This document shows, one piece after another, positions 1 to 64,000 of a stretch of DNA of 64,000 bases (position 1 is the stretch's first letter; each line of letters begins with the position of its first letter). The stretch comes from an uncultured Gammaproteobacteria bacterium. GTDB lineage: Bacteria; Patescibacteriota; Microgenomatia; Levybacterales; GWA1-39-11. Under the pieces are notes generated by a model, which saw only the letters and a program-made list of their open reading frames with translations, ran no database searches and was not told the origin of the DNA. The stretch is from positions 96,075 to 160,074 of the forward strand of contig CAYYLC010000003.1 of the NCBI GenBank assembly GCA_964472415.1, read 5' to 3'. A program made the position numbers and the translations under genes.

Positions 1-999
1 CTTTGCAAGATGTGCAATTTTTGCAACAAGCACCGATTTGTTTACTTGATAAGGAAGTTGTGTAATGATGATTGCGCTCTTGCCTTGCCCAATTTCTTCG
101 ATATTTGCGATACCACGAATAATAATCTTTCCACGTCCAGTTTGATATGTATTAACTATTTCTGTTTGATCATAAATTGCTCCACCTGTTGGAAAATCTG
201 GTCCCTTTATAAATTCTAGAAGCTCATCGATTGTGACATTTGATGTTAGCGTTACTTTTTTACTGAGATAGTCCCCTTCCTCGATTGTTTGATAGGCAGG
301 CGTTTGCGCATCATTTGCCTCCCTCTCTTCCTCTTCAGCAATCTCATTAGCTGCTTCTTTCGGACTCTCTGCGTCTACCGTAATTTCTGCATTAAATTCA
401 GTTTTTGTGATCGTATATAGTACTGCATCCACTACCTCGCCCAGATTATGAGGTGGGATTTTTGTGGCCATACCGACTGCGATTCCTTCAGATCCAGAGA
501 GTAAAAGGTTTGGAATTTTTGCTGGCAGATACATTGGTTCTTTCATGGTGCCATCAAAATTATCGGTAAACTCTACCGTTTCTTTTTCTAAATCTTGGAG
601 CATTTCCATGGCAAGTGGCATGAGTTTTGCCTCAGTGTAACGCATAGCGGCTGGTGGATCTCCATCTACTGAGCCGAAGTTTCCTTGGCCGTTTACAAGC
701 GGATATCGCATGGAGAAATCTTGCGCGAGACGCACTAATGCATCGTAGATTGGGCCATCTCCATGCGGATGATATTTTCCCATTGCTTCTCCGACGATCT
801 TAGCGCTCTTTGCAAATTTCGCCTGTGGAGAAAGATTCATATCAGACATCGCATATAAAATTCTGCGGTGTACCGGTTTTAATCCATCACGAATATCAGG
901 AAGTGCACGAGAGACGATAACACTCATCGCATAGTCTAGATATGCTTTTTTCGCCTCTTTTGCGATCTCAACTACTTCTAGTTTTCCAATATCTTGCAT
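1..999 (-). CDS. gyrA: DNA gyrase subunit A, N-terminal part (runs off the window edge)
   Basis: Reverse-complement translation from the ATG at 999-997 gives [51 protein letters not shown]...GKYHPHGD...GQGNFGS, the canonical GyrA N-terminus with the active-site region. There is no stop in the window, so the ORF track does not list it. Confidence 0.9.
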
Positions 1000-1059
1000 A
1001 TTAATTTAAATAAATACTAGCCAATAGGTAATATGTATTTATTACCTATTTACTATTAT

Positions 1060-1572
1060 CTACTTAGCATTTTTTATTCCGTTTTCGATTTCTTTTACTG
1101 CTGCATCTTTTTCAGCCCAGCCTTTTACTCGTACCCATTTCCCTTCATCCAAATCCTTGTATCGTTCAAAGAAGTGTTTGATTTTATTCTTAATATTTTC
1201 AGGGATGTCGTCTAGATTCGACAAATTTCCATATGTGATATCGCCAGTTACAGCCGGAACCGCAACCACTTTATTATCGAGTCCGCTCTCGTCTTCCATC
1301 TCAAGAAGAGCAATTGGCTTTGCAGCCAAGATTACTCCCGGCATAACAGACTGCTCAGAAAGAATCAGTACATCTACTGGATCTCCGTCTCCGGAAAGTG
1401 TTCCTGGAACGAATCCATAATTACATGGATAATTCATAGTTGTCATTCCAAATCTGTCTACAGCAATCATTCCAGATTCTTTGTCAAATTCGTATTTTAC
1501 ATTTGTGTCCTTAGGGATTTCAATGATAACATTTACTTCCCCAGGCGCCTTTTTTCCGTATGATATCTTCAT
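1060..1572 (-). CDS. ppa: inorganic pyrophosphatase (family I)
   Basis: 170-aa ORF; EIPKDTNVKYEFDKESGMIAVDRF...DGDPVDVLIL match the soluble PPase family. Confidence 0.85.
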   Translation of the reverse strand: MKISYGKKAPGEVNVIIEIPKDTNVKYEFDKESGMIAVDRFGMTTMNYPCNYGFVPGTLSGDGDPVDVLILSEQSVMPGVILAAKPIALLEMEDESGLDNKVVAVPAVTGDITYGNLSNLDDIPENIKNKIKHFFERYKDLDEGKWVRVKGWAEKDAAVKEIENGIKNAK

Positions 1573-1596
1573 GTAAATAAATTCACCTCCTTTTTA

Positions 1597-3576
<1,980 letters not shown>

Positions 3577-3689
3577 TTACCCGTACAAAAGTCAAAGCGT
3601 AAGGTCTAGTTTTTCCTATGCCAATGGGCTAAATGAATGATTATTTTTCTGATTACTATTCTAGAAGAGGATACGCTCAAATGAGCATG

Positions 3690-3760
3690 AAAAAACCACC
3701 TCTTGAATTAACATCACTACTCTACTGAGTAGCAATCCCACGAGTGTGGGAAGAGGTGGT
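3690..3760 (-). terminator. rho-independent terminator (long composite hairpin) downstream of the 3807-4376 gene
   Basis: Inverted repeat ccacctctt (3696-3704) / aagaggtgg (3751-3759) encloses two inner hairpins (ctac-tga-gtag, cccac-gagt-gtggg). On the minus strand it is followed by a T6 run (A6 at 3690-3695 on plus), 47 nt after the stop of the 3807-4376 ORF. Confidence 0.5.
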
Positions 3761-3806
3761 TGGTTTGGAGGAGCGAGTGCGAAGGCGCACAGGATTTTTG
3801 CTCTGT

Positions 3807-4376
3807 TTACGAGCCTGTATGTGTTGATTGCGTGCCTGAGTGCGCAATTGATATGTCTTTGGCGTATGCATCCTCAGCTATCAGTATGCGCTGAACAAGA
3901 TCCTGCCGTAATTCCGATGAAAAATTACCAGAAGAGATTGCTTGGTATGCAGCTTTTATGATAGCCTCAAATGCCTTTTCATGATCTTCGGAGAGATATA
4001 TTCTTCGCTCTACCATTCGTAAGGTTTCATCCCGAGCTCTGCTTACTTGATAATCGTTGTTTGATAGCCAGTCTGGGAAATTACTTACTGTGAAGGAACG
4101 ACCAGGTATCGGAGGTGTGAGAGATGTTTTTAGTATTTTGTCTACTTGGGGCATGATCATGATCCAAAGTAGTACTACTAGCATAGTACCGATAAGATGC
4201 CAGAAAACAAATTCGCTATCTGGCGTGTCTATAATTGTCTTAATTCCGAAGCCACCAAAGAACCATGTCCCTGGAACTATTAGGAAACAGAAGAAGCGTT
4301 TGTTGTTTCTTGCACTTTCTTTTTGCCAATCCATTTGAAGTGATTCAAGTGCACTCATCCTTATTGTTTCTGACAT
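3807..4376 (-). CDS. hypothetical membrane protein (two TM segments plus a cytoplasmic domain)
   Basis: 189-aa ORF with hydrophobic stretches FFCFLIVPGTWFFGGFGI and LIGTMLVVLLWIMIM; followed by a terminator; no recognisable family. Confidence 0.5.
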   Translation of the reverse strand: MSETIRMSALESLQMDWQKESARNNKRFFCFLIVPGTWFFGGFGIKTIIDTPDSEFVFWHLIGTMLVVLLWIMIMPQVDKILKTSLTPPIPGRSFTVSNFPDWLSNNDYQVSRARDETLRMVERRIYLSEDHEKAFEAIIKAAYQAISSGNFSSELRQDLVQRILIAEDAYAKDISIAHSGTQSTHTGS

Positions 4377-4490
4377 TGCTTTCCTCCAATTGTAAATGTT
4401 CTTTTGCGATGGGTATTTCGGCGATTGAAATACGTCACAAGTGCACAGATTATACTAGATTATAGGATTATAAATCAACAAGAATTTTAA

Positions 4491-5693
4491 CTACTGGATT
4501 TGGGAAATGAGGCCATAAATAGGGGTAATTACTGCCATAATTAAGAATGCGACTGAAACTCCGAGTACGATAATGAGGATCGGTTCAATTGCGGTGGTAA
4601 GATTTTTTACTTTTAGATCAAGATCTCTTGCGAAATACTCTGAGACTTTTAGAAGACTTTCATCAATTTTTCCTGTAGCTTCTCCTACTTTCACCATCTG
4701 GACCATGATGGGTGGGAAGACTTTTTGATTCTCGAGCGCCAAAGAAAGTCCTGCGCCCTTTTCCACCATAGTTGCGGCATTGAGAAGGGATGTGCGGTAG
4801 TATACGTTTCCAGAAACATCTGCTGCGATCCTGATGGCAGAAATGAGTGATGAACCGGACGACACAAGGAGTGAGAGAGTCCGTGATATTTCATCAAATG
4901 ATGAGAGTTTGACAATATCTCCGAATACTGGCATTTTGAGTTTTATTTTATCTATTATTTTCACCCCTGCAGGAGTTTTTGAATATTTTCGTAAAAATAT
5001 AGCACCGCTGATTATCCCAATGATAAGGAGCGGAAGAAAGGTCCGGGTAAGGTTTGATGAGGTAACGACGATTTTTGTCATAAGTGGAAGTTCCAGATCG
5101 AGACTTTCGTATAAGTCTCCGAGTTGTGGAATTACAAATATATTCATAAGAATGATTACGACAAATACTCCTGATACGATGATAGCTGGATAGAAAAGTG
5201 CTGATCTGACACGTTTTTTTGTCTCCTCAGACTTTTCCATATTATCAGCAAGACGAACCAAGACTTTATCTAGGAGCCCGCCCTCTTCTGCTGCTTTTAT
5301 GAGAGAAATATATACATTTGAAAAAATTTCATGGTGTCTTTCGAGCGCTTCGGAGAGCGCCCTTCCTTCTGAGATGTCTGCTATTAGCTCATCTATAAGT
5401 TTTTTCATTGTAGGCTTCTCAGCTTGTTTTTGAAGAAGAGTAAGAGATTCTATGAGCGTGAGTCCGGTGAGCGTCATGGAGGAAAGTTGACGGGTAAATA
5501 TCACGATATCAGCATTTGTCACCCGATTAAAATATGACAAAATAGTGGACTGATTTTTCTCTAACGACTCAATCTTTATGGGGGTGAGATTTTTTTTCCG
5601 AAGGTACTCTACTACATCCTTTTCATTGCCTGCCTCGATTTGCCCGATTTGTTTTTTTCCATCAGAAAGTGCTGCTGTGTATTTAAATTCCAT
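4491..5693 (-). CDS. pilC: type IV pilus assembly platform protein PilC (GspF family)
   Basis: 400 aa with two T2SSF-like repeats and three TM regions; sits next to pilT and pilB. Confidence 0.85.
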   Translation of the reverse strand: MEFKYTAALSDGKKQIGQIEAGNEKDVVEYLRKKNLTPIKIESLEKNQSTILSYFNRVTNADIVIFTRQLSSMTLTGLTLIESLTLLQKQAEKPTMKKLIDELIADISEGRALSEALERHHEIFSNVYISLIKAAEEGGLLDKVLVRLADNMEKSEETKKRVRSALFYPAIIVSGVFVVIILMNIFVIPQLGDLYESLDLELPLMTKIVVTSSNLTRTFLPLLIIGIISGAIFLRKYSKTPAGVKIIDKIKLKMPVFGDIVKLSSFDEISRTLSLLVSSGSSLISAIRIAADVSGNVYYRTSLLNAATMVEKGAGLSLALENQKVFPPIMVQMVKVGEATGKIDESLLKVSEYFARDLDLKVKNLTTAIEPILIIVLGVSVAFLIMAVITPIYGLISQIQ

Positions 5694-5694
5694 A

Positions 5695-6774
5695 TTATCC
5701 GAGCAATTTATTGAACAATTCCTGCCTTAAAACATAGCTCTTTGCAATTTCAAGTGTCACAACGCCATTTCGGACAAGTGTAGCAAGAGATGCCTCCATG
5801 GTATTCATCCCAGCATCTGTTGAGGTTTCCAGAATAGAATCTATTAAGTGTGTTTTCGCTTCACGAATATTTGATCTGATAGCATTATTTGCAACAAGAA
5901 TCTCCGTAGCGACAACTCGGGTTCCATTGATGCTTGGGATGAGTCTTTGAGAGATTATGCCAGCGAGTGCTGAGGATAGTTGAATTCGAGCCTGATTTTG
6001 CTGATTTTCCGGGAATGTATCGATAATTCTATCGATGCTTTGAGAGGCAGAATTTGTATGAAGCGTAGAAAATACGAGATGCCCAGTTTCGGCAATGGTG
6101 ATTGCTGATGCGATACTTTCTGGGTCTCGCATTTCCCCAATAACTACCACATTTGGGTCCTCGCGCAAAATACTTTTCAGGGCCTCATTCCATGAGTGGG
6201 TGTCCTGTCCTATCTCACGTTGTGATATGATGCTCTTTCCTTTGGGGTATACATATTCTATTGGATCTTCTATAGTAATAATATTTTCAGACCTCGTCAT
6301 GTTTATCTCATTTACCATTGAAGCGATTGTGGTAGTTTTTCCGTGTCCAGTCGGCCCTGCAATAAGTACAAAGCCTTGACGAAATCCAGAAAATGTGTGG
6401 CATATTTTCGGGAGATGAAGTTCTTCTATTGTTTTGACTGTTGCAGGAAGGAGCCTGAGAGATGCGGCCATTGTGCCTCTTTGGAAAAATGCGTTGATCC
6501 TGAATCGTCCGCGGTCTCCATAGTTCCCATCTCCAAATCCATATGAGAAATCAATACTTCTATTTGCGATGAATATGTCCTTTTGCTGCTCTGTGAGAAG
6601 TTCAAGTATGAGTCGTCGTGTAAGCTCTTTTGGGAGCTCGGGGTAATTCTCAAGCTGACGAAGTAACCCATTGATTCGAAGGATTGGCTTAGATCCTGCG
6701 ACGATATGGAGATCTGATGCATGATTATTAATGGTTTGATTGAGTAAATCGTGAATAGAAATATTTGCTTCCAT
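5695..6774 (-). CDS. pilT: twitching-motility (retraction) ATPase PilT
   Basis: 359 aa; Walker A GPTGHGKTTT, Walker B VVVIGEMRD, GHLVFSTLHTNSA His box; PilT-length protein with no N-terminal GSPII domain. Confidence 0.9.
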   Translation of the reverse strand: MEANISIHDLLNQTINNHASDLHIVAGSKPILRINGLLRQLENYPELPKELTRRLILELLTEQQKDIFIANRSIDFSYGFGDGNYGDRGRFRINAFFQRGTMAASLRLLPATVKTIEELHLPKICHTFSGFRQGFVLIAGPTGHGKTTTIASMVNEINMTRSENIITIEDPIEYVYPKGKSIISQREIGQDTHSWNEALKSILREDPNVVVIGEMRDPESIASAITIAETGHLVFSTLHTNSASQSIDRIIDTFPENQQNQARIQLSSALAGIISQRLIPSINGTRVVATEILVANNAIRSNIREAKTHLIDSILETSTDAGMNTMEASLATLVRNGVVTLEIAKSYVLRQELFNKLLG

Positions 6775-6851
6775 ATTGAGATTAATTTTTAACTATTAGG
6801 TTCAGATTTTCAGATATTTTATAATTTGTATTTATCATAATTTTCACATTG

Positions 6852-8663
6852 TTATTCCTGAGCAACTCGGAGAATCTCATCAATTGTTGTTTGTCCATCG
6901 AGTACTTTCAAATAACCGTCCTGTTTCATTGTGATCATCCCTTCAGCACGGGCTTGCTTCTCAAGAGTTGCACTATCTGCGCGTTGCAAGATAAGCCTTG
7001 CGAGTGCTTCGGAAATGGGCATTACTTCAAAGACTCCAATTCGCCCCAAAAACCCTGAATGTCCGCATTTTTCGCATCCTGTTCCTTTATATAACTTTAC
7101 CGCACTGTCTGCTACTTGTGGCATTAGCTCTCCAAGTATTTTTCTGATTTCTGCAACTATTTCTCGGGGTGGTGTGTAGTTTGTTTTACAATCCGGACAG
7201 ATTTTTCGTGCAATCCTTTGACCAAGGCTTGCGGTGATGGTGGATGCGAGAAGAAATGTTTCTGCTCCCATGTCAATGAGTCGTGGGAGTGCTCCGGCCG
7301 CATTTGAGGTATGAAGTGTAGAGAATACAAGATGTCCAGTAAGCGCAGCTTGAATCGCGAGTTCTGTTGTTTCTTGATCTCGAATTTCTCCTACCAGGAT
7401 AATGTTTGGGTCTTGACGAAGAAATGATCGAAGTCCTGATGCGAAGGTTAGGCCTACTTCAGGGTTTATCTGGACCTGATTAGCTCCATGAATCTGGTAT
7501 TCTATTGGATCTTCAAGCGTGAGGATATTTACTCTTGTAGTGTTAAGTTTTGAAAGTACGGAATACAAAGTGGTAGTTTTCCCTGATCCAGTTGGTCCAC
7601 AGACGAGAATGATTCCGTGCGGTCTAAGGATTGCAGCTTCTAGGGTACGCAAGGATGGACCAGTTAGTCCGAGCTCCTGTAGTGTAGGCACACCGCCCGA
7701 TTTTTTCAAAAGTCGCATGACGATTTTTTCGCCGAACGCTGCAGGGAGTGAGCTAACACGAAGATCTACTTCTTCTTGACCAACTTTGAAATTAAATCTC
7801 CCATCCTGAGGAGTCCTGTGTTCATCAATCTTCATCCCAGATAGAATTTTGATTCGAGAAATTACTGCCTCGCGGACTCCTACTGGGAGCGAGAGCCGTT
7901 CATATAAAATTCCATCAATTCGATATCTTACACGGATTCTATCTGCTTGAGGTTCTATATGAACATCAGAAGCACGACTTTTTACTGCATATTCTAGAAT
8001 TGTTGATACGATTTTTGCGATTGGTGCTTCTTTAATGACTGACGAAATCGTGTCCTTATCAAATGTTTTTACTTTTTGGATTTGCTCGCTTTCTTTGAGT
8101 GCAGCCTTTACTTCTCCAACGAGCCCGAAGCTGTATTGCGTTTGGATTGCATTGTTAATTTCACTCGGTACTCCTTGGAAGGTTTTTATTTGCATTCCGC
8201 TTTTTTGAGAGATAAAGCTAATTGCTTCAAGATCTGAAGGATTACTCATGACAACTGAGAGCATTTTGGTATTTGGATCAATTGCAAATGGAATCAAGCG
8301 AAAACGCTCTGCAACGGATTTTGGAATTGCCCCCAATGCTTCTGGAGAAAATGGAAGTGTCGAAACTGATGCAAATGCTATCCCATATAGTTTGCTTCGG
8401 GCCTCATAATATTGTTCTTCTGGGACAATTTGCGCATCGAGGATAAGTTTGTCGACGGCAATATTTCGCTTTAGCGCCTCAACCTTTAGTTGTTCAACTT
8501 GTTCAGGACGCAAAATCCCATCAACGACCAGAACGTCGCCGACGTTGCGCGTGGCATTTGTGGGGCTATGCGCAGGATTCACGGTTTTGTTTCCCACAGG
8601 ATTATTTTGGGCAGGTTGTTGCACTCTATAATCGTATTCGATAGAATGCTTGCAGTCAACCAT
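6852..8663 (-). CDS. pilB: type IV pilus assembly ATPase PilB (GspE family)
   Basis: 603 aa; N-terminal GSPII-like domain, Walker A GPTGSGKTTT, ILVGEIRD, GHLVFSTLHT, tetracysteine CPDC...CEKCGHSG. Confidence 0.9.
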   Translation of the reverse strand: MVDCKHSIEYDYRVQQPAQNNPVGNKTVNPAHSPTNATRNVGDVLVVDGILRPEQVEQLKVEALKRNIAVDKLILDAQIVPEEQYYEARSKLYGIAFASVSTLPFSPEALGAIPKSVAERFRLIPFAIDPNTKMLSVVMSNPSDLEAISFISQKSGMQIKTFQGVPSEINNAIQTQYSFGLVGEVKAALKESEQIQKVKTFDKDTISSVIKEAPIAKIVSTILEYAVKSRASDVHIEPQADRIRVRYRIDGILYERLSLPVGVREAVISRIKILSGMKIDEHRTPQDGRFNFKVGQEEVDLRVSSLPAAFGEKIVMRLLKKSGGVPTLQELGLTGPSLRTLEAAILRPHGIILVCGPTGSGKTTTLYSVLSKLNTTRVNILTLEDPIEYQIHGANQVQINPEVGLTFASGLRSFLRQDPNIILVGEIRDQETTELAIQAALTGHLVFSTLHTSNAAGALPRLIDMGAETFLLASTITASLGQRIARKICPDCKTNYTPPREIVAEIRKILGELMPQVADSAVKLYKGTGCEKCGHSGFLGRIGVFEVMPISEALARLILQRADSATLEKQARAEGMITMKQDGYLKVLDGQTTIDEILRVAQE

Positions 8664-8674
8664 TTTTAGTATAA

Positions 8675-9313
8675 ATGAGAAGTTTTATTATCACTGGAAG
8701 TAAAAAAAAACGAAATGAATTTATTCAGTCATTTATAGCTGAGGAGGAAATTCTGCCTCACGCAGTTACAGAGTATTCCGAGGATATTAAAATAAAAAAA
8801 GCCAAAGAGATTCGCATGAATCTTTTGCAGAAACACTCAGAAAAACGACTCATCGTAATCAATAGCCCGATAAACCTTCCTTCGCAGAATGCTCTTTTGA
8901 AAAGTTTTGAAGAGTTGCCAAATATGGTTTCTGTAATTATTTCTCTTGATACGTTGAATGGAGTCTTGCAGACAATGCGGTCCAGATTCTTTTTGAAGCA
9001 TTTTCTTGACGAACTATCTGTGGAAGGGCAAGAGGTGCAGCTTGCATATGATGATGTGGGGAGGCGCATTTTGGCTGCAGATAGTTTTCTTACTGCTTTG
9101 GAAGTAGACGCAAAAAGCGCAATAGATGAATTTATAAAATATTACAGGAGAGATTTTTTGAAAACTATAGCGGAGAAAGATGAGAAGATGATACGGTTAC
9201 ATTTGAGTATTTTAAAAAATCTTATAAAAACCTCTCAGCTTGTAAAGTTTAATAATGTAAATCTTCGTCTTGGAGTTGAGGCAAGTATTCTTCCAAAAGC
9301 TATTTTCAAATAA
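8675..9313 (+). CDS. DNA polymerase III delta-prime-like protein with a degenerate P-loop
   Basis: 212 aa; LIVINSPINLPSQNALLKSFEELPNMVSVIISLDTLNGVLQTMRSRF parallels the HolB/tau box VVIIDDAHxLtxxAANALLKTLEEPPxxTvFIL...LPTIxSRC. N-terminal FIITGSKKKRNEF is a degenerate Walker A. Confidence 0.6.
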   Translation: MRSFIITGSKKKRNEFIQSFIAEEEILPHAVTEYSEDIKIKKAKEIRMNLLQKHSEKRLIVINSPINLPSQNALLKSFEELPNMVSVIISLDTLNGVLQTMRSRFFLKHFLDELSVEGQEVQLAYDDVGRRILAADSFLTALEVDAKSAIDEFIKYYRRDFLKTIAEKDEKMIRLHLSILKNLIKTSQLVKFNNVNLRLGVEASILPKAIFK

Positions 9314-9352
9314 GGCTTGACAAAGATTTTTTAATATGATTAGCTAATTTTA

Positions 9353-9925
9353 ATGAAATTATCTGCTCACAAAACTCTGCAAAAAGGTTTCACACTAATC
9401 GAGCTTTTAGTCGTTATTGGAATTTTAGGAATTCTTGCGGCAGCACTTGTTGCAACTATTGACCCATTTGAGCAAATCCAAAAAGGAGAAGATTCAAAGA
9501 TAAAAAACATGGCTGTAGAATTTCATACTGGTCTTGTCCGCTACTACACTACTCATGGATCATTCCCTTGGAATGATGTTAATAGTGATAACACAGATTG
9601 TACCGCACTTGGAGCAGGTGCTATTGATGCACTCACGTTGAATGCAAATGGCATGATTGATTGTCTAGAGGGTTCGAGTTATAGCTTGATAGACGATGGT
9701 GAGCTGAAGGCTGCATTCACCAGTAATGAGAATGATCTTGCAGAGGTTCATGTAAGCTGGGATCCATCAAATGGAAGTGATGTGGTGATATGTTTTGCTC
9801 CGGTATCGAAAGCTCAAAAGGCATCATCTGAAACGAAATATAACGACGATGGAACTGATGCGGATCCAAATGTTTGCCCAGATGCGGATGTAGCTGATGG
9901 TACCTGTTACTGGTGTACTCGATAA
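9353..9925 (+). CDS. pilA: type IV pilin (probable major pilin) with class III signal peptide
   Basis: Leader MKLSAHKTLQKG followed by FTLIELLVVIGILGILAA (prepilin cleavage/methylation motif with E+5); 190 aa; four Cys in the C-terminal half. Confidence 0.8.
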   Translation: MKLSAHKTLQKGFTLIELLVVIGILGILAAALVATIDPFEQIQKGEDSKIKNMAVEFHTGLVRYYTTHGSFPWNDVNSDNTDCTALGAGAIDALTLNANGMIDCLEGSSYSLIDDGELKAAFTSNENDLAEVHVSWDPSNGSDVVICFAPVSKAQKASSETKYNDDGTDADPNVCPDADVADGTCYWCTR

Positions 9926-10701
9926 ACTTGAATCTTCTCTCTTTTTTTCAATATTCTATAATTTTTCTTTTTGGGATTTGCCTAGGAAGCTTTCTGAATG
10001 TTGTGATTGATCGTTTTGCGACGAATCGTTCAGTTCTAAAAGGAAGATCGTATTGCGAGCACTGTAAGAGGACACTCTCAGCTATTGATTTGGTTCCGAT
10101 TTTTTCCTTCCTATTTCTTCAAGGAAAATGTAGATCTTGTAATAAAAAAATCCCACTGAGATTATTTTTGGTGGAACTTTTGGGGGGAGCCACTCTTCTG
10201 TATTTGTTTTACCAGTATTTCTTTTTAAACATAGCAAGTTTTATCGTATTATCAATAATTATTTTCATATTCATTGCAATATTTTTTATTGATTTAGAAT
10301 TTGGAATAATACCTGATAAATTGAGTATTCCTTTGACAATCTTTTCTGTCATATATGTTTTAATTTCTGGGAATAACCTATATATTCATGTGTTTGCGGC
10401 ATTCGGATCACTTCTCTTTTTCATGTGTCTATTTTTTCTTACAAAAGGACGAGGTATGGGGTTTGGGGATGTGAAGATTTCATTTGCGCTTGGCATGATT
10501 CTCGGATTCCCTTTAGTAGTTTATGGTCTTTATTTGGCTTTCTTGACAGGTGCTATAGTCTCAATCATACTGGTATTATGGAAAAAGAAGAGCTTCAAAA
10601 AAAGCACCGTCCCATTCGGACCATTTCTCGTGGGATCCACTCTATTTACCATGTTTTTCTCAGATATTTTTATCCACCCTCTTATAAGAATTCTTTTTTG
10701 A
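9913..10701 (+). CDS. pilD: prepilin peptidase (A24 family)
   Basis: 262 aa; N-terminal CxxC...CxxC zinc motif (CEHCKRTL...CRSCNKKI), multiple TM helices, GFGDVK catalytic aspartate box. Confidence 0.9.
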   Translation: MYSINLNLLSFFQYSIIFLFGICLGSFLNVVIDRFATNRSVLKGRSYCEHCKRTLSAIDLVPIFSFLFLQGKCRSCNKKIPLRLFLVELLGGATLLYLFYQYFFLNIASFIVLSIIIFIFIAIFFIDLEFGIIPDKLSIPLTIFSVIYVLISGNNLYIHVFAAFGSLLFFMCLFFLTKGRGMGFGDVKISFALGMILGFPLVVYGLYLAFLTGAIVSIILVLWKKKSFKKSTVPFGPFLVGSTLFTMFFSDIFIHPLIRILF

Positions 10702-11300
10702 GTTCATTGTTAATTGGTTCACATTTTTCAATTCGTAGTGCTCGATCCCAGAAAGGCTTTACTCTTATAGAGATTATTACTGCACTTGGAGTCTTAGCAG
10801 TTCTTGCCTCAATTGCACTTGTTGTGATTAACCCAGTAGCGCAATTCCAGAAAGCACAAGACGCGAGAAGGAAAAGTGATCTTGCACAAATTCAACGTGC
10901 ATTAGAGGCGTATTATCAAGATTTCGGACAATACCCTTCTTTTACTGGTTGTTGTCAGACAAGTAGCCCTGGAGAATTTCCATTTACCATAAACACTGGC
11001 GAAGGAGATCGAAATGATGCTATTGAGTGGGGAACGACGTGGGCGCCTTATATGGACATACTTCCTGTCGATCCAAATTCAAGCAAATTTTATGTATATT
11101 GGTCGGATGCAAATAACGGATTTCAAACATATAGAATTTATGCATCTTTGGATAGAGGTGACTCAGATCCAGACGCTTGTAATAATGGATTAGCATGTAG
11201 TTCTGTTCCTATCCCGGATGGGTCTTCTGCCCAGCTTACTTGTGGATTATCCGGTCAGATATGTAGTTATGGAGTAACGAGTCCGAATGTTTCACCCTAG
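10698..11300 (+). CDS. GspG/PulG-like pseudopilin; start codon uncertain (no in-frame ATG before the prepilin motif)
   Basis: Prepilin motif RSARSQKG|FTLIEIITALGVLAVLA, then DARRKSDLAQIQRALEAYY (GspG signature). The ORF-track ORF 10425-11300 overlaps pilD in another frame. Only TTG (10698, 10707) or ATT (10731) are available after the pilD stop at 10699-10701. Confidence 0.65.
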   Translation: MSSLLIGSHFSIRSARSQKGFTLIEIITALGVLAVLASIALVVINPVAQFQKAQDARRKSDLAQIQRALEAYYQDFGQYPSFTGCCQTSSPGEFPFTINTGEGDRNDAIEWGTTWAPYMDILPVDPNSSKFYVYWSDANNGFQTYRIYASLDRGDSDPDACNNGLACSSVPIPDGSSAQLTCGLSGQICSYGVTSPNVSP

Positions 11301-11327
11301 GATGGAATATCATGGTATGATAATTAT

Positions 11328-11762
11328 ATGAGAAAAAGAAATGGATTTACCCTCATCGAGCTTCTCGTGGTAATTTCTGTTATTGCTATTTTGACAACAC
11401 TTCTGATGGCAAATTTTGTAGGAATTAGGCAGCGCGGGAGAGACGGTCAGAGAAAATCAAATCTTTATAATATGCAATCTGCCTTAGAGTTGTATCGTGC
11501 GGATGTGGGAGCATATCCTGAAAGTGGTGCATTTCCAGGATGCGGACAGCAACTTGCGAACGGAGATGCCATATATATGCAAGAAGTTCCTTGCGATCCT
11601 ACGGGTGATGAGGTGGATTATGACTATGAAAGTTTAGATGGAATTTCATATATTATTATTGCGTGCTTAGAGAATGAGAATGACTCTGATCGCGATGATG
11701 CGGATATGTATGCTCAGAGTAATTGTGATACCCCAGCATCTTTTACCTTGACAAATCCGTAA
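11328..11762 (+). CDS. GspG-like pseudopilin / minor pilin
   Basis: MRKRNG|FTLIELLVVISVIAILT leader and N-terminal helix, then RQRGRDGQRKSNLYNMQSALELY. Confidence 0.8.
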   Translation: MRKRNGFTLIELLVVISVIAILTTLLMANFVGIRQRGRDGQRKSNLYNMQSALELYRADVGAYPESGAFPGCGQQLANGDAIYMQEVPCDPTGDEVDYDYESLDGISYIIIACLENENDSDRDDADMYAQSNCDTPASFTLTNP

Positions 11763-11811
11763 AAAATTATGGGTTTAGAGTGGAGAATTGGAAATTAGAA
11801 TTACATGAAAA

Positions 11812-12396
11812 ATGGGAATATTACGAAAGAAATTATTACAGATAAAGGATACATTCTCTTCTCGTTTTTTTCAAATCTTAGTTCTTAACTCTCAGCTTCA
11901 AAAAGGCTTTACTATTATTGAGCTTTTGGTAGTGATTACTCTCGTAGGTGTTGTTTCTGGTGTCGGGATATTTTCACTCGTTAATTACGGAAATACTCAG
12001 ACTATTGAACAAGCTGTGAGTAATATAAAAGGGATTTTTGAAGAGGCAAAATTTAATGCTATCTCTTCTGTTCGAATATCTATGGACGATGATGGGCAGG
12101 CGCTTAACTGTGCCGGTGATTTAACATCATATCGTGTAGATATAATTCCTTCGTCAGAAATTCCTGATAGGTTTGTGCTTTTCATGGAATGTGAAGGAGG
12201 ATTTGATCAAGTGAGGACGTATGCTCTGCCGAATAATGTAGACTTAGGGGTTGAAACGACGTGTGATGAGATAACCTATGAATCGGTAGATTTAGTGGCA
12301 TCTGAGCTGAATGGCCTTCCTTGTTATATCGAAGTAGTAGGATTTGGTCAGGAAAAACTGATAGAAATAGATGAGCTTGGAAACGTTAGGATCTAA
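11812..12396 (+). CDS. minor pilin / pseudopilin; true start may lie downstream of the annotated ATG
   Basis: Internal QKG|FTIIELLVVITLVGVVSG prepilin motif preceded by a 31-aa N-terminal extension. Confidence 0.6.
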   Translation: MGILRKKLLQIKDTFSSRFFQILVLNSQLQKGFTIIELLVVITLVGVVSGVGIFSLVNYGNTQTIEQAVSNIKGIFEEAKFNAISSVRISMDDDGQALNCAGDLTSYRVDIIPSSEIPDRFVLFMECEGGFDQVRTYALPNNVDLGVETTCDEITYESVDLVASELNGLPCYIEVVGFGQEKLIEIDELGNVRI

Positions 12397-12398
12397 TA

Positions 12399-12896
12399 AT
12401 GAAAAAAAATGAACGAGGCTCTACATTAATTGAAGCAGTGGTGGCATTAGGTGCGGTTTTTATGATAGTTGCAGCACTTTCTATAGTGATTGTTAATTCT
12501 ATCAATAATTCCCGCTATGTAAAAGATCAGAACCTTGCAAATAAATATGCGCAACAAGGAATGGAATTTGCGCGGAAACTCGCTTCAGATGATGTAAATT
12601 TGTTTGCTGATTATTCCGGGGTGTATGCATATGATGAGGATTCTTTGTCATTGACTCCAGGCGAGAGCGCTATAGTTAATGTAGGTAATTCTCATATCCG
12701 AAATATAGATTTTAGAAATGATGAAGAACCGTGTATTAATACGAATGATCCAAGTAGTCCAGGATTAGATCTTAAGAAGGTAACTGTTACAGTGTCTTGG
12801 TCCAGCGGGAGGTGCCCCTCTGATGAAAGATTTTGTCATCAGACGATACAGGTCTCCTGCATTCCGTATGAAAAAAATGAGTTATCACAACCATAA
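12399..12896 (+). CDS. minor pilin (prepilin-type N-terminus)
   Basis: MKKNERG|STLIEAVVALGAVFMIVAAL; 165 aa. Confidence 0.65.
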   Translation: MKKNERGSTLIEAVVALGAVFMIVAALSIVIVNSINNSRYVKDQNLANKYAQQGMEFARKLASDDVNLFADYSGVYAYDEDSLSLTPGESAIVNVGNSHIRNIDFRNDEEPCINTNDPSSPGLDLKKVTVTVSWSSGRCPSDERFCHQTIQVSCIPYEKNELSQP

Positions 12897-12897
12897 A

Positions 12898-13446
12898 ATG
12901 AGAGATAGTCGTGGATATACTGTCGTGGAGCTTCTTGCGGTAGTAACGATTCTCGTTCTCATAACTGGCGTTGTTGCAGCGCTTATAACTCAGACTTTAC
13001 GTGGGACTAGTAGAACAAAAATAACGAATCAAGTTGCTCAAGCTGGAAGCTATGTTACGAGTGTAATCTCCGCGAGTGTAATCTCCGCAGAGAATATTGT
13101 CTCCATAAATGGACAGGAGATCGTGGATTGTACTGGAAATCCTTCTGGACAATCTATTGAGATCTTTATGTCTGAAGAGCGAGGGGTTATAGAATATGCG
13201 TGCATGGATGACACGATCGCTTCTGGGAGCGTTTCTTTGATAGATACTAATAGTTTGCGTATAGATACGACAAATCAGAACGCCTGTTACTTCCGATGTT
13301 CACAGCCGCCGGATGACCCCTACTCTCCTCCATTTATCGAGTTCGGATTTACTATAACGCAAAAAAATGAGAATGTACTTTTTGAAAACCGAGAATCGGC
13401 ACCATTTCAGACTTCTGCATTGATGCGAAATTATCACCCAAATTAA
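12898..13446 (+). CDS. minor pilin (prepilin-type N-terminus)
   Basis: ATG at 12898 gives MRDSRG|YTVVELLAVVTILVLITG. The ORF-track start at 12823 overlaps the upstream gene; 12898 is in the same frame and directly follows its stop. Confidence 0.65.
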   Translation: MRDSRGYTVVELLAVVTILVLITGVVAALITQTLRGTSRTKITNQVAQAGSYVTSVISASVISAENIVSINGQEIVDCTGNPSGQSIEIFMSEERGVIEYACMDDTIASGSVSLIDTNSLRIDTTNQNACYFRCSQPPDDPYSPPFIEFGFTITQKNENVLFENRESAPFQTSALMRNYHPN

Positions 13447-13501
13447 CCTCTATTTTCCTTGACTTTGAATCTCTGAGCACGCTATTATAAAAGTAGTAGT
13501 T

Positions 13502-14338
13502 ATGTATCACAAAAGCTCAGAGCGTGGACAAATTCTCCTTATTGTGGTGATTACTATGATTGTAGCGCTCACTGTTGGGCTTTCAATTGCTGCGCGGACA
13601 GTTACTGAATTACGCCTTTCTCGTCAGAATGAAGAATCACAGCGTGCGTTTAATGCGGCAGAGGCTGGGATAGATAGGGTTTTGCAAGAAGGTGGAGAGA
13701 TTGTTCTCAGTCAGGAGCTTGGAAATAATGCAGATTTTCAAGTAAGCGCAGTTGAATATGCTGGGGCGCAGTTGATGCTTAATAATGGTGATATTGTGGA
13801 TCAAGATGTGGGAGCTGATGTATGGCTTTCAAGTTATCCAGACTATACAGATCAAATTGCAAATGCACAGCTTTCGATTTATTGGGGCGGAGAGGATCAG
13901 GTGAATTGTACGGCTACTTCAGAAGTTCGCCCTGCGCTTGAGGTTGTAGTTCTTCAGGGGAATGTATTAAATCCTACCATTGAGAAATATTTATATGACA
14001 CGTGTCCTACGAATTCGCGAACGCTTGGAACACTTATGGGAAGTAGTTATGATGTCTATACGGTTGCAGGGATTCCTGGACAGACATTTCGAAATCGTAC
14101 CAGTGCACCAATCTCTATAACAAATGGAATTATCATGAAAATTATTCCGCTTTATAACTCGACAAAAATTGCAGTGGTTGCGACGGATTCTTCAGGAACG
14201 CCCTTAGCGCTCCCTTCTCAGGGCTCGGTGATTGAATCTACTGGTACATCTGGTGAAACGATTCGAAAAATTACTTACTATCAATCGTATCCCCAGCTGC
14301 CACTTGAGGTATTCCCATATAGTATTATTTCACAATGA
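13502..14338 (+). CDS. PilX-like minor pilin
   Basis: N-terminal hydrophobic helix ERGQILLIVVITMIVALTVGL followed by RAFNAAEAGIDRVL, resembling the PilX N-terminal domain. Confidence 0.55.
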   Translation: MYHKSSERGQILLIVVITMIVALTVGLSIAARTVTELRLSRQNEESQRAFNAAEAGIDRVLQEGGEIVLSQELGNNADFQVSAVEYAGAQLMLNNGDIVDQDVGADVWLSSYPDYTDQIANAQLSIYWGGEDQVNCTATSEVRPALEVVVLQGNVLNPTIEKYLYDTCPTNSRTLGTLMGSSYDVYTVAGIPGQTFRNRTSAPISITNGIIMKIIPLYNSTKIAVVATDSSGTPLALPSQGSVIESTGTSGETIRKITYYQSYPQLPLEVFPYSIISQ

Positions 14339-15366
14339 AAAGTAACTCGTTTGGTTTAGACATAGGAAGCACTACGATAAAAGCGGCGAAATTCCGCAAA
14401 AGCGGAAGTGGAATAGAGATTGAGGCGATCGGTATGGGCTCGTCTCCTGAGAGGGGAATATTGTCTGATTCTCAGGGTGATTTAGACGCACTATCCCGTC
14501 GTATCAAAGAGATTATTACAGAAGCAAAAATTTCCGCATCAGAAGTTTCAGTTTCTCTGCCGGACAATCAAGTTTATACGAAAATCATTGATATGCCACC
14601 GCTTTCCGAGCGAGAACTTTCTGCATCTCTGAAGTATGAAATGGAGCAATATATTCCGCTTCCACTCGAGCAAGTAAGAACAGATTGGCAGATTTTAGGA
14701 ACAAGCACGAAAAATGGTCAGTCTTTGACGAGTGTGTTTCTTGTAGCAGCACCCCTTACTCTTTTAGATAAATACGAAAAAGTAATTGAGCATGCAGGAT
14801 ATTTTGCAGCAGGTATTGAGACAGAGATGATCTCAGTGTATCGAGCGCTCTACCCGCTCTTACATAATCCAGCACCAAGTGTTGTGGTTCATATGGGGGC
14901 TACCACGACGAGCATTTCAGTAATAAAGAATGGGGTGATTCTTATGGTCTTTACTATTGATCAGGGAGGACTTTCTATAACTCGCGCAATTTCCTCAGAT
15001 TTAGGGATTGATATCACTCAAGCAGAGTCATTTAAGAAAGTATATGGGCTCAATAAGGAAACGTTTGAAGGGAAGATTGGGAAGTCCCTTTTCCCGATTC
15101 TGGATTCTATTATGGGAGATGTTCGAAAGGCGATGTTGATGTATCGTGAGAAATCAAATAACGAAGAAATCAATCAAATCGTTTTATCCGGTGGTACTGC
15201 ACAGCTTCCGGGAATTGATGTGTATTTTACGAATCAGTTAAGTATCCAGGTGGTTTTGGGAAATGCGTTCCAAATTTATAATATAGGAAAAGTTCCTGAT
15301 GAGTTACTTCGTGAAGCACCATCCTTTAATACTGTTGTTGGACTTGGGATAAAAGAGCTTGTATGA
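14335..15366 (+). CDS. pilM: type IV pilus assembly protein PilM (actin-like ATPase)
   Basis: 343 aa; FGLDIGSTTIKAA N-terminus and actin/FtsA fold motifs (GGTAQLPG); overlaps both neighbouring genes by 4 bp. Confidence 0.85.
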   Translation: MKSNSFGLDIGSTTIKAAKFRKSGSGIEIEAIGMGSSPERGILSDSQGDLDALSRRIKEIITEAKISASEVSVSLPDNQVYTKIIDMPPLSERELSASLKYEMEQYIPLPLEQVRTDWQILGTSTKNGQSLTSVFLVAAPLTLLDKYEKVIEHAGYFAAGIETEMISVYRALYPLLHNPAPSVVVHMGATTTSISVIKNGVILMVFTIDQGGLSITRAISSDLGIDITQAESFKKVYGLNKETFEGKIGKSLFPILDSIMGDVRKAMLMYREKSNNEEINQIVLSGGTAQLPGIDVYFTNQLSIQVVLGNAFQIYNIGKVPDELLREAPSFNTVVGLGIKELV

Positions 15367-15902
15367 AAAATTCCATAAATCTTGTTTCAAAACGGCAGGC
15401 GCCGAACCGTTTTCATAAGCGATTTTTTATAGCTGGATTGAGTTTTTTTTCTGTAACCTTTCTTCTTTCAGTAGGAGTTATTGGATATCAATTTCTGCTT
15501 TCAGAACAACTTGCCACGCTTAAGTCTGAAGAATCCGTACTGATTTCCCAAGTAAATAGTGATCCGGAGAAGAAAATAAAGTTTTTGACAATTCGTGAGC
15601 GACTAACTGAGATACAAAAAGTTATAGCGCGTCGCCAAGATGTCAATTCGCGGATCAATGCGATATCAGAAGTGGTTCCTGGAGATATTGGAATTAATGT
15701 TATAGAGGGTGATGAAGAGGAGATGCGGGTGCGAGTAGCTGCTGATAATCTGTCTTCTTTGAATAACTTGATTGAGGAACGGATTGAAGAGTTTGCGTTG
15801 GAGCAAGGAAAAACAGTTAAAAGGATTGAGATGACAAGTTTTGGCCTTAACTCTAACTCACTCCTGTACGAGGCGACATTTGTGATAGAGTTTAATTCAT
15901 AA
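15363..15902 (+). CDS. pilN: PilN-like bitopic inner-membrane protein
   Basis: 179 aa; single N-terminal TM segment then a coiled-coil/periplasmic domain; position between pilM and pilO. Confidence 0.6.
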   Translation: MKNSINLVSKRQAPNRFHKRFFIAGLSFFSVTFLLSVGVIGYQFLLSEQLATLKSEESVLISQVNSDPEKKIKFLTIRERLTEIQKVIARRQDVNSRINAISEVVPGDIGINVIEGDEEEMRVRVAADNLSSLNNLIEERIEEFALEQGKTVKRIEMTSFGLNSNSLLYEATFVIEFNS

Positions 15903-16555
15903 TGGATAGACAAATACGAAAATATTATCGACGACATAAAAAAGATTTGGCTTCATTGGCACTTGTTTTTGCTGGAATTATCATGTTTTTCTGGATTATT
16001 TTGCCACAAATTGGAGAGGTTTCTGATACAAGATCAAATATTAGTACGCAAGAACAAACAAATGCTGACCTGTATGAATCTAGTCAAACGCTTACTGCGC
16101 TTAACCCCCAACAATTAGATGTTGATTTCGAGCTTGTAATGGGAATTCTTCCAGCACAGAAAAGTGTCGGGAGGATATTTGAAGCATTAACACTCGCCTC
16201 AGGAAGATCTAATGTAGAGATTGGAAGCCTTAACGTGCAAGTTGGAAACGTCTATTCTACTGATCAATCAGTAGTTCAACGTGGAGCAGTTGATGGTGTA
16301 CCACTCCTTAATATGTTGGTACGGGTTACCGGTTCAGGCACGCAAGATTTAACGGAGTTTGCTAACATGCTTTATGAGACAGGGCCAATTGTTGGAATAA
16401 ATTCAGTGGGAATCTCAGGAAGCGAAGGTAGGTATGATTTAGATTTTTATTTTAAACCGATAAATGAAAAAGCATTTGAAGCACAGACAATTGTTACTCC
16501 TTTGACTTCTCAGCAGCGCGAGCTTCTGACAACACTTGATTCGTGGATTCGCTAA
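15902..16555 (+). CDS. pilO: PilO-like bitopic membrane protein
   Basis: 217 aa; N-terminal TM LASLALVFAGIIMFFWIIL then a periplasmic domain; last gene of the pilMNO block. Confidence 0.55.
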   Translation: MDRQIRKYYRRHKKDLASLALVFAGIIMFFWIILPQIGEVSDTRSNISTQEQTNADLYESSQTLTALNPQQLDVDFELVMGILPAQKSVGRIFEALTLASGRSNVEIGSLNVQVGNVYSTDQSVVQRGAVDGVPLLNMLVRVTGSGTQDLTEFANMLYETGPIVGINSVGISGSEGRYDLDFYFKPINEKAFEAQTIVTPLTSQQRELLTTLDSWIR

Positions 16556-17228
16556 TATCAGGGCGTATAATTTTAGTGAGTTGAAGCGCTTGTTTTTCAC
16601 GAAATTCTTTTACATTTGCATCGTGCCCACTGAGAAGTACTTCAGGAACCCGCTTTTCATCATATACTTCAGGACGTGTATATTGGGCGTGTTCTAGAAT
16701 TCTTCCATGAGAGGATTGAGAGAACGATTCATATTCTGTTGCATGTTCTTTTTTTAGAACATGAGGAATAAGTCTTGTTACGGAATCAACTACGCTCATT
16801 GCAGGGATTTCTCCCCCTGTTAGGATGTAATCTCCTATAGAAATTGAAAAATCTACGTAGTTTTTTATTCGCTCATCAAAGCCTTCATATCGTCCACAGA
16901 CTAAAATTAAATGGTCGAGTTTTGAAAAACTTTCTGCGATAGATTGGGAGTATGGCTCTCCTTTCGCATCAAATATTGCAACTTTCTCATTTCCTTTATG
17001 AAGCTTCGTAGACTTTATTGCGTTATGAAGAACATCTACCCTTAGTACCATCCCTACTCCTCCGCCGTATGGCTTGTCATCCACTATTTGGTGTGGGCCT
17101 ATTCCAAATTTCCTGAGATTAATAAATTCTATCTGAATCCTGTTTTCTTTTAGTGCACGGGAGAGAATTGAATGATTAAATACACCGTCGAACATTTCGG
17201 GAAACAACGTGATAATGGAGAAGCGCAT
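16494..17228 (-). CDS. trmD: tRNA (guanine37-N1)-methyltransferase
   Basis: 244 aa; ITLFPEMF, GGGVGMVL, ILVCGRYEGFDER, ILTGGE motifs. Confidence 0.9.
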   Translation of the reverse strand: MRFSIITLFPEMFDGVFNHSILSRALKENRIQIEFINLRKFGIGPHQIVDDKPYGGGVGMVLRVDVLHNAIKSTKLHKGNEKVAIFDAKGEPYSQSIAESFSKLDHLILVCGRYEGFDERIKNYVDFSISIGDYILTGGEIPAMSVVDSVTRLIPHVLKKEHATEYESFSQSSHGRILEHAQYTRPEVYDEKRVPEVLLSGHDANVKEFREKQALQLTKIIRPDISESTNQVLSEARAAEKSKE

Positions 17229-17236
17229 GGAGAAGT

Positions 17237-17467
17237 TTATTTCTCTTTAATTTCTAAATCGACGAATACATTTTCTTTCATTGCTTTTACTTTAAGAAGC
17301 TGCTTCATGGCATTGATTACTTTTCCTTCTTTTCCGATAATTCTCCCGATTTCACTTTGGGGTGCAAAAATCGTAAATACTGTAGCGTCGTTTTCTTCAC
17401 GCGATTCAACAGTTATTTCACTTTCTGGAAATAAGGAATCAAGAATGTGTTTAAGCAGTTGTTCCAT
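17237..17467 (-). CDS. KH-domain RNA-binding protein (UPF0109 / YlqC-like)
   Basis: 76 aa; GRIIGKEGKVINAMKQLL KH motif; canonical position between rpsP and trmD. Confidence 0.8.
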   Translation of the reverse strand: MEQLLKHILDSLFPESEITVESREENDATVFTIFAPQSEIGRIIGKEGKVINAMKQLLKVKAMKENVFVDLEIKEK

Positions 17468-17714
17468 TTTGTTTTGCGTATTTATTATTATAGAGCTTAT
17501 TGTCTACGCTTGGAGTAACTTTTGCACCTTTTGAAATCCAGTAATCGACTTTTTTCTGGTCTACCTCTTTTATCACATTGTTTACGGTTTTTTCGTAGTA
17601 TCCGAGGATGTCAACAGGCTTACCGTCCCGTCTGCTTCTTTTCTCACGAACAACCAAGCGATATTTTCGCTCACCCTTTCGACCAACTTGTGCAAATCTA
17701 ATTACTAATGACAT
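17451..17714 (-). CDS. rpsP: 30S ribosomal protein S16
   Basis: MSLVIRFAQVGRKGERKYRLVV...DILGYY matches S16. Confidence 0.9.
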   Translation of the reverse strand: MSLVIRFAQVGRKGERKYRLVVREKRSRRDGKPVDILGYYEKTVNNVIKEVDQKKVDYWISKGAKVTPSVDNKLYNNKYAKQNGTTA

Positions 17715-17769
17715 AAGGCTGATAGTTTATCATGTTTAAGATTGTTTTTCAATTCAAACATCTGCGAAA

Positions 17770-18429
17770 CTACTTCAAAATTTGAAGTGCATTCTGTGCT
17801 GACTTCTTTTCTGCTTCTTGCTTCGATTTCCCCATTCCCTGCGAAAGAAGTTTATCTTCAAGATATACGCCTACGGTATATGTTTTATCATGATCTGGTC
17901 CTTCTTCCTTGAGTACTTCATATTGGGGGGAGACTTTGTACTTTTCTTGGAGAATTTCTTGGAGGTGACTCTTTGGATCCTTGAGCCCTTTTACTTGAAT
18001 AATTTCATCGATTGCCATGAGAATCGTTTCAGTGACAAATTTTTCTGCCACTTCAATTCCTTGATCAAGATACAGTGCGCCGAGAACCGCTTCATAGGTG
18101 TTGGCAAGAATGGTTTTACTTTCTCGACCGCCACTTTCTTCCTCTCCGTGGGATAGTTTGAGTTGTTCTCCAAGGCCCAGTCGCTTTGATACCTCGTAAA
18201 GTGTTTCAGTGTTTGTAAGCACTGAGCGAAGGCTCGTAAGTTCTCCTTCTTTGCGATCTGCATATTTGTTGTAGATGTATGAGGAGACGATATATGACAG
18301 GACGCTATCACCTAAAAATTCTAGCCGTTCGTTTGATTCTGTTGTTTTATTTGATTCGTTTAGGTATGACCTGTGGGTAAATGCAAGTTCAAATAAGTCG
18401 TTATTTCTAAATTTTGGTACGTTAATCAT
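17770..18429 (-). CDS. rnc: ribonuclease III
   Basis: ERLEFLGDSVL RNase III signature and C-terminal dsRBD (GMGKSKQEAEKKSAQNAL). Confidence 0.9.
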   Translation of the reverse strand: MINVPKFRNNDLFELAFTHRSYLNESNKTTESNERLEFLGDSVLSYIVSSYIYNKYADRKEGELTSLRSVLTNTETLYEVSKRLGLGEQLKLSHGEEESGGRESKTILANTYEAVLGALYLDQGIEVAEKFVTETILMAIDEIIQVKGLKDPKSHLQEILQEKYKVSPQYEVLKEEGPDHDKTYTVGVYLEDKLLSQGMGKSKQEAEKKSAQNALQILK

Positions 18430-18778
18430 CTTTTTTTATAAGCTTTCCGAGTGCTCCGTTTACAAATCCAGGGGAAGACTCTCCGCCATATTCTTTTGCC
18501 AACTCTATTGCCTCATCTATTATAACTTTTGGTGGCTCCTTTTTTTCAAACTCTATTTCATAGACTCCTAAGCGAAGCACTGCTAGGTCGATTTTATTGA
18601 TTTTATCAACAGGAAATTCGGGTGCAATTTTTTGGATTCTTGTATCAATTTCAGAAAGTTTTTCTAGGATCGCTTTTACCTTGGGACTATTTGCCTTTTG
18701 TGATAAAAAACTTTGAGAGAAAAGATTTTCGACTGCTTCTTGACGTACTTTATGTCGTGGATCGCTTGCTGTCTTCAT
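18422..18778 (-). CDS. nusB: transcription antitermination factor NusB
   Basis: 118 aa; RHKVRQEAVENLF...DLAVLRLGVYEI...IDEAIELAKEYGGESSPGFVNGALGKL matches the NusB family. Confidence 0.8.
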   Translation of the reverse strand: MKTASDPRHKVRQEAVENLFSQSFLSQKANSPKVKAILEKLSEIDTRIQKIAPEFPVDKINKIDLAVLRLGVYEIEFEKKEPPKVIIDEAIELAKEYGGESSPGFVNGALGKLIKKDD

Positions 18779-18783
18779 GCACT

Positions 18784-18908
18784 TAGACTAGTTTTCGCTT
18801 TTTTGCATTTGATAGCTTATGGGCAAGATCAACTAAGCTCAATTTAATGCTTGAGCGTCGTTTCCCGCGCCGTGCGGATGAATGGCGTCGTTTTGGTTCT
18901 TGTGGCAT
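18784..18908 (-). CDS. rpmF: 50S ribosomal protein L32-like gene, out of frame with its own ATG and Shine-Dalgarno (apparent 1-nt frameshift)
   Basis: Frame +2 of the minus strand reads ...ATEPKRRHSSARRGKRRSSIKLSLVDLAHKLSNAKKRKLV*, matching the L32 N-terminal signature PKRRTSKARRxxRRSH. The only ATG (18908-18906, preceded by AGGAGG at 8-nt spacing) is in frame 0 and terminates after 22 aa. Inserting one G after the ATG would give MATEPKRR.... Confidence 0.45.
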
Positions 18909-18922
18909 AACATCTACCTCCT

Positions 18923-20935
18923 CTAATCAGGTGATACTTTTTGTATTATAGTAGATTCTACCTCTTCACGCAATAGTTTGTACTCATCAAGTTCCTTTAT
19001 GAGTTTTTCTGCATCCTGTTTTACGAGATTTATCAGATCTTTATCAAATATTGACGCGAATTTGAACTCTACTCTTCCGTGTTGTGCAGTCCCATAGATA
19101 TTTCCCGGACCTCTGAGTTGCAAGTCTATTTCGGAAAGTTCAGGACCAGAAAAAATCTTTTCAAGCGATTTGAGTCTCATCTGTGCGGGAGGATTCATGT
19201 TATCTGAAAAAAGCAGACAGAACGATTCTCTTTCTCCTCGCCCTACACGCCCACGCATTTGGTGAAGCTGCGAGAGTCCGAATCTGTCTGCACCCTCTAT
19301 TACCATGATTGTCGCATTTGGAATATCAATTCCTACTTCTACCACGGGAGTAGTGACGAGAATATCAAATTTTTTATCCTTAAATTCTTCTAGTACGGTG
19401 TTTTTTTCGCTAGTCTTCATTTTTCCGTGAAGAAGTCCAAGCCTATATCTTTTGAATGGGCCGTTTTTCAGTCTATTAAATTCTTCGGTGGCGGCTTTTA
19501 TCGTGGTCATATTTTCAGACACATCGATAAATGGACAGACGATAAACACCTGATCTCCAGTTGTAATTTTCTCTTTTATCCATTCATAGCTACTTTTTCG
19601 TTTCTCATCAGGGACGAGCCATGTTTTGATAGTTTTACGGCCTTTGGGCATTTCATCCAGGAGTGATACATCCAAATCTCCATACGCTGTCAAAAGAATT
19701 GTTCGTGGAATAGGGGTCGCGGTCATAGAGAGCACGTGGGGAGACTTCCCTTTCTCGCGTAAAATAGCACGCTGCTCGACTCCAAATCTTTGCTGCTCAT
19801 CAATAATTACTAATCCCAAATTTTTAAAATCTACTTTTTTATGGATGAGTGCGTGAGTTCCTATGGCGATATCAAATTCATTGTGTTTTTTTGTGCTGGA
19901 TGTAAAAAGTTCTACGCGAATTCCCAGTGGCGAAAGAAGTTTTCCAATTGTTTTGTAATGTTGTTCAGCAAGAATTCCTGTAGGTGCCATGAACGCGGTT
20001 TGAAATCCATTGAGGTATGTGAGATATGCAGAGATCGCTGCAACGATGGTTTTCCCTGAGCCTACATCTCCTTCGAGCAATCTATTCATGGGCTTATTTT
20101 TTTGCAGATCGAGAAAGATGTTATTTATTGCTGATCTCTGTGCATTTGTCAGATCAAACGGAAGAGATTTTATAAGTTCATCAATTTTTGATTGATGTTT
20201 TTTAACCGTGAATTTATTTGCGGTGAGCGTCTTGTTCCAGTTCTCTTTTATTTTGAGACTGGAGAGGTGCTTGATGAGAATTTCTTCATAGGAAAGTCTT
20301 AATTTTGCTTTCTGAACGTCCTCTATTTTTTTTGGAAAGTGAATTGTTCGGACTGCATGTTCCATGGATAGTAGGTTGTGTTTTTTTAAAAATTCTTCAG
20401 GAATTACGTCTGTAAATTCTATGCTCGTGCCGAGCTGTTCAAAGACCCTATTTCGAATCCATTTAGAGGAAAGGCCTCGCGTTTCGCTATAAACAGGAAC
20501 AATATTCGTGATATGGATAGGATTTTTATTTTCCTTCACGAGTTCGTATTCTTTTACTGAGATTGATTTTTTGTGTCCGAATTGTTTTACTTTTCCCGCA
20601 ATACGGAGAGTAGTTCCTTCGTTGATTACACGGGTGAGATATGTTTGGTTAAACCAAACGCACTCTATTTCTCCTGTTTCATCCCAGATGACTGCTTTTT
20701 GGATGGTGAATTTATTGCGAGTATACTGATTTTCCATTTTTGCGACTTTTCCTTGGATAACAGCATCTTGTTCATGATGGACTTCGCGGATGGGTTTGGG
20801 ATCGGGGTATCTTTCGTATCGCGTTGGTGGATAGTAAAACAAATCCTTAAGAGTTTGTATTCCGAGTTTTTCGAGCGGTTTTTTCTTTGCTTTATAGACA
20901 AAGCCTAAGAGTCCTACCGAAGTTGAAAGTTGCAT
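18923..20935 (-). CDS. recG: ATP-dependent DNA helicase RecG
   Basis: 670 aa; wedge/OB N-terminal domain, helicase motif I GDVGSGKT, DEQQRFGV (DExH), C-terminal helicase motifs. Confidence 0.9.
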   Translation of the reverse strand: MQLSTSVGLLGFVYKAKKKPLEKLGIQTLKDLFYYPPTRYERYPDPKPIREVHHEQDAVIQGKVAKMENQYTRNKFTIQKAVIWDETGEIECVWFNQTYLTRVINEGTTLRIAGKVKQFGHKKSISVKEYELVKENKNPIHITNIVPVYSETRGLSSKWIRNRVFEQLGTSIEFTDVIPEEFLKKHNLLSMEHAVRTIHFPKKIEDVQKAKLRLSYEEILIKHLSSLKIKENWNKTLTANKFTVKKHQSKIDELIKSLPFDLTNAQRSAINNIFLDLQKNKPMNRLLEGDVGSGKTIVAAISAYLTYLNGFQTAFMAPTGILAEQHYKTIGKLLSPLGIRVELFTSSTKKHNEFDIAIGTHALIHKKVDFKNLGLVIIDEQQRFGVEQRAILREKGKSPHVLSMTATPIPRTILLTAYGDLDVSLLDEMPKGRKTIKTWLVPDEKRKSSYEWIKEKITTGDQVFIVCPFIDVSENMTTIKAATEEFNRLKNGPFKRYRLGLLHGKMKTSEKNTVLEEFKDKKFDILVTTPVVEVGIDIPNATIMVIEGADRFGLSQLHQMRGRVGRGERESFCLLFSDNMNPPAQMRLKSLEKIFSGPELSEIDLQLRGPGNIYGTAQHGRVEFKFASIFDKDLINLVKQDAEKLIKELDEYKLLREEVESTIIQKVSPD

Positions 20936-20938
20936 TGA

Positions 20939-21052
20939 TTAGTACAGTCCTGCGCCGGGAAGGAATGGTAATATGAGTGATGCTATCATTGCAAGAATGA
21001 GAATTATTGCAAAGATTTTCCAAAACCACTTATTTTTCCTGATAAAATTCAT
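20939..21052 (-). CDS. small hydrophobic protein (37 aa), not in the ORF track
   Basis: Reverse-complement ORF MNFIRKNKWFWKIFAIILILAMIASLILPFLPGAGLY* fills the recG-tyrS gap exactly; single predicted TM helix. Confidence 0.3.
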   Translation of the reverse strand: MNFIRKNKWFWKIFAIILILAMIASLILPFLPGAGLY

Positions 21053-21054
21053 AG

Positions 21055-22215
21055 TTATTTTATAATTACTTCTCGATAATTTCGCTTTCCGATTTTTAGG
21101 ATACCATTTCTAGAAATATTTGTCGAAAGCTCAGCTTTATCATCGTTAAATGTTACTCCACCCTGCTCTATCAGTCTTTTTCCTTCAGATTTACTTTCTG
21201 TTAGATTATTTCTTATCAAGAAATCAAGTATTGAGATTCCAGACTGAGTTTCAATTCTTTCTATATTTTCTGGTATTTCTTTGTTCTGAACTGTTTTTTC
21301 GAAATGCTCGTGTGCTTCTTTTGCCGCTCTTTCGTCATATAGTTCTGAAACTATTGTGTATGCTAATTTTTTCTTTAATTCCATGGGGCTTGCCTGAAGT
21401 TCAGATTCGTACGATTTAATTTCTTCCGTTGAGATATCTGTTGCGAGAGTAAAATATTGGATAATTACATCATCGGTTATAGACATAAGCTTCCCGAACA
21501 TATCAGATGCAGTATCTGTCAGCCAGATTGCATTCCCCCAGGTTTTGCTCATTTTGCGCCCGTCAGTACCCGAGAGAAATTCCATAGTTATGATAAAGCT
21601 TTCCTTTTTATCTTTCAAGAGAGATCTTCCTGCTTGCATGTTAAATGTTTGGTCAGTGCCACCGATTTGCAAATCGGTATCCAAAGTATAGCTATCATAG
21701 CCTTGCATAATAGGATATATAGTTTCAAGGAGTCCTACGCTTTTTCCATCAGTTAAACGTTTTTTTATAAGTTCTCTAGAAATAAAATCATTCAGGGAAA
21801 ACTTTCCTACAAGCTTTATTACATCTTCGAATGAAAGTTTTGATAGCCATTCGCTGTTAAATTTAATCGTGATTTTTTCAAAATCTATAATCTTGCTTGC
21901 TTGTTCTCTATATGTTTTGAGGTTTTCTTGAATTTGGGTATTTGTAAGCTGGGGGCGCTCGGATTCTTTGTCAGACGTGTCTCCGATTCGAGCAGTAAAA
22001 TCACCCACAAGGAAGGTAACATTGTGACCAAGCTGAGCAAATTTTTGTAGTTTGCGAAGTAAAACCGCATGCCCAAGGTGAATATTGGTGGCAGTAGGAT
22101 CTATGCCCAAATAAATATTGAGCTTTTCTCCTGAGTTTAATTTCTTCTCAAGTATTTCTCGGTTTGGTATAATATTTGCCACACCTCTTGTGAGCAAGTC
22201 TTGCATTTCGTGCAT
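21055..22215 (-). CDS. tyrS: tyrosyl-tRNA synthetase
   Basis: Class I HIGH (HLGH) and KMSKT motifs, C-terminal S4-like domain. Start trimmed to MHEMQDLLTRG (22215; alternative 22206) because the ORF-track start at 22314 overlaps the divergent PBP gene. Confidence 0.85.
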   Translation of the reverse strand: MHEMQDLLTRGVANIIPNREILEKKLNSGEKLNIYLGIDPTATNIHLGHAVLLRKLQKFAQLGHNVTFLVGDFTARIGDTSDKESERPQLTNTQIQENLKTYREQASKIIDFEKITIKFNSEWLSKLSFEDVIKLVGKFSLNDFISRELIKKRLTDGKSVGLLETIYPIMQGYDSYTLDTDLQIGGTDQTFNMQAGRSLLKDKKESFIITMEFLSGTDGRKMSKTWGNAIWLTDTASDMFGKLMSITDDVIIQYFTLATDISTEEIKSYESELQASPMELKKKLAYTIVSELYDERAAKEAHEHFEKTVQNKEIPENIERIETQSGISILDFLIRNNLTESKSEGKRLIEQGGVTFNDDKAELSTNISRNGILKIGKRNYREVIIK

Positions 22216-22275
22216 GTGCTTAATTATACTTATTTGCAACCATTTTTTGCAACGATTCCATTTTCTTAATACGTT

Positions 22276-24570
22276 ATGAAATATTACCGACCGAGACGAC
22301 GTGTAAGAGCGCAATCCAAAACTAAGGGAAAGCTCAATTCTTTGAAGCTGTTTCTGATGGGGAGAGGAATGAAATATATCTTTTTTGGGCTTATTATATT
22401 GCTTATTGTTGGGTTTATTTTTGCGCTTTGGGTAAGTCGGGATTTGCCGACGCCAGGAAAACTTACAAATCCCGACTTGAAGGATTCAACGAGAATCTTA
22501 GACAAAGATGGAGAATTGTTATTTTCATTTTTCCAGGACATTAATAGAATTTATGTAAAACTTGATGATATTCCTGTGCATCTTCGAGAGGCAACAATAG
22601 CAGTTGAAGATAAGGATTTTTATACAAATCGTGGGTTTTCAGTCACTGGTTATATGAGAGGTTTGATTATCGATCCAATATTTCGGGGGCGCGTTACTGG
22701 AGGTTCGACAATCACGCAGCAGTTGGTAAAAAATGCGCTTCTTTCTCCGGAGCGAACTGCAACCCGAAAACTAAAAGAGCTGATTCTTGCGGTTCAGGTT
22801 GATAGCCGATTTAGCAAAGATGAGATCTTGGAAATGTACCTGAATAATATTCCGTATGGTGGATCTGCAGTGGGCGTTGAAGCAGCAAGCAATCTTTATT
22901 TTGATAAGAACGCAAAAGATCTTACGCTTTCAGAGTCTGCGTTTTTAGCAGGACTTCCGCAGTCTCCCTCCTATTATTCGCCGATCGTAAGTGGTGGAAC
23001 GGCGTATATTGATCGCAGTGCGATAGTTTTGAGTCGCATGCAGGAGGATGGGTATATTAGTAAAGAAGAAGCGGAAAAGGCTCTTGCAGAAATTAAGAAT
23101 TTTACTTTTGATCAAAAAACAGGAAGTATTAAGGCGCCACATTTTGTGATGTACGTGAGACAGCTTCTCATAGATCAGTTTGGGGAAAATCTTGTGGAAA
23201 ATGGAAATCTTACTGTAACTACTACACTTGATTCCAATATTCAAGAAAAAACAGAAAAAGCAATAACGGAAGAATTTGAAAAGTTTGAGGGATATGATGT
23301 AAATAATGCAGCATCTGTTGTGTTGGATGTGGAGACAGGAGGAGTCCTTGCGATGGTTGGGAGCGTTGATTATTTCGATACAGGGAATGATGGAAATTTT
23401 AATGCTGCAACTGCACTCAGGCAGCCGGGTTCATCACTCAAGCCAATAACGTATGCTGTTGCCTTTGAAAAAGGTTATACACCAGCAACGCTTGTTATGG
23501 ATGTAAGGACGAATTTTACATCGGGTACGAATGGAGACCCAGATTATCGTCCGGTAAATTATGATGGAGAATATCGGGGACCTGTACAATTACGGTTTGC
23601 ATTGGGAAATTCTCTTAATGTACCGGCAGTAAAAATGCTTGCTCGCGTGGGGATTGAACCAGTTCTGGAGAAAGGATATGAAATGGGAATTGGTAATTGG
23701 GAACCAACTCAAAACAATCTATCAAATGTAGGATTATCTCTAGTTTTAGGAGGACGAGAGGCAACGCTTCTGGATGTGACATCTGCGTTTTCAGTTTTTG
23801 CACGAGGCGGTAAGCAAATAGATCCTCATGCGATAGAGAAGGTTGAGGATAGAAACGGAAAAACGCTCTATGCGTACGATAGGCCGAGCCCAAAGCGGGT
23901 TTTTTCTGAAGAAACTTCATTTTTGATATCCCATATATTACTTGATAATAATGCTCGCACTGCTGCATTCGGAGCGAATTCGTATCTCAATATTCCCGGT
24001 AGAACTGTGGCGGTTAAAACAGGAACGACTGATGAGAAGAAAGATAACTGGACGATCGGCTATACTCCCTCATATACTGTAGGCGTTTGGGTGGGGAATA
24101 ACGATGCGACCCCGCTCGATCCACGGATTGCATCAGGTATTACGGGTGCAACTCCCATCTGGAATAAGGTGATGCGAGGGGCCTTAGACGGTACTTCTAA
24201 CGAAGAATTTAAACAACCCGATGACGTGAAAGCAGTCGAGATTGATGCATTTTCTGGTGGAAAGCCAGTAGATGGACAGCCGACGCGCGTAGAATATTTT
24301 ATAAAAGGAACAGAGCCATCCTCTAAATCTCCGATCTATAAAACGCTTAAGCTTTCAAAGCATGATGACGGAAAGCTAGCATCTGATCACGAAGTAGAAG
24401 AAAATGATTATGACACCGGTGAGTTTGTAGTATTTGAGGAAGACGATCCAGTATCTCAGGATGGCCAGAATCGTTGGCAGGAAGCGATTGATGAATGGGT
24501 GAAAAATACCTATGCAGCAGATCAGCCACAATACTATCCCCCCACGGAAAAATCTGATTATAAGGATTGA
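22276..24570 (+). CDS. class A penicillin-binding protein (bifunctional glycosyltransferase/transpeptidase, PBP1A-like)
   Basis: GT51 motifs EATIAVEDKDFY, GGSTITQQLVKN, RKxxE; transpeptidase SSLKP (SxxK), SLN, KTGTT; N-terminal TM anchor. Actual start may be at MGRGMKYIFF or MKYIFF. Confidence 0.85.
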   Translation: MKYYRPRRRVRAQSKTKGKLNSLKLFLMGRGMKYIFFGLIILLIVGFIFALWVSRDLPTPGKLTNPDLKDSTRILDKDGELLFSFFQDINRIYVKLDDIPVHLREATIAVEDKDFYTNRGFSVTGYMRGLIIDPIFRGRVTGGSTITQQLVKNALLSPERTATRKLKELILAVQVDSRFSKDEILEMYLNNIPYGGSAVGVEAASNLYFDKNAKDLTLSESAFLAGLPQSPSYYSPIVSGGTAYIDRSAIVLSRMQEDGYISKEEAEKALAEIKNFTFDQKTGSIKAPHFVMYVRQLLIDQFGENLVENGNLTVTTTLDSNIQEKTEKAITEEFEKFEGYDVNNAASVVLDVETGGVLAMVGSVDYFDTGNDGNFNAATALRQPGSSLKPITYAVAFEKGYTPATLVMDVRTNFTSGTNGDPDYRPVNYDGEYRGPVQLRFALGNSLNVPAVKMLARVGIEPVLEKGYEMGIGNWEPTQNNLSNVGLSLVLGGREATLLDVTSAFSVFARGGKQIDPHAIEKVEDRNGKTLYAYDRPSPKRVFSEETSFLISHILLDNNARTAAFGANSYLNIPGRTVAVKTGTTDEKKDNWTIGYTPSYTVGVWVGNNDATPLDPRIASGITGATPIWNKVMRGALDGTSNEEFKQPDDVKAVEIDAFSGGKPVDGQPTRVEYFIKGTEPSSKSPIYKTLKLSKHDDGKLASDHEVEENDYDTGEFVVFEEDDPVSQDGQNRWQEAIDEWVKNTYAADQPQYYPPTEKSDYKD

Positions 24571-24614
24571 TGAATCTCTGCTTTCTGCATAAGAAATTTT
24601 TATAGAAAGGTAAC

Positions 24615-26564
24615 TTATCCTATCTTTGCTTTCAGTTTTTCCTTGAGGGTTTTTTCTAGCTCTTTTCGGATTGGTGCTACATCTTCATTTGAAAGGTTTT
24701 TCGTTCTATCCTGATAAGTTATGCGGAATGTTTTTTTATTCTCATATTCGTCAATAAGTTCTGTTTTTATAATGAGTTTATTGATAGAAAGGATGGTATC
24801 TACAATTTTTTTGTATGAACTATTATTTTTTATTTCAATTCGAATATCTTCAATTATTGGTGGATATTCCGGAATCGGGATAAATACCTTTTTATTTGTT
24901 GCATGCTGTATTAGTTCAAGAAAATCTAATTCAAAATTTACGACGTCTTCCTCCAGAAGTTCGATATCTCCAATTCGTTTATTCTCGATAAAAATATCTG
25001 CGCCTGCACCACCTTGCTGGCGTGTTCGGAAGTCGTATGAAAAAATGCCAATATCCTCAAGTAATGCCGCAAGAATCCCTTTTAAATCAAAAAACAGTGT
25101 ATCACTACTTTTTTTTATTACTCCGCTAAAATGAGGATTCTCATCGGGAAGCGTGTCAGCCCTCTTTTTATAGATGTTTGCAATCTCAAAAATACTCAGC
25201 GTATCTTGGGGATTTTTTCTTATAACTTCTAAAAGGCTTGGTACGAGAGTGGTCCTCATATATATATGATCTTCTGATAGGGGATTTGAGATTTTAACTG
25301 CTGATTCAAGTGGTCCTTCGAATAATTCTTCAGAAACCATAGAGTATGTATAGACTTCATGAAATCCCCAGTATTTCATCGCATTTTTTACTCTGTTTTC
25401 CCAATAAAATATGCCCTCTTCTATATTTTTTGCTTGCTTATTTGTTATCGGAGGAAGCGAATTGGGAATCTTGTCATATCCATAGATTCTGGCAATTTCC
25501 TCTATGACATCTTCTTCTATTTGGATATCGTTGGCCCTGAAGCTTGGTGGAGTAACATTCCAAGAAGTTTTATTGCCGACAATTTGAAATGAAAGCATGG
25601 TAAGAATTTCTTTGACAGATCTATCAGGAATTGTGGTTCCGATGATATGGTTAATGCGCTCTTTTCGAACAGGTATCTTTGCTGTCTTTATAGGGTTTGG
25701 ATACAGATCTATAATATCTCCAACAATTTTTCCGTCTGCATATTTCCTATAGAGTTCAATTCCTCGTTTGAGAGTAGGTGGAATAAGCTCTGGGTCTACT
25801 CCTTTTTCATTTAGGATTGCAGCTTCAGAACGAAGTTCTAGTGCAAGAGATGTCTTGCGGATTTTTTTTGGACTATTGTTGTTGAGGAATAGTACGATTC
25901 GTTTTGTGGTATTTGTTACAACGCTATTTTCAAGTCCCATAATACCGAGCAGATCTATGATTTCGCCTGATCCATCAATTGCCACAATATCTCCTCCTGG
26001 GAGAACATAAGTTCGCTCATCAAGTGTTTTAATGATTTCACTCTTTTCAGATTCACGAATACTAATTTTTTTGTCTTCAATCCTGTCATAGTCAAATACG
26101 TGCGCGGGGTGTCCAACTTCTCGCATGATGTAGTTCGTGATATCGATGAGATTGTTAAGAGCTCTAATACCGCTTTTCTCAAGCCGATCTTTTATAAAAT
26201 CCGGAGAGTCTTTTACTGTGACATCCATGATTACGGCAGATACTCTATTCGTGAGTTTTTCATCAATTCGAATATCGAGATGAGTACTTTTTTTTGTAGT
26301 TTTAATATTTGTTGGCAATTCTTTGAATTGTGCTGTAAAGCCATTTTGGGGCAATATTGCTGAAAGTTCTCTTGCAAGGCCTACTGCAGACATGAGATCT
26401 ACACGGTTTGTTGTAACTTCTATATCATAAAGAAAATCATTTCCTATTTTTTCTAGACGCTCTACTGAGACGCTTGCGAGAGAAAGATATTTGGAAATAT
26501 CTTTGGGTGTAGCGTTTGTGGTTATGTGATCGCGTAAAAAGCTATCCAAGATTTGTATATTCAT
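24615..26564 (-). CDS. pheT: phenylalanyl-tRNA synthetase beta subunit, short form lacking the N-terminal OB-fold tRNA-binding domain
   Basis: 649 aa; B1, B3/4, B5 and catalytic-like domains recognisable (TNRVDLMSAVGLAREL, ferredoxin-fold anticodon-binding C-terminus). Immediately downstream of pheS. Confidence 0.85.
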   Translation of the reverse strand: MNIQILDSFLRDHITTNATPKDISKYLSLASVSVERLEKIGNDFLYDIEVTTNRVDLMSAVGLARELSAILPQNGFTAQFKELPTNIKTTKKSTHLDIRIDEKLTNRVSAVIMDVTVKDSPDFIKDRLEKSGIRALNNLIDITNYIMREVGHPAHVFDYDRIEDKKISIRESEKSEIIKTLDERTYVLPGGDIVAIDGSGEIIDLLGIMGLENSVVTNTTKRIVLFLNNNSPKKIRKTSLALELRSEAAILNEKGVDPELIPPTLKRGIELYRKYADGKIVGDIIDLYPNPIKTAKIPVRKERINHIIGTTIPDRSVKEILTMLSFQIVGNKTSWNVTPPSFRANDIQIEEDVIEEIARIYGYDKIPNSLPPITNKQAKNIEEGIFYWENRVKNAMKYWGFHEVYTYSMVSEELFEGPLESAVKISNPLSEDHIYMRTTLVPSLLEVIRKNPQDTLSIFEIANIYKKRADTLPDENPHFSGVIKKSSDTLFFDLKGILAALLEDIGIFSYDFRTRQQGGAGADIFIENKRIGDIELLEEDVVNFELDFLELIQHATNKKVFIPIPEYPPIIEDIRIEIKNNSSYKKIVDTILSINKLIIKTELIDEYENKKTFRITYQDRTKNLSNEDVAPIRKELEKTLKEKLKAKIG

Positions 26565-26566
26565 AA

Positions 26567-27601
26567 TTAAAATTGCCTAAGAAACTCTATTTTATTTGAG
26601 TAAATCAGTCTGAGGTCGGGGATTTTTAGTCCTTCTTTCATCATCAGAACCCGCTCCACTCCCCAGCCAAATGCGAATCCGGAATATTCTTCAGGATCTA
26701 TTTTTCCTGCCTTTAATACATTTGGATGTACCATGCCAGCTCCACCCAGCTCAAGCCAGCCTTCTTTACAAAGCTTGCATCCTACACCATCACACATTCC
26801 ACAACTGATATCGACTTCAAATGACGGCTCGGTAAATTGAAACTGATATGGCCTGATTCGTGTAGTGCGATTTTCTCCGAAATATGATTTTGCGAAATAA
26901 TCGAGGACCCCTTTCAGATGTCCGATGGTGATATTTTTATCTACTACTAAGCCTTCAAACTGATGAAACATTTCTGTGTGTGAGATATCGCTTTGGCGGC
27001 GGTAGCATTTCGCCAGATTCAGCATATGAATTGGAAGATTCCCCTTTTCCATTTCTCGAACTTGTCCGGATGATGTGTGAGGAGTCAGAATCATTGGACC
27101 GAATTTTCTATGACGGTCGTCATCAATAAAGAATGTTTCCCATTCGTCTCTTGCCGGATGATCATCAGGGAAGTTGAGGGCTTCAAATGCATACCAGTCC
27201 CATTCTATTTCTGGGTGTCGTACTCGTGAGAATCCGATATTTTCAAATATTTTTGTAATTTCTTGGATGGCTTGTGTTACGAGGTGAAGAGATCCTATTG
27301 TGGGCTTTATCCCCGGTCTTGTGATATCTAGTTTTTCTGCGCGCGCAGTGTGTTTTCCATCTTTCAGACTCTGCTCTTTATCAGAGATTATTGTCTCAAG
27401 GGTTGTTTTTATTTCATTGGCGAGACGTCCTAATTCGGGTCTGTTTTCTTCTGGAACATCTTTGAGATTTTTTAGCTCACGGGTGAGTTTTCCCTGTCGT
27501 CCAAGAAAATCTATATAGATTTGATTTAACTCTTCGAGTGTTTCAACCCCTACTATGAGGGACATCGCTTCATTCTTTATGTTTATCAGTTCTGCTTGCA
27601 T
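26567..27601 (-). CDS. pheS: phenylalanyl-tRNA synthetase alpha subunit
   Basis: 344 aa; class II motifs (HPARD, FRxE-like, GxGxGxER) including GFAFGWGVERV. Confidence 0.9.
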   Translation of the reverse strand: MQAELINIKNEAMSLIVGVETLEELNQIYIDFLGRQGKLTRELKNLKDVPEENRPELGRLANEIKTTLETIISDKEQSLKDGKHTARAEKLDITRPGIKPTIGSLHLVTQAIQEITKIFENIGFSRVRHPEIEWDWYAFEALNFPDDHPARDEWETFFIDDDRHRKFGPMILTPHTSSGQVREMEKGNLPIHMLNLAKCYRRQSDISHTEMFHQFEGLVVDKNITIGHLKGVLDYFAKSYFGENRTTRIRPYQFQFTEPSFEVDISCGMCDGVGCKLCKEGWLELGGAGMVHPNVLKAGKIDPEEYSGFAFGWGVERVLMMKEGLKIPDLRLIYSNKIEFLRQF

Positions 27602-28004
27602 AGTATTTTATGGAGAGATCAATCATTTCTTTTGTCTCGTCAACGCATTCTAGCTTTTCAACCTCTTCTCTTGTAAGCCATTTTGCGTCATTTGTCTCTT
27701 CATCCTTCGATACGTCAATTGTATCAGAAATAGGACGTGCCAAAAAGCCGTGGAGGTGGTATATGTCAGTTGAGTATTGTTTGGATATTTTCTGGAATTT
27801 ATTTGTGGCAAGCTGAATAGTGAGACCTGTCTCTTCTCGTGCTTCGCGAATACACGCGTTAGCGATTGTCTCATCCTTCTCTACTCCACCTCCGGGGAGT
27901 TGCCACTTCATATGCATTGTAGGGTTGCTCGGGTCAAAGCGTTGCGTTAGAAGAATTTTATCGTTTTCTATAATTACAGCAAGTGCAACCTGTATGTTTC
28001 TCAT
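27570..28004 (-). CDS. NUDIX hydrolase (MutT-like)
   Basis: Nudix box GGGVEKDETIANACIREAREETGL. Confidence 0.8.
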   Translation of the reverse strand: MRNIQVALAVIIENDKILLTQRFDPSNPTMHMKWQLPGGGVEKDETIANACIREAREETGLTIQLATNKFQKISKQYSTDIYHLHGFLARPISDTIDVSKDEETNDAKWLTREEVEKLECVDETKEMIDLSIKYYASRTDKHKE

Positions 28005-28027
28005 TTTTCTATAAAAAAACCTCCCTT
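28003..28027 (-). terminator. rho-independent terminator downstream of rplT
   Basis: Hairpin aacctccc-ttag-ggaggtt at 28008-28027 followed on the minus strand by a T7 run (A7 at 28003-28009 on plus), 30 nt after the rplT stop. Confidence 0.6.
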
Positions 28028-28057
28028 AGGGAGGTTTACGCAGACGTCATTTTGCAA

Positions 28058-28411
28058 CTATTTGCTTTCAAAAGCCTGCTTCACAATGGTGGTGAATGTT
28101 TGTGGATCATTCACAATAATTCCTGCCATAGTTTTTCTATCAAGTTCAATATTTTTCTTTCTGAGCATGTTAATAAACGTGCTGTATGAATGTCCTTGTT
28201 CCTGGACCGCACCAGTGATCCGAGTTATCCAGAGGCGTCTCATATCACGTTTTCGCCTTTTTCTGCCATGAAATGAATATTGATTTGCATGCAGTACTGC
28301 TTCTTGTGCAGTCTTGATAAGTTTACTGCGTGTTCCTCTGTATCCTTTTGCAAGGCCTAGAACCTTTTTATGTTTTTGTCGGGACACTGTCCCTCGTTTT
28401 ACTCGTGCCAT
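28058..28411 (-). CDS. rplT: 50S ribosomal protein L20
   Basis: MARVKRGTVSRQKHKKVLGLAKGYRG matches the L20 N-terminus. Confidence 0.95.
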   Translation of the reverse strand: MARVKRGTVSRQKHKKVLGLAKGYRGTRSKLIKTAQEAVLHANQYSFHGRKRRKRDMRRLWITRITGAVQEQGHSYSTFINMLRKKNIELDRKTMAGIIVNDPQTFTTIVKQAFESK

Positions 28412-28417
28412 AATTTT

Positions 28418-28621
28418 TTATGCAAGTGCTAGCATTTGCTTCACTTTTTTACCAAATTTTCCGTCAAGTGTTTTCTGTTCTTTCATACGTCTTAGAGTTC
28501 TCTTGCTATGTTTTGAGCGCAAATGAGAGAGATTCTGACTTCCTCGAAGAACTTTGCCCTTTTTAGTCACCTTAAATCTATTTCGTACTGATTTTTTAAT
28601 TTTTATTTTATTTTTTGCCAT
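28418..28621 (-). CDS. rpmI: 50S ribosomal protein L35
   Basis: 67-aa lysine-rich protein MAKNKIKIKKSVRNRFKVTKKGKV in the infC-rpmI-rplT operon position. Confidence 0.9.
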   Translation of the reverse strand: MAKNKIKIKKSVRNRFKVTKKGKVLRGSQNLSHLRSKHSKRTLRRMKEQKTLDGKFGKKVKQMLALA

Positions 28622-28622
28622 T

Positions 28623-29156
28623 TTATTTTTTTGTTATTATAACAACTAATTGTCGACCTTCCATACGCATTTCACGTTCTTGTTTCGCAACGTCTTCCAG
28701 ACTATCTAAGACTTTATTCAAAACCCGTTCTCCAAGCTCCTTTTTTGTTATCTGGCGACCAGCAAATCGCACTGCAAATTTTACCTTGTCCCCTTCTGCT
28801 AAAAACTCACGAGCTTTTTTCAGTTTTATTGCTAAATCATGTTCTCCGATAAACGGTCCAAACCTGATTTGTTTAGTCTGAGAAGTTTTGGTATTTTTCT
28901 TCTCCTCCTTTTTTTTCTTATTTAAATGATACAGGAATTTGCTAAAGTCGATGATCTTTACCACTGGCGGTTTTGCTTGTGGTGCAATCTCAACCAAATC
29001 AAGTTCTTTTTCCCGTGCCATTTCTAGTGCTTCTAAAATGGCCATCACTCCAATCTGCTTATCTTCGCTATCGATAAGTCGTACCTCGCGTGCCCTAATC
29101 TGTTCGTTTTTCCGATAAAAGGGCAGATTGTTTCGTTTATTAGTTTTTCTTCTCAA
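28623..29156 (-). CDS. infC: translation initiation factor IF-3
   Basis: INEQIRAREVRLI, N- and C-domains recognisable, lysine-rich linker. infC often uses an unusual start codon, so the exact start is uncertain; overlaps the thrS end by 17 nt. Confidence 0.85.
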   Translation of the reverse strand: MRRKTNKRNNLPFYRKNEQIRAREVRLIDSEDKQIGVMAILEALEMAREKELDLVEIAPQAKPPVVKIIDFSKFLYHLNKKKKEEKKNTKTSQTKQIRFGPFIGEHDLAIKLKKAREFLAEGDKVKFAVRFAGRQITKKELGERVLNKVLDSLEDVAKQEREMRMEGRQLVVIITKK

Positions 29157-30384
29157 TGTCTTTTTTTACTTTCTCGATAAGAGATTTTAGCGCAATTCCC
29201 TTTTCTTGTTCACCGTTTCTATGTCGTACTGTCACAATGAGTTTTTCTTGTTTTCGCGCCGTTTCTTCTTCCTGACCGCCTATTATACAAATTATAGGTG
29301 CTTTTTGTAAAGTAGCGTCACGGATTTTCCCCTGCATTGTGTCATTCCTGTCGTCAAATTTTACCCGAATTCCGTTATTTTTGAGCTCGTTTGTGATTTT
29401 TTTTGCATACTCATTATTCTTCTCACTAATAGGAATTACAACTGCCTGAACAGGTGATAAAAAGAGTGGAAATGCTCCTTGGAAGTGTTCAGCAAGAATT
29501 CCAATGAATCGTTCAAATGATCCAAAAATTGCGCGATGAATCATAACAGGTCGTTTTTCCTGTCCATCATTGTCAATATATTTGAGATCAAATGCTGCTG
29601 GTTGATGGAAGTCGAGTTGTACTGTTGCAAGCTGCCATTCACGTCCTAACGAATCTTTAATATGCACATCTATCTTCGGACCGTAGAATGCGCCATCTTG
29701 CTCTTTGAGGGTGTAAGAAAGAGTGTTATCTTTTAGTGCTTGTTCGAGATCTTTTTCTGCTCTGTTCCAGTTTTCCTCCGTTCCGGCAAATTTTTCAGGG
29801 CGCGTAGCAAGTCGAAACTCATACTGAAAACCGAAACTATCATAGAATCCAATCATAGTTTTTAGGATTTTTGAGATTTCATCCTGTATCTGGTCTTCTG
29901 TTGCATAAATATGCGCATCATCCATGGTTATTTGGCGAACTCTGAGAAGTCCATTTACTTCACCAGACTTTTCTCGTCTATGAAGCCTTCCGATCTCAGA
30001 AAGCCGTAATGGAAGCTCTCGATAACTTCGTGGTCTGAACCTGTAGATCACGGTTGATTCTGGGCAATTCATAGGTTTAAGAGTATACGTCTGAGGATTT
30101 GGATCGTTTTCATCCTCTTTTATCTCCAAGTTGTACATGTTGTGATCTCCGAATTTATTCCAATGTCCGGATTGTTTGAATATCTCACTTTTAATCATGA
30201 TGGGAGTTGACGTCTCCTGATAGCCATTTTCTGCTGTAAGTTCTCTAATATATTTCTCGAGTTCTTTGAAAATAATCATGCCATTTGGTAGCCAGAACGG
30301 AGAACCAGGAGCAAGGGCGTCTGTAAAAAATAGCTCTTGTTCTTGGCCAATTTGCTTATGATCCTTTAAATTACTTGAATTCAT
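29140..30384 (-). CDS. thrS: threonyl-tRNA synthetase, catalytic core plus anticodon-binding domain only (no TGS/N2 editing domains)
   Basis: 414 aa starting MNSSNLKDHKQIGQEQELFF, which aligns with E. coli ThrRS from about residue 242 (RDHRKIGKQLDLY). Class II motifs PMNCPES, FRLATRPE..., anticodon-binding C-terminus. Only 17 bp separate it from the upstream convergent gene. Confidence 0.85.
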   Translation of the reverse strand: MNSSNLKDHKQIGQEQELFFTDALAPGSPFWLPNGMIIFKELEKYIRELTAENGYQETSTPIMIKSEIFKQSGHWNKFGDHNMYNLEIKEDENDPNPQTYTLKPMNCPESTVIYRFRPRSYRELPLRLSEIGRLHRREKSGEVNGLLRVRQITMDDAHIYATEDQIQDEISKILKTMIGFYDSFGFQYEFRLATRPEKFAGTEENWNRAEKDLEQALKDNTLSYTLKEQDGAFYGPKIDVHIKDSLGREWQLATVQLDFHQPAAFDLKYIDNDGQEKRPVMIHRAIFGSFERFIGILAEHFQGAFPLFLSPVQAVVIPISEKNNEYAKKITNELKNNGIRVKFDDRNDTMQGKIRDATLQKAPIICIIGGQEEETARKQEKLIVTVRHRNGEQEKGIALKSLIEKVKKDIEKKN

Positions 30385-30401
30385 TTGAGGGTGTTATTGT
30401 A

Positions 30402-30656
30402 TCACAGGTTGGGATTATTATTCTGAACGAAATTTACGATATCGACTATAAAACTTCCGATAATGGGAACATAGTCAATTCGTGCGATGAGAAAAGAACC
30501 TATGGCAAGAATTATGCTTACTCCGACAGTTACCCCTAGTCCCCAGGCGATTCCTCCAATAAAATTATCTCTAAGAATTTTCTTCAGTGATTTATGGGAT
30601 GCTTCGTCTACTTTCTGCATAGCTTCATTGTACCGAAAGTCCAAGCTTGCTATCAA
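30402..30656 (-). CDS. small membrane protein (84 aa), hypothetical
   Basis: Two hydrophobic helices (GGIAWGLGVTVGVSIILAIGSFLIA; VPIIGSFIVDIV). Confidence 0.4.
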   Translation of the reverse strand: MIASLDFRYNEAMQKVDEASHKSLKKILRDNFIGGIAWGLGVTVGVSIILAIGSFLIARIDYVPIIGSFIVDIVNFVQNNNPNL

Positions 30657-31206
30657 TAGCTTGCATGGATGAAAGCACTATTTGGATGAAATTTTTAATA
30701 GGAATGCCGAGTGATTTTTCGCATTGATAAATTTGTGCTCGGGGAACATTTTCTGCAAAAGATGCATCTTGCAGTTTCTGGAAAACGATATCCGCATTGA
30801 GATCTGTAAGTTTCTTGTCGGAAAGCTTGAGTGCGCAATATACGATAAATCCCGTTAATTCATCACAAGTATATAGTGCCCAGTCCATGGGAGTTTTTGG
30901 CTCTATTTTTGTGTAAGCATAATTATGTGCTTTGATTGCATGCATAATGTGCGGAGGAATTTGGTCTTTCATTTTTTCTTCCAGATATAACGTGTGTTTT
31001 TCTGGATTCTTTCTGGTTAATTCATAGTCTGCGTCGTGGAGGAGTCCGGTAATCCCCCACTCTTCTTCATTTTGCGGAATATTGGTTTGCTGCGAAAAGG
31101 AGACTGCAAGCGCACGCATTGCTGCTTCTACGGCCAAATGATGACGAATAAGACTCTGAGATTGGGTGTAGACAGTGAGGGTTTGGTATGCGCTTTCTCG
31201 TGTCAC
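30625..31206 (-). CDS. HD-domain phosphohydrolase
   Basis: H...HD motif LLHDADYE plus downstream His residues; 193 aa. Confidence 0.7.
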   Translation of the reverse strand: MTRESAYQTLTVYTQSQSLIRHHLAVEAAMRALAVSFSQQTNIPQNEEEWGITGLLHDADYELTRKNPEKHTLYLEEKMKDQIPPHIMHAIKAHNYAYTKIEPKTPMDWALYTCDELTGFIVYCALKLSDKKLTDLNADIVFQKLQDASFAENVPRAQIYQCEKSLGIPIKNFIQIVLSSMQAIDSKLGLSVQ

Positions 31207-31246
31207 TTACTTAGTATAGCAATTATTCATAGACTGTTATAGTGTG

Positions 31247-31320
31247 TGGACTTAAGAGGATTCGAACCTCTGGCCTTTGCAATGTCAATGCAACGCTCTA
31301 ACCAACTGAGCTATAAGTCC
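31247..31320 (-). tRNA. tRNA-Val (anticodon GAC)
   Basis: Reverse complement ggacttatagctcagttggttagagcgttgcattgacattgcaaaggccagaggttcgaatcctcttaagtcca: 7-bp acceptor, GCTC/GAGC D-stem, anticodon loop ttGACat, GGTTCGAATCC T-loop. CCA not encoded. Confidence 0.85.
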
Positions 31321-31537
31321 AGCATCAGAATTGATTTTATGTGTCTGTTTACTGTAGCTCGATAGAATTCATTATTTATCACCTTTTTTCTTTGAATATT
31401 AAATATTCAATAATCAGAGTGCAAGTAATCTACAGAATACGAATCTCTGGTATTTTAACAGATCGAAATTTATCCGACAATCTTTACTATTTTTAGATAT
31501 CATGTCTTATTTTTTCAGTATTAAGCAATTGCTTTTG

Positions 31538-31565
31538 TTGACACGAGAGATTTTTTTGTTACAAT
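31538..31565 (+). promoter_or_regulatory. near-consensus sigma70-type promoter (TTGACA - 16 nt - TACAAT)
   Basis: ttgaca at 31538-31543 and tacaat at 31560-31565 with a 16-nt spacer, in a 540-bp intergenic region. Confidence 0.5.
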
Positions 31566-31657
31566 AATCTTAATGAGAAAAAATTGTTCATACATGTTCG
31601 GACGCGCCCTAGTGATTACGCACTAGGGAGTTTTCCGTGTGGAATAATTTTTTTATC

Positions 31658-31688
31658 GGAACTCCCTTACAGAAGGGAGTTTTTTTAT
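31658..31688 (+). terminator. rho-independent terminator (plus strand), about 95-115 nt downstream of the 31538 promoter
   Basis: ggaactccctt-acag-aagggagtt followed by tttttttat; an upstream T-run is also present. Confidence 0.55.
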
Positions 31689-31864
31689 GGGATAAAATCC
31701 TATAAGCACTTTGACATATCTTGTGATGATGCTTTGTTCTCCCCGCGTGGGACATAAAAAAGTCTTGCGCTGGGGGAACGAAAGCACAAAAAAGTCACAC
31801 TGATGGGCCGGTGAGAATCGGTAGTAGGCAATATTCGATACGAGAGAGCCAAATTGGAGGAGTT

Positions 31865-32248
31865 ATGTCCACAATGCAAGCAATGGGTATAAAAGCAGTT
31901 GATCTCGAAAGCCTTGTTGTCTTACTGAATGAGCCAAGTATTGTATATGATTTTTCTCAAAGAAAAGGTTTTATTCAGTGGAAAAATAGTTATCGCGTAA
32001 TTCTTCGGCAAAACAGTAATGGGCGAGATTGTCATGTACGCGTGTATCTTCCGGGAATGGAAACGTTGATGGAAGGTGAAACACTCTCTGTGAGAGCAAG
32101 AGGCGACGTACACTTTACTGATATGAAATACTACCGTGATTCGCGATGTTTTTCTGCGAAAGTAATTGGTAGGAATCAGGGCGAGCTCCAGTTCGAATCT
32201 ATAGTTCTTTCAGATCCACTACGCTCTTTCCGTAAGAAAGGGCGATAA
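31865..32248 (+). CDS. hypothetical protein, paralog A of a tandem pair (GC-rich block)
   Basis: ATG at 31865 preceded by ggagg; 127 aa. DCHVRVYLPGMETLMEGETLSVRARG and CFSAKVIGRNQGELQFE align with the neighbouring gene. The ORF-track start at 31811 is probably an extension. Confidence 0.5.
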   Translation: MSTMQAMGIKAVDLESLVVLLNEPSIVYDFSQRKGFIQWKNSYRVILRQNSNGRDCHVRVYLPGMETLMEGETLSVRARGDVHFTDMKYYRDSRCFSAKVIGRNQGELQFESIVLSDPLRSFRKKGR

Positions 32249-32319
32249 AGTCTTATGTTGTTGGGCTGATTTATTCAGTAGCGACCGAGTTTGCGCATAT
32301 AGCGCGAGAGGAGATTGGA

Positions 32320-32769
32320 ATGTCATTAGTCACCGCTCAGACAGAAATCGATTTGGAGAAAGTCGCTTTCAACCTCAACAGGAAGAATCTTTTATATGAT
32401 CTTTCTTCGAATCGGAAAGTAGACTTTACTCTTGATGAGTTCCTTGAGTTTGAGGGAGTGCAGGTGGTAAAGGATGTAAATGATCCTTATCTCTGCCATG
32501 TTCGACTGGTGATCCGGCCTGAATATAAGATGCCTGTAGGCTTCACCCTTGCGGTGAAGATTGGGCCGAGACATCCTATTAGTCGAATGTCCTATTTTCA
32601 TGAGTGGAATAATCTCCATTGCAGGGGGAAGCTGCCGAGAAGCAAAGTAGGAAGCCTCGAATTTGAGGTTGTAGAAACCCATGCAGCGCGGAAGCGCTAC
32701 AATGGACCAGAAGCGTATCAATGCCGCCAGAGGGCGCGCGAGCTTCCGCAATACTCTCATCATTACTAA
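32320..32769 (+). CDS. hypothetical protein, paralog B
   Basis: 149 aa; LCHVRLVIRPEYKMPVGFTLAVKIGP and CRGKLPRSKVGSLEFE align with paralog A (shared DLE, YD(F/L)S, CHVR(V/L), TL(S/A)V(R/K), G(E/S)L(Q/E)FE). Confidence 0.5.
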   Translation: MSLVTAQTEIDLEKVAFNLNRKNLLYDLSSNRKVDFTLDEFLEFEGVQVVKDVNDPYLCHVRLVIRPEYKMPVGFTLAVKIGPRHPISRMSYFHEWNNLHCRGKLPRSKVGSLEFEVVETHAARKRYNGPEAYQCRQRARELPQYSHHY

Positions 32770-32899
32770 CGCGAAAGCGTTTTCATCACAAGATACGTCC
32801 CTTAGGGGATAGGAAGATTTTAGGTAGTGCATCATAAGCACTTTGCACGCTTTTTATGCGCAGCCTTTCATATCTTTCTATCCCCTTCATTCTAAAGCC

Positions 32900-33271
32900 A
32901 TGAAAGAAAGAGAATACATAGAGCCAGATATGCGGATTGTAAATCCGAATAATCCCGCTTGTTCCTTGGATATTTATGCCTACTCGAATTCTCATTTAAA
33001 AAATAGCAATGGAGAAAGGATCCGCGAAAAGGATTTGACTACCCGTTCAGGGGAACTCTATGAAGGAGTAAGTATTGCATTTGGTGCGTGGAATAATCCA
33101 GAATGTGAAAATGAAGATATGAGAGAAAAAGTAGTTCGCTCCGGTTTTGCGCCAGAGCTCCATACTACTCCTCAGGCGATTGACTCAGTTCTTCAGAAGG
33201 CGCGTGTCCTTATGGAAGAGTGTCCGTATAGAGATGGGGCACGGTGTAAGCAGAATTATCGAGAGTCATAG
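32900..33271 (+). CDS. hypothetical protein
   Basis: ORF 32843-33271; start probably MKEREYIEPDMRIV at 32900; acidic and Cys-containing; no recognisable family. Confidence 0.4.
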   Translation: MKEREYIEPDMRIVNPNNPACSLDIYAYSNSHLKNSNGERIREKDLTTRSGELYEGVSIAFGAWNNPECENEDMREKVVRSGFAPELHTTPQAIDSVLQKARVLMEECPYRDGARCKQNYRES

Positions 33272-33466
33272 ATTGTCTTCAATGCCAGGTGCAAGTTCTT
33301 TTGGAGCATATTGGAGCCAGCTATCAAGTTCATTTCTAACTTCTTCTACCAGTCCTGGAGTAGGCTCATGAGGATAGTCTTGAATCCAATCACTTAAAAC
33401 GTCGCGTGCGCTTTCTATTCTTCTGAAGTCTTCAATTTTTTCGTTATGATAGTTTCCTCGTTCCAT
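33266..33466 (-). CDS. hypothetical small acidic protein (66 aa)
   Basis: ORF convergent with and overlapping the end of the previous gene by 6 nt; high coding-like GC3. Confidence 0.3.
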   Translation of the reverse strand: MERGNYHNEKIEDFRRIESARDVLSDWIQDYPHEPTPGLVEEVRNELDSWLQYAPKELAPGIEDNL

Positions 33467-33552
33467 AAGTATAAATAACTTTAATTTTAGGTTTCAAAAA
33501 TCGCGATACTCGTCTTTTAGTAAGTTTTTTTATCCGCGTTTATCAGATTTAT

Positions 33553-34173
33553 TTACCCCGATTGTCGCGCAATAGCCCGTTCATTATTTAATGTAAAACT
33601 GGTGCCATGTTTTTTGCTCATAGCCATATATTGTTTTTCTTGTTTCCTATTGTTTACCATAGCGCCGAGCGTATTTACTTCTTCCATTTTTTCTCGAGTG
33701 TTTCTAATAGTTAAAAATACCCATTCATAGAAATTGAGATGATATTTTCCTGGCTTTTCAGGAGTTTGTTGAGTGTTAATTTCTGTAAACACCATTTCCA
33801 TTTCTGCAGAGGCGTCTTTGAGTTTTTTGATCTCTATTCGGATTTCTTCAATCTGCATGCTAAGTTGCTGTTGCTCTTCATGGTTTTGCTTGCTTGGGGC
33901 TGCAAGAATTTCTTGAAAGTACGCCCGATGCTCAGCGCTTGGAGATTTTTTCTCTTGTTCTTGTTTAGGTTTTTCCCCTCCAAGCTCTACTTCATTTCCT
34001 TCTGTTAGACTTCCTTCTATTCCAAAGACTTGATGTTCAGCATCTATTGTGCTTTCTTTTAGTTGGCTTACTGCGGTTTTGTGAGTATCATCAAATATTT
34101 TTCTCAGCCCTGAGGTTAGATTTGCACCAGCTTCTGCAAGACTTGCGCCAATGATAGTGTTATCAGATTTCAT
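33553..34173 (-). CDS. hypothetical protein (206 aa, coiled-coil / Gln-Glu-rich)
   Basis: Long ORF with no recognisable motif; central EEQQQLSMQIEEIRIEIKKLK coiled coil. Confidence 0.4.
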   Translation of the reverse strand: MKSDNTIIGASLAEAGANLTSGLRKIFDDTHKTAVSQLKESTIDAEHQVFGIEGSLTEGNEVELGGEKPKQEQEKKSPSAEHRAYFQEILAAPSKQNHEEQQQLSMQIEEIRIEIKKLKDASAEMEMVFTEINTQQTPEKPGKYHLNFYEWVFLTIRNTREKMEEVNTLGAMVNNRKQEKQYMAMSKKHGTSFTLNNERAIARQSG

Positions 34174-34205
34174 GGCCCTTATTATAGAATATTAGGCTCT
34201 TTTTT

Positions 34206-35093
34206 TCAAATTTGAGTGAGGAAATCAATAGTTTTTTGCTGTCTTATAATACTTGCGACGAGATACGGATTTTGCATAATTTCTTGTTGTTGTTCTTTGT
34301 CTCCAATTTTTCCTATTGCATTCGCGATATCTTCTTCATTTACTGTGATTTTTTCTACTTCAGCAACTTTTCTCAGGAAGAATTCAAGTTTAATATCTCG
34401 CTCTGCGCGGTTTCTGTACTCCTTGCGCATATCTTCTCCGGTGATTTTTTTGCTTTCTAAATATTGTTCAAGTGTCATTCCGAGCATTTTTATTTCATCA
34501 ATCATTTGTGATAAAAGTCGTGATACTTCACGCTCAATAATAACATTGGGTATTGTGATTTTTGCTTGAGAGAGTCCTGCAGTAATAACAGCATCAATAG
34601 ATGGCTTTTGAGGCTCCTTGTCTTTCTCAGTAACGATTTTTCCTTTTGCATTGAGGTCTTGGATTGCCTTTTTGTACTCTCTAAGTTCGACCTTTGGCTC
34701 TTCGGCGACTTCTGCGCTAAATCGTAGATCATGATTGAACTCATATGCCTCAATATGAATCTGTGGAGTTATGATTGGTTGCAATTTGTGCTTTTCTACC
34801 GCTTCTTTATATGCATTCGTTACAAGTTCTTTCAGAACCTCTTCTTTGAGTGCTTCTTGGGAAACGTTTTTTTTCGCAACTTCTTTTGGTGCCATTCCCT
34901 TTCGAAATCCTGGAACAGTCACTCGTTTTATGAACTCATCTTCTCGTTTTTCATACTCTTTTTTCACGAGATCTTTTGAGACTGTGATATTAAGTTCTAT
35001 TGTGCCGTCCTTTTTACGAATAAGCTCCTTTTTTGGTTCTTCAGCCTGAGCTTTTTGAGTTTTTTTGGGAGTAGTTTTTTTTGTTTCAGCCAT
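34206..35093 (-). CDS. tig: trigger factor lacking the FKBP-type PPIase domain
   Basis: N-terminal ribosome-binding signature VPGFRKGMAPKEV (TF box GFRxGxxP) after a Lys-rich 20-aa extension. C-terminal TF domain (EREVSRLLSQMIDEI...RNRAERDIKLEFFLRKVAEVEKITV). 295 aa against about 430 for canonical TF. Confidence 0.75.
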   Translation of the reverse strand: MAETKKTTPKKTQKAQAEEPKKELIRKKDGTIELNITVSKDLVKKEYEKREDEFIKRVTVPGFRKGMAPKEVAKKNVSQEALKEEVLKELVTNAYKEAVEKHKLQPIITPQIHIEAYEFNHDLRFSAEVAEEPKVELREYKKAIQDLNAKGKIVTEKDKEPQKPSIDAVITAGLSQAKITIPNVIIEREVSRLLSQMIDEIKMLGMTLEQYLESKKITGEDMRKEYRNRAERDIKLEFFLRKVAEVEKITVNEEDIANAIGKIGDKEQQQEIMQNPYLVASIIRQQKTIDFLTQI

Positions 35094-35211
35094 TTGGATA
35101 TTGTAACAAATTATTTCTTGAGTTCAAGGCTTCCTTGAAAAATGCTCTTGAGATGATTTCTCCATTGTGAATTGTTGGAGCTTTATTTCCCCAACATCCA
35201 TAAATAGTTCA

Positions 35212-35844
35212 TTATGTTATGTCAGGAAGATTCTTAAGTTTAACCCCATTGTATTCAAAATAGTTTGCGCCTTGATATGCGCCGCTTGTGTTAAGTTGAT
35301 TTTTCTGCTCGAAAATTTTATAAGTTAGCGGTGAAAGCTTCCAAACTTGCCCTCCATGTTCAGCCTCTCGCTCACCAACTATTTTTGCAGTTATGTCTTT
35401 ATCGGATATAAATGTAATTACGTCTCCGTTTTTCAATCCTTTTCGGTAAAAACTAAACAAAGCTCCTTGTTTTCTTGCTTCTGAAACCTCGTCAAATTCT
35501 TTTTCTTTATCTATGTTTTTTGGATAAATAATCTTACCTTCAAAAGATAGAAGTAATTGCTTAGCTACTTCGTAATCTAATGCAAATAATTCACTATCTC
35601 CGATGCGTTGTTTGCTGAATACATCATGTAATAGATTTTCTTTATCCTGGTAATCTTCGACTTCAATGGCAAAAAATCGCTTAAGCCCTGAAACATTATA
35701 GTACCCGTTTGATTCTAGAAAACGCATTCGCTCCTGATAATTGTTTGTCCCTGTCTGCCCAATTTTAAGCAGACCCGAAACAGCCGTTGTCATTATGTAG
35801 ATAATGCCTTTTGTCATTGCTGTAATTTGAGGTTTAGTAGACAA
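35212..35844 (-). CDS. T5orf172 (GIY-YIG-like) / DUF4357 family protein
   Basis: GIIYIMTTAVSGLLKIGQTGTNNYQERMRFLES resembles the T5orf172 domain; C-terminal region resembles DUF4357; lies next to a tRNA. Confidence 0.5.
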   Translation of the reverse strand: MSTKPQITAMTKGIIYIMTTAVSGLLKIGQTGTNNYQERMRFLESNGYYNVSGLKRFFAIEVEDYQDKENLLHDVFSKQRIGDSELFALDYEVAKQLLLSFEGKIIYPKNIDKEKEFDEVSEARKQGALFSFYRKGLKNGDVITFISDKDITAKIVGEREAEHGGQVWKLSPLTYKIFEQKNQLNTSGAYQGANYFEYNGVKLKNLPDIT

Positions 35845-35862
35845 ATTTTATGTAGCTTATTG

Positions 35863-35943
35863 TGCCCGGGAAAGGACTTGAACCTTCACACCTTTCGGTA
35901 CTGGTTCCTAAAACCAGCGCGTCTACCATTTCACCACCCGGGC
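35863..35943 (-). tRNA. tRNA-Leu (anticodon UAG), class II with long variable arm
   Basis: Reverse complement gcccgggtggtgaaatggtagacgcgctggttttaggaaccagtaccgaaaggtgtgaaggttcaagtcctttcccgggca: acceptor gcccggg/cccgggc, anticodon loop ttTAGga, variable arm taccgaaaggtgtg. Confidence 0.85.
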
Positions 35944-35984
35944 ATCGTAGGAATTATACTATGCACAAGTAAGTGATTTCCACC

Positions 35985-36527
35985 TTAGATAGTAATTTCT
36001 ACTTCATTTTTAAGAATATCTATATACTCTTTTTCAATAGAATTTATGAAAGAATTTACTCGCACTGCCCACGTAGGAGATTCAGCATAAATTGGCCCAA
36101 TAGTCCATACAGTATCTGCTCCACGGTCATAATACCGAGATTTTAGTGATTGGGTAATCGTATCAATACCATGTTCCCAAGATTCAAAGTAAATATATCC
36201 TCCACCCCACCCATATGCATTATAGGAGTTTGGCATTAGGTGTTTTCCAAATCCAGATTCAAGCCCAGAGATTGCAGGGAGAAGTTTCCAGTCCACGCCA
36301 TTTTTATCAGCAAGTGCAACATATGCTGGAGCAGCTGATTTTAGTGGTGAATTGTATCGCTCGAACACCTTTTCAAGTGCCTGAACGCGGATATCATCAC
36401 GAGGAGCGATCTCGCTTCCAATTGCAAGCTGCGCCGAAGCAGTCTGTTGTAGTTGATGTGCGTTTACCTTTTGCGGCATAAGAATTGCTGCAAAAAGAAT
36501 AATTGCTATGATTACAATTTTTTTCAT
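35985..36527 (-). CDS. secreted glucosaminidase-domain (FlgJ-like) peptidoglycan hydrolase, paralog 1
   Basis: Signal peptide MKKIVIIAIILFAAILMPQKVNA (start at 36527; ORF-track start 36566). LLPAISGLESGFGKH...NAYGWG resembles the glucosaminidase signature (ESGWG...NN(L/Y)FGI). Confidence 0.55.
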   Translation of the reverse strand: MKKIVIIAIILFAAILMPQKVNAHQLQQTASAQLAIGSEIAPRDDIRVQALEKVFERYNSPLKSAAPAYVALADKNGVDWKLLPAISGLESGFGKHLMPNSYNAYGWGGGYIYFESWEHGIDTITQSLKSRYYDRGADTVWTIGPIYAESPTWAVRVNSFINSIEKEYIDILKNEVEITI

Positions 36528-36661
36528 ACAGTGTCCCGTCTCCGGGAAGTTTTTGTAACTGTTCAAGCTTTCTCAGTACATGAAAAAACTTGAGGATTCC
36601 AAAAACTGTATTGGGGAAAAAGTAGAAGGGTCTAAATATAGATTTACTATATTCAGACCAT

Positions 36662-36698
36662 AAAAAAATCCTAAAGTAGTTTTGGGCTACCTTAGGAC
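36662..36698 (-). terminator. rho-independent terminator downstream of the 36777-37361 gene
   Basis: Hairpin cctaaagtag-ttttggg-ctaccttagg (one mismatch) with a T7 run on the minus strand (A7 at 36662-36668 on plus). Confidence 0.5.
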
Positions 36699-36776
36699 CT
36701 GTTGCGTATTGTATCAGTTGACTATAGGTTTGTCAAGGGGTAAAACTACGGGATGTAGTGCCAATTTTGAGGCTAA

Positions 36777-37361
36777 TTAGAGATGTGTGGATATCTGTCC
36801 CATTACAAAATTAACTGTTTCTGCCCAGGATCCATTACTTACCGGGTTGTATTTTTTCATAATTTCCTCAGGACTTACAAGTCCGATTCCTACATATCGT
36901 TCTCCGAGTCCTTTTGAGACTGTAGTTATTGCCTCTGGGTAATCAGTGAAATAGGTAGTCTTTCCTCCGTAAATTCCATACCCCCAACAATTATGTGAGT
37001 GCTTGGGGATTTTATGGCATAAAGTACTTTCCTTCATAGCAATAGCTGGTACGAGTCTGTAATCTAACCCATGCTTATCAGCTTCTGTAACTATCAGCTC
37101 GGCATATGGTTTGAGGGGAGAATCATAGCGTGCAAAAAATTCTTCAAGTGCGGTGATTCTACTATCTGATGTAGTGATCATTCCATTTATCTCACGTGTC
37201 TCTTCTGGGAGTGCTTGGTATTTCGGTTTTTCAGCATAAATAATTGTTTTATGGAGGCTGTTAGAGCTAAATAGTGTCGTTAGAAGCGCTGCAGTGAGGA
37301 TTATAAAAACCAAGAATGAGCTTATGAAGTACCCTGCTATAAAAGCAATTCTCTTACCCAT
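36777..37361 (-). CDS. membrane-anchored glucosaminidase-domain peptidoglycan hydrolase, paralog 2
   Basis: N-terminal TM IAFIAGYFISSFLVFIILTAALLTTLF. ALEEFFARYDSPLKPYAELIVTEADKHGLDYRLVPAIAMKES...NCWGYG aligns with paralog 1 (ALEKVFERYNSPLKSAAPAYVALADKNGVDWKLLPAISGLES...NAYGWG). Confidence 0.55.
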   Translation of the reverse strand: MGKRIAFIAGYFISSFLVFIILTAALLTTLFSSNSLHKTIIYAEKPKYQALPEETREINGMITTSDSRITALEEFFARYDSPLKPYAELIVTEADKHGLDYRLVPAIAMKESTLCHKIPKHSHNCWGYGIYGGKTTYFTDYPEAITTVSKGLGERYVGIGLVSPEEIMKKYNPVSNGSWAETVNFVMGQISTHL

Positions 37362-37487
37362 ACTTTAATCTGTCATTTTCACGATTTAAAGTCAAGGTGT
37401 AAGACTACTAAAAACTGTTACATACTAATAGTTTACAATATTAAACAATTGTTTTGAGGTATGAATATTGATACAATTTGAGGGTAA

Positions 37488-37571
37488 GCCGGAGTGGCGA
37501 AATGGTAGACGCGCAGTGTTCAGAACGCTGTATCCTTTGCGGATGTGGAGGTTCGAGTCCTCTCTTCGGTA
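37488..37571 (+). tRNA. tRNA-Leu (anticodon CAG), class II
   Basis: gccggagtggcgaaatggtagacgcgcagtgttcagaacgctgtatcctttgcggatgtggaggttcgagtcctctcttcggta: acceptor with two G-U pairs, anticodon loop ttCAGaa, long variable arm, GGTTCGAGTCC T-loop. Confidence 0.8.
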
Positions 37572-37702
37572 CACTAAAGCCTAAGCTTTTTGACAGATTA
37601 TTTGGCTGGATTTTTTATAACTTAAAGATTATGGGGGATTTCTACCTGTATATTTGAGTTTTAAATCTTGCGAGCATACTAAAAGTTTATTATGATAAGT
37701 GT

Positions 37703-38017
37703 ATGGCGAAGGAATTTAGTCATTCAATTCGAACCGCTTACTTCTACCTCTTTTCTGCAATTGGCGTAATTCTTCTCATAGTTGGCGTTTTTAAATTATC
37801 AGACTTTACGGTAAAGCAGGTATTTTTAGATGAGTACTATCTTCCATACGAATCTGGGCGATGTAATTATCCACAGCCTCGTGAACAGTGCATGGAAGAG
37901 CTTAAGCGGGAACGAGATCTTAAAGAAGTGACCGATGTTTCAAGCTCAATTACATTTATTGTCGTTGGGTTATTGCTTTTTGGGTTTCATTATAAGAAAG
38001 CACGAAAGCTTTCTTAA
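37703..38017 (+). CDS. small membrane protein (104 aa, two TM segments, Cys pair)
   Basis: TM1 AYFYLFSAIGVILLIVGVF, TM2 ITFIVVGLLLFGF; lies between tRNAs. Confidence 0.4.
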   Translation: MAKEFSHSIRTAYFYLFSAIGVILLIVGVFKLSDFTVKQVFLDEYYLPYESGRCNYPQPREQCMEELKRERDLKEVTDVSSSITFIVVGLLLFGFHYKKARKLS

Positions 38018-38061
38018 TCTTGAGATTTAGCTTAAAATTCTCTATACTACTCTAGTCTTTT

Positions 38062-38134
38062 GCCGAGATTGCCAAGTTGGTCAAGGCGCGTGTCTGAAGA
38101 ACACGTTATCCGGGTTCGATTCCTGGTCTCGGCA
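38062..38134 (+). tRNA. tRNA-Phe (anticodon GAA)
   Basis: gccgagattgccaagttggtcaaggcgcgtgtctgaagaacacgttatccgggttcgattcctggtctcggca: acceptor gccgaga/tctcggc, anticodon loop ctGAAga. Confidence 0.85.
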
Positions 38135-38349
38135 CAGCGAAATTTCAAGACCTCTATTTTTCGCTCTGATGAAATCAGAGCTTCAGTATCCGGTCTGAAA
38201 TTTCGCCCCTTAATCCCGCTGTGCGGGATTACAGAAATGTTTTGCATTTTTGAGAAGTCGAGAATTTTAATTTTCGAAATAAGGAATAGTGACGAAGGGT
38301 AAAGATTTTAAATTTATTTAAAACCGCCAAGCGAGGTCCATGAGGACGC

Positions 38350-38421
38350 GCGGGAATAGCTCAGTGGTAGAGCGTCTCGTTGCCAACGAGAAGGTCGAGG
38401 GTTCGAACCCCTTTTCCCGCT
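38350..38421 (+). tRNA. tRNA-Gly (anticodon GCC)
   Basis: gcgggaatagctcagtggtagagcgtctcgttgccaacgagaaggtcgagggttcgaaccccttttcccgct: acceptor gcgggaa/ttcccgc, anticodon loop ttGCCaa, discriminator U. Confidence 0.85.
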
Positions 38422-38756
38422 CCGAAATCAGAAGTATTTGTTTCTGTACTCCAAATTCATTGATCATCCTCTATTTTTAGTATAAAAGCGGTAGCTTTGT
38501 GGTTATAATAAAAAGTTATAGGATTGTATTAAGACACACCACTAGATAGGTTTTATTCTTGTAGTGTTTACTAGTATTAGTTATTGAGTTTTTGTAAAAA
38601 ATCTATTCCTCTATAAGCTTGGGGGCAAGTTTTCGCTCCTTAATATAACTGAGAAGCACAAGTGCCAAAAAAATAAAGGAGAATATTTATTCCGGAAATT
38701 CCCACCATCTCTGATGTTAAGGGTTTAGTCAGAGATAAATAATCTAAATCGATTAG

Positions 38757-38830
38757 TGGACGATGAGGGATTTGAACCCCCGACACCCTCGGTGTAAACG
38801 AGGTGCTCTAGCCAGCTGAGCTAATCGTCC
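38757..38830 (-). tRNA. tRNA-Val (anticodon UAC)
   Basis: Reverse complement ggacgattagctcagctggctagagcacctcgtttacaccgagggtgtcgggggttcaaatccctcatcgtcca: anticodon loop ttTACac. Confidence 0.85.
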
Positions 38831-39021
38831 GAATTTCGGGAATGGATTTCGTACGGTTCATTTATGATACATCATAAATTGCGCCATTTTCATCATTCCT
38901 CCTTTATTCAAAAATACTTACGCATTTTTCAGAGTCACCCCGTTTAATGGGATGAGGTAGCAAGCTGACAAGTGTGTTCGAATCTAATCGAACTAAGCAT
39001 AAAGGTCTTGCCAGTTTTGCG

Positions 39022-39103
39022 GTGGGCTTGAGAGGACTCGAACCTCCACACCTTACGGCACAGCCACCTCAAGACTGCGTGTATACCAATTTCACCACAA
39101 GCC
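39022..39103 (-). tRNA. tRNA-Leu (anticodon GAG), class II
   Basis: Reverse complement gggcttgtggtgaaattggtatacacgcagtcttgaggtggctgtgccgtaaggtgtggaggttcgagtcctctcaagccca: anticodon loop ttGAGgt, long variable arm. Confidence 0.8.
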
Positions 39104-39240
39104 CGACTTACTTTCATATTGTAGCAAAAAATTATGAGAAAACAATTATATCCTATAAGACTTGACAAATAAATAAATATCATTACAATGTAACTTTTAA
39201 GGCTTTTTGAAAAGTTTTTGAAATACTGTATAAATAGATT

Positions 39241-39681
39241 ATGAGAATAACAAGCCCAGCATTTGGTCATAACGAAATGATACCTGCAGAATATACGTGT
39301 GATGGGGAGGATGTTAATCCAACACTTATGTTTGAGGATGTTCCAGAGGATATTAAGTCTCTTGCGCTTATTGTGGATGATCCTGATGCTCCAGGAAAAA
39401 CCTGGACTCACTGGATAGTTCTGAATATTTCTCCTGATGCAGATGGGATACATGAGGATTCTGTGCCTGAGGAGAGTATCTTAGTGATGAATGACTTCGG
39501 AAGTACTCATTGGGGCGGTCCGTGTCCGCCACGAGGTATTCATAGGTATAGATTTAAGCTTTATGCGCTTGATGGAGAGCCTGAGTTTGAAGAAGATATG
39601 ACGATCCTGGAGATAGAAGAAGCAATAAAACCTCATGTAGTCGAAGAGGCAATGCTTATTGGGCTTTATACAAGAGAGTAG
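39241..39681 (+). CDS. YbhB/YbcL-family phosphatidylethanolamine-binding protein (PEBP)
   Basis: 146 aa; DPDAP...HW and GGPCPP...HRY motifs typical of bacterial PEBP. Confidence 0.75.
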   Translation: MRITSPAFGHNEMIPAEYTCDGEDVNPTLMFEDVPEDIKSLALIVDDPDAPGKTWTHWIVLNISPDADGIHEDSVPEESILVMNDFGSTHWGGPCPPRGIHRYRFKLYALDGEPEFEEDMTILEIEEAIKPHVVEEAMLIGLYTRE

Positions 39682-39715
39682 ATACCCCCTTGATTGATCT
39701 TATTATATTTTTCCT

Positions 39716-40828
39716 ATGAAATTTCTTAATAAAAAAATTATTGGTATCGGTTTGCTTGGAGTGTTTTTATTTGCAGGTGGAATTATTTATTTTTCTGAAA
39801 AATTAAATAACGTTGATAAAGTTCAAAATGAAAAAAAATCTTTTAGAGAAGATGTTCTCTCCTCCCCTACGCCATCTGATGTTGAGATACAAATACCCGA
39901 GCGTTTTATCATTCCCATGAGACATCATACTTTTCAAACGTTTAACAATTGTGGTCCAGCGACTCTTTCTATGGCGCTTTCTTATTGGGATGTGAATATT
40001 TCTCAGCACGAATTAGGGAATATTTTGAGGCCATATCAGGTGGCGAAAGGAGATAATGATGATAAATCTGTAACGTTAGAAGAGGTTGCACGTCAAGCAG
40101 AGGTGTATGGATTGCATGCCTATCTTAGGCCAAATGGTACTCTAGAAAAGATAGAAAAATTCATTTCTCAAGAAATTCCCGTAGTGACACGTACTCGGTT
40201 AGAGCCTCATGAGGATATTGGACATTACCGAATAATTCGGGGATATGATAGAAATGCCCATGAGATTATTCAGGACGATTCACTTCAGGGAAAAGATTTA
40301 CGGTATTCTTATGGGGAATTTATTACATTGTGGCAGCCGTTTAATTATGAATATCTACTTATCGTTCCAGAAGAAAAAAAGGAAATCGTTGAGAAAATTC
40401 TTGGTGAAGAGCTTAGTGAGAGGGCTGCGTGGGAGAATGCGCTTTCTCGTATTGAAGCTGAAATTCAAGAAAATTCAGATAATTGGCATTTGATTTTTGC
40501 AAAATCTCGGGTTCATTATTATCTTGAGGAATACGAGAAATCTATCGAAGAATTTGAAAAAGTAGAAGATAGGATTTCTTTCCGGACCCTCTGGTATCAA
40601 ATTGAGCCGATAAAGAGTTATTATGAATTGAGGCGATATGAGAAGGTGTTTCAGATTACTGATGCAATTCTCAATAATCAAAATCGTGCGTTTTCAGAGC
40701 TTTATTACATTCGCGGTCAAATGTATTTAGATCAGGGAGATACGGCCCTTGCTCGAGGTGAGTTTGAGAATGCAGTGCGGTATAAAAATAACTATACTCC
40801 CGCAATTGAGATGCTTAAAAATCTCTAA
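39716..40828 (+). CDS. membrane-anchored peptidase C39-like domain protein with C-terminal TPR repeats
   Basis: N-terminal TM; [17 protein letters not shown] (papain-like C39 Cys box) with later His (HYRIIRGYD); C-terminal TPR-like repeats ([27 protein letters not shown]). Confidence 0.6.
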
Positions 40829-42579
40829 AATTCGCTAATAATTTTTTCTTCAGAAATATGGAACCAGAAAAATCTATGACCAGTAAGAGTAAGGAAGTAT
40901 TTTTCGTCTGTAACTGTCGGAAATACGATTTCTCCATTCATCTCAAAGAGATTTAATCCTTTATATTCCGATAGATCTATTTCACAGTATTGCGCGCGTC
41001 GAGATAAATTATAGACACAGAGAATTGTGTCATCTTTATATTCTCGAATGAACGCAAAGATTGCTTTATTTCCGGTTTCAAGAGCTTGGAACGTTCCTCT
41101 TCCAAATGCCTTCGTCTTGCGCCTTACTTTTAGTCGAATCTTTACCCAATTGAGGAAAGAATATGGCATTTTCTCCTCTGTTCGTACATTGAGTGTTTCA
41201 TAATGATATGCTGGGTTTGTGATGGGTGGTAGATAGCAGTGTTCAGGGTCTGCTATAGAAAATCCAGCATTGAGATCGGAACTCCATTGCATAGGTGTTC
41301 TCACACCATTTCTATCTCCGAGAAATACGTTATCCCCCATTCCCAGCTCATCTCCGTAGTACATTACTGGACTTCCGGGAAGTGTAAGGAGCATTCCTGT
41401 GAGGAGCTCCATGGTAAGTTGGTCATTGTCTACGAGTGGCGCAAGTCTTCGTCTAATTCCTACATTTATTTTCATTTTCGGGTGTTTTGCGTATTCCATA
41501 TACATGAAGTCTCGCTCTTCATCTGTTACCATTTCAAGAGTTAGCTCGTCATGATTTCTTAAGAAAGTTGCCCATTGGGAATTTTTCGGAAGGTCTCTGG
41601 TCTGCTCCAGAATGTCTTCAATTGCAGTTTTGTCCTTTTTTGCAAGGGAAAGATAGATCCGTGGCATAAGCGGGAAATTAAATGCCATGTGGAACTCCGG
41701 GTTTTCGTTATCACCAAAGTATGGGATTGTTTCGGAGGGGATCTGGTTTGCTTCAGCAAGAAGAATTTTTCCAGGGTATTTTTCATCCATCATGCGTCTA
41801 ACGTCTTTGAAAAACTCGTGCGTTTCAGGAAGATTTTCTCCAGATGTCCCTTCTCGCTCAAATAAATACGGCACAGCATCACATCTCATTCCATCAAGTC
41901 CAAGGTCCATCCAGAAGCTAATAATCTTTTTCATTTCCTCGCGCACCTCTGGGTTGTCATAATTAAGATCTGGTTGATTGCTAAAAAATCTATGCCAGAA
42001 GTATTGTTTCGCTTCAGGATCCCAAGTCCAGTTAGAGGTCTCAGTGTCGGTGAAAATGATCCGAATATCTTTATATTTTTTATCATCATCTGCCCAAACA
42101 AACCAATTTCTCTTTGGACTATTTCTATCGGTACGTGCTTCCTTGAACCAGCTATGTTCATTTGATACGTGGTTAAATACCATATCGGAGATAATGCGGA
42201 GTCCTCTGTTGTGTGCTTCCTCTGTAAATTTTTTGAAGTCATCAAGTGTTCCTAGGTCAGGGTGAATATTATAAAAATCAGACACGTCGTATCCGTCGTC
42301 TTTAAGAGGTGAGGGGAAAAATGGGAGAAGCCAGATGCAGTCTATTCCCAGGCTCTGGAGATAGTCGAGTTTTTGAGTGAGTCCTGTAAAATCTCCTATT
42401 CCATCCCCATTGCTATCAAAAAATGTTCTCACATGTAGCTCATAAAAAACCGCGTCTTTATACCATAAGTCATCTTCTATATTTTTTTCTATAAGCTTTT
42501 CATCTAGCTCTCCGGGGGACATTCTAGACATACGAACACTATACCATCTCGAATGCGTTTCGTCATCATATAATTCCAA
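40825..42579 (-). CDS. treS: GH13 trehalose synthase / maltose alpha-D-glucosyltransferase (TreS-like)
   Basis: 584 aa; GH13 motifs [60 protein letters not shown]. Confidence 0.75.
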
Positions 42580-42655
42580 TAATGATGTCTTCCTTGAAGC
42601 TGGGGTGCGTTTTTACTATAATTTACGGGTCCCACACTAAATATGGGTGCGTTTT

Positions 42656-42726
42656 TGCCGAGTCGTCTAATGGTAGGACAACGGACTTTGGATCCGTTTA
42701 TTCTGGTTCGAATCCAGGCTCGGCAG
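42656..42726 (+). tRNA. tRNA-Gln (anticodon UUG)
   Basis: tgccgagtcgtctaatggtaggacaacggactttggatccgtttattctggttcgaatccaggctcggcag: U1-A72 first pair and 3-bp D-stem typical of bacterial tRNA-Gln; anticodon loop ctTTGga. Confidence 0.8.
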
Positions 42727-44409
42727 CATGATTCTACTGATAGGCTGATAATCGATCAAATTGCTTGTTATTACGGCCTTTTCTGTAGGTTCTAACGCAA
42801 ATATAATGTCCTCGATTTCTCTCTTTGCTTTCTCTATAAGAAAATATGGCCTATCTCCTGAGATTTGGAGGCTTCGATCTAGAATTGTTAGGTTCGAACC
42901 AAGTTTTGACAAAATATAGGTTTTGGTTCTAACGTCACCTGTTTCAAACTGATATTTGGCACTGCAAGCGAAGTTAAATGTCTCTTTTGACTGGAAATAC
43001 CACTCCTCTTGTTTCTTGTCCACTGAGTCAATTTGCTTCATGACATCTTTTCTCTCTTTTAGTAGTCTTTCTTCCTCATCATCGTAGAACTTCTGCATTT
43101 CAGTACCATTCGTGACGTTTTCTCTTGAGATTCTAAGTCTCGTAAGCCGCGCAAGCGCTTTATCACAGTTTTCCATCTGTTTTACAAGGTTTTCTTTAAT
43201 ACTTCTAATGTCTGTTTCTTCTTTATCATTTAGTTCATTTAAGTGATCTATGCACCAATCGCGGAACTCTTCCGTTAATTCAAATTTGTTAAGCTCTGTT
43301 TTGATCTTATCTTCAAGATTTTTCAGTGTCACACTACCTTGAGAACAAGTCTTAGTAACTCTTTTTGTGCAGTGGTAGAACACATAATGCAGCAACTTTG
43401 GATTTTTCATTTCCTCAATTAAAGTGCCACATTTAGGACAAGCATTTGTCAGTTTTCCTTTATGGAACTTTTGCTTACAAGTTGAGCAGATTATTTGCAT
43501 CTTTTCCTCAGCAGTCACACTTCCGTCACATTCACCACATTTGAGAACATGCTTATATGCGAATTCATGTCGTGCCATACGTGGCTTGCCTTTGCGTCCT
43601 AAACGCACCTGTAGTGTGTCAAATTCATCTTCAGTGAGCATTGGCTTATGTGTTCCAAATACTTCTCCTTCAGATCGCACCATGAGGCCATAATAGTAAC
43701 TATCTGTGAGGATTCTGTACCATCCAGATTTTGCCATTGGCAAACCGCCTTTACTTCCTCTTGCTCTTGATCTAAATTTCCATTTGTTATTTAGAACATC
43801 TAATGCTTCCATTGGAGTATAAGTTCCATCAATAATCAATCTCATTGCATTTTGCAGTAATGGAAATCTTTCCTCATCCACGCCTATTTTCTTTTCCTTG
43901 GTGGCTTCATCATAGTAGTTGAAGTATCCTGGCTTGGCAGGGCCGATCCATTTTTTAAGGTTGTGGAATATGTAATGGTTACCACGCTTCACATTCTTAC
44001 TCAGATTCCTGGAGTATTGGTTTGCCATTCCAAAATGAATTTGCAGAATAAGGTGATCTGAATCCTGTGTGTATCTTTCACCGTCAGTACTTCGAATTTC
44101 TTGAAGCTTTCCATCTTGTAACAGCTGGAGAAGATGTCCACCTTCCATTGGATTGCGGCACAGTCTGTCTGGCTTCCAAGTAAGAATTGCATTTATCTTA
44201 CGAGCCTCAATGAGTTCAATCATTTTTGTGAACTCTGGCCTATTGTTTGGCTTATATGCAGATTTTGACTCTTGGAAGATATGAGTAACTGTCAAATTGT
44301 CTCTATCAACTGCTTTTTTACACTCCTCATTCTGCTCGTTAATAGACATCGCCTGTTTCTCTTTTGACTCTGATGACTTTCTTGAATATTGTGCGTATAC
44401 TAGTTTCAT
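42667..44409 (-). CDS. large serine recombinase (resolvase/invertase N-domain, recombinase domain, zinc ribbon)
   Basis: 580 aa; N-terminal catalytic region VYAQYSRKSSESKEKQ...IDRLCR; CGECDGS...CSTC and CPKCG zinc ribbon; coiled-coil C-terminus. The 3' end of the ORF runs into tRNA-Gln on the opposite strand. Confidence 0.8.
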   Translation of the reverse strand: MKLVYAQYSRKSSESKEKQAMSINEQNEECKKAVDRDNLTVTHIFQESKSAYKPNNRPEFTKMIELIEARKINAILTWKPDRLCRNPMEGGHLLQLLQDGKLQEIRSTDGERYTQDSDHLILQIHFGMANQYSRNLSKNVKRGNHYIFHNLKKWIGPAKPGYFNYYDEATKEKKIGVDEERFPLLQNAMRLIIDGTYTPMEALDVLNNKWKFRSRARGSKGGLPMAKSGWYRILTDSYYYGLMVRSEGEVFGTHKPMLTEDEFDTLQVRLGRKGKPRMARHEFAYKHVLKCGECDGSVTAEEKMQIICSTCKQKFHKGKLTNACPKCGTLIEEMKNPKLLHYVFYHCTKRVTKTCSQGSVTLKNLEDKIKTELNKFELTEEFRDWCIDHLNELNDKEETDIRSIKENLVKQMENCDKALARLTRLRISRENVTNGTEMQKFYDDEEERLLKERKDVMKQIDSVDKKQEEWYFQSKETFNFACSAKYQFETGDVRTKTYILSKLGSNLTILDRSLQISGDRPYFLIEKAKREIEDIIFALEPTEKAVITSNLIDYQPISRIMLPSLDSNQNKRIQSPLSYH

Positions 44410-44451
44410 TTTCTAAATTCTCCTATATATAAATTTTACCGCTATTTGAGG

Positions 44452-44970
44452 CTAAAAGTCAGCCTTTTCTGTTCGTAATGGTTTATCTTTCCAATTCATT
44501 TGCTTTATAAGTTTCTTTCTCCATACTTCATATTTCGCTTGACTCATCTTTTCATTTCGTTTTATTCCATTTGTATTATTAGTAGGAAGTATATTTCCTG
44601 GATGGAGTGGAACTTTAGTTCCTAAATGAGAGGAATTTCCATTCCTAATGCTTGAACCACTTTTTGCTTTTGAAGGTAAATCTCTTGTACTCTTCAAATT
44701 CCTGTGAACTGTATATGTATTCACTCGATTCCATCCTTCTCTTTTTATTTCAATCAATCCTTCCTTTTTTAGTTGCTTTAATAGAATTCTAATGTTTCTA
44801 TCACCGCATCCTAAAATTGCAGCAAGTGTTGTTTGTCCAGGAAAGCATGACTCTTTTTGATAACAATGTTTGAGCAATACAATGTATAAGAATCTTGCTT
44901 GAACTGAGAGCTGAGACACATCTAATAGTTCGTTTGGAACCATAGTAAAGTTTTTGCGTTTCATATTCAT
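44452..44970 (-). CDS. winged-helix HTH protein (replication-initiator or transcriptional-regulator-like)
   Basis: 172 aa; FTMVPNELLD...LSVQARFLYIVLLKHCYQKESCFPGQTTLAAILGCGDRNIRILLKQLKKEGLIEI resembles phage/plasmid replication HTH domains. Confidence 0.5.
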   Translation of the reverse strand: MNMKRKNFTMVPNELLDVSQLSVQARFLYIVLLKHCYQKESCFPGQTTLAAILGCGDRNIRILLKQLKKEGLIEIKREGWNRVNTYTVHRNLKSTRDLPSKAKSGSSIRNGNSSHLGTKVPLHPGNILPTNNTNGIKRNEKMSQAKYEVWRKKLIKQMNWKDKPLRTEKADF

Positions 44971-45133
44971 TTTTTTGGAATTGGTTTATAGATCAACTTG
45001 AAAAATTCCAACAACTCAACACCAAGTTCATTGGCCTGTTCATCACTTAGCTGAATACCAAACTTTAGGAAGTAAATTACCTTGAATTCGTCGATTGCTT
45101 TTTTGCTCAGTCTCATCATGTCTACATTGTGTT

Positions 45134-45147
45134 AGAAATGATGGAAC
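45134..45147 (+). repeat. island motif copy (agaAATGATGGAAc), partial
   Basis: Matches the AATGATGGAA core of the motif; opens an 18-codon ORF MMELKELQ.... Confidence 0.35.
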
Positions 45148-45186
45148 TTAAAGAGCTACAGAAAGTTGGAGATTATTTGTACACCA

Positions 45187-45960
45187 CTATTTGAGAAGAT
45201 TTTTGTATCTGCGGACTGCTTGTTTTACCATTTCATACTCTGGAATTGCATATCTATTGCGGTTCTTCTCATATTCCAATCTATTGGCCGGTGATGTTGC
45301 GGATAAGGCAATATCTGTATATCCTATGCCTTCAATATTCATCCAATACCATTCACGATCTCGTCTGAAATTGCCAGCCTTCCTATTCTTCATTCGATAG
45401 TAGTAGTTAAGTAACTTCATATGAGATTCAAAGATGTCAGGTACATTCTTTTCAAAGACTTCCTGTACATCTTTAAGTGTTGTCATTGGAGTTATGACAA
45501 TTTTTACTTCAGGTAAATCTGTATATTCTGGAGGCTTGGGTGGATCAGTTGGTTCTACTTCAATCTTTGTGTGTTGATAGCTGAAATCTCCAACAACACC
45601 ACACGCTAAAGCAAACTGAATTATCTGAGTGAAATATCCAGGCTTTTTGAATCTTTTGCATAGCTCTACTGAATCTTCTTCAAACTTCCAGAATGGCCTA
45701 TTTGTACTTCTCCATTCAAAATCTTTTGTGTCTTCAAGTGTTTGAATATCTTCATCTAGCAGTTTTATTGTCCACTTCATGAATTCCGATTCTGACATTA
45801 ACGAATTTATTCCATGCTTCTTTCTGTATTCAGGAAGCAGTCTCAGAAACTCTGGCTTATCAACAAGTAGTGCAACATCCATGTATGCAATATCATTGGT
45901 ACATTTGATGTCTATCTTTAAGTCCAGCAAATCTTTATTGTCTGCAATTCTCATTCTCAT
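45187..45960 (-). CDS. hypothetical protein (257 aa), island-borne
   Basis: Long ORF upstream of the HTH gene; no recognisable motifs. Confidence 0.4.
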   Translation of the reverse strand: MRMRIADNKDLLDLKIDIKCTNDIAYMDVALLVDKPEFLRLLPEYRKKHGINSLMSESEFMKWTIKLLDEDIQTLEDTKDFEWRSTNRPFWKFEEDSVELCKRFKKPGYFTQIIQFALACGVVGDFSYQHTKIEVEPTDPPKPPEYTDLPEVKIVITPMTTLKDVQEVFEKNVPDIFESHMKLLNYYYRMKNRKAGNFRRDREWYWMNIEGIGYTDIALSATSPANRLEYEKNRNRYAIPEYEMVKQAVRRYKNLLK

Positions 45961-46210
45961 CTTTATTTTACTTGATGGGGGTGGCCATTTTACATGGAAG
46001 GATTATAACCAATTTGGTTAGATGCCTCTAAAATTTGCACCTATGCTGGTTAATATCTCAGCTTATGTAGAGTACCAAAGAATATTTATGCAGAGATATA
46101 AAAGCAGCATGTGAGCATTTGCTCTTACTCTTTTCATTTAAGGCTAGGAACTCTTTCAAGACTCTCTGTTATTAGAGGAAATCATTATTTCTAATAGGTG
46201 AATTATCTAC

Positions 46211-46234
46211 TTTTAATCAGGAATGATGGAATGT
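46211..46234 (+). repeat. island motif copy ttttaatcaggaatgatggaatgt
   Basis: Its ATGATGG provides the ATG of the 46223 Xis-like ORF. Confidence 0.5.
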
Positions 46235-46480
46235 TTAATCTCTGGTATTTTGATGTTCAATTTAGTACAATTAAGCTCAACTAATATGAACGCAGAGCTT
46301 GAAGAGCTTATATCTATCCAAGAGGCAGCAAGGATTTTGAATGTCAACGTTCAAACTCTGAGGAGATGGGACAGAACAGGTGTTCTCAAAGCAGTTCGTG
46401 TAGGTACTCGGAAAGGTGTTGGTGACAGACGATACCGCAAGAGTGATATTGAGGCTTATTTGTCACGAAATAAAAAATAA
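46223..46480 (+). CDS. excisionase/MerR-like HTH DNA-binding protein
   Basis: ISIQEAARILNVNVQTLRRWDRTGVLKAVRVGTRKGVGDRRYRKSDIEAYL is a helix-turn-helix of the Xis/MerR (HTH_17) type. Start could be the internal MNAELEE at 46289. Confidence 0.6.
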   Translation: MMECLISGILMFNLVQLSSTNMNAELEELISIQEAARILNVNVQTLRRWDRTGVLKAVRVGTRKGVGDRRYRKSDIEAYLSRNKK

Positions 46481-46504
46481 GCACCAAAGAGAATTAAGAA
46501 AATT

Positions 46505-47413
46505 ATGGCATTATTTACAATTACTAATAATAAGGCATCGAAAATTGCACCGATTAAAGTTGGGCTGGAGAAAGATGTACAAAAGATATTCGAAGAGAAT
46601 CTAAATGAGATTTTGAATATAACTTTTCTTGCCACTGAATACTCTACAAGTTTTGGAGGGAGAATTGATTCTCTCGGAATTGATAATAATGGTGCACCAG
46701 TCATTATTGAATATAAACGTAACCATAATGACAATGTAATCAACCAAGGCCTTTCATATCTTCGATGGTTACTAGATCATAAAGCAGATTTTGATGTATT
46801 AGCACATAAAGTAAATCCAGAAATTGAGATTGACTGGAATTCTCCACGAGTCATTTGTGTGGCTGAGAGTTATAACAAATTTGATCTGGATACTGTTGAA
46901 CTTCTTCCAATTAACATTGAACTTTTGAGATATAAAATTTATCAAAACAATCTCCTACTAGTAGAGCCAGAAACACAACAAAAAGTACGTATCTCAACCT
47001 CAAAAATTTTCAATAAAGAAAAACAAGAGAAATCAATTGGAGAAAAAGTCACTTACAAATTAGAGGATCATCTATCTGGTATCAGTTCGAAAGCAAAGGA
47101 AATATTTGAAGAGGTAAATGAAAAAATTGTTGCACTTGATGAGTCAATTATTGTTGAGCCAAAAGCGAAATATATTGCCTATAAATTGACAACAAATTTT
47201 GTTGATATTGTTGTAAAGCAATACGGCCTCAAAATTTTTCTAAATGTTCCAAGTGGTGAACTGAATGATCCTCATGGTATGGCACGTGATCTCACAAAGC
47301 CAAAACCTATTGGACACTGGGGTAATGGAGACTACGAAGTAAAAATTGAAACACAAGAGGATATAGAAAAAGTATTTGATCTAATCAAGCAAAGTTATTC
47401 ATTCAATAAATAA
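46505..47413 (+). CDS. PD-(D/E)xK-type nuclease (restriction-endonuclease-like N-domain with DUF5655-like C-terminal region), candidate R subunit
   Basis: GRIDSLGIDNNGAPVIIEYKR is a D...(D/E)xK core. The stop at 47413 lies 3 bp from the methyltransferase start (translational coupling). Confidence 0.5.
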   Translation: MALFTITNNKASKIAPIKVGLEKDVQKIFEENLNEILNITFLATEYSTSFGGRIDSLGIDNNGAPVIIEYKRNHNDNVINQGLSYLRWLLDHKADFDVLAHKVNPEIEIDWNSPRVICVAESYNKFDLDTVELLPINIELLRYKIYQNNLLLVEPETQQKVRISTSKIFNKEKQEKSIGEKVTYKLEDHLSGISSKAKEIFEEVNEKIVALDESIIVEPKAKYIAYKLTTNFVDIVVKQYGLKIFLNVPSGELNDPHGMARDLTKPKPIGHWGNGDYEVKIETQEDIEKVFDLIKQSYSFNK

Positions 47414-47415
47414 AT

Positions 47416-48504
47416 ATGAGTTCAAAATCATTAAATTCAAATTTACACAAAGCAAGTAAAGCAAAAAAGGATGAGTTTTATACTCAACTTACAGATATTG
47501 AAAAAGAGCTTCGACACTATAAAGATCAATTCAAAGGCAAAGTTGTTTACTGCAACTGTGATGATCCTTTCGAAAGTAACTTCTTCAAATACTTCGCTTC
47601 CAATTTCAACGCACTAGGACTTAAAAAACTAATAACTACTAGTTTTTCAGGCTCACCAATCACTGGAAAGCAACTTTCTCTATTGGACATGGAAGGACTA
47701 AAACCTAAAGGAAAACAGCCATTCAAGATTGAGATTACTAATGTACCAGACAAGAATACTGATGGTGCTATCGACTTAACAGATGTGGAATGGCTATTAA
47801 AACAAGACACGAATGTATCCACTCCTCTTAAAGAAAGCGGAGACTTTAGAAGTGAAGAATGTATAGACTTACTCAAGCAATCAGATATTGTGGTAACTAA
47901 TCCACCATTCTCACTCTTTCGAGAATATATTGCTCAACTTATTGAGTATGAAAAAAAGTTTTTGATTATCGGAAATTTGAATGGAATAAGCTATCAAGAA
48001 ATATTTAAGTTAATCCAAGGCAATAGGCTTTGGCTAGGTTACAATAATGGACACAAAACTTACTTAGTTCCAGATTATTATGAGCAAAAGAATATATATG
48101 TCGGTGAGGATGGTAAAAAGTATGCCAAAATGGGAAATACAGGATGGTTTACAAATCTAGATATTAGCAAACGTCACGAAATGCTTACTCTTTATAAAAG
48201 ATATAATCCGCAAGACTTTCCACAGTACGACAACTATGACGCAATTGAAGTATCAAAAGTATTAGAAATTCCGTTAGATTATAATGGCATTATGGGTGTG
48301 CCAGTAACATTTCTTGACAAATATAATCCAGAACAATTTGAAATATTAGGGATTACTGATAGAAATCCTAAGAGCAAATATAGAACAAAAATGTATACCA
48401 AGGCTGACTCACCAATGTATAACGACTTAAACAGACGTGCAGCAATTAAATTTGATGGTAAATTAAAACCTACATATGCTCGATTGCTGATAAAGAAAAA
48501 ATGA
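47416..48504 (+). CDS. N6-adenine (or N4-cytosine) DNA methyltransferase
   Basis: DEFYTQL N-terminal motif, catalytic motif IV VVTNPPFS (NPPF), candidate AdoMet-binding region KVVYCNCDDPFES. Confidence 0.7.
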   Translation: MSSKSLNSNLHKASKAKKDEFYTQLTDIEKELRHYKDQFKGKVVYCNCDDPFESNFFKYFASNFNALGLKKLITTSFSGSPITGKQLSLLDMEGLKPKGKQPFKIEITNVPDKNTDGAIDLTDVEWLLKQDTNVSTPLKESGDFRSEECIDLLKQSDIVVTNPPFSLFREYIAQLIEYEKKFLIIGNLNGISYQEIFKLIQGNRLWLGYNNGHKTYLVPDYYEQKNIYVGEDGKKYAKMGNTGWFTNLDISKRHEMLTLYKRYNPQDFPQYDNYDAIEVSKVLEIPLDYNGIMGVPVTFLDKYNPEQFEILGITDRNPKSKYRTKMYTKADSPMYNDLNRRAAIKFDGKLKPTYARLLIKKK

Positions 48505-48505
48505 T

Positions 48506-49609
48506 ATGAAAATTGAATTACACAAAATAAAAGTTCGTGAAGTGGTTGAAGGATACAAAGACAATGCTGAAGAAGGTGTTGTAGGATATGGTGGCGAACT
48601 TGATATTCGCCCTAAGTATCAGCGTGAATTCGTTTACAAAGACGCTCAGCGTGATGCAGTGATAGATACTGTCAAGAATGGCTTTCCTCTTAATGTCATG
48701 TATTGGGTAGTGCGTGAAGATGGTGGATATGAAGTCCTTGATGGACAGCAACGCACAATCTCGCTTGCACAATATGTAAATGGAGACTTTTCCATAGACT
48801 TTAATGGTAGGCTGGCAATGTTTCATAACTTAACTCCAGAAGAACAAAACCAGATTTTAGATTATGAGTTGATGATCTACTTTTGTGAAGGTACAGACAA
48901 AGAACGCCTTGATTGGTTTAGGATCATTAACATTGCTGGTGAGAAATTAACAGATCAAGAATTGAGAAATGCAGTATATACAGGGCCATGGCTTTCTGAC
49001 GCAAAACTTAAATTCAGTAAATCAAATTGCGTAGCATATCTTCTTTCAAATGACGGAGGTGCGTTACTCTCTGGATCACCAATAAGACAGGAATATTTAG
49101 AAACAGTACTTTCGTGGATCAATAATGGTGCAATTGAGGATTATATGGCACGTCATCAACATGATGAAAATGCCGATGAGCTATGGAATTATTTTCAAGA
49201 AGTAATCGCTTGGGTGAGAAAAACATTCTCAAACTACAGAAGAGAGATGGCAAGCGTGAATTGGGGTGAACTATACAATCAATTCAAGGATCATGAACTA
49301 AATCCTGAAAAACTGGAAGCTGAAATAAAAGTACTCATGCAGGATGAAGATGTTACAAAAAAGAGCGGTATTTATCCTTACGTTTTGACTCGTCTTGAAA
49401 AATATCTATCTATTAGAGCTTTTACTGACAAAATGAGACGAGAGGCATATGAGAGGCAAAATGGCGTATGTCCATTCTGCAAAAATAAATTTGAAATTGA
49501 AGAAATGGAAGCAGATCATATTACTCCATGGCATGAAGGTGGAAAAACAACTGCTGACAACTGTCAAATGCTTTGCAAACAAGATAATAGAACAAAATCT
49601 GGTGTGTAA
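48506..49609 (+). CDS. DUF262 (ParB/GmrS-like NTPase) - HNH endonuclease fusion, GmrSD-like candidate type IV or modification-dependent nuclease
   Basis: N-terminal DUF262 with DGQQRT motif; C-terminal HNH CPFCKNKFEIEEMEADHITPWHEGGKTTADNCQMLCKQDN. Start 2 bp after the methyltransferase stop. Confidence 0.65.
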   Translation: MKIELHKIKVREVVEGYKDNAEEGVVGYGGELDIRPKYQREFVYKDAQRDAVIDTVKNGFPLNVMYWVVREDGGYEVLDGQQRTISLAQYVNGDFSIDFNGRLAMFHNLTPEEQNQILDYELMIYFCEGTDKERLDWFRIINIAGEKLTDQELRNAVYTGPWLSDAKLKFSKSNCVAYLLSNDGGALLSGSPIRQEYLETVLSWINNGAIEDYMARHQHDENADELWNYFQEVIAWVRKTFSNYRREMASVNWGELYNQFKDHELNPEKLEAEIKVLMQDEDVTKKSGIYPYVLTRLEKYLSIRAFTDKMRREAYERQNGVCPFCKNKFEIEEMEADHITPWHEGGKTTADNCQMLCKQDNRTKSGV

Positions 49610-49656
49610 GTTGTATTGAATTAAAAATATGCTAAATCTGCCTATTATTACGAATA

Positions 49657-51273
49657 ATGAAAATATCGAAAATTATTGTTCAGAACTATAGATCAATTGA
49701 AAGGGTTGAGGTTAATCCAAGCAAATTTTCCATCTTTATCGGACAAAACAATCACGGCAAAACAAATTTCTTTGAGGCAATTGAATGGTTCTACAATTCC
49801 AAGTCATCAAATGAAGAAGAATATTGTAGAAAAGATTCAGACAATAAAATTCAAGTTGAGATAACTTTTGATGATGTTCTAGAAACAGACATTGAAAAAC
49901 TTACTTCTGATACCAATAAAACTAAAATTAGAAATATTTTGAATGGCTCTACTTCATTCTCTGTAATCAAATCAAGTACAGATCATAAAAGAAAATACTT
50001 TGTTAATGGTGAAGATAAAGGTAATCCTCAAGGACTAGACACTGCCATCAATGAATTTTTACCTAAGCTCGAATATGTTAATACTTCAATAAGATTAAAT
50101 GACGTTTCAAAATACAAAGACAGAAATCCTATTGGAACAATGCTTTCTGGCGTTCTCACTGCCATTATTGAAACATCACAAGACTACATTGAATTTAAGC
50201 AAACCTTCACAAAGTTATTTGACAATGCAGACTCAGAAGTTAGAAAAGAGCTTGATAAGTTAGGCGGACAAGTTGAAGTATATCTTCAGAAACAATTTCC
50301 AGGTGATACTAAGGTAAAGTTTGGTGTTAATCCACCTCATTTTACTGACTTATTAAAAAGTTTTGATACATCAATAAATGATGGAATTGAAACAACTGCT
50401 GAGGCAAAAGGTGATGGTATGCAAAGAGCAATAATGCTTTCAATTATCCAAGCATTTGCTGACTATCGTAAGAAGCAAATTGGTGGTGGAACTTTTCTGT
50501 TTATGATTGATGAAGCGGAATTGCACCTTCATCCAACTGCACAACGTTCTCTAAAGAATGCCTTATTAGACATATGTCAAACAGATCAAGTACTGGTAAA
50601 TACTCACTCCTCTGTTTTGGTTGTTGATAACAATGAACTTCAGAAGATTTTCAAGGTTGAAAAAACTGATGGAGTAACAAATATAGATGAGGTTGATGAT
50701 CTTGAGAAGATAAACATTATCTTCGAATTACTTGGTGGAAGTCCTTCCGATCTATTATTGCCAAGGAACTTTCTAATAGTAGAAGGAAAATGTGAATACG
50801 AATTCATCAAAATCATTATTGAACGTTATTATCGTGACAAATTTGATGGAATTAAGGTTTTATTTGCTGGAGGTGACTTGGATGAGCAAGAATCATCATT
50901 GCTCGCAGTCCACAAACTCTTTAATCCATTAGCTGGATCAGACAATCCAATTTATAAGGAAAGAGCTATTGTTTTAATAGACAAGCAAAATGGAGATCAG
51001 CAACATAAATTTGAAGCTTTTAAGCAAGGTTATCCTTATTTATTCAGCAATAATCATGTTTTTGAATTAACTACTACAACTCTGGAAGAATATTATCCAG
51101 ATGCATATAAGAAGAATGCTGCTGAGATCGCTCAACTGCAAGCAGACAGAAAAAAAGTTGAATATGCTAAAGAAGTTGCGTCAAAGATTACACAAGAGGA
51201 ATTTGAAAATGATATGCAGATAATATTCCAAGCACTTACTAAGTGTAATGAATGCGCTTTTAATCCGAAATAA
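49657..51273 (+). CDS. OLD-family protein: ABC/AAA_15-type ATPase with C-terminal TOPRIM-like nuclease region
   Basis: IVQNYRSIE...FIGQNNHGKTNFFEAIEWF (GxNxxGKT Walker A of the OLD/AAA_15 type), Q-loop region, Walker B/D-loop FLFMIDEAELHLHP, then FLIVEGKCEYEFI...VLIDKQNGD consistent with the TOPRIM conserved Glu and DxD. Confidence 0.7.
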   Translation: MKISKIIVQNYRSIERVEVNPSKFSIFIGQNNHGKTNFFEAIEWFYNSKSSNEEEYCRKDSDNKIQVEITFDDVLETDIEKLTSDTNKTKIRNILNGSTSFSVIKSSTDHKRKYFVNGEDKGNPQGLDTAINEFLPKLEYVNTSIRLNDVSKYKDRNPIGTMLSGVLTAIIETSQDYIEFKQTFTKLFDNADSEVRKELDKLGGQVEVYLQKQFPGDTKVKFGVNPPHFTDLLKSFDTSINDGIETTAEAKGDGMQRAIMLSIIQAFADYRKKQIGGGTFLFMIDEAELHLHPTAQRSLKNALLDICQTDQVLVNTHSSVLVVDNNELQKIFKVEKTDGVTNIDEVDDLEKINIIFELLGGSPSDLLLPRNFLIVEGKCEYEFIKIIIERYYRDKFDGIKVLFAGGDLDEQESSLLAVHKLFNPLAGSDNPIYKERAIVLIDKQNGDQQHKFEAFKQGYPYLFSNNHVFELTTTTLEEYYPDAYKKNAAEIAQLQADRKKVEYAKEVASKITQEEFENDMQIIFQALTKCNECAFNPK

Positions 51274-51276
51274 ATT

Positions 51277-52032
51277 ATGTCTCAATACTACAATCCAAAT
51301 CGAAAAAGAAACCTGTACGATCCTCACTCACCTGAGTTATTCCGCTTGAGTCGAGGAAAGATTGATAACTTCATCAATTGTCCACGGTGTTTTTATTTGG
51401 ACAGGCGTCTTGGTGTTGGACAGCCGCCAGGTTATCCATTTTCGCTCAATTCTGCAGTTGATAAGCTCTTGAAGAAAGAATTTGATGTTCATAGAGTAAA
51501 TGGCTCAAAACATCCACTGTGCGATAAATATGGTGTTGATGCAGTTCCGCTATCACACGATAAGATTGATGAATGGCGTGACTCTTTAAGAGGTGGAATT
51601 ACAGTTCACATTGACAGCACGAATGTTGTCATTACTGGTGGCGTGGATGATATTTGGATTTCACCAGAAGGTGAATACATTATTGTTGACTACAAGGCCA
51701 CATCTAAAGATGGTGAAGTATCACTGGATGCTGACTGGCAAATTGGATATAAGCGGCAAATGGAAATATATCAATGGCTTTTTAGGAAAAATGGCTTCAA
51801 AGTGGCTGATACTGGATATTTTGTCTACTGTAATGGAAATACTGACAAAGAAGCATTTGATGGAATGCTTGAATTTGAGATCAAACTCATTCCATACACT
51901 GGTAACACAGATTGGGTAGAAAAGACGATCCTGGACGCAATCAGGTGCCTCCAGAGCGATGTTTTACCTGAGCCTGGACAGGATTGTGACTTTTGTAAAT
52001 ACAGACAAGCTGTGAAGGAATTTGAAGATTAA
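51277..52032 (+). CDS. Cas4/RecB-like PD-(D/E)xK nuclease with four Cys (CxxC at each end)
   Basis: NCPRCFYLD (N-terminal CxxC), GGVDDIW...EGEYIIVDYKAT (D...E...DxK), KRQMEIYQWL (QxxxY motif of the RecB nuclease family), C-terminal CDFCKY. Start 3 bp after the OLD-like gene stop. Confidence 0.65.
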   Translation: MSQYYNPNRKRNLYDPHSPELFRLSRGKIDNFINCPRCFYLDRRLGVGQPPGYPFSLNSAVDKLLKKEFDVHRVNGSKHPLCDKYGVDAVPLSHDKIDEWRDSLRGGITVHIDSTNVVITGGVDDIWISPEGEYIIVDYKATSKDGEVSLDADWQIGYKRQMEIYQWLFRKNGFKVADTGYFVYCNGNTDKEAFDGMLEFEIKLIPYTGNTDWVEKTILDAIRCLQSDVLPEPGQDCDFCKYRQAVKEFED

Positions 52033-52139
52033 ATAGGGCTGGGTCGTGGTGAAAACACCACCTCGGCTTGTTCCGCTGACACCTTAAATCAATTTGCTAC
52101 ATCACGCCTCGCTGGTGTTTTTACCACATTTCTTAATAG

Positions 52140-52166
52140 TTTTAATCATAATGATGGAATTCATCC
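52140..52166 (+). repeat. island motif copy ttttaatcataatgatggaattcatcc
   Basis: Lies between the Cas4-like gene and the small membrane peptide gene. Confidence 0.5.
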
Positions 52167-52207
52167 TGTCATTTGAGATACTATTGAATAAGTAAGGAGG
52201 TGAAAGT

Positions 52208-52396
52208 ATGAATTTTAAGAAATTTGACATGATAGATATTGGATTCACTAAGCTTTCGGTTATGTGTTTCACTTTATTTGCTGTTTCTGCATTTCCAGGA
52301 CTCGCTGAATGGATCACAAACACATCTTGGATGCTATTTCTAGTCGTGAGCCTAGTATTTGCCATCAAACCAGTTATGAAGGTATTCAAGAAGTAG
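52208..52396 (+). CDS. small membrane peptide (62 aa)
   Basis: Strong RBS taaggaggtgaaagt-ATG; two hydrophobic helices; immediately upstream of the CPBP protease gene. Confidence 0.5.
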   Translation: MNFKKFDMIDIGFTKLSVMCFTLFAVSAFPGLAEWITNTSWMLFLVVSLVFAIKPVMKVFKK

Positions 52397-52420
52397 TTTT
52401 AATCAGAAATGATGAAATTG
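52397..52420 (+). repeat. island motif copy ttttaatcagaaatgatgaaattg
   Basis: 33 bp upstream of the CPBP protease start. Confidence 0.5.
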
Positions 52421-52452
52421 AACTGGTTTTGATATACTTTCATTATTAACAA

Positions 52453-53334
52453 ATGAAATTATCTAAGTATCAGCTACCTATTTTCTTCTTCCTTGCTTTT
52501 GCCATCACTTGGACTGCGCAAATCACAGCATATTTATATGCATTTCCAAACGACATAAATCTTACCAATGAATCCAATTTCCTAAATTTTGTGAATATTG
52601 GCGGTTTGCCGCCTGGCTTTCTTCCATACTTGCTTCTTTTCTCCTTCTCTTTCGGGCCAACGGTTGCTGGAATCATTGTTACTTACTGGTTTTATGGCAA
52701 TAAAGGCATGCGAGGAATACTTGATCAACTATTCGCGATTAGATTGCCTGGTAAATGGTATTTATTGGCAATAACAATTCCAGTTGGACTTGTACTTGCA
52801 AGCCTTTTGCTAGGCTTTGTCTTAAGTGGCTTTCAGTCAATTCAGTATGAGTTTCTTGTTCCATTGTCTCTATTTATTCCATTCTTCCTGTATATGACTA
52901 TATTTACAGGACTTGCGGAGGAAGTTGGTTGGCGAGGATATGCGCTTCCACAGCTTCAAAAAAAATATACTGCTGAGAAAGCAAGCTGGATATTAGGTAT
53001 TGCATGGGGACTTTGGCATTTACCTGTAAATCTGATGGTGCCATTTCTGTCAGGCAATTTACAAATACCATATATTGTGATGATCCTACTCGCGTTAACT
53101 CTTGGTATTGCAGGTTGGACAATTGTCCTTACATGGTTTTATAACAACACAAAGAGTCTCTTTCTCATCATATTCATTCATGGATTTATGAATACACTTC
53201 AGTCATATCTCATATTGTCCTCTAACAATCAGATTGCACCTATGCTTTATGGCATACTGCCATGGATAGTAGCAACATATCTTTTGAAAAAGTACGGAGG
53301 TAAGACACTATTGGTTCCTTCGAATAAACAGTGA
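52453..53334 (+). CDS. CPBP-family intramembrane glutamic protease (CAAX protease / Abi domain)
   Basis: Multi-TM protein with EEVGWRGY (EExxxR), FxxxH (LWHL) and HGFMN motifs. Confidence 0.75.
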   Translation: MKLSKYQLPIFFFLAFAITWTAQITAYLYAFPNDINLTNESNFLNFVNIGGLPPGFLPYLLLFSFSFGPTVAGIIVTYWFYGNKGMRGILDQLFAIRLPGKWYLLAITIPVGLVLASLLLGFVLSGFQSIQYEFLVPLSLFIPFFLYMTIFTGLAEEVGWRGYALPQLQKKYTAEKASWILGIAWGLWHLPVNLMVPFLSGNLQIPYIVMILLALTLGIAGWTIVLTWFYNNTKSLFLIIFIHGFMNTLQSYLILSSNNQIAPMLYGILPWIVATYLLKKYGGKTLLVPSNKQ

Positions 53335-53346
53335 AATTCAATAACT

Positions 53347-53802
53347 ATGAATATAAAAAGCCTTTGGAGTAAAATAAACAGTCGATTACAGAAACAGTGG
53401 ATTGCGTGCAGACTGGTATCAGATAGGAAAAGTGTTCAATATGGCATTCGCTTTAGCTATCCGCTCTTCATAGCAATTGTATTAATAAGTATATTTCTGG
53501 AAAATCCTTTTATATTACTATTTGCTGCTCTGATTGCTTTTTTTGGCATGAAATTACCATTACATCCTTTTGACTATGTTTATAGCTATGGAATTGCGAA
53601 GCTAATAGGAGTTAATAAAATACCTGGTAGAGGATCAGAGTTGCAGGTTAACAGTATTGTGGCGCTTATATTTACCTTGTTTGTAAGTGTTTTGATACTT
53701 TTTAGAGTTCCAATCAATTATTCTATGCTTGCTATTATTTATCTTGTGAGCAATATCTTCATACTTGGAATGTTCTTGATAAAGAAGGATTCAAGGAAGT
53801 AA
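53347..53802 (+). CDS. hypothetical polytopic membrane protein (151 aa)
   Basis: Four hydrophobic segments; follows the CPBP gene by 12 bp. Confidence 0.4.
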   Translation: MNIKSLWSKINSRLQKQWIACRLVSDRKSVQYGIRFSYPLFIAIVLISIFLENPFILLFAALIAFFGMKLPLHPFDYVYSYGIAKLIGVNKIPGRGSELQVNSIVALIFTLFVSVLILFRVPINYSMLAIIYLVSNIFILGMFLIKKDSRK

Positions 53803-53816
53803 TAAACCAAGTCGCT

Positions 53817-53912
53817 TTTAATCAGCAGTGATGGAATTCATCAAAAACTAGGCTGAAAAGCAGGTTGGAATGGTTGTTTTGTATTGATAAAATAGGTTCT
53901 AACAGCGTCTAC
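53817..53912 (+). repeat. ~95-bp direct repeat, left copy (ttttaatcagcagtgatggaattcatc ... aatggttgttttgtattgataaaataggttctaacagcgtct)
   Basis: Contains the island motif plus a second conserved block; a similar copy lies at 56008-56092 on the other side of the surface-protein gene. Confidence 0.6.
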
Positions 53913-53974
53913 TAGACACAGCTGAGTAAGCTTTCAAGCCTTGGTTACATTTGGCTAATCTAAAGAGGCATACT

Positions 53975-55924
53975 TTAACATCCTACCCTTAGTACTTGCC
54001 CTATGTTAAGAAGCGTAGAGCTTAGGTTATTTTTCTGCATTAAATCTGAGTATTTGGTACCTGATTCTAGGTTTTGGGAGGCGATAGTCCACAGATTGTC
54101 TCCTGGCTGCACCACATAATCCTGACATTCTTTTACAGACACTGTCGTTGCTTCCAGATCACCATTTCCACTGCCTGCATTAGTTACTCGTCTAGGAAAT
54201 ACAGACAAAATTCTCGATACAAAGTTTTTGTAATACGATGTTGCTTTTGATGACGAGTTACTCGTTGTTGCTGTCATTGTATTTCCCCACTCTCCAGGCA
54301 TGCAGCCGTTGCCACCTCTGACTACGAATGAATACTTAGAATTAGGAGATAAGGCATTAACAGTATACGAAAGCACTCCATTTGATACTCCTGTTTCAAA
54401 CTCTACTCCATACATATTAGTACTTTCTCCATTCCCATAAGCGATGAAGTACTTATGTGCATCTGATATAGGTGCAAAGTAAAGAGTGGCTTGTGTATTA
54501 TTCGTATCTATTTGGAAAAGATTAGGTGTGTTCAGTGGCCTAGTATCTGCGCACGTTGGAGCTGATGGTGAGGAAATGTCAGGTGACGAATTAGTGTTGT
54601 TTGATTGTAGTATAGGTTTGGGTGTAGGTGTACTGGTAGGTTCAGGTGTGGGAGTATTTGTCGGAGTTAGCGTTGGAGATGGAGTACCGGTTGGCGTTGG
54701 CGTCGGAGAATTTGTCGGTGTTGGGGTAGGTGTATTGGTTGGAGTTGGTGTGGGAGTAGTCTCAGGAGCGTCCTCTTCCAATGCAAATTTCAGATTGTTG
54801 TTGGTATTATCATAGTAGCTGATTCTGGCAAACCCGTCACTGCCCACCGCCAGAGAAGCGGGCAACCCTACATCTCCGTCTGCATCAACAATGCTGGTTT
54901 CTTTCTGTGTACAGTCATCATTAGCACATCTAATAAACTTGAGATCAGAGTTAGTATGATCTCGATAAGCTATCCTTGCATAGCCATCATCTCCTACTGC
55001 AATGGACGTATGTAGCCCTACAAATCCGTCTGAATCAAGGGTTGCAATATTACTTTCTGAACAATCAGCATTGGTGCATTGTGCAAATTTGAGATCGCCA
55101 TTTGTCCCATCATAGTAGCTGATTTTAGCAAAACCGTCACTGCCCATGGCAAGGGAAAGATGCGATCCTACGCCTCCTGAGTCAACAGTGGAGACATTTT
55201 TATTTGAACAATCGGCATTGGTGCATTGTAAAAATTTGAAATCATCAGTTATCTCATCGTAGTAGCTGATTCTGGCAAAACCGTCACTGTTCAAGGCAAG
55301 GGAGGAATAATATGGGTACGCACCTGAGTCAAGGGTTGCAACGTTACTTTCTGAACAATCGGCATTGGTGCACTGAGCAAACATCAATAGAGTATTCATG
55401 AATTCAAAATACAGAATCCGCGCAAAGCCGTCACTGCCCATGGCAATGGAAGGGTACCACTCCGTATTACGTTCAGGATCTATGGCGGTGACAGACTTTG
55501 ATGAACAATCGGCATTAGTACACGCGATTAAATACATCTCTTCAAATATAGATTTAGAATAGACGATCCGAGCAAATCCATCGTTACCCATGGCGAGGGA
55601 GTTATTTTGGACCTGTAATAACCCGCCCGTGTCAAACCACGATAATCCTGTGGCAACCGTGGTGATATTTTTTTCTGAACAATCGGCATTGGTGCACTGA
55701 ACAAATTTCAGCTCAGCAGTAACAAAGTCAGTATAGACGATCCGAGCAAATCCATCGTTACCCATGGCGAGGGAAATATCTTCTCCTATATCGCTAACCG
55801 AGTCAACAGCTTCAATTTTCCAGGCACTGGCGGCATTGACCGGCTGCGTAGGTAGAAACGAAGTACTCAAAAGTGAGATGAGAAAGAATGCTATGGTGAA
55901 AATGCTGAATAATTTTTTTTGCAT
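53975..55924 (-). CDS. secreted surface protein: signal peptide, seven ~47-aa CTNADCS repeats, Pro/Thr-rich linker, beta-rich domain, C-terminal LysM
   Basis: MQKKLFSIFTIAFFLISLLS signal. Seven repeats of consensus LAMGxDGFARIxYxDxxxxDLKFxQCTNADCSxxNxxTxDSxG. The 54590-54780 DNA is a PT-repeat (TPTPTPTNTPTPTPTNSPTPTPTG...). C-terminal YVVQPGDNLWTIASQ...LNIGQVLRV is LysM. Confidence 0.7.
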   Translation of the reverse strand: MQKKLFSIFTIAFFLISLLSTSFLPTQPVNAASAWKIEAVDSVSDIGEDISLAMGNDGFARIVYTDFVTAELKFVQCTNADCSEKNITTVATGLSWFDTGGLLQVQNNSLAMGNDGFARIVYSKSIFEEMYLIACTNADCSSKSVTAIDPERNTEWYPSIAMGSDGFARILYFEFMNTLLMFAQCTNADCSESNVATLDSGAYPYYSSLALNSDGFARISYYDEITDDFKFLQCTNADCSNKNVSTVDSGGVGSHLSLAMGSDGFAKISYYDGTNGDLKFAQCTNADCSESNIATLDSDGFVGLHTSIAVGDDGYARIAYRDHTNSDLKFIRCANDDCTQKETSIVDADGDVGLPASLAVGSDGFARISYYDNTNNNLKFALEEDAPETTPTPTPTNTPTPTPTNSPTPTPTGTPSPTLTPTNTPTPEPTSTPTPKPILQSNNTNSSPDISSPSAPTCADTRPLNTPNLFQIDTNNTQATLYFAPISDAHKYFIAYGNGESTNMYGVEFETGVSNGVLSYTVNALSPNSKYSFVVRGGNGCMPGEWGNTMTATTSNSSSKATSYYKNFVSRILSVFPRRVTNAGSGNGDLEATTVSVKECQDYVVQPGDNLWTIASQNLESGTKYSDLMQKNNLSSTLLNIGQVLRVGC

Positions 55925-56007
55925 AGCATAAAGGATGACTCATATTAAGTCTAACGATTATCACGTTTTTGAGTCAACCTTTTCAGGCAAATAAGCTAAT
56001 AAAAGGG

Positions 56008-56092
56008 ACATCATCAGGAACGATGGAAACCAAAAGAATACTCACAAAAATGGTTGTTTCATATTGATAAAATAGGTTCTAACACTGTCTGC
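56008..56092 (+). repeat. ~90-bp direct repeat, right copy (catcaggaacgatggaaacc ... aatggttgtttcatattgataaaataggttctaacactgtct)
   Basis: About 75-80 percent identical to 53817-53912; the block ATTGATAAAATAGGTTCTAACA is identical in both. Confidence 0.6.
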
Positions 56093-56276
56093 CAAGCACA
56101 ACAAAGCCCATCAACACCGCTGCTGTTTGTAATTTACGATACTGAAAAACTTCTGGAAATAGAATAGAATCATTCCATGACTACTTTTTCCTATTTATTA
56201 TAGGTAGCTTATTGTTACTCGTGTTTTTAATCTATCTATCATATTTCTAAATAGATAAATTAAGGAGGTGATACAT

Positions 56277-56660
56277 ATGACAGGATACACAATTAATATA
56301 AAAGAAAAAACCTTACAGAACGAAAATTTTCGTGAAGTTTTGCATACCTCACGATATAGTCAGTTGGTAGTAATGAGCCTTTTGCCAAATGAAGAGATTG
56401 GTATGGAGGTGCATGACGTTGTTGATCAATTTATACGCATTGAACAAGGAGAAGCAAAGGCAATTTTAAATGGAGAAGAATTTGTGTTCTCAGACGGCAT
56501 GGCAATAGTTGTTCCAGCAGGAGCTGAGCATAATATCATTAATACATCTTCTGAGAATAAGCTCAAGCTTTATACTATTTATAGTCCGGCTGATCATAGA
56601 GATAAAACTATACACAAGACAAAGCAGGATGCACTAAGTGACGAACACGATCATGTATAA
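56277..56660 (+). CDS. cupin-domain protein
   Basis: AAGGAGG 8 nt upstream of the ATG at 56277 (the ORF track begins at a GTG at 56268). Cupin motifs G(X)5HxH-like (EIGMEVHDVVDQF) and PAGAEHNIIN. Confidence 0.7.
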   Translation: MTGYTINIKEKTLQNENFREVLHTSRYSQLVVMSLLPNEEIGMEVHDVVDQFIRIEQGEAKAILNGEEFVFSDGMAIVVPAGAEHNIINTSSENKLKLYTIYSPADHRDKTIHKTKQDALSDEHDHV

Positions 56661-56716
56661 AAGCTAACTTTTGAGAGTATTGTTAAGATTGAGTCGGGTT
56701 TCTGTTGCTGTTTTTT

Positions 56717-57028
56717 CTACTGGATATCTTTTCGCTTGCTGAGTACATGTCGGACTGAAGGGCTAATCTTTTTGTCAGTTCGATGAATACAGCCGATCCA
56801 ACAACAAGGCCTCCGTTTTCCTTCCTTTAGCTCTCTAATTGTTCTTTTAACGTGCTCATCGCGTGTTTCTTGCTTTTTTACAAAAGTAACCCAGCATATC
56901 CACTCATTACGCGCGAGTGGCGTAAGACTTTCCCATGCAGTGAGTGCTTTTATATCAGACCTTAGCGCTTTCTGTAGATCTGAAGGTGCTTTGTGTGCAA
57001 CGCCGTTTGAGATGTCTGTATTATTCAT
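56717..57028 (-). CDS. YdeI/OmdA-family protein (bacteriocin-protection-associated domain)
   Basis: LKALTAWESLTPLARNEWICWVTFVKKQETRDEHVKRTIRELKEGK resembles the OmdA/YdeI domain. Confidence 0.5.
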   Translation of the reverse strand: MNNTDISNGVAHKAPSDLQKALRSDIKALTAWESLTPLARNEWICWVTFVKKQETRDEHVKRTIRELKEGKRRPCCWIGCIHRTDKKISPSVRHVLSKRKDIQ

Positions 57029-57165
57029 AAAATTGTTTTAAGCTATATCACGCTTTTTTTATAATACCGTTGAGTAGATTTCAGCGTACAGATTCGATGT
57101 TTTTCCGGAAATCTTGTTTCATGACAGTTTTTATTTTACCATAGGATAGCGAGAGGTTTTTATAT

Positions 57166-57516
57166 ATGATACTTTTGAAACGAATTTACGAGAAGGCAGA
57201 GAAAAACGATGGATATAGAATACTTGTTGATAGATTGTGGCCCCGCGGAGTTTCTCGAGAGAACGCAAAAATTGACTTGTGGTTAAAGGAAGTTGCGCCT
57301 AGTGATAGTTTGCGCAAATGGTTCAATCATGATGTAGATAAATGGAGTGAATTTAAAAAGAAATACAGGGAAGAACTTAAGAAAAACAATAGTTTTTTTG
57401 AAGAATTGCAAGCCTACCAAAAGAAGCACAAAGTCATTACATTGCTCTATGGTGCAAAAGATACTTCACATAATCAAGCAATAATCCTTCAGGAATTATT
57501 GGAAAAAGAATCATAG
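57166..57516 (+). CDS. DUF488-family protein
   Basis: ILVDRLWPRGVSRE...LWLKEVAPS..LRKWFNHD..KWSEFKKKY matches DUF488 signatures. Confidence 0.6.
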   Translation: MILLKRIYEKAEKNDGYRILVDRLWPRGVSRENAKIDLWLKEVAPSDSLRKWFNHDVDKWSEFKKKYREELKKNNSFFEELQAYQKKHKVITLLYGAKDTSHNQAIILQELLEKES

Positions 57517-57661
57517 TTTCGTAAAAATATGGGGATTTATCGTTCAGCTATTAACGCATTATTTTCTTGATAACCTTAAAAAGGCATATCGCACACATTT
57601 TTTTGTGTTAGGTGCTTTTTAGTCATTTGATAGTTTAGGTAAATATCCCTTATACTTTTGT

Positions 57662-58729
57662 GTGATGCCTGATTCTCATTTATTGTTGAAATCTATAAAG
57701 GACGCATTTCTCATAGATTTGTCTGCTTCTGCAAAAGGAGAAAAAACCTCTCTTGTATTTGAAAAAACTATTTTTCCTGATTCTCAAACTAGAAAAGAAG
57801 AAGCTATTCAGGTGATGGTAATTGGTGGGACAAACTTCTCTGAAGCATTAGTAGAAAAGGCTGAGGATATGAGAGTACGAGAGTTTAGTGAGCAGAAAGA
57901 ATTTCAGATGTTTAGAAGTGCAGATGATATATTTTCTTTAATTCTAGAAAACCTTCGACCAGATATTTCTCACCTTGCAATAAATTTTGCCTATCCTATG
58001 AAAAACGTTATGCGGAAAGGTAGAATTGATGGGATTCTTACAAAAGAAGTGAAGGGGCATGCGTTTAAAGATGCTTTGGGAAAACCTCTAGGTGCACAGA
58101 TAGAAAATTTTATTTTTCAAAAAACGCAGCGAGTCATAAAGATTGCGGTAGCAAATGACGCATTGTGCCTTCTTCTTTCTGGTCTGTCTTCTGCACCTCG
58201 TGATCAATTAGTAGGAGTAGTTGTGGGTACTGGTTATAATATGGGATTTTTTCTTGATAAGGACACAATGGTGAATTTAGAAGCAGGACGATTTGATCAG
58301 TTTCCTGCAAGTGAGTCGGGAAAAATGATAATGCGTGATATCCATTCTAGTGTATTAAGAAAGTTTGAGATGGAAGTTTCCGGTGCATATCTATATCGTC
58401 ATTTTAATTATTTAGTACTCAATAATGCGGTTGCTCATAAAAAAATTAGTTCTACTTATGAGCTTTTCCAAATAGCATTTGGAGAGAGAGATGCAGTTCA
58501 GGAAATCGCCTACACACTGATAAAGCGTTCTGCTGGATTTGTAGCAGCTCAAATTTCTGGAATGGCAGAGTTTAAGAATTCTGACATAGCAGTAATATTT
58601 GAAGGGAGTCTTCTTACGCAGCAATATGTAAATATGATGAGTGAGGTTATCCCTGAATTAACAAAATTCACAGTTCATTTTTACAAAATAAAAGATAGTT
58701 CAATTGTTGGCGGTGCCAATCTTCTCTAG
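57662..58729 (+). CDS. hexokinase-family sugar kinase (eukaryotic-type hexokinase fold)
   Basis: MVIGGTNFSEALV (as in hexokinase LAxDLGGTNFRV) and VVGTGYNMGFF (as in GTGTNACY). Confidence 0.5.
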   Translation: MMPDSHLLLKSIKDAFLIDLSASAKGEKTSLVFEKTIFPDSQTRKEEAIQVMVIGGTNFSEALVEKAEDMRVREFSEQKEFQMFRSADDIFSLILENLRPDISHLAINFAYPMKNVMRKGRIDGILTKEVKGHAFKDALGKPLGAQIENFIFQKTQRVIKIAVANDALCLLLSGLSSAPRDQLVGVVVGTGYNMGFFLDKDTMVNLEAGRFDQFPASESGKMIMRDIHSSVLRKFEMEVSGAYLYRHFNYLVLNNAVAHKKISSTYELFQIAFGERDAVQEIAYTLIKRSAGFVAAQISGMAEFKNSDIAVIFEGSLLTQQYVNMMSEVIPELTKFTVHFYKIKDSSIVGGANLL

Positions 58730-58743
58730 GGAGATTTGGAGAC

Positions 58744-58911
58744 TTACGCTGCATCCCGCTCGCCTTCTGCTGGAGGTGCACTCATCATATCTTGCTCATC
58801 TTCTGTAGCGCCGACTTCTTCTGCACTACTCTCTGGATGTGCTCTCTTGTGATGTGTTGCGTGTTCTTCTTCGGTTGAAAATTCTGCTCCGCAATTCGGA
58901 CATTTAACCAT
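58744..58911 (-). CDS. small zinc-ribbon protein (55 aa), not in the ORF track
   Basis: Reverse complement: ggagggagg RBS, then ATG ... MVKCPNCGAEFSTEEEHATHHKRAHPESSAEEVGATEDEQDMMSAPPAEGERDAA*; CPNC...H...H zinc-finger-like N-terminus and acidic tail. Confidence 0.45.
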   Translation of the reverse strand: MVKCPNCGAEFSTEEEHATHHKRAHPESSAEEVGATEDEQDMMSAPPAEGERDAA

Positions 58912-59043
58912 ATTGTTTATATACCTCCCTCCTTTCTTAAAAGATTCTCTTTATTCTAAATATGCAGGATGAAAATTTCATAAACATACGGGGATAGTTT
59001 TGTAAGAGCGTTTTTTTAATATGTATTTCCATGGTATAAAGGA

Positions 59044-60648
59044 GTGGTACAGTTTATGGAGTCTGATTGGAAACTAAATTCAGTTATTTATCAAATTTAC
59101 CCCAGAACCTTTCAAGATAGTAATAATGATGGGATTGGGGATCTGCCGGGAATAATTTCTCGCCTCGATTATATAAAAAATTTGGGAGTGACTGCGATAT
59201 GGCTTTCCCCAATTTATCGCTCTCCACAGATAGACTTTGGATATGATGTTTCTGATTATAAAGATATTGACCCGATCTTTGGAACGCTTGCAGATTTTGA
59301 ACGTTTAGTACAGGAGTGTAAAGAGCGAAAACTCCAGATTTTAATGGACTATATTCCAAATCATACGTCATCTCAGCATCCCTGGTTTCAAGAATCTCGG
59401 AGTTCAAAAAATAATCTTAAGAGTGACTGGTATATCTGGGGAGATGCAGGAAGAAATGGTGAGGCGCCTAACAATTGGCTTTCAGTGTTTGGGGGATCTG
59501 CTTGGGAATTTGATGAAGCTCGTCAGCAGTATTATTTGCATACATTTGATAAATCACAACCAGATCTAAACTGGCGAAATCCGGATGTGCAAGAGGAAAT
59601 GTTTGATGTCCTCAGGTTTTGGATGGATAAAGGTGTTGATGGATTTCGAGTTGATGTGCCCTACCATATCTTTAAAGATCCATTACTTCGTGACGAATCT
59701 CCGAATCCCGACTATGCGGAGGGGGTGCATAATTTCTTTAATAGTTTGCACCATGTTCACACAGCGTGGCTTCCAGAGTCTATGGAGATGATGAGGCAAT
59801 TTGCGGAAGTTTTGCAAGAATATAAAAATAAATTTATGGTAGCAGAGGCTTGGGGAGAGATCTCTGACTTGATAAAGTTATCCAACACAGTAGGATGGAG
59901 ATATTTTGTGCCATTTAATTTCTCACTGATCACACTCCCCTGGCGCGCTGATGTGCATAAAGAATTTATTGATATGTACGATTCTGAATTGGGAGGTGGA
60001 TATCTTCCTTGTTATGTTTTAGGGAATCATGATACGTCGCGTATTGCCTCTAGAGTCGGGCAAAAGCAAGCGCGTGTAGGAGCGCTTCTTCAGTTGACAT
60101 TACGGGGGCTTCCATTTATTTATAATGGTGAGGAATTGGGGATGATAGACGGAGAAATTTCAAGAGAAATGATAAAGGACATTTTTGAAATAAATTCTCC
60201 CGGACTTGGTTTAGGGCGCGATCCGCAAAGAACTCCTATGCAGTGGGATGATACAAATAATGCCGGTTTTTCTACCCATATTCCATGGCTTCCTGTGGGG
60301 AGTAGTTATAGGTTCATCAATGTAAAAACTCAGGAAGAGGATCCCCATTCTATGCTCTCTCTTTATAAGCTTCTTATACATATAAGGAACCAGCATGGAG
60401 CTTTACGTGAGGGAAACTATGTAAAAATTCCACAACCACAGAAAGATATTTTTGCATTTATTCGTGAAAAAGATGCAAGCAGAGTTTTAGTGCTTGCGAA
60501 CTTTTCGAAGAAAAATATATCCATTTCTCTTGATTTTCATAAAGCACGAATGATTTGCAATACATCTTTGACTGGATTGCAGGAATCGGTTGACTTAAAT
60601 AATTTTATTGTAAAAGCGGATGAGGGGTATGTTTTTGTTCTTGAATAA
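59044..60648 (+). CDS. GH13 alpha-glucosidase (oligo-1,6-glucosidase / trehalose-6-phosphate hydrolase-like)
   Basis: VIYQIYPRTFQDSNNDGIGDLPGI, DYIPNHTS, GFRVDV, EAW, GNHD GH13 regions; 534 aa. Likely start at MESDWK. Confidence 0.8.
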   Translation: MVQFMESDWKLNSVIYQIYPRTFQDSNNDGIGDLPGIISRLDYIKNLGVTAIWLSPIYRSPQIDFGYDVSDYKDIDPIFGTLADFERLVQECKERKLQILMDYIPNHTSSQHPWFQESRSSKNNLKSDWYIWGDAGRNGEAPNNWLSVFGGSAWEFDEARQQYYLHTFDKSQPDLNWRNPDVQEEMFDVLRFWMDKGVDGFRVDVPYHIFKDPLLRDESPNPDYAEGVHNFFNSLHHVHTAWLPESMEMMRQFAEVLQEYKNKFMVAEAWGEISDLIKLSNTVGWRYFVPFNFSLITLPWRADVHKEFIDMYDSELGGGYLPCYVLGNHDTSRIASRVGQKQARVGALLQLTLRGLPFIYNGEELGMIDGEISREMIKDIFEINSPGLGLGRDPQRTPMQWDDTNNAGFSTHIPWLPVGSSYRFINVKTQEEDPHSMLSLYKLLIHIRNQHGALREGNYVKIPQPQKDIFAFIREKDASRVLVLANFSKKNISISLDFHKARMICNTSLTGLQESVDLNNFIVKADEGYVFVLE

Positions 60649-60682
60649 TTGTCCGCATGGTAGAATGACTGCGGTATAAATG

Positions 60683-62317
60683 CTACTTGCTTTCAAACCA
60701 CCGGAAGCCGTATCCGGAAAGCGTTAAATTTCCATTTTTTCTTATCTTCGAATACTTTTTATTACTAAAGAATTCTTTCATTTCTAGCTTTTCGATCTCT
60801 GGAATAGTAACTTTGGCCTCATTTTTCGAAAAATTTGTAATCATAATAGTTGTATGTCCTTCCCATACGTATGAAATAATAAATATGCTTTCATGATGAC
60901 TATTGATAAGCGCTGATTCTCCATACCCTATTTCTTTGTGTTTTTTGACTGTTTTTATGAGTTGCTTGATATGGTTTAAAAGGGAGGAGTCATTTTTTAA
61001 TTGTTTTTCTACATTAACTTTCTGATACCTATAATCACCTTCAGAAATAATTCCTCTTATGAGAGTGCTTGGGTGAGAATCAGAGAAGTTCGCATTTATA
61101 CTATCATTCCATTGCATAGGCGTTCTTACTGAAACTCTTTCTGGAAGTCGCAAGTCGTCACCCATTCCTATTTCGTCTCCGTACAGTATCATTTGTGCCC
61201 CAGGAAGAGAAAATAATAAGCTATATGCCATTTTAAGCCTATTTAAATTTCCCTCAAACATAGGTGCAAGTCTTCGTCTGATTCCGCGATTGTATACAAT
61301 CATTCCATCTGTCGGGGCAAAAGTCCCGAAAACCCTTTTCTGCTCCCTTTTCGATAGTTGCTCAATGTTTAACTCATCGTGATTTCTCAAAAAATCTACC
61401 CACTGTGCACCTGATGGAGGAGTTGGTAATTTTTTCATGAAATCATACAATGGTTTCGTTTTTTTGTCTGCAAATGAAAGGAATATATAGCGATTCAATA
61501 GGAAGTTATACATAAGATCCATTCGTTTCCCATTCCCGAAAAACAAGGGAACTTTATCACTTGTTACGTCAGCTTCTCCGAGCAGAATTGCATCAGGATT
61601 TTTTTCCTTAATATGCTTGTTCCACCGATCCATCACCAAATCTGCATCAGGCACTTCTGTTCCCGGAAGTCCTTTCCTCTCAAACATAAACGTTGCAGCA
61701 TCTATGCGGAATCCCGCAATGCCAAATTCCATCCAGAAATCCATAATTTTCTCAATTTCATGTTGTACCTTGGGATTTGCGATATTAAGATCTGGTTGGA
61801 AGTGATAAAAACTATGATGATAGAATAGTTTTGATTCTCCATTAAACTGCCAAACGCCTGCCTCTATGCTCGGAAATGCACTCTCCATTTGGATGCCATC
61901 AGGAATTTTATCTGTCCAGACATAGTAGTTGCGGTATTTAGAGTTTGGATTTTTACTTGCCTCTTCAAACCATGGATGTTGATCCGATGTGTGATGAACA
62001 ACTAAATCAATAATTACTTTTATCCCAAATCTTTCAGCCTCTTTTACAAATGTTTTAAACTCTCCGAGTGTTCCGAGCCTTGGGTCAATATTGTAATAAT
62101 CAGTTACGTCGTATCCATTATCTCGGCCACCCGAGGGATGAAATGGAAGCAGCCAGATACAGTCAATTCCGAGATTTTTTAAGTAGGGAAGTTTCATGGT
62201 GAGCCCTACGAAGTCTCCTATTCCATCACTATTTCCATCCTTAAATACTTCTACGATTACTGCGTAGAACACAGCGTTTTGGTACCATTGGTGCTCTAGA
62301 GAGTTATTATCCGACAT
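60683..62317 (-). CDS. GH13 enzyme, TreS-like / amylosucrase-like paralog
   Basis: 544 aa; [56 protein letters not shown]; parallels the 40825-42579 protein. Confidence 0.75.
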   Translation of the reverse strand: MSDNNSLEHQWYQNAVFYAVIVEVFKDGNSDGIGDFVGLTMKLPYLKNLGIDCIWLLPFHPSGGRDNGYDVTDYYNIDPRLGTLGEFKTFVKEAERFGIKVIIDLVVHHTSDQHPWFEEASKNPNSKYRNYYVWTDKIPDGIQMESAFPSIEAGVWQFNGESKLFYHHSFYHFQPDLNIANPKVQHEIEKIMDFWMEFGIAGFRIDAATFMFERKGLPGTEVPDADLVMDRWNKHIKEKNPDAILLGEADVTSDKVPLFFGNGKRMDLMYNFLLNRYIFLSFADKKTKPLYDFMKKLPTPPSGAQWVDFLRNHDELNIEQLSKREQKRVFGTFAPTDGMIVYNRGIRRRLAPMFEGNLNRLKMAYSLLFSLPGAQMILYGDEIGMGDDLRLPERVSVRTPMQWNDSINANFSDSHPSTLIRGIISEGDYRYQKVNVEKQLKNDSSLLNHIKQLIKTVKKHKEIGYGESALINSHHESIFIISYVWEGHTTIMITNFSKNEAKVTIPEIEKLEMKEFFSNKKYSKIRKNGNLTLSGYGFRWFESK

Positions 62318-62444
62318 ACGTTATTGTTGATAGAAGTGTGTTTTTCCCATCGTGCCAATGTAATTTACATTGTATCACAATAAAATCATGGGAGAGCGAT
62401 TTCATGAATGCGTGGTAATTATTATTGATTGAAAAAGGGTTCGG

Positions 62445-63380
62445 TCAAATCTTTTTTGGGAAAATAACCGATAGCAACATGGAAATACCGAGTGCAAGCA
62501 TAATAATTGCAAATGAAATTATGGATGAGATGTGGATACCAAAAATATCTATCAACATTTTTCCACCGATAAATATGAGAATGAATGCGAGACCTTTTTG
62601 AAGGTGGTGGAATTTGAGTAACACGTTTTCTAAGAGAAAGAAAAGTGCACGAAGTCCGAGAACAGCGAAGATGTTTGATGTAAATATAATGAATGGATCT
62701 TGGGAGATTGCAAATGCTGCCGGAATAGAATCAATCGCAAAAATAATATCTGTTGTTTCAACGAGTAGGACGATAAGAAAAAGAATGGTGAAATATTTTT
62801 TTCCGTTTTCTTTCAATATAAATTTCCCAGCATGATGTGTTGTGGTAAAAGGAAGATATTTTTTTGCAAGACGTACTACTTTATTTTTCTCAAAATCTAT
62901 ATGCTCCTCCTTTTTATCTTTAAAGAGTTTTAGTCCAGTATAGATAAGAAGTGCTCCAAAGATATATAAGACCCAGTGGAATTGGCTAATAATGAGTGCG
63001 CCAACTCCGATAAATATCGCACGAAATACAATGGCACCCATGATTCCCCAGAACAATACTTTGTGGTGATATTTTTCCTCAATTTTGAAAAAATTGAAAA
63101 TGAGCGCAATTACAAAGAGGTTGTCGACGGATAACATCTTCTCTGTGACATAGGCACTCATAAAGTCTGCTGCCATGCTTTGTCCCATAAAGAGAAAGAT
63201 AAGGAATGCAAAAGCAAATGCGACAGCGATCCAGAAGAGTGATTGTATGAGAGCAGATTTTGGAGGAATCTTATGTGCGCGTCGATTAAAGTATCCGAGA
63301 TCAGCAATCAAAAATCCAATGATAACGACCCCGAATAAAATTAACAGATTGTTTTGAGCGTCCATTGGGATATTATACAA
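62445..63380 (-). CDS. TerC-family integral membrane protein
   Basis: Multi-TM; SVDNLFV and TDIIFAIDSIPAAFAIS motifs typical of TerC. Confidence 0.75.
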   Translation of the reverse strand: MYNIPMDAQNNLLILFGVVIIGFLIADLGYFNRRAHKIPPKSALIQSLFWIAVAFAFAFLIFLFMGQSMAADFMSAYVTEKMLSVDNLFVIALIFNFFKIEEKYHHKVLFWGIMGAIVFRAIFIGVGALIISQFHWVLYIFGALLIYTGLKLFKDKKEEHIDFEKNKVVRLAKKYLPFTTTHHAGKFILKENGKKYFTILFLIVLLVETTDIIFAIDSIPAAFAISQDPFIIFTSNIFAVLGLRALFFLLENVLLKFHHLQKGLAFILIFIGGKMLIDIFGIHISSIISFAIIMLALGISMLLSVIFPKKI

Positions 63381-63447
63381 ACTTTGTGATAAAAATCACA
63401 TGTTCTTGAAGTAAGTTTCTCATGGGAAGAGATGTTATACTGGTTTT

Positions 63448-63618
63448 ATGAAGAGGAAAGGCTCACAGAAGAAAAATCAAAAAGAGTTTTCTATAGGCTT
63501 TGGTATTGTAGTAGGGATTATATTTGCCATGATGATGAATAATATCGCGATGGGTGTTGTCGTGGGGATTGTTTTTGCAGTAGTACTTAATGCCCTGAAA
63601 TCTCCTCGGAGAAAATAA
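63448..63618 (+). CDS. small membrane protein (56 aa), not in the ORF track
   Basis: MKRKGSQKKNQKEFSIGFGIVVGIIFAMMMNNIAMGVVVGIVFAVVLNALKSPRRK*: two Gly-zipper-like helices. Confidence 0.35.
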   Translation: MKRKGSQKKNQKEFSIGFGIVVGIIFAMMMNNIAMGVVVGIVFAVVLNALKSPRRK

Positions 63619-63680
63619 TTATTTCTTAGTGTTTTTCTAATTCCTTCAAATAACCCTTTTTGTTTGCTAGAATGGTTTTT

Positions 63681-64000
63681 ATGCCTCCAATTTTTGATAG
63701 CATAATAATGCTTTTAATAATCTTAATCGTTGCAAGGTTTATAAAGAGACGATCTATTATCCTTCAGAGGTTATTTATTCCAAGCTCTTTAGTGGCTGGG
63801 GCTATTGGGCTTATTTTAGGTCCGCAGATACTCGCAACTCTTCCGGTGGAGATCACTGACTATTGGGCGATTTTTCCGAAAAATCTTATTAATATAGTAT
63901 TTGCCGGATTATTTCTCGGGAAACATATTCCAAGTATTAGAGAGATTTGGCGTATGGCGGGACCGATGGTGGCATTTGGAAATACCCTTGCATGGGGACA
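63681..64000 (+). CDS. gltS: sodium/glutamate symporter GltS, N-terminal part (runs off the window end)
   Basis: MPPIFDSIIMLLIILIVARFIKRRSIILQRLFIPSSLVAGAIGLILGPQIL matches the GltS N-terminus. Confidence 0.6.
   Translation, partial: MPPIFDSIIMLLIILIVARFIKRRSIILQRLFIPSSLVAGAIGLILGPQILATLPVEITDYWAIFPKNLINIVFAGLFLGKHIPSIREIWRMAGPMVAFGNTLAWG

What the first reader, a model, noticed from the sequence alone, without database searches (positions are those of the whole stretch)
31538..31690. Candidate small RNA or leader: a consensus promoter and an intrinsic terminator delimit a ~95-115-nt transcript
TTGACA-16nt-TACAAT at 31538-31565 is the best promoter match in the window. A strong hairpin with a T-run follows at 31658-31690. 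Between them lie a second hairpin (ccctagtg-attacg-cactaggg) and a possible 17-codon ORF (MRKNCSYMFGRALVITH). The unit sits in a 540-bp gap between tRNA-Val and a GC-rich gene block. It could be a trans-acting sRNA, or a transcription attenuator or leader peptide controlling the downstream paralog genes.
Basis: seen in the sequence. Interest (0 to 1): 0.55.

Follow-up and report, generated by a model that had tools for sequence, protein, structure and literature searches.

The report
Leader-peptide transcription attenuator, CPR bacterium
The promoter-hairpin-terminator unit is real and is conserved in related uncultured (Patescibacteria/CPR) bacteria; it looks like a classic "ribosome-sensing" switch, in which translation of a tiny 17-codon gene at the very start of the RNA decides whether transcription stops or runs on into a set of small genes of unknown function.

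Summary
TTGACA-16-TGtTACAAT (31538-31565), a 17-codon ORF (31573-31626), an inner hairpin (31607-31628) and a terminator (stem 31658-31683, T7 to 31686) are all present. The RNA folds far better than shuffles (z = -7.1).

New points:
- The -10 box ends 7 nt before the ATG, so the ORF would be leaderless.
- GGGAGUUUUCCG (31626-37), which overlaps the stop codon, can pair with the terminator's 5' arm (31657-66). This gives an antiterminator (-18.3 kcal/mol against -14.0 for the terminator).
- A long helix (31575-97 with 31633-57) hides that strand when no ribosome is present.
- Masking a ribosome footprint in silico gives termination with no ribosome, or with a ribosome on the last four codons. 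It gives antitermination when the ribosome sits on codons 9-14.

Homologous leaders sit at the same syntenic site in relatives (L008, L006, L004, L068, L075). They keep the same promoter-ATG spacing, a sORF of 17 to 23 codons and covarying helices: 24 of 36 pairs change on both sides, 0/500 shuffles.

Nothing in Rfam matches. The downstream genes are fast-evolving orphans, and the leader peptide has no amino-acid run.

Verdict: a new family of a known kind, the ribosome-dependent (leaderless leader-peptide) transcription attenuator. The inducing signal is unknown. Interest is moderate.

The parts
31538..31543 (+). -35 hexamer TTGACA
   Evidence: The same TTGAC(A/T/G) is found 17 nt upstream of the -10 in 16 of 18 related leaders.
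31557..31565 (+). extended -10, TGtTACAAT
31572..31573 (+). inferred transcription start (A), 7-8 nt after the -10, which puts the AUG at the 5' end (leaderless). Inferred, not measured.
   Evidence: The -10 to ATG distance is 7 nt here, and 6-8 nt in 17 of 18 related leaders. There is no Shine-Dalgarno before the ATG.
31573..31626 (+). 17-codon leader ORF MRKNCSYMFGRALVITH plus TAG
   Evidence: An ORF is kept in all homologues: MVRNYSNKFIIRLVLWD, MVCNYSIKNTFRFVLGA, MVRNYSIKHFILFTLWG, MVCNYSNIKVTRLAFTGRGE and others. Codons 11-14 are minor codons.
31575..31597 (+). 5' arm of the long outer helix P1 (anti-antiterminator), inside codons 1-9 of the sORF
   Evidence: helix 1: 9 of 14 pairs change on both sides.
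31607..31628 (+). inner hairpin CCCTAGTG-ATTACG-CACTAGGG. Its 3' arm holds the stop codon and the first G's of the antiterminator strand.
   Evidence: helix 2: 10 of 11 pairs change on both sides.
31626..31637 (+). antiterminator 5' strand GGGAGTTTTCCG, a near repeat of the terminator's 3' arm
   Evidence: duplex with the terminator's 5' arm -13.1 kcal/mol, z = -3.3.
31633..31657 (+). 3' arm of the outer helix P1
31657..31668 (+). terminator 5' arm (CGGAACTCCCTT), which pairs either with 31626-37 or with 31673-83
31673..31690 (+). terminator 3' arm AAGGGAGTTTT and the T7 tract. The predicted 3' end gives a ~112-118-nt attenuated RNA.
   Evidence: helix 3: 92.6% of cells paired.
31706..31726 (+). 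conserved linker GCACTTTGACA...CTTGTGA of the read-through 5' UTR (GCACATTnAnA..CTTTGCGA in relatives); role unknown
31736..31779 (+). second conserved hairpin (18 bp, loop ATAAAAAA) in the read-through 5' UTR, with no T tract; role unknown
   Evidence: 23 consensus pairs, 8 with compensatory change in 6 sequences.
31857..32248 (+). Shine-Dalgarno GGAGGAG and ORF1 (ATG 31865, 127 aa), the first regulated gene
32320..32769 (+). ORF2 (149 aa), a weak paralogue of ORF1, probably in the same operon

Best explanation
This is a ribosome-dependent (leader-peptide) transcription attenuator whose leader ORF is leaderless.

Proposed mechanism:
1. A sigma-70-type promoter starts the RNA at or 1 nt before AUG 31573. 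A 70S ribosome can load on the 5' AUG and translate 17 codons.
2. With no ribosome, the 5' half of the sORF pairs with 31633-57 (helix P1). The inner hairpin forms as well. Together they lock up GGGAGUUUUCCG (31626-37).
3. The terminator (31658-83 plus U7) then forms and transcription stops, giving a ~115-nt RNA.
4. A ribosome that reaches the last codons or the stop codon physically covers 31626-37. The result is the same: termination.
5. A ribosome held within about codons 9-14 (F-G-R-A-L-V; codons 11-14 are rare) opens P1 and the inner hairpin but leaves 31626-37 free. That strand pairs with the terminator's 5' arm (31657-66), and RNA polymerase reads through into ORF1/ORF2 by way of a second conserved hairpin.

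Shown here: the sequence elements, the three mutually exclusive structures, their conservation and covariation, and the conserved sORF and promoter geometry.

Inferred: the transcription start, translation of the sORF, the kinetic competition, and the signal. The peptide has no amino-acid run. The signal is therefore most likely general slowing of translation or aminoacyl-tRNA shortage, or else an unknown peptide-specific stall.
For: Structure of the window element:
- MFE -47.2 kcal/mol, z = -7.1.
- AGGGAGUUUU occurs twice, at 31625-34 and 31675-84.
- The antiterminator fold of 31621-31671 is -18.3 kcal/mol, against -14.0 for the terminator.

Ribosome-footprint masking of the nascent RNA:
- With no ribosome, the probability that the terminator's 5' arm pairs with the antiterminator strand is 0.00.
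- With the A site on codons 9-14 it is 0.98. On codons 15 to stop it is 0.00.
- Four homologues show the same three-state behaviour.

Homologues:
- A homologous leader sits at the same syntenic place and in the same orientation in L008/L009, with 7 compensatory pairs in a two-sequence alignment.
- Covariance models find more: L006 at 66 bits, E 3e-13; L004; L068; two in L075.
- In a 10-sequence alignment 88.3% of cells are paired against 75.5% in shuffles. 24 of 36 pairs change on both sides against 11.6 in shuffles (0/500), and slid controls give 12 or fewer.

Shared layout across 18 related leaders:
- The promoter is TTGACA-17-TAnnnT.
- The -10 ends 6-8 nt before the ATG.
- The sORF stays open for 13-23 codons.
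- A strand complementary to the terminator's 5' arm begins near the stop codon.

Support for translation of such leaderless sORFs:
- Paralogous leaders in the same island of a relative carry obvious regulatory runs with the same leaderless geometry: MKLNQIISIIISS and MITTRFFSFYFTFALRG.
- Metagenomic leaders with the same antiterminator/terminator logic precede hisS, trpS and pheS.

Other:
- Codons 11-14 of the window sORF are minor codons, 0.11-0.17 of synonymous usage.
- The main genes here use strong SD sites while the sORF has none.
Against: - There are no expression data: the transcription start, the terminated RNA and translation of the sORF are all inferred.
- The leader peptide has no run of any amino acid. 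The regulated genes are neither biosynthetic nor aaRS genes, so the signal is unknown.
- At equilibrium the terminator wins for every ribosome position. Antitermination works only as a kinetic, co-transcriptional choice, as in classical attenuators.
- Much of the sORF lies inside conserved helices, so its conservation cannot be cleanly separated from RNA-structure constraint. The rare codons may simply reflect the GC-rich hairpin.
- The covariation counts come from model-fitted alignments of related sequences, which lean towards the structure.
Confidence: 0.7

Rival explanations
1. A translation-independent attenuator. The same terminator/antiterminator switch is flipped by a protein, a small ligand or another RNA that opens or stabilises helix P1, and the sORF is incidental.
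For: - There is no amino-acid run in the peptide.
- P1 and the inner hairpin are the most strongly covarying parts.
- A further conserved linker and hairpin lie downstream and could be a protein-binding site.
- PyrR-site and Phe_leader models give only weak sub-threshold Rfam hits.
Against: - An ATG sits 6-8 nt after the -10 box in 17 of 18 leaders, and the frame stays open for 13-23 codons in all 18, ending next to the antiterminator strand. Chance alone would rarely keep such a frame open in AT-rich sequence.
- Sister leaders carry Ile and Phe runs.
- Conserved bases lie mostly in helices, with no conserved unpaired core typical of an aptamer.
- No Rfam riboswitch or T-box match at E <= 10.
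Confidence: 0.12
2. A stand-alone, trans-acting small RNA of about 115 nt. Promoter and terminator simply delimit the gene, and the downstream genes have their own control.
For: - The default predicted outcome is termination, so a discrete, very stable ~115-nt RNA should accumulate.
- Attenuator-derived RNAs can act in trans; rnTrpL of Sinorhizobium is a precedent (PMC6614838, abstract seen).
Against: - The conserved antiterminator has no purpose in a pure sRNA.
- In every relative the unit is co-oriented with, and directly followed by, a conserved 5'-UTR hairpin and a gene of the same family. No convincing second promoter lies between them.
- No second copy and no complementary target was seen in the window.
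Confidence: 0.1
3. The 17-codon ORF is a small-protein gene in its own right (a functional micropeptide), and the hairpins only stabilise and terminate its mRNA.
For: - The N-terminus M-x-(R/C/K)-N-x-S is conserved beyond what pairing requires. AGA is unpaired in the L008 fold.
- Leader peptides can have trans functions; peTrpL is a precedent (PMC7298713, abstract seen).
Against: - The C-terminal half of the peptide is poorly conserved and its length varies from 16 to 23 residues.
- This reading does not explain the antiterminator or the ribosome-position logic.
Confidence: 0.05

Closest known systems
Classical leader-peptide transcription attenuators of Proteobacteria (trpL, hisL, pheL/pheM, thrL, ilv leaders; Rfam Trp/His/Phe/Thr/Leu_leader)
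   Same: - A short ORF lies just after the promoter.
- Three overlapping structures are present: anti-antiterminator, antiterminator and intrinsic terminator.
- The stop codon sits next to the antiterminator strand.
- Termination is the outcome both without translation and with unhindered translation.
   Different: - The sORF has no Shine-Dalgarno and begins at the predicted 5' end.
- There is no run of regulatory codons.
- The regulated genes are orphan small proteins, not biosynthetic or aaRS genes.
- Sequence and structure do not match the Rfam models (Phe_leader 24.7 bits against a gathering score of 55).
Leaderless leader peptides predicted for transcription attenuation in Deinococcus deserti (PMC4007540)
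   Same: The leader peptide's AUG is at, or 1 nt from, the mapped transcription start. Fourteen such leaders were proposed to control downstream genes by attenuation.
   Different: [quoted passage not shown]
- Their starts were mapped by dRNA-seq. Here the start is inferred, the signal is unknown and the lineage is CPR.
Polycysteine leaderless sORF attenuators of mycobacteria (bioRxiv 10.1101/834739)
   Same: A leaderless sORF is the first cistron. Ribosome stalling in the sORF remodels the downstream RNA structure and switches on the operon.
   Different: [quoted passage not shown]
- Here an intrinsic terminator is the output, and there is no Cys run.
Ribosome-mediated attenuators without amino-acid runs (for example bmrB-bmrCD, mef/mel, erm and cat leaders)
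   Same: The leader peptide has no obvious codon run. Read-through depends on where the ribosome stalls (titles and abstracts; details from general knowledge).
   Different: Those sense ribosome-targeting antibiotics and control resistance genes. No such link is visible here.

Membership tests
Ribosome-dependent (leader-peptide) transcription attenuator | Short ORF immediately downstream of the promoter, conserved as an open frame | tested here: met
   The window has a 17-codon ORF at 31573-31626. All 18 related leaders keep an ORF of 13-23 codons starting at the same place relative to the -10.
Ribosome-dependent (leader-peptide) transcription attenuator | Intrinsic terminator between the sORF and the structural genes | tested here: met
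   An 11-bp stem (9-bp core plus two G-U pairs) and a U7 tract at 31658-31686, about -14 kcal/mol. It is conserved with compensatory changes.
Ribosome-dependent (leader-peptide) transcription attenuator | Antiterminator that uses the terminator's 5' arm and is mutually exclusive with the terminator | tested here: met
   31626-37 pairs with 31657-66 (-18.3 kcal/mol for the whole alternative fold). An equivalent strand is found in the other 17 leaders, clearly beyond shuffled controls in most (z -1.0 to -5.0).
Ribosome-dependent (leader-peptide) transcription attenuator | Anti-antiterminator overlapping the sORF, so that ribosome position selects the structure | tested here: met
   In-silico footprint masking gives the three expected states in the window and in four homologues. 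The test is computational only.
Ribosome-dependent (leader-peptide) transcription attenuator | Run of codons for the sensed amino acid in the stall region | tested here: not met
   MRKNCSYMFGRALVITH has 15 different residues and no run. Sister leaders in relatives do carry Ile, Phe or Leu runs.
Ribosome-dependent (leader-peptide) transcription attenuator | Regulated genes functionally tied to the sensed amino acid | tested here: not met
   ORF1 and ORF2 have no homologues outside this species in 5.8e9 and 1.84e9 protein libraries. There are no Pfam, PDB or PHROG matches.
Ribosome-dependent (leader-peptide) transcription attenuator | A discrete terminated transcript, and read-through induced by ribosome stalling | not testable with these tools
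   No transcriptome or experimental data are available.
Leaderless mRNA | Transcription start at, or within 1-2 nt of, the start codon | not testable with these tools
   Inferred from the 7-nt gap between the -10 and the ATG and the absence of an SD. 5'-end mapping is needed.
Rfam Phe_leader (RF01859) and other Rfam families | Score at or above the family's gathering threshold | tested here: not met
   Phe_leader scores 24.7 bits against a gathering score of 55 (E 0.11). Nothing but tRNAs reaches gathering score in the window, and nothing but tRNAs and an antisense-tRNA match is found at E <= 0.1 in four relatives' loci.
Riboswitch / T-box | Conserved ligand- or tRNA-binding core with conserved unpaired nucleotides | tested here: inconclusive
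   There are no Rfam matches. Conserved bases lie mainly in helices and interior loops vary. With so few sequences, absence of a binding core cannot be proven.
Trans-acting sRNA | Independent transcript with target complementarity and a function in trans | not tested
   No second copy and no extended complementarity was found in the window. The rest of the genome was not available.

The most novel reading that the evidence does not exclude
The unit may be one of a paralogous set of leaderless leader-peptide attenuators: the window type, a Leu-rich type, and Ile- and Phe-run types.

In Levybacteria-like CPR bacteria these leaders gate a hypervariable island of small, fast-evolving genes lying between tRNA-Val and the DUF5660/trigger-factor genes. 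The window-type leader, with 15 different amino acids and a cluster of rare codons in the stall region, would act as a generalist sensor of aminoacyl-tRNA shortage or translation stress.

The orphan island genes would then form a starvation-induced programme, for example host interaction or nutrient acquisition, in organisms that cannot make their own amino acids.
Probability: 0.25. Interest if true: 0.7.

Novelty: new member of a known kind. Interest (0 to 1): 0.5.

Why it matters
Gene regulation in CPR/Patescibacteria is almost unexplored, because nearly all of these bacteria are uncultured and most of their small genes have no annotation.

This locus shows a complete, conserved ribosome-sensing attenuator with a leaderless leader ORF. 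It is not in Rfam, and I found no paper on leader-peptide attenuation in these bacteria in the held library.

It also shows that the leader and its paralogues control a fast-evolving island of orphan genes. That gives a handle on when these unknown genes are expressed: when translation stalls. It also supplies a covariance model for finding more such leaders, and argues that leaderless translation is used for regulation in this lineage.

It is not a new principle. The same kind of switch has been known since the trp operon, and leaderless versions are described in Deinococcus and mycobacteria.

Tried and rejected
RNA family and DNA similarity searches
- Rfam at gathering and at permissive thresholds found only tRNAs and sub-threshold noise.
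- blastn of the spacer and island against relatives' loci found only the tRNA. The homologous leader was found by eye and then by covariance models.
- A self-blast of the window found no second copy.
- blastn of the island against phage genomes found no match.

Database scans
- The genome-contig scan with the HD protein gave one non-syntenic 38% hit.
- A viral-contig scan with the antiterminator/terminator pattern gave one unrelated hit.

Downstream proteins (ORF1 and ORF2)
- The protein searches returned only self hits and a frameshifted copy.
- A faint 4-stretch match to a 3638-aa protein (P0124, E 1.8e-6) was not informative.
- AlphaFold gave pLDDT 51, too low to use, so no fold search was run.
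- Pfam, PHROGs and a PDB profile search found nothing.

Folding and codon content
- Equilibrium folding with ribosome masks always keeps the terminator. The argument therefore rests on folding the nascent RNA before the terminator's 3' arm exists.
- High amino-acid diversity of the peptide (15 kinds in 17 residues, p about 0.006 under proteome composition) is suggestive only. The homologues have 12-15 kinds.

Other candidate features
- A window-wide scan for other promoter / leaderless-sORF / terminator units gave one candidate, at 24815. It lies inside pheT and is spurious.
- The second TTGACA at 31711 was considered as an internal promoter and rejected. No relative has a usable -10 at 16-18 nt.

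Full report
CONTEXT

The window comes from an AT-rich genome. The gene order around the finding is pheT-pheS-NUDIX-rplT-rpmI-infC-thrS-DUF5665-HD hydrolase-tRNA-Val | spacer and small genes | DUF5660-trigger factor.

Homologues of the HD protein are named Levybacteria / Moraniibacteriota / Patescibacteria by their sources. The organism is therefore a CPR (Patescibacteria) bacterium, probably Levybacteria-like. This is inferred from those names and from synteny.

The same locus is 100% identical in contigs from two ENA samples.

OBSERVATION

- Promoter TTGACA (31538-43), 16-nt spacer, TACAAT (31560-65) with an upstream TG. It scores 11/12 and ties with four other sites in the window.
- Hairpin 31607-31628.
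- Terminator stem 31658-68 / 31673-83 with T7 at 31680-86.
- ORF ATG 31573 to TAG 31624-26, coding MRKNCSYMFGRALVITH.
- A 544-bp gap between tRNA-Val and the next gene.

The 122-nt RNA folds to -47.2 kcal/mol against -25.2 +/- 3.1 for shuffles (z = -7.1). The whole 300-nt 5' region has z = -7.4.

1. The -10 ends 7 nt before the ATG and there is no Shine-Dalgarno. The sORF would therefore sit at the 5' end of the RNA, that is, be leaderless. The main genes have strong SD sites (GGAGGAG before ORF1).

2. AGGGAGUUUU occurs twice, at 31625-34 and 31675-84. The first copy overlaps the stop codon (cacTAGGGAG). It can pair with the terminator's 5' arm CGGAACUCCC (31657-66).

3. A long helix pairs codons 1-9 of the sORF (31575-97) with 31633-57. 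It encloses the inner hairpin.

These make three mutually exclusive structures. Energies are P1 plus inner hairpin -33.7, antiterminator fold -18.3, and terminator -14.0 kcal/mol.

RIBOSOME-POSITION TEST (IN SILICO)

I folded the nascent RNA up to 31671, before the terminator's 3' arm exists, with a 28-nt footprint masked around each A-site codon. The readout is the probability that the terminator's 5' arm is captured by the antiterminator strand:
- no ribosome: 0.00
- A site on codons 9-14 (F G R A L V): 0.98
- A site on codons 15-17 and the stop: 0.00

With the full RNA at equilibrium the terminator always wins. The choice must therefore be kinetic, as in classical attenuators.

Codons 11-14 (CGC GCC CUA GUG) are minor codons in this genome, at 0.11-0.17 of synonymous usage. 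The GC-rich hairpin could explain that too.

CONSERVATION

The nearest relatives in the databases have HD proteins only 59-71% identical. They keep the synteny, but the block between DUF5660 and tRNA-Val differs completely at the DNA level; blastn finds only the tRNA.

Reading L008 on the window's orientation showed a homologous leader:
- TTGACA-17-TAGCAT-7 nt-ATG;
- sORF MVRNYSNKFIIRLVLWD, again 17 codons;
- stop inside CTAGGGGAGTT;
- inner hairpin CCTAGTCC/GGACTAGG;
- the long outer helix with a different sequence;
- terminator AACTCCC..GGGAGTTTTTTT.

The two-sequence consensus has 36 pairs, 7 of them compensatory. L008 folds with z = -8.3.

A covariance model built from these two sequences, and then one built from five, found further copies. 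All are on the same strand relative to the flanking genes.

More distant, divergently transcribed paralogues occur in L004, L006, L008, L010, L068, L070, L072 and L077.

On a 10-sequence model-based alignment:
- 88.3% of cells pair, against 75.5% in shuffles (0/500);
- 24 of 36 pairs change on both sides, against 11.6 in shuffles (0/500);
- slid registers give 12 or fewer;
- all three helices covary (9/14, 10/11 and 5/11 pairs).

The caveat is that this alignment is fitted to the model and the sequences are related.

Across the 18 leaders:
- -35 and -10 boxes are near consensus.
- The -10 ends 6-8 nt before the ATG in 17 of them.
- The sORF is open for 13-23 codons.
- A strand complementary to the terminator's 5' arm starts between -20 and +11 nt of the stop codon, mostly 0 to +10.

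The ribosome-mask behaviour is reproduced in four homologues.

EVIDENCE THAT SUCH LEADERLESS sORFS ARE TRANSLATED IN THIS LINEAGE

In L006, two further leaders of the same geometry in the same island encode MKLNQIISIIISS and MITTRFFSFYFTFALRG. The divergent paralogues are Leu-rich, for example MNRNLLLTLELLLLGEA. Runs like these make sense only if read by ribosomes.

A metagenome scan for the antiterminator/terminator logic returned many classical leader peptides:
- His runs upstream of a histidyl-tRNA synthetase;
- Trp upstream of a class-I W/Y synthetase;
- Phe upstream of pheS.

Some of these have the same -10-to-ATG spacing (L048, L056, L060, L013).

WHAT IS REGULATED

ORF1 (127 aa) and ORF2 (149 aa) are weak paralogues (E 3e-5). 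They have no homologues outside this species in two very large protein libraries. They have no Pfam, PDB or PHROG match and only a low-confidence all-beta model.

The genes that follow the homologous leaders in relatives look like remote, fast-evolving relatives of ORF1 and ORF2. They share a G-x-x-C-x-V motif, a beta-rich core and a basic C-terminal tail. I judged this by eye and could not test it statistically.

Between the terminator and ORF1, a linker (GCACATTnAnA..CTTTGCGA) and a second 18-bp hairpin (31736-31779) are conserved with compensatory changes. Their role is unknown.

INTERPRETATION

The best explanation is a ribosome-dependent transcription attenuator with a leaderless leader ORF (confidence 0.7).

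Shown: the elements, the alternative pairings, and their conservation and covariation.

Inferred: the start site, translation, the kinetic choice and the signal.

The window's peptide has no amino-acid run and contains 15 kinds of residue. The likeliest signals are therefore general translation slowing or aminoacyl-tRNA shortage, or a peptide-specific stall.

Rivals:
- a factor-dependent attenuator that does not need translation (0.12);
- a purely trans-acting sRNA (0.10);
- a functional micropeptide gene (0.05).

COMPARISON WITH KNOWN SYSTEMS

It works like the trp/his/phe leaders. Leaderless leader peptides have been proposed for Deinococcus deserti (PMC4007540). Leaderless sensory sORFs have been demonstrated in mycobacteria, although there the control is translational (10.1101/834739).

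It is not a member of any Rfam family. It fails two classical criteria: a codon run, and cognate downstream genes. It meets the four structural ones.

I found no report of leader-peptide attenuation in Patescibacteria in the held literature.

VERDICT

It is a new member of a known kind. Interest is moderate (0.5), mainly because it ties a testable regulatory signal to a hypervariable island of unknown genes in CPR bacteria.

Noticed in passing
window 31706-31779: After the attenuator's terminator, the read-through 5' UTR holds a conserved linker (GCACTTTGACA..CTTGTGA; GCACATTnAnA..CTTTGCGA in relatives) and an 18-bp hairpin with no T tract. The hairpin is conserved with 8 compensatory pairs in 6 sequences. 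Its function is unknown; it could be a processing site, a stability element or a protein-binding site.
   Followed up: partly
L004 3554-3706(+), L010 4247-4397(+), L006 3790-3950(+), L068 2014-2128(+), L070 69-182(+), L008 ~4088-4240(+): In relatives, a second paralogous type of leaderless leader-peptide attenuator is transcribed divergently from the window-type leader. Its peptides are Leu-rich (MQRILSNKLLQRVLLGL, MNRNLLLTLELLLLGEA and others). It precedes 77-89-aa genes with an 'EEAG.DPR' motif. This unit is absent from the window.
   Followed up: partly
L006 2024-2147(+) and 4188-4350(+): Leaderless leaders with clear Ile (MKLNQIISIIISS) and Phe (MITTRFFSFYFTFALRG) runs precede 114-aa and 134-aa genes with no Pfam match. 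These are not aaRS or biosynthetic genes. Amino-acid-sensing attenuators seem to control unknown island genes in these bacteria.
   Followed up: partly
L048 (His leader, hisS), L033 (Trp leader, trpS-type), L034 and L020 (Phe leaders after rplT, pheS), L015 (MLLLTTTTTSSA), L056/L060 (..LKVVVLSPY): The metagenome pattern scan picked up many leader-peptide attenuators upstream of aminoacyl-tRNA synthetase genes. Several have the -10 box 7-8 nt before the ATG. The PheS of L034 resembles the window's PheS.
   Followed up: partly
window 31321-33552 compared with L004, L006, L008, L010, L068, L072, L075, L077: The block between tRNA-Val and the DUF5660/trigger-factor genes is hypervariable among otherwise syntenic relatives (0.8-3 kb). 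It is filled with small genes that have no detectable homologues.
   Followed up: partly
window 32320-32769(+) against 32392-32841(-): The public gene call on the source contig (L001) annotates a 147-aa minus-strand ORF here. The plus-strand ORF2 has an SD and is a paralogue of ORF1, so the public call is probably on the wrong strand.
   Followed up: partly
window ~31950-31975 (ORF1); protein P0123: A database protein from the same species matches ORF1 residues 4-35 and then diverges. This is consistent with a 1-nt deletion in the TTTT run of 'GGTTTTATT'. It is either a homopolymer sequencing error or a natural frameshift variant of ORF1.
   Followed up: no
window 36736-36662 (minus strand): Another near-consensus promoter (TTGACA-17-TGaTACAAT) is followed within about 10 nt by a strong hairpin GGTCCTAAGGTAG..CTACTTTAGGA plus T7 (-15.7 kcal/mol). 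It lies upstream of the 193-aa gene 35985..36566. There is no sORF; it may be a very short transcript or a different kind of attenuator.
   Followed up: no
window 28045-28013 (minus strand): A strong terminator-like hairpin AAACCTCCCTAAGGGAGGTTT plus a T run lies between rplT and the NUDIX-pheS genes. Its stem is the same CCTCCC/GGGAGG stem used by the relatives' leaders. There is no room for a Phe leader here, unlike in some relatives.
   Followed up: no
L004 2636-3112(-), L068 900-1328(-), L075 2700-3197(-) and 3504-3917(-), window ORF2 C-terminus: The larger island proteins end in an Arg/Lys-rich tail followed by an aromatic motif (..GHGYALA, ..GYSYALS, ..WHFYAPSR, ..YGGYGLCG, ..QYSHHY). 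No known domain matches. This is a possible shared targeting or nucleic-acid-binding tail.
   Followed up: no

Follow-up and report, generated by a model that had tools for sequence, protein, structure and literature searches.

Why does the gene of a large serine recombinase (LSR) end inside a tRNA gene? The window, a stretch of 64,000 nucleotides, comes from a Patescibacteria (CPR) genome, and in it a tRNA-Gln(UUG) gene is overlapped by the integrase gene (int) of the opposite strand. To our knowledge, the targeting of tRNA gene ends has so far been credited only to tyrosine integrases. We conclude that the DNA from 42728 to about 53918 (11.2 kb) is very probably a mobile element of non-viral type that carries an LSR and has integrated at tRNA-Gln(UUG) (Table 1). 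It is a small cargo-bearing integrative element that carries anti-phage defence genes, and its insertion point is the final bases of the tRNA-Gln gene.

Table 1. Positions of the element, its attachment sites and its flanks in the window
Feature	Position	Strand	Basis
Host tRNA-Gln(UUG)	42656-42727	+	ARAGORN; Rfam tRNA 62.4 bits vs 29-bit threshold
Large serine recombinase (int), 580 aa	42667-44409	-	Pfam, PHROG, PDB profiles, structure model
B' half-site of attL (tRNA acceptor 3' strand + T-arm)	42684-42723	+	Half-site matrices, sequence
attL core CAGC (tRNA C71 A72 G73 C74)	42724-42727	+	Same 4-mer at attR
P half-site of attP	42728-42767	-	Within last ~13 element-encoded int codons
HTH_36 winged-helix, like replication-initiator N-terminal domain	44452-44970	-	Pfam PF13730 3.9e-9
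50-aa ORF of core module	44967-45119	-	Gene call in L001; counterparts in L002, L077
Orphan 257-aa core protein	45187-45960	-	25 homologs only
HTH_17/MerR-type excisionase-like	46223-46480	+	Pfam 8.6e-13; phrog_66 1.8e-11
PDC-S18 candidate defence protein (DUF5655, NucS-like), cargo	46505-47413	+	PADLOC 3e-98; Pfam
Type II N6-adenine methyltransferase (EcoRI-methylase family), cargo	47416-48504	+	Pfam 4.9e-142; PADLOC MTase_II 4.8e-124
Type II restriction endonuclease (GmrSD_N/DUF262 + HNH), cargo	48506-49609	+	PADLOC REase_II 1.2e-143; Pfam
OLD-family ATPase/nuclease, cargo	49657-51273	+	PADLOC Old 2.3e-62; Pfam AAA_15 7.4e-31
Cas4-like PD-(D/E)XK nuclease, cargo	51277-52032	+	Pfam 4.7e-14; PADLOC Cas4 8e-11
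CAAX/Rce1-like protease, cargo	52453-53334	+	Pfam; inside mapped boundaries
DUF4395 protein, cargo	53347-53802	+	Pfam; inside mapped boundaries
P' half-site of attR: GTTAGAACCTATTTTATCAA (53884-53903) + 15-nt inner arm (53904-53918)	53884-53918	-	20-mer match
attR core CAGC	53919-53922	+	Repeat of attL 4-mer
Putative B half-site	53923-53950	+	Sequence only; no empty site confirming
Orphan second P' arm: same 20-mer + 15-nt inner arm + CAAC	56064-56102	-	Exact motif match

The integrase and the tRNA gene it overlaps

The earlier note had recognised a 580-aa serine recombinase at this locus, and Pfam, PHROG and the fold matches of an AlphaFold model bear this out. Residues 7-143 match Pfam Resolvase (PF00239, 4e-20), residues 5-515 match the phrog_95 integrase profile (1e-45), PDB profiles match the catalytic domains of the TP901-1, SPbeta and phiC31 integrases, and homologs of the protein carry PF07508 and PF13408. 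In the AF2 model (pLDDT 81.8), residues 160-270 form an alpha/beta domain, 289-376 a Cys-containing, beta-rich region and 380-490 long helices. In Foldseek, about 550 columns of the model align to the full-length integrases of SPbeta, phiC31 and Bxb1 (E 1e-16 to 1e-13), and full-length LI integrase is also among the matches. The protein has what defines an LSR: its N-terminal catalytic domain is of the resolvase type and includes the Ser nucleophile motif, and it is followed by a recombinase domain and then by a zinc-ribbon domain interrupted by a coiled coil. The residues of the catalytic Y8-R10-S12 motif are invariant among 33 homologs, and Pfam, PHROG and fold searches find no recombinase in the element other than this serine-type one. 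Catalysis itself, that is, unidirectional attP x attB recombination and excision dependent on a directionality factor, is only inferred.

Over 61 nt, the last 19 int codons, LPSLDSNQNKRIQSPLSYH, and the stop codon are exactly complementary to tRNA nt 73 to nt 12, and codon M561 lies over tRNA positions 74-76. The tRNA is 72 nt long, with G73 at 42726 and C74 at 42727, and CCA is not encoded. The int ORF had been described as ending within the opposite-strand tRNA-Gln, with an overlap of the tRNA 3' end; the overlap is real, though its extent was understated, as the antisense run reaches nt 12 and covers 61 of the 72 nt. It is not a chance arrangement: among 82 homologous loci, nearly all of them from Patescibacteria, 58 have a called tRNA that abuts the same int codon, and in 52 of these the tRNA deviates from the predicted position by 0 to -2 nt. 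In seven further loci the tRNA gene found there is interrupted by a group I intron, which brings the count to 65 of the 75 non-truncated loci. Nine tRNA identities occur (Asn, Gln, Ser, Met, Trp, Glu, Leu, Asp and His), and in 18 of 42 cases an integrase and its nearest neighbour use different tRNAs. Five of the ten loci without a tRNA (L037, L046, L063, L071 and L072) have an attP-like junction inside a longer contig.

Does the tRNA belong to the host or to the element? If tRNA-Gln were an element gene, its overlap with int would be an arrangement internal to the element and not a junction, and it is true that int and tRNA always occur together and that in locus L077 either end of the element bears a complete tRNA copy (the 95-bp flanking repeat there comprises a whole tRNA-Ser, which a simple 4-nt-core model does not predict). 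However, element-free relatives keep tRNA-Gln at the same position beside an amylase gene, the acceptor stems co-vary between their 5' and 3' strands with the host and not with the int lineage, and similarity between the window and L037 stops at the core, the L037 int being followed by a P' arm with no tRNA. We give next to no credence to an element-borne tRNA. The tRNA-Gln gene is intact and host-owned, and, as befits integration within a tRNA gene, it remains so (62.4 bits) with a crossover at nt 71-74. Of the two observations that the earlier note named as able to refute it, neither was made: the C-terminus does lie over an apparently functional tRNA, and the relatives that share the amylase and tRNA-Gln locus (L235-L241) lack not only the recombinase but all of the genes that accompany it here.

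Junctions, cargo and the right-hand boundary

The right boundary had been called not obvious. It can be located at 53918/53922, and lies neither at ~46480 nor at ~56.2 kb. The repeat shared by the two ends is the 4-nt CAGC only, and no tRNA-Gln fragment of at least 11 nt occurs elsewhere in the window. DNA similarity with the L037 element, whose int gives an HSP 89% identical to the window int in a different genomic context, ends at 42723 and 53915. The 20-mer of the P' arm has exact copies in L037 and L077, and 0.01 matches to it would be expected by chance in the window. Across the family, the 4 nt that lie 15 nt before the far-end P' motif equal nt 74-71 of the cognate tRNA for 14 of the 18 motif hits, which lie upstream of int and represent 12 loci and five tRNA identities; at shifted control positions the same test gave 0 matches in 108. 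The core is 4-9 nt long across the family, and the 16 delimited elements span 3.8-11.3 kb with variable cargo, often OLD nucleases, methyltransferases and restriction enzymes.

Given this boundary, the CAAX protease and DUF4395 genes are cargo together with the defence operon. The neighbourhood of int agrees with the earlier description, running from the winged-helix or replication-type protein through the unknown 257-aa protein and the Xis-like HTH to the defence operon. The element genes besides int fall into a small core module, comprising the replication-initiator-like HTH, two unknown proteins and the Xis-like HTH, and a variable cargo slot that here holds the anti-phage defence genes. 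The HTH_36 protein matches phrog_270, phrog_186 and phrog_678 at about 1e-13; the 257-aa protein has no Pfam, PHROG or PADLOC match and no PDB fold match; and the HTH_17 protein may be a directionality factor or regulator, a role that is inferred. A blastn comparison shows that the block common to related elements ends at about 46510, at the HTH_17 gene; for L035, L036 and L002, DNA similarity to the window stops there. Could the mobile unit then be the conserved core alone (42728 to ~46510), and the operon up to 53.9 kb host DNA or an unrelated island? This has very little to recommend it, since no P'-type half-site or core repeat lies near 46.5 kb, whereas a P' arm with a matching CAGC sits at 53.9 kb; moreover, in delimited relatives the variable cargo is always bounded by the Xis-like gene on one side and the P' arm on the other, low GC persists to 53.9 kb, and the empty-locus relatives have none of these genes.

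A more serious complication is the orphan second P' arm. It lies beyond a LysM gene, its core CAAC is 1 nt off the tRNA core, and it probably marks an older or int-less insertion. It would allow the insertion to run to this arm (42728-56098, 13.4 kb), or an int-bearing element to stand in tandem with an older or int-less LysM module; in either case the DNA from 53923 onward would not be the native attB arm. The exact second copy of the 20-nt motif and 15-nt inner arm at 56064-56098 speaks for such an arrangement, as do the multiple P' arms or internal attP-like junctions of L037, L070, L069, L098 and L110 and the absence of a LysM gene beside tRNA-Gln in any relative. Against it, the core there is CAAC and not CAGC, the LysM segment immediately to the right of the element has a GC content of 0.424 compared with 0.354 within the element (and 0.394 to its left), and the sequence that follows 53922 has its motif, TTCAAGCC, at the attB-type distance from the core and does not look like an int 3' end. 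We regard either arrangement as rather unlikely, without being able to set it aside. The putative B half-site could be either the original tRNA 3' trailer or the arm of an older remnant, and the DNA right of 53922 may itself be such a remnant and not native host DNA. None of the relatives examined offers an empty site whose B arm matches, since in each of them different DNA follows tRNA-Gln.

Pfam, run on all ORFs between 42.7 and 53.9 kb, and PHROG, run on the core genes, reveal no virion or packaging genes in the 11.2-kb element, and IMG/VR contains no close integrase relative (best match 35% identity, partial). A prophage, with 0 capsid, portal, terminase or tail genes in the element ORFs, is rejected. 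Of the two origins suggested previously, integrative element or prophage remnant at a tRNA, only the former stands. A decayed prophage, or a domesticated, non-integrative invertase or resolvase whose tRNA overlap is a fossil, would be in keeping with the lack of mobility in the available assemblies of this strain, in which the locus is occupied too, and with some distant homologs whose large contigs contain an intact attP-like site but have no tRNA in the vicinity. Yet besides lacking virion genes, the locus retains a full-length int ORF with Y8-R10-S12 and all 8 invariant Cys intact, and both att junctions are intact, so that we consider decay or domestication improbable. Closely related integrases (83 and 81% identity, L036 and L002) also occupy tRNA-Gln between unrelated flanks and, therefore, the lineage has moved recently; present-day mobility is only inferred.

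A proposed half-site supplied by the T-arm

How might a serine integrase recognise a tRNA gene end? In the B' half-site, GGA and TTCGAACC occupy positions +9 to +19 from the core. GGA lies at +9 to +11 in both B' and P', and the half-site matrices place TTCGAACC at +12 to +19 in B' and TTAGAACC at +17 to +24 in P', the common form being TT(C/A)GAACC; the T-arm copy is exactly 5 nt nearer the core. The zinc-ribbon motif of LSRs has a published shift of 5 bp, from positions 11-19 in attB to 16-24 in attP (PMC3783163). As far as motif positions alone can tell, the offset of the element is this known attB/attP offset. The short att sites, minimal core and 5-bp offset typical of LSRs are all present, on the B'/P' side only. 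Because the B arms have no conserved motif across the family, the half-site model is demonstrated on that one side only.

We propose that the LSR would recombine the element attP with a host attB centred on the final bases of tRNA-Gln(UUG), crossing over inside CAGC at tRNA nt 71-74; the exact dinucleotide within the core is inferred. The host half-site would be the acceptor 3' strand and T-arm, and within the universal T-arm, GGATTCGAACC, the recombinase domain would read GGA and the zinc-ribbon domain TTCGAACC, assignments that are likewise inferred. Both motifs recur in the attP outer half-site, set 5 bp further apart (GGAcgnnGTTAGAACC), a spacing difference that would correspond to the known way in which serine integrases distinguish attP from attB. 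On this model the tRNA body remains host DNA, the discriminator base and 3' trailer are supplied anew by the element, and only 4 nt are duplicated at the two ends. As the attP inner half-site lies inside the 3' end of int itself, the integrated ORF runs into the antisense tRNA as far as a chance stop codon. The host-encoded tail is probably disordered and irrelevant; the int region over the P half-site is disordered in the model prediction, and the half-site matrices find only a weak zinc-ribbon-type motif in the P arm of the window lineage. The junctions expected from this model, both inferred, are GGCTCGG-CAGC-TGAGTAAGC for attB and CTAGACA-CAGC-ATGATTCT for attP.

Relation to known systems and implications

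The element int shares its domain order with the phage-type LSRs (Listeria A118/LI Int, SPbeta SprA, phiC31 Int and Bxb1 Int), whose full-length structures are its best fold matches despite a sequence identity to solved LSRs of only 13-18%. Both have short att sites with few shared crossover bases, a zinc-ribbon motif whose distance from the core is 5 bp greater in attP than in attB (PMC3783163), and an attP beside int, which in the element overlaps it. In contrast, known phage-type LSRs target protein-coding or intergenic sites, whereas the element targets a tRNA 3' end, uses the universal T-arm as its attB half-site, has a double zinc ribbon with 8 invariant Cys, and is a non-viral carrier of 4-11 kb.

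Islander-type and P4-like islands at tRNA and tmRNA genes likewise insert in the 3' part of the tRNA gene with gene function kept, place the integrase gene next to the tRNA, include an Xis-like HTH, form hotspots with tandem remnants and carry defence genes. Their definition calls for a tyrosine recombinase and a displaced tDNA fragment at the far end, and the element meets neither: its recombinase is of the serine type, its duplication is 4-9 nt compared with tens of nt of tRNA, and its crossover is at nt 71-74 compared with the anticodon or T loop. SCCmec and related elements, mobilised by Ccr LSRs, likewise bring non-viral cargo to the very 3' end of a conserved housekeeping gene, rlmH/orfX, without inactivating it, and they form tandem or composite arrays. 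Their target, however, is a protein-coding gene, and they differ from the element in usually having two Ccr proteins, antibiotic-resistance cargo and Firmicutes hosts; we examined the relationship no further than the shared LSR fold. The tycheposons of Prochlorococcus, according to the available part of their description (bioRxiv 10.1101/2020.12.28.424599), are also small cargo elements at tRNA genes of streamlined genomes with replication-type genes; unlike the element, they overwhelmingly encode tyrosine recombinases and leave partial tRNA repeats. An LSR is encoded by 27 of 937, and targeting of tRNA ends by these is not shown in that part of the source.

The mapped junctions and the family-wide comparison uphold the earlier view that a serine recombinase at a tRNA is an unusual choice of target, and the window int is a member of a clade of serine recombinases that have tRNA gene ends as their targets. 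Beyond this, we put forward a tentative reading, to which we attach a little less than even weight as a whole: in a Patescibacteria-wide LSR clade, the T-arm would serve as the recognition motif of the zinc-ribbon domain, with crossover at the discriminator end of the acceptor stem. Since the outer motif is identical in every tRNA, such a clade could switch tRNA species by altering inner half-site contacts only. If this holds, lax B-arm requirements would let elements and int-less modules accumulate in tandem at one tRNA, a cassette-accretion system that would stock minimal genomes with defence genes.

The integrase and its overlap with tRNA-Gln(UUG)

What kind of recombinase occupies this locus, and how far does it reach into the tRNA gene? 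The earlier note took the 580-aa product of the int gene (Int) for a serine recombinase, and Pfam, PHROG and PDB profiles and a fold match all identify it as a bona fide large serine recombinase (LSR). Int matches Pfam Resolvase (4e-20), the phrog_95 integrase (1e-45) and the PDB profiles of the SPbeta, TP901-1 and phiC31 integrases, and its residues Y8, R10 and S12 are invariant among 33 homologs, as are eight cysteines. The AlphaFold model (pLDDT 81.8) has the full-length SPbeta, phiC31, Bxb1 and LI integrase structures as its top Foldseek matches, aligned over ~550 columns with E down to 1e-16. Four cysteines are usual in LSR zinc-ribbon domains; in this clade, the eight invariant cysteines form a double zinc ribbon.

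The overlap with the tRNA is confirmed, and the earlier description of it as lying at the 3' end understates its extent. The final 19 int codons, LPSLDSNQNKRIQSPLSYH, together with the stop are the exact antisense of tRNA-Gln back to nt 12; the two genes thus overlap by 61 nt. Numbered from the sequence, G73 of the tRNA is 42726 and C74 is 42727, and int codon M561 is read from the opposite strand of 42727-42729, i.e., the CCA position; CCA is not encoded in the tRNA genes of the window's genus. Once integrated, the int ORF continues into antisense tRNA up to a chance stop codon. The antisense-tRNA tail ranges from 3 aa (...LLRS* in the related element at locus L002) to more than 20 aa, and in the circular form as we reconstruct it the window Int would end ...SRIM-LCLVDAVRTYFINTKQPFQPAFQPSF*. 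In a C-terminus alignment of 60 homologs, many integrases share the end ...SW(L/R)R(D/G)RDSNP..., in which the W codon is TGG, antisense of CCA, and DSN is GATTCGAAC, antisense of the T-loop. The conserved-looking C-terminal '...W(L/R)R(D/G)RDSNP...' tail of the family is antisense tRNA, and an annotation artefact is explained. Int residues 543-580 are disordered in the AlphaFold prediction, which fits a stretch of DNA kept as a recombination site and not for the protein it encodes.

Coordinates and characteristics of features in and around the element (an empty cell means that no value is reported)
Feature	Position	Strand	Remarks
Seven more tRNA genes (Val, Leu x3, Phe, Gly, Val)	31246-39104		over 8 kb left of element; T5orf172/MUG113-family gene among them
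Good sigma-70-like promoter	42594-42622		TTGAAG, 17 nt, TATAAT
GGGTGCGTTTTT, two copies	42602-42656		43 nt apart, just upstream of tRNA-Gln
tRNA-Gln(UUG)	42656-42727	+	ARAGORN; Rfam tRNA model 62.4 bits vs 29-bit threshold
int, large serine recombinase ORF	42667..44409	-	580 aa
CAGC core at attL (tRNA-side junction)	42724-42727		C71 A72 G73 C74
Integrative element	42728 to ~53918		11.2 kb
Near-invariant L-E-P codons of int	42788-42796		int codons 539-541; spell GTTAGAACC
Double zinc ribbon of Int	43343-43540		Int residues 291-355
Core: HTH_36 protein			resembles replication-initiator N-domains
Core: ORF			50 aa
Core: orphan protein			257 aa
Core: HTH_17 excisionase-like protein			divergently transcribed
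Cargo: PDC-S18			3e-98
Cargo: type II methyltransferase + restriction endonuclease pair			4.8e-124 and 1.2e-143
Cargo: OLD-family nuclease			2.3e-62
Cargo: Cas4-like PD-(D/E)XK nuclease			
Cargo: CAAX protease			
Cargo: DUF4395 protein			
20-nt motif GTTAGAACCTATTTTATCAA, first copy	53884-53903	-	
15-nt inner arm	53904-53918		
CAGC core at attR (far junction)	53919-53922		directly after inner arm
LysM/fn3 gene	53975-55924	-	GC 0.424; bracketed by attR and orphan second P' arm (53923-56102)
20-nt motif GTTAGAACCTATTTTATCAA, second copy	56064-56083	-	
Second P' arm	56064-56098		core CAAC (1 mismatch vs CAGC); beyond LysM gene

The far junction and the architecture of the att sites

The right boundary had been judged not obvious, with att sites sharing only a small core; it was located by comparison across the family, and the core proved to be 4 nt. 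A far end of the tyrosine type, marked by a long tRNA repeat, was rejected: no tRNA-Gln repeat of at least 11 nt was found elsewhere in the window. Elements at L035, L036 and L002, with Int 81-88% identical, resemble the window in DNA only from 42655 to ~46510, a conserved core with variable DNA after it. The reading that only this conserved core is mobile was also considered and rejected.

The decisive clue came from two related loci, L077, a complete Levyibacteriota chromosome (CP066685.1), and L037, which carry the 20-nt motif GTTAGAACCTATTTTATCAA at the far ends of their elements. The motif occurs twice in the window, against a chance expectation of 0.01 matches even with 3 mismatches allowed. 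Across the integrase family it lies upstream of int, and a constant 15 nt separate it from a short repeat of the cognate tRNA 3'-terminal bases. Loci that have a tRNA beside the int end contain 18 motif hits with at most 3 mismatches, and in 14 of them tRNA nt 74-71, as reverse complement, stand before the hit at the exact offset; the same 4-mer test at shifted control positions gave 0/108. The junction 4-mers are GCGG (Ser), GCTC (Asn), GCTG (Gln), GTTG (Met) and GTGC (Leu), and the tRNA end and its far-end copy share 4-9 nt of identity. In the window, the CAGC that ends the tRNA gene recurs at attR. Similarity between the window and L037 elements stops at 42723 and at 53915, and the genomic context of L037 differs; these limits independently support the mapped junctions. 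GC content is 0.354 in 42728-53918 vs 0.394 on the left side and 0.424 over the adjoining 2.2 kb on the right side. The resulting rule for delimiting elements is [tRNA nt 74-71][15 nt][GTT(A/C)GAAC]. A terminal-overlap test for circular contigs was negative for the 15 whole-contig loci.

Orthologs of the flanking amylase gene were used to find the tRNA-Gln locus in other contigs. In the same strain (99.9% identical) the locus is occupied, and the contig ends inside int. Relatives L235-L241 (81-85% amylase identity) have tRNA-Gln(UUG) in the same place, with no recombinase or other element gene in the 8-10 kb examined downstream. Relatives with the same genes and no recombinase would have refuted the earlier interpretation; these lack both. 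The possibility that the element carried the tRNA was considered and rejected. Downstream of tRNA-Gln each relative has different DNA, none of it syntenic with the window, which makes the locus a hypervariable hotspot. For the same reason the B arm, right of 53922, is not confirmed by an empty site: no empty site matching it from 53923 onward was found among the amylase-ortholog contigs or in a metagenome scan for the tRNA-Gln 3' half, which returned 80 loci, mostly from unrelated bacteria. Thus, the proposal to define the att ends from insertion-free relatives succeeded in finding empty loci and failed for this arm. Two loci with identical tRNA, L123 and L185, were rejected as empty sites, being not syntenic with the window. 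In L240 (~7700-7850) and L241, where the element is absent, the 3' half of tRNA-Gln recurs downstream of the gene as a displaced pseudo-copy with a ~36-nt insert in its T-loop, left by another, earlier insertion at this hotspot.

With the core as anchor, half-sites were compared over 13 strictly matched junction pairs. GGA stands at +9..11 both in the tRNA-side arm, B', and in the outer arm of the element, P'; the second motif is TTCGAACC at +12..19 in B' and TTAGAACC at +17..24 in P'. P' is therefore B' with a 5-nt insertion separating the two motifs. This offset obeys the rule established for the Listeria LI/A118 integrase, in which the zinc-ribbon-domain motif is at positions 16-24 in attP and 11-19 in attB, and the binding position of the recombinase domain does not differ between the two sites (PMC3783163). 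The inner arm of attP, P, sits in the last ~13 element-encoded int codons. Many homologs have GGTTTTGAACC there (codons for G-F-E-P), spaced as in attP; the window lineage has only a degenerate form of this motif, and a search of the window P arm for a symmetric zinc-ribbon motif gave only a weak 5/9 match. The B arms have no conserved motif. We also note that the L-E-P codons, ~60 nt inside int, repeat the 9-mer that forms the P' outer motif, which may reflect coding constraint or an accessory binding site.

We propose that the tRNA T-arm would act as the zinc-ribbon motif of attB and that the same motif, shifted 5 bp, would act in attP. The crossover dinucleotide has to fall inside the 4-nt core; the symmetry of the inner motif points to nt 71-72 and that of the outer motif to nt 72-73, and the two disagree. 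tRNA bases up to the crossover stay host-derived, and the element re-supplies an identical discriminator base and C74. The predicted junctions are CTGGTTCGAATCCAGGCTCGGCAGCTGAGTAAGCTTTCAAGCC for attB and GGTTCTAACAGCGTCTACTAGACACAGCATGATTCTACTGATAGGC for attP, with alternative attB ends ...CAGC/CAAC-AAAGCCCATCAAC. We hold the integration model with high confidence and the assignment of domains to motifs with moderate confidence. Junction mapping and family comparison support and extend the initial interpretation of an integrative element with a serine recombinase at tRNA-Gln.

tRNA targeting across the integrase family

Is the window an isolated case? Homologs of the integrase carry the names Woesebacteria, Levybacteria, Daviesbacteria and WWE3, which places the host of the window, part of a 192-kb metagenome contig, in the Microgenomates group of the Patescibacteria (CPR). 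An integrase-profile scan of one genome per GTDB species gave 79 loci, which with the window and two metagenome loci make 82. An opposite-strand tRNA with its 3' end at the predicted int codon was called in 58 of these, and in 52 of the 58 the end falls 0 to -2 nt from the predicted position. Seven of the 82 are cut off by a contig end, ten have no tRNA signal, and in a further seven the tRNA 3' half is present and ARAGORN missed the gene because a group I intron splits it (Rfam RF00028; 71.4 bits in L102, 64.4 bits in L110). These intron-interrupted genes beside int have Asn-like 3' halves (L102 11732-11983, L110 11613-11838, also L059, L065, L069, L093 and L107). The tRNA identities at int are Asn (16), Ser (15), Gln (14), Met (6), Trp (3) and, at one locus each, Glu, Leu, Asp and His. 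The nearest integrase neighbour shares the tRNA type in only 24/42 cases, indicating that the target has switched repeatedly. Together, the window locus and ~65 sister loci show that a clade of serine integrases consistently targets the last bases of tRNA genes. Many GTDB MAG records with a CPR-type integrase and tRNA context (loci L035-L113) are titled Gammaproteobacteria, Pseudomonadales, Thermococci, Pedobacter, etc.; such records are probably mislabelled or mis-binned.

To our knowledge, textbooks and database practice (e.g., Islander) have tRNA genes targeted by tyrosine integrases only and place serine integrases at protein-coding or intergenic sites. The Int of the element matches serine integrases in mechanism and fold, but is set apart by its target class, tRNA gene ends. 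Searches of open-access full text turned up no account of LSRs that target tRNA genes, nor of these elements in CPR bacteria; since the search covers open-access text only, an earlier description elsewhere is not excluded. The text of a large LSR survey nowhere mentions tRNA (PMC10083194).

Cargo, exceptional loci and implications

The neighbouring genes (HTH_36, the orphan 257-aa protein, HTH_17) are as the earlier note described them. For the 257-aa protein, only 25 homologs turned up in 5.8 billion clustered proteins, and neither a family nor a PDB fold matches it. The alternative of a prophage remnant is not borne out, no ORF in 42.7-53.9 kb matching a virion or packaging family. An IMG/VR scan with the integrase profile found only distant relatives, so it yielded no free phage form or attP. 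Sixteen other elements delimited by the same att rule span 3.8-11.3 kb with variable cargo, in which OLD nucleases (4), C5, N6/N4 and D12 methyltransferases (7 total), HpaII and Mrr endonucleases, Vsr and ResIII helicases recur.

Several features fall outside the simple model. The second P' arm and LysM segment of the window may be an older or int-less module, and more than one P' arm is also found in L070, L069, L098 and L110. In L037 (~11680-13265), the int 3' end is joined via a GCTG core to a P'-type arm, an attP-like junction, followed by a 1.5-kb int-less module (ORFs of 331 and 96 aa, with a degenerate int-end-like arm) and then tRNA-Gln; the module looks like a tandem or int-less mini-element. 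The multiple P' arms and the L037 junction suggest tandem accretion via non-canonical site pairings, in which we have moderate confidence, or mini-elements mobilised in trans. In L077, a 5.5-kb element lies between perfect 95-bp direct repeats (6098-6192 and 11689-11783), each the whole tRNA-Ser(UGA) plus 7 nt, and adjoins a tRNA-Ser(GCT) whose 3' end is the same. Such a repeat is not expected from the 4-nt-core model; we can only speculate that both tRNAs were used as attB and that the copies then recombined. Finally, in four more distant homologs (L046, L063, L071, L072), int is followed by the core, 15 nt and a GTTCGAAC-type arm, again an attP-like junction, on large contigs where no tRNA comes closer than 10 kb; two of these MAGs are labelled Aminicenantes.

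Delimiting small CPR elements in metagenome-assembled genomes is otherwise very difficult, and the att rule maps them and the defence genes they carry to the base. The T-arm as attB zinc-ribbon motif, with its 5-bp shift in attP, is a testable mechanism. Furthermore, the clade may offer serine integrases as tools with a natural attB in every genome that has a matching tRNA.

Follow-up and report, generated by a model that had tools for sequence, protein, structure and literature searches.

A two-part motif restricted to an integrative defence island, as a candidate control site located at recurrent module breakpoints

In T4-type phages, a variable region of small accessory genes is punctuated by short conserved regulatory repeats, the promoter-early plus stem-loop (PeSL) cassettes (Arbiol et al. 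2010, PMC2839356; follow-up PMC4122927). In PeSL cassettes the repeat holds a strong sigma-70-type promoter, and neighbouring repeats can exchange to form mini-circles. We identified a repeat with a similar disposition in an integrative island within a 64-kb stretch of DNA, the whole of which is called the window here. As with PeSL, close relatives differ by insertions, deletions and replacements that end at the repeats, in this case between the window and the loci L084, L078, L081, L068 and L216; a terminator-like stem-loop and putative promoters also lie near some of the copies. Recombination between repeats is the presumed source of such end points. However, the island repeat is 21–22 bp long and contains neither a full promoter nor a stem-loop, supplying at most a -35-like ATGATG with the -10 outside. 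Only one copy in the window (copy 2) adjoins a hairpin, as do its homologues in L084 and L087, whereas copies 1, 3 and 4 have none. In addition, PeSL cassettes belong to lytic phages, while the present repeat belongs to a serine-recombinase integrative island of a probable candidate-phyla-radiation (CPR) bacterium.

Other points of comparison are the repressor or activator operators of temperate phages and integrative elements, the inverted-repeat operators of iteron-type Rep and O-like initiators, the attC sites of integrons, which are structured imperfect palindromes of 57–141 bp that fold as single strands, and the att sites of large serine recombinases (LSRs), which lie at element boundaries and measure about 40–50 bp. 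The island motif resembles the operators in having bipartite, partly dyad-symmetric halves over about 20 bp, in its restriction to one element, and in its location at or near the -35 of several predicted promoters; the island core also encodes an O-like winged-helix DNA-binding protein. It differs from them in that the copies are dispersed 0.26–6 kb apart, the half-site spacing varies by 2 nt, the more distant family members lack the motif, and the cognate protein is a candidate only.

The copies lie in a mobile defence island of about 11 kb next to a tRNA gene (Table 1). The arrangement of tRNA-Gln and recombinase at its left end is likewise found in L084, L087 and L090. In relatives a different cargo takes its place, namely a type I restriction-modification system in L087 and a HinfI system in L090. 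Its first gene, encoding an Xis-like HTH_17 protein, is started at ATG 46286 (64 aa) by one gene caller on an identical contig and in the L087 homologue. Downstream of the terminator-like hairpin at the end of the defence operon (-33.3 kcal/mol, z = -2.2) come a U-rich tract and motif copy 2, and the arrangement of hairpin and motif is conserved in L084 and L087. At the right boundary, module D6 is 86–91% identical in L084, L078 and L081, and the distant island L094 shares a 27-nt core of it at 100% identity; the module in L092 is followed by the left end of a second island. D6 is probably a recombinase attachment arm. Motif and right end are arranged as at copy 4 in L216, L068 and L087 also. 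The second right-end module, D6', is probably a relic of an earlier integration. The island family, related islands and decayed remnants included, probably belongs to CPR bacteria.

Table 1. Motif copies and neighbouring features, with positions counted from the first nucleotide of the window
Feature	Position	Strand	Description
Defence island	42728–~53925		Contains the motif copies
tRNA-Gln(UUG)	42656–42727	+	Left boundary, integration target; overlaps 3' end of recombinase ORF
Conserved island core	42667–45960	-	Four genes
Large serine recombinase	42667–44409	-	Island left end
HTH_36 O-like DNA-binding protein	44452–44970	-	Conserved core
50-aa protein	44967–45119	-	Conserved core
Right half-site only	45134–45148	+	AGAAATGATGGAACT; between 257-aa and 50-aa core genes; not counted as a copy
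257-aa protein	45187–45960	-	Conserved core; fold without assignment
Motif copy 1	46211–46232	+	TTTTAATCAGGAATGATGGAAT = TTTTAATCA-GGA-ATGATGGAAT; exact match; divergent regulatory region between 257-aa core gene (-) and HTH_17/defence cargo operon (+)
ATGATG of copy 1	46223–46228		17 nt upstream of TGGTATTTT
Extended -10-like element after copy 1	46243–46251		TGGTATTTT
TACAAT	46266–46271		Further downstream of copy 1; start codon at 46286
Defence cargo operon	46286–52032	+	Variable; HTH_17, DUF5655, EcoRI-like methyltransferase, GmrSD-HNH, AAA_15 ATPase, PD-(D/E)XK nuclease
Xis-like HTH_17	46286–46480	+	First cargo gene
Long hairpin, terminator-like	52046–52127	+	15-bp stem GUGGUGAAAACACCA/UGGUGUUUUUACCAC; end of defence operon; repeat I12
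Motif copy 2	52140–52160	+	TTTTAATCATAATGATGGAAT = TTTTAATCA-TA-ATGATGGAAT; 3' of terminator-like hairpin, 5' of 62-aa membrane-protein unit
-10-like element after copy 2	52174–52182		TGAGATACT; then strong Shine-Dalgarno and ATG 52208
Motif copy 3	52397–52418	+	TTTTAATCAGAAATGATGAAAT = TTTTAATCA-GAA-ATGATGAAAT; directly 3' of 62-aa stop codon (TAG, 52394–52396), 5' of CPBP and DUF4395
Extended -10-like element after copy 3	52430–52438		TGATATACT; upstream of CPBP
CPBP	52453–53334	+	Downstream of copy 3
DUF4395	53347–53802	+	Downstream of CPBP
Motif copy 4	53816–53837	+	TTTTAATCAGCAGTGATGGAAT = TTTTAATCA-GCA-GTGATGGAAT; 3' of DUF4395, 5 nt 5' of conserved right-end module
Right-end module D6	53843–53925	+	Core TTGATAAAATAGGTTCTAACAGCGTC; right boundary
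LysM gene	53975–55924	-	Between D6 and D6'
Degenerate motif-like site	56008–56029	+	ACATCATCAGGAACGATGGAAA; 6 mismatches, equal to background; 5' of D6'
Second right-end module D6'	56048–56100	+	36–37 nt stretch 100% identical to L084 and L216 copies

A preliminary description of the window listed at least six copies, all intergenic and mostly upstream of plus-strand genes, and none in the core-genome part. Four of the six stand, each with 0–1 mismatch. In a mismatch scan of both strands of the 64 kb the next-best sites have 5–6 mismatches, which is background; dinucleotide-preserving shuffles predict 0.00 matches at three mismatches or fewer, and the core TTAATCA-N2-5-TGATG occurs four times against 0.16 expected. 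Each of the four strong copies lies between genes, as had been stated, and each is on the plus strand and co-directional with the genes downstream; successive copies are 5929, 257 and 1419 bp apart. The same scan found no copy in the remaining ~53 kb of the window, core-genome promoters included. The site reported at 45134 (AGAAATGATGGAAC) was rejected as a copy, being the right half alone with 6 mismatches, a background value; a weak match in L084 at the homologous site is uninformative because it falls within a core block that is ~81% identical. The right half-site TGATGGAA is over-represented on its own (16 occurrences against 4.5 expected), with 8 of the 16 inside the island. The site near 56,010 is plausibly a decayed relic of the motif, the one indication being its position just upstream of D6'.

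Beyond the window, a scan of one genome from each of 185,579 species returned 72 single hits, roughly the number expected from base composition. The only one homologous to the element is L068, a decayed remnant of it. Viral and metagenome collections likewise gave single hits only, and the 48 from metagenomes all lack homology to the element. Restriction of the motif to the element, which the preliminary description proposed to check genome-wide, is thus confirmed within the window and supported by the species scan. Within the family, the motif is absent from the more distant islands L092, L093 and L094.

The motif has the general form TTTAATCA-N2-4-ATGATGGAA. Both halves are nearly invariant across the related islands and remnants, while the spacer (GGA, TA, GAA, GCA, CTA, TAAA, CCG, CCA or TAG) and the flanks vary, the latter being unrelated or about 60% identical between relatives. 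The 257-aa core protein is only 72–80% identical among the compared islands, yet the motif halves there are invariant or nearly so. Copy 1 is kept at the equivalent place in L084, L090, L068 and L078; the L078 copy is identical at 22 of 22 positions, and the housekeeping proteins of its host are mostly only ~35–55% identical. The dyad symmetry is partial. Of the 15 tabulated sites, the 13 that fit the bipartite pattern all carry ATCA...TGAT, and TTTAATCA agrees at 6 of 8 positions with TTCCATCA, the reverse complement of TGATGGAA. Full palindromes of the form TTCCATCA-N3-5-TGATGGAA are found in L087 and, within the HTH_36 gene, in L084.

Invariant halves, a free spacer and diverged flanks across islands and hosts indicate purifying selection on two putative recognition blocks. 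This bears on the idea that the copies are passive, functionless relics of successive duplications or insertions. They do sit at module junctions, and some of their surroundings suggest common descent: copies 2 and 4 are both followed by TCATC, and GGAATTC is common to these two and to L078, L216 and L068. However, such relics would not be expected to keep their halves while spacers, flanks and core proteins diverge, and we judge this explanation quite improbable.

The copies end 34–54 nt before three start codons (46286, 52208 and 52453), and predicted extended -10-like elements follow copies 1–3 at 10–16 nt. ATGATG lies 17–18 nt upstream of the elements at the cargo operon (TGGTATTTT) and at CPBP (TGATATACT), so that the motif overlaps the -35 position at two copies. 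A generic sigma-70 scan gave no more sites than shuffled sequence and flagged only the promoter-like site after copy 4. The arrangement of motif, predicted promoter and CPBP is common to the window, L078 and L084. At CPBP in L078, L081 and L084 the ATG follows TATACT by 6–7 nt, a leaderless-type geometry that supports TATACT as a real -10.

These observations raise the possibility of a propagated, 'mobile' promoter with the motif as its upstream half, in which the A/T-rich TTTTAATCA would be an UP-like element and ATGATG a -35-like one, both used by RNA polymerase alone and spreading with small gene units. The spacing of 17–18 nt between ATGATG and a -10-like element recurs at the cargo operon in L084 and L090 and at CPBP in L078 and L084, and every copy is co-directional with the genes that follow. 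However, ATGATG fits TTGACA at only 3 of 6 positions, and the 17 invariant positions of the motif are far above what polymerase contacts normally conserve. The spacing from ATGATG is 20 nt at the 62-aa unit and 29 nt at DUF1428 in L216, and copy 4 lacks a suitable -10 at a fixed distance. Moreover, L081 retains CPBP and its promoter in the absence of the motif, and no copy is found at the core-genome promoters in 53 kb. We therefore consider a mobile promoter rather unlikely.

Action at the RNA level was also considered, with the motif serving in the polycistronic transcript as an MME leader peptide, a translational element, a processing site or a small hairpin. The short MME ORFs noted in the preliminary description do exist: ATGATGGAA opens ORFs of 7–14 codons, and the ATG at 46223 is in frame with the HTH_17 gene. 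Three copies directly follow upstream stop codons or a hairpin and could be transcribed by read-through. However, the ORFs vary in length and sequence and share no conserved Shine-Dalgarno (copy 2 has none), and past the ATG L084 and L090 differ by substitutions that are not codon-like. The hairpin is predicted at only -0.3 to -1.8 kcal/mol, which is not lower than for shuffled sequence, and compensatory changes are absent. No Rfam family matches were found in the region. A role in RNA is thus highly improbable.

Where relatives differ by the gain or loss of a module, homology maps and junctions repeatedly place the end of the change at the motif. The cargo-promoter copy is joined to the CPBP promoter in L078 and to the right end in L068. 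The 62-aa unit, which lies between two copies in the window, is missing from L084, where there is one copy. CPBP is present between a motif copy and DUF4395 in the window and absent in L216, and the homology of L081 to the window begins 4 nt past the motif. With M for the motif, the window array reads hairpin-M-[62aa]-M-[CPBP-DUF4395]-M-end and that of L216 M-[DUF1428-62aa]-m-[DUF4395]-M-end, while L087 and L068 read M-end, with zero cassettes.

Such an array could be integron-like, the motif being a site-specific recombination site for the capture of cassettes at the right end by the LSR or by a core protein, for example the 257-aa protein. As with attC and attI, co-oriented imperfect palindromes lie between small variable units, and a site-specific recombination module adjoins them. 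The window, L216 and L068 each have one motif more than they have cassettes (L087 has an extra weak copy before the hairpin), and in the window and L216, the two loci with the 62-aa and DUF4395 genes, each of these genes is followed by a copy. In length the motif is also similar to the crossover sites of small serine recombinases; the hix and gix sites are ~26 bp. However, no tyrosine recombinase, and so no IntI-type integrase, was found in the island: Pfam hits for 10 ORFs (42667–52396) show only the Resolvase-type serine recombinase, precomputed Pfam annotation of an identical contig (L001) added none for the rest of the island, and Pfam gave no small serine recombinase. Unlike structured attC sites, the motifs have negligible hairpin stability and are far shorter; several units carry promoter-like sequences of their own, and some cassettes lack a site, since no 3' copy follows CPBP in L084, L078 and L081 or DUF1428 in L216. 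Variation of 2 nt in the half-site distance is incompatible with a fixed central crossover, and copy 1, in the cargo promoter region, lies far from the array. The hybrid copies retain spacers of different parents, GGA of the left parent in L078 and GCA of the right parent in L068, which suggests crossovers at differing positions, as in homologous exchange, although this is inconclusive. Cassette capture at the motif has, in our view, only a small chance of being correct.

The suggestion in the preliminary description that the motif is a site for the serine recombinase finds no support as stated. The island ends at the 3' flank of tRNA-Gln and at 53843–53925, which places the LSR att sites there. 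The motif shares imperfect symmetry with such sites on the same element; however, it lies inside the island, has half the length expected and is not related in sequence to the island ends. A link to recombination survives in another form, as modules have repeatedly been gained or lost with breakpoints at the copies.

The operator and promoter readings of the preliminary description fit best, given a motif that is bipartite, dyad-symmetric in part and adjacent to predicted promoters. We propose that it is an element-specific bipartite protein-recognition control site (an operator or promoter-upstream site) whose copies double as patches of homology for module shuffling, an explanation to which we give about an even chance. 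The halves are separated by 2, 3 or 4 nt rather than by the fixed spacing of a dimeric operator, and variation of this extent is unusual for a rigid dimeric regulator. Nor is the interval from motif to -10-like element constant, being 10, 13–16, 24 or ~50 nt. The copies are not clustered or helically phased direct repeats, as the iterons of a replication origin would be.

Judged by sequence, candidate binders are the HTH_36 and HTH_17 proteins and the 50-aa and 257-aa core proteins. The Xis-like HTH_17 protein, one of the regulators first proposed, is unlikely to be the sole binder: L084 keeps two motif copies and has no HTH_17 gene, and L087 has HTH_17 and lacks the motif in its cargo promoter region. 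Among the compared islands no protein co-varies cleanly with the motif. The remnants L216, L078 and L068 retain perfect copies with no island regulator; for this, a regulator gene acting in trans would have to exist elsewhere in those genomes, a host factor would have to take its place, or the decay would have to be recent. The binder would probably come from the conserved core, and the best candidate is the HTH_36 O-like winged-helix protein. HTH_36 matches the N-terminal domains with which phage O-like and DnaD-like initiators bind origins; such proteins recognise dyad-symmetric repeats of ~19 bp.

According to this proposal, a DNA-binding protein would occupy sites in a family of ~11 kb LSR-driven integrative defence islands inserted at tRNA-Gln. 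Each rightward unit is preceded by one copy, be it the cargo operon, the 62-aa gene, CPBP-DUF4395 or the right end. A protein bound at the -35 of extended -10-type promoters, or immediately 5' of it, could then co-ordinate rightward expression, either by repression or by class-II-type activation. The copies are the sole sequence common to otherwise unrelated modules and so form short patches of homology, and recombination at them may allow the modules of these islands to be deleted, duplicated or swapped.

We identified four copies of a bipartite motif of 21-22 bp in the window, all on the plus strand and all within the mobile defence island (Table). A search allowing up to 3 mismatches found the full motif three times and a one-base-shorter variant once, compared with 0.00 copies expected from dinucleotide-preserving shuffles, and the core TTAATCA-N2-5-TGATG is observed 4 times vs 0.16 expected. 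When both strands are scanned with up to 6 mismatches, the four copies stand at 0-1 mismatch and the next matches appear only in a background of 5-6 mismatches. The preliminary description had counted at least six copies. Four of these are real, whereas the sites at 45126/45134, which has the right half only, and at 56008/56010 are background-level matches with 5-6 mismatches. The 56008 site is at best a decayed relic, the one point in its favour being its position before the second copy of the right-end repeat. As described, the four real copies are intergenic and the core-genome part of the window lacks them; they are co-directional with the plus-strand genes downstream. The motif is a real, element-specific cis element.

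Table. Features of the island and its surroundings (window coordinates)
Feature	Position	Strand	Remarks
tRNA-Gln	42656-42727		
Large serine recombinase (LSR), Resolvase-type, 580 aa	42667-44409	-	directly right of tRNA-Gln; last ~20 codons overlap the tRNA
HTH_36, 50-aa and 257-aa genes	HTH_36: 44452-44970; 257-aa gene: 45187-45960	-	right of the LSR
Motif copy 1	46211-46232	+	ATGATG 17 nt upstream of TGGTATTTT (46243-46251); TACAAT 46266-46271; ATG 46286
Cargo: HTH_17, DUF5655, EcoRI-like methyltransferase, GmrSD-HNH, AAA_15 ATPase, PD-(D/E)XK nuclease	HTH_17: 46286-46480; methyltransferase: 47416-48504		rightward order
Long hairpin	52046-52127		after cargo
Motif copy 2	52140-52160	+	TGAGATACT 52174-52182; strong Shine-Dalgarno; ATG 52208
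62-aa membrane protein, CPBP protease, DUF4395 protein			in that order after the hairpin
Motif copy 3	52397-52418	+	TGATATACT 52430-52438; ATG 52453
Motif copy 4	53816-53837	+	right-end module starts 5 nt downstream
Right-end module, ~80 nt	53843-53925		island end; second copy 56048-56100

Homologues of the 257-aa core protein form a small family of 25 clusters, and the contigs that encode them carry the same core beside tRNA-Gln with different cargo. The cargo is a type I restriction-modification system in L087, a HinfI system in L090 and an EcoRI-like methylase with GmrSD and AAA_15 in L084. These tRNA-Gln serine-recombinase defence islands are a newly delineated family, and a literature search on serine-recombinase islands of CPR bacteria or Saccharibacteria returned nothing specific. 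The 257-aa protein has no Pfam or PHROG match, and its confident AlphaFold model (pLDDT 82.7) has no fold match in the PDB. Its gene is always divergent from the cargo operon. The host of the island is probably a CPR bacterium; named relatives of the DUF4395 protein belong to Dojkabacteria, WS6 and Doudnabacteria.

The motif recurs in the closer relatives. In L084 it is found in the cargo promoter region and again between the hairpin and the CPBP gene, L090 has one copy in the cargo promoter region, and in L087 one copy separates the hairpin from the right end and a weaker one precedes the hairpin. The remnants L078, L068 and L216-L220 have no core genes, yet the motif is present. Across these loci the blocks TTTAATCA and ATGATGGAA show little or no variation, their spacer of 2-4 nt varies freely (GGA, TA, GAA, GCA, CTA, TAAA, CCG, CCA, TAG), and the flanks are unrelated or about 60% identical. 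The L078 copy is identical at 22/22 positions in a host whose housekeeping proteins mostly share only ~35-55% identity with those encoded in the window. Perfect palindromes TTCCATCA-N3-5-TGATGGAA occur inside the HTH_36 gene of L084 (3873-3893) and inside hsdR of L087 (4221-4240). They are built from the right half of the motif, and a degenerate version lies at the homologous spot of the window HTH_36 gene (about 44636-44656). By analogy, the palindrome in the HTH_36 gene is reminiscent of O-like initiator genes that have an origin or operator within them.

The more distant islands L092, L093 and L094 do not contain the motif. A strict scan of 185,579 representative species genomes, a set that apparently lacks the source species, gave 72 single matches, approximately the number estimated from base composition, and only L068 among them is homologous to the element. 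A loose scan of viral contigs (IMG/VR) gave only single matches among the at least 120 listed and was uninformative. In the JGI metagenomes, the GGAATTC-extended motif gave 48 single matches, none homologous to the element, and the combination of hairpin and motif gave none, though one JGI contig (L003) fits the same pattern; the JGI negative is weak because this collection evidently lacks the relevant contigs. The proposed restriction of the motif to the element holds within the window and is supported by the scan of species genomes; outside the family, all scans gave only single matches at chance level.

Each of the first three copies lies shortly before sequences resembling expression signals (Table), which are to be read as consensus matches and inferences. 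In the right-end module after copy 4 lies TTGGAA-17-TAAAAT, extended by a TG; of the promoter-like sites downstream of the copies, it alone was picked up by a generic scan, which showed no enrichment over shuffles. The block CTGGTATTT is conserved in L084 and L090 at an equal distance from copy 1. In L078, L081 and L084 the TATACT of the CPBP gene is followed by the ATG 6-7 nt downstream, a leaderless-type geometry. Since L081 has the CPBP promoter without the motif, the two can be separated. The -10 lies at varying distances from the motif (10, 13-16, 24 or ~50 nt), so the motif is not simply a -35 element.

Because its blocks are conserved while the spacer is free, and because it shows partial dyad symmetry, has palindromic variants, is restricted to one family and lies co-oriented close upstream of each rightward unit, the motif bears the signature of a regulatory protein-recognition site. 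It would most likely be an operator, or a site upstream of promoters, that also serves as a seam for recombination. An operator for the HTH or Xis proteins of the island had been suggested. The regulatory part of that proposal agrees with this signature, but HTH_17 is disfavoured as the binder because L084 has the motif without the gene, and L087 has the gene with no motif in the cargo promoter. The most plausible candidate is one of the conserved core proteins. Among these, HTH_36 has matches to the N-terminal, origin-binding domains of initiators of the O-like and DnaD-like types. Such initiators bind dyad-symmetric repeats of ~19 bp, and some iteron-type initiators autoregulate via inverted-repeat operators.

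Several other roles were considered and set aside. A role at the RNA level is unlikely, as there is no Rfam match in the region and the motif hairpin is unstable. A leader peptide does not agree with the inconsistent length and sequence of the ORFs or with copy 2, which has no Shine-Dalgarno sequence. No convincing match was found to sigma-54 or ECF-type promoters, nor to the Fur, LexA/Cheo box, ArgR, DnaA box and other operator consensus sequences. The EcoRI site GAATTC is found at the 3' edge of copies 2 and 4 (52155-52160 and 53832-53837) and also in L078, L216 and L068. In the island, the gene of an EcoRI-family methyltransferase precedes that of a GmrSD-type enzyme, and no cognate EcoRI-type endonuclease was detected among the ORFs of the island. 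A link between motif and methylase was rejected, as GAATTC is missing from copies 1 and 3 and from both L084 copies, though L084 has the methylase. Its presence in the other copies probably reflects shared ancestry.

BLAST maps and junction sequences reveal that differences between relatives repeatedly end at the motif. With M for a motif copy and m for a degenerate one, the arrays read hairpin-M-[62aa]-M-[CPBP-DUF4395]-M-end in the window, M-[DUF1428-62aa]-m-[DUF4395]-M-end in L216, hairpin-M-[CPBP]-end in L084 and m-hairpin-M-end in L087. The 62-aa unit (52160-52397) sits between copies 2 and 3 and is absent from the one-copy array of L084. In L216 the order is 62aa-motif-DUF4395, where the window has CPBP between, and the homology of L081 with the window begins 4 nt past copy 3. 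In L084, L078 and L081 the right end follows CPBP with neither DUF4395 nor copy 4 in between. In L078 the left flank and spacer of copy 1 are fused directly to the CPBP promoter, with 46233-52418 deleted, and in L068 the left flank of copy 1 is fused to the spacer and right flank of copy 4, with all cargo deleted. The recurrent junctions fit motif copies serving as the only homology between unrelated modules. The hybrid spacer is that of the left parent in L078 and that of the right parent in L068, so these sequences suggest, though not conclusively, that the crossovers took place at differing points of the repeat, which would be expected of homologous exchange.

Alternatively, the motif could be the site at which a hitherto unknown system for capturing gene cassettes recombines. 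Such a system, at the right end of the serine-recombinase islands of CPR bacteria, would be functionally analogous to integrons but would use sites of 21-22 bp and a recombinase of the serine or an unknown class, not a tyrosine recombinase. This would explain why small units (62 aa, CPBP, DUF4395, DUF1428) are gained and lost exactly at motif copies, as well as the motif-to-motif deletions in remnants. However, half-site spacing is variable, a suitable recombinase is lacking, some cassettes have no motif site and one motif copy lies in the cargo promoter region, and we consider such a system quite improbable. The promoter-early plus stem-loop (PeSL) cassettes of T4-type phages are similar in behaviour only; in these cassettes the repeat itself includes a promoter and every copy has a stem-loop, whereas the motif contains no full promoter and, of its window copies, only copy 2 adjoins a hairpin.

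The CPBP gene, with its short promoter and the right-end module, shifts between contexts (window 52453-53334, L078 6821-7741, L081 10001-10879). It is 82% identical in L078, where most of the adjacent housekeeping genes share only ~35-55% identity with their counterparts in the window, and in L081 its neighbour is a small resolvase. Actinobacteria (Arthrobacter, Kocuria, Micrococcales) have annotated homologues at about 55% identity. Another relative has a DUF4395 gene (69% identical) that adjoins a hotspot in L222, L224 and L225 (about 600-5700) and in L221 (2278-5576) that contains either a CBASS-like set (SMODS, bacHORMA, AAA ATPase and CARF-domain protein) or a BglII restriction-modification system. 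The motif is absent from these four loci.

The right-end module is kept in all related islands compared. Its 27-nt core TTGATAAAATAGGTTCTAACAGCGTC (53885-53910) is 100% identical in the distant island L094 (3738-3764), which adjoins tRNA-Ser, not tRNA-Gln, and whose 257-aa protein is only 48% identical. In L092 the module is followed directly by the left end of a second island. This conservation across islands places the island ends, or recombinase attachment arms, at the tRNA flank and the module, not at the motif, contrary to the earlier suggestion that the motif copies are recombination sites for the serine recombinase. The 27-nt core is probably the recombinase-binding arm of attP/attR. 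Part of it, GGTTCTAAC, recurs at 42788 inside the 3' end of the recombinase gene and resembles the T-arm of tRNA-Gln (GGTTCGAATCC).

The 3' end of the LSR ORF overlaps the neighbouring, oppositely oriented tRNA gene by ~60 nt, an arrangement also seen in L084 (1868-1939), L087 (13243-13314), L090 (6064-6135) and L094 (9594-9680). In the close islands this gene encodes tRNA-Gln, in L094 tRNA-Ser. The final codons of the recombinase are thus antisense to the tRNA that marks the integration site. GGGTGCGTTTTT is present twice just upstream of tRNA-Gln (42604-42615 and 42646-42657), and in L084 the 5' end of tRNA-Gln is partly duplicated (1768-1790) ~100 nt upstream of the intact gene.

A LysM gene (649 aa; 53975-55924, minus strand) sits between the two right-end module copies of the window. 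Its G+C content is above that of its surroundings, and the protein has internal tandem modules of ~147 nt (49 aa; ...FVQCTNADCS...), with repeats at 54782-55774, and a Thr/Pro-rich linker. The second module copy includes a 36-37 nt stretch 100% identical to the L084 and L216 copies, and suggests a relic of an earlier integration, i.e. tandem accretion at tRNA-Gln. The region is flanked by three alpha-amylase/trehalose-synthase-family paralogues (40825-42579, minus; 59044-60648, plus; 60683-62317, minus), two of which share an 87-nt stretch that is 72% identical (42215/62037).

To our knowledge, almost nothing is known of gene regulation and the biology of mobile elements in CPR bacteria. The island family defined here is small and tractable: its members are driven by an LSR, target tRNA-Gln, carry exchangeable defence cargo (a type I restriction-modification system, a HinfI system, or GmrSD together with an EcoRI-like methylase) and contain a sharply defined, directly testable cis element of 21-22 bp. 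On present evidence the motif is a useful, unsurprising instance of an already known type of feature; a cassette-capture system, if real, would raise its importance. As an operator, the motif would offer a starting point for understanding cargo control in such islands. Were it chiefly a recombination seam, it would illustrate accessory genes being exchanged as modules, driven by tiny repeats, between hosts that mostly share only ~35-55% identity in their housekeeping proteins.
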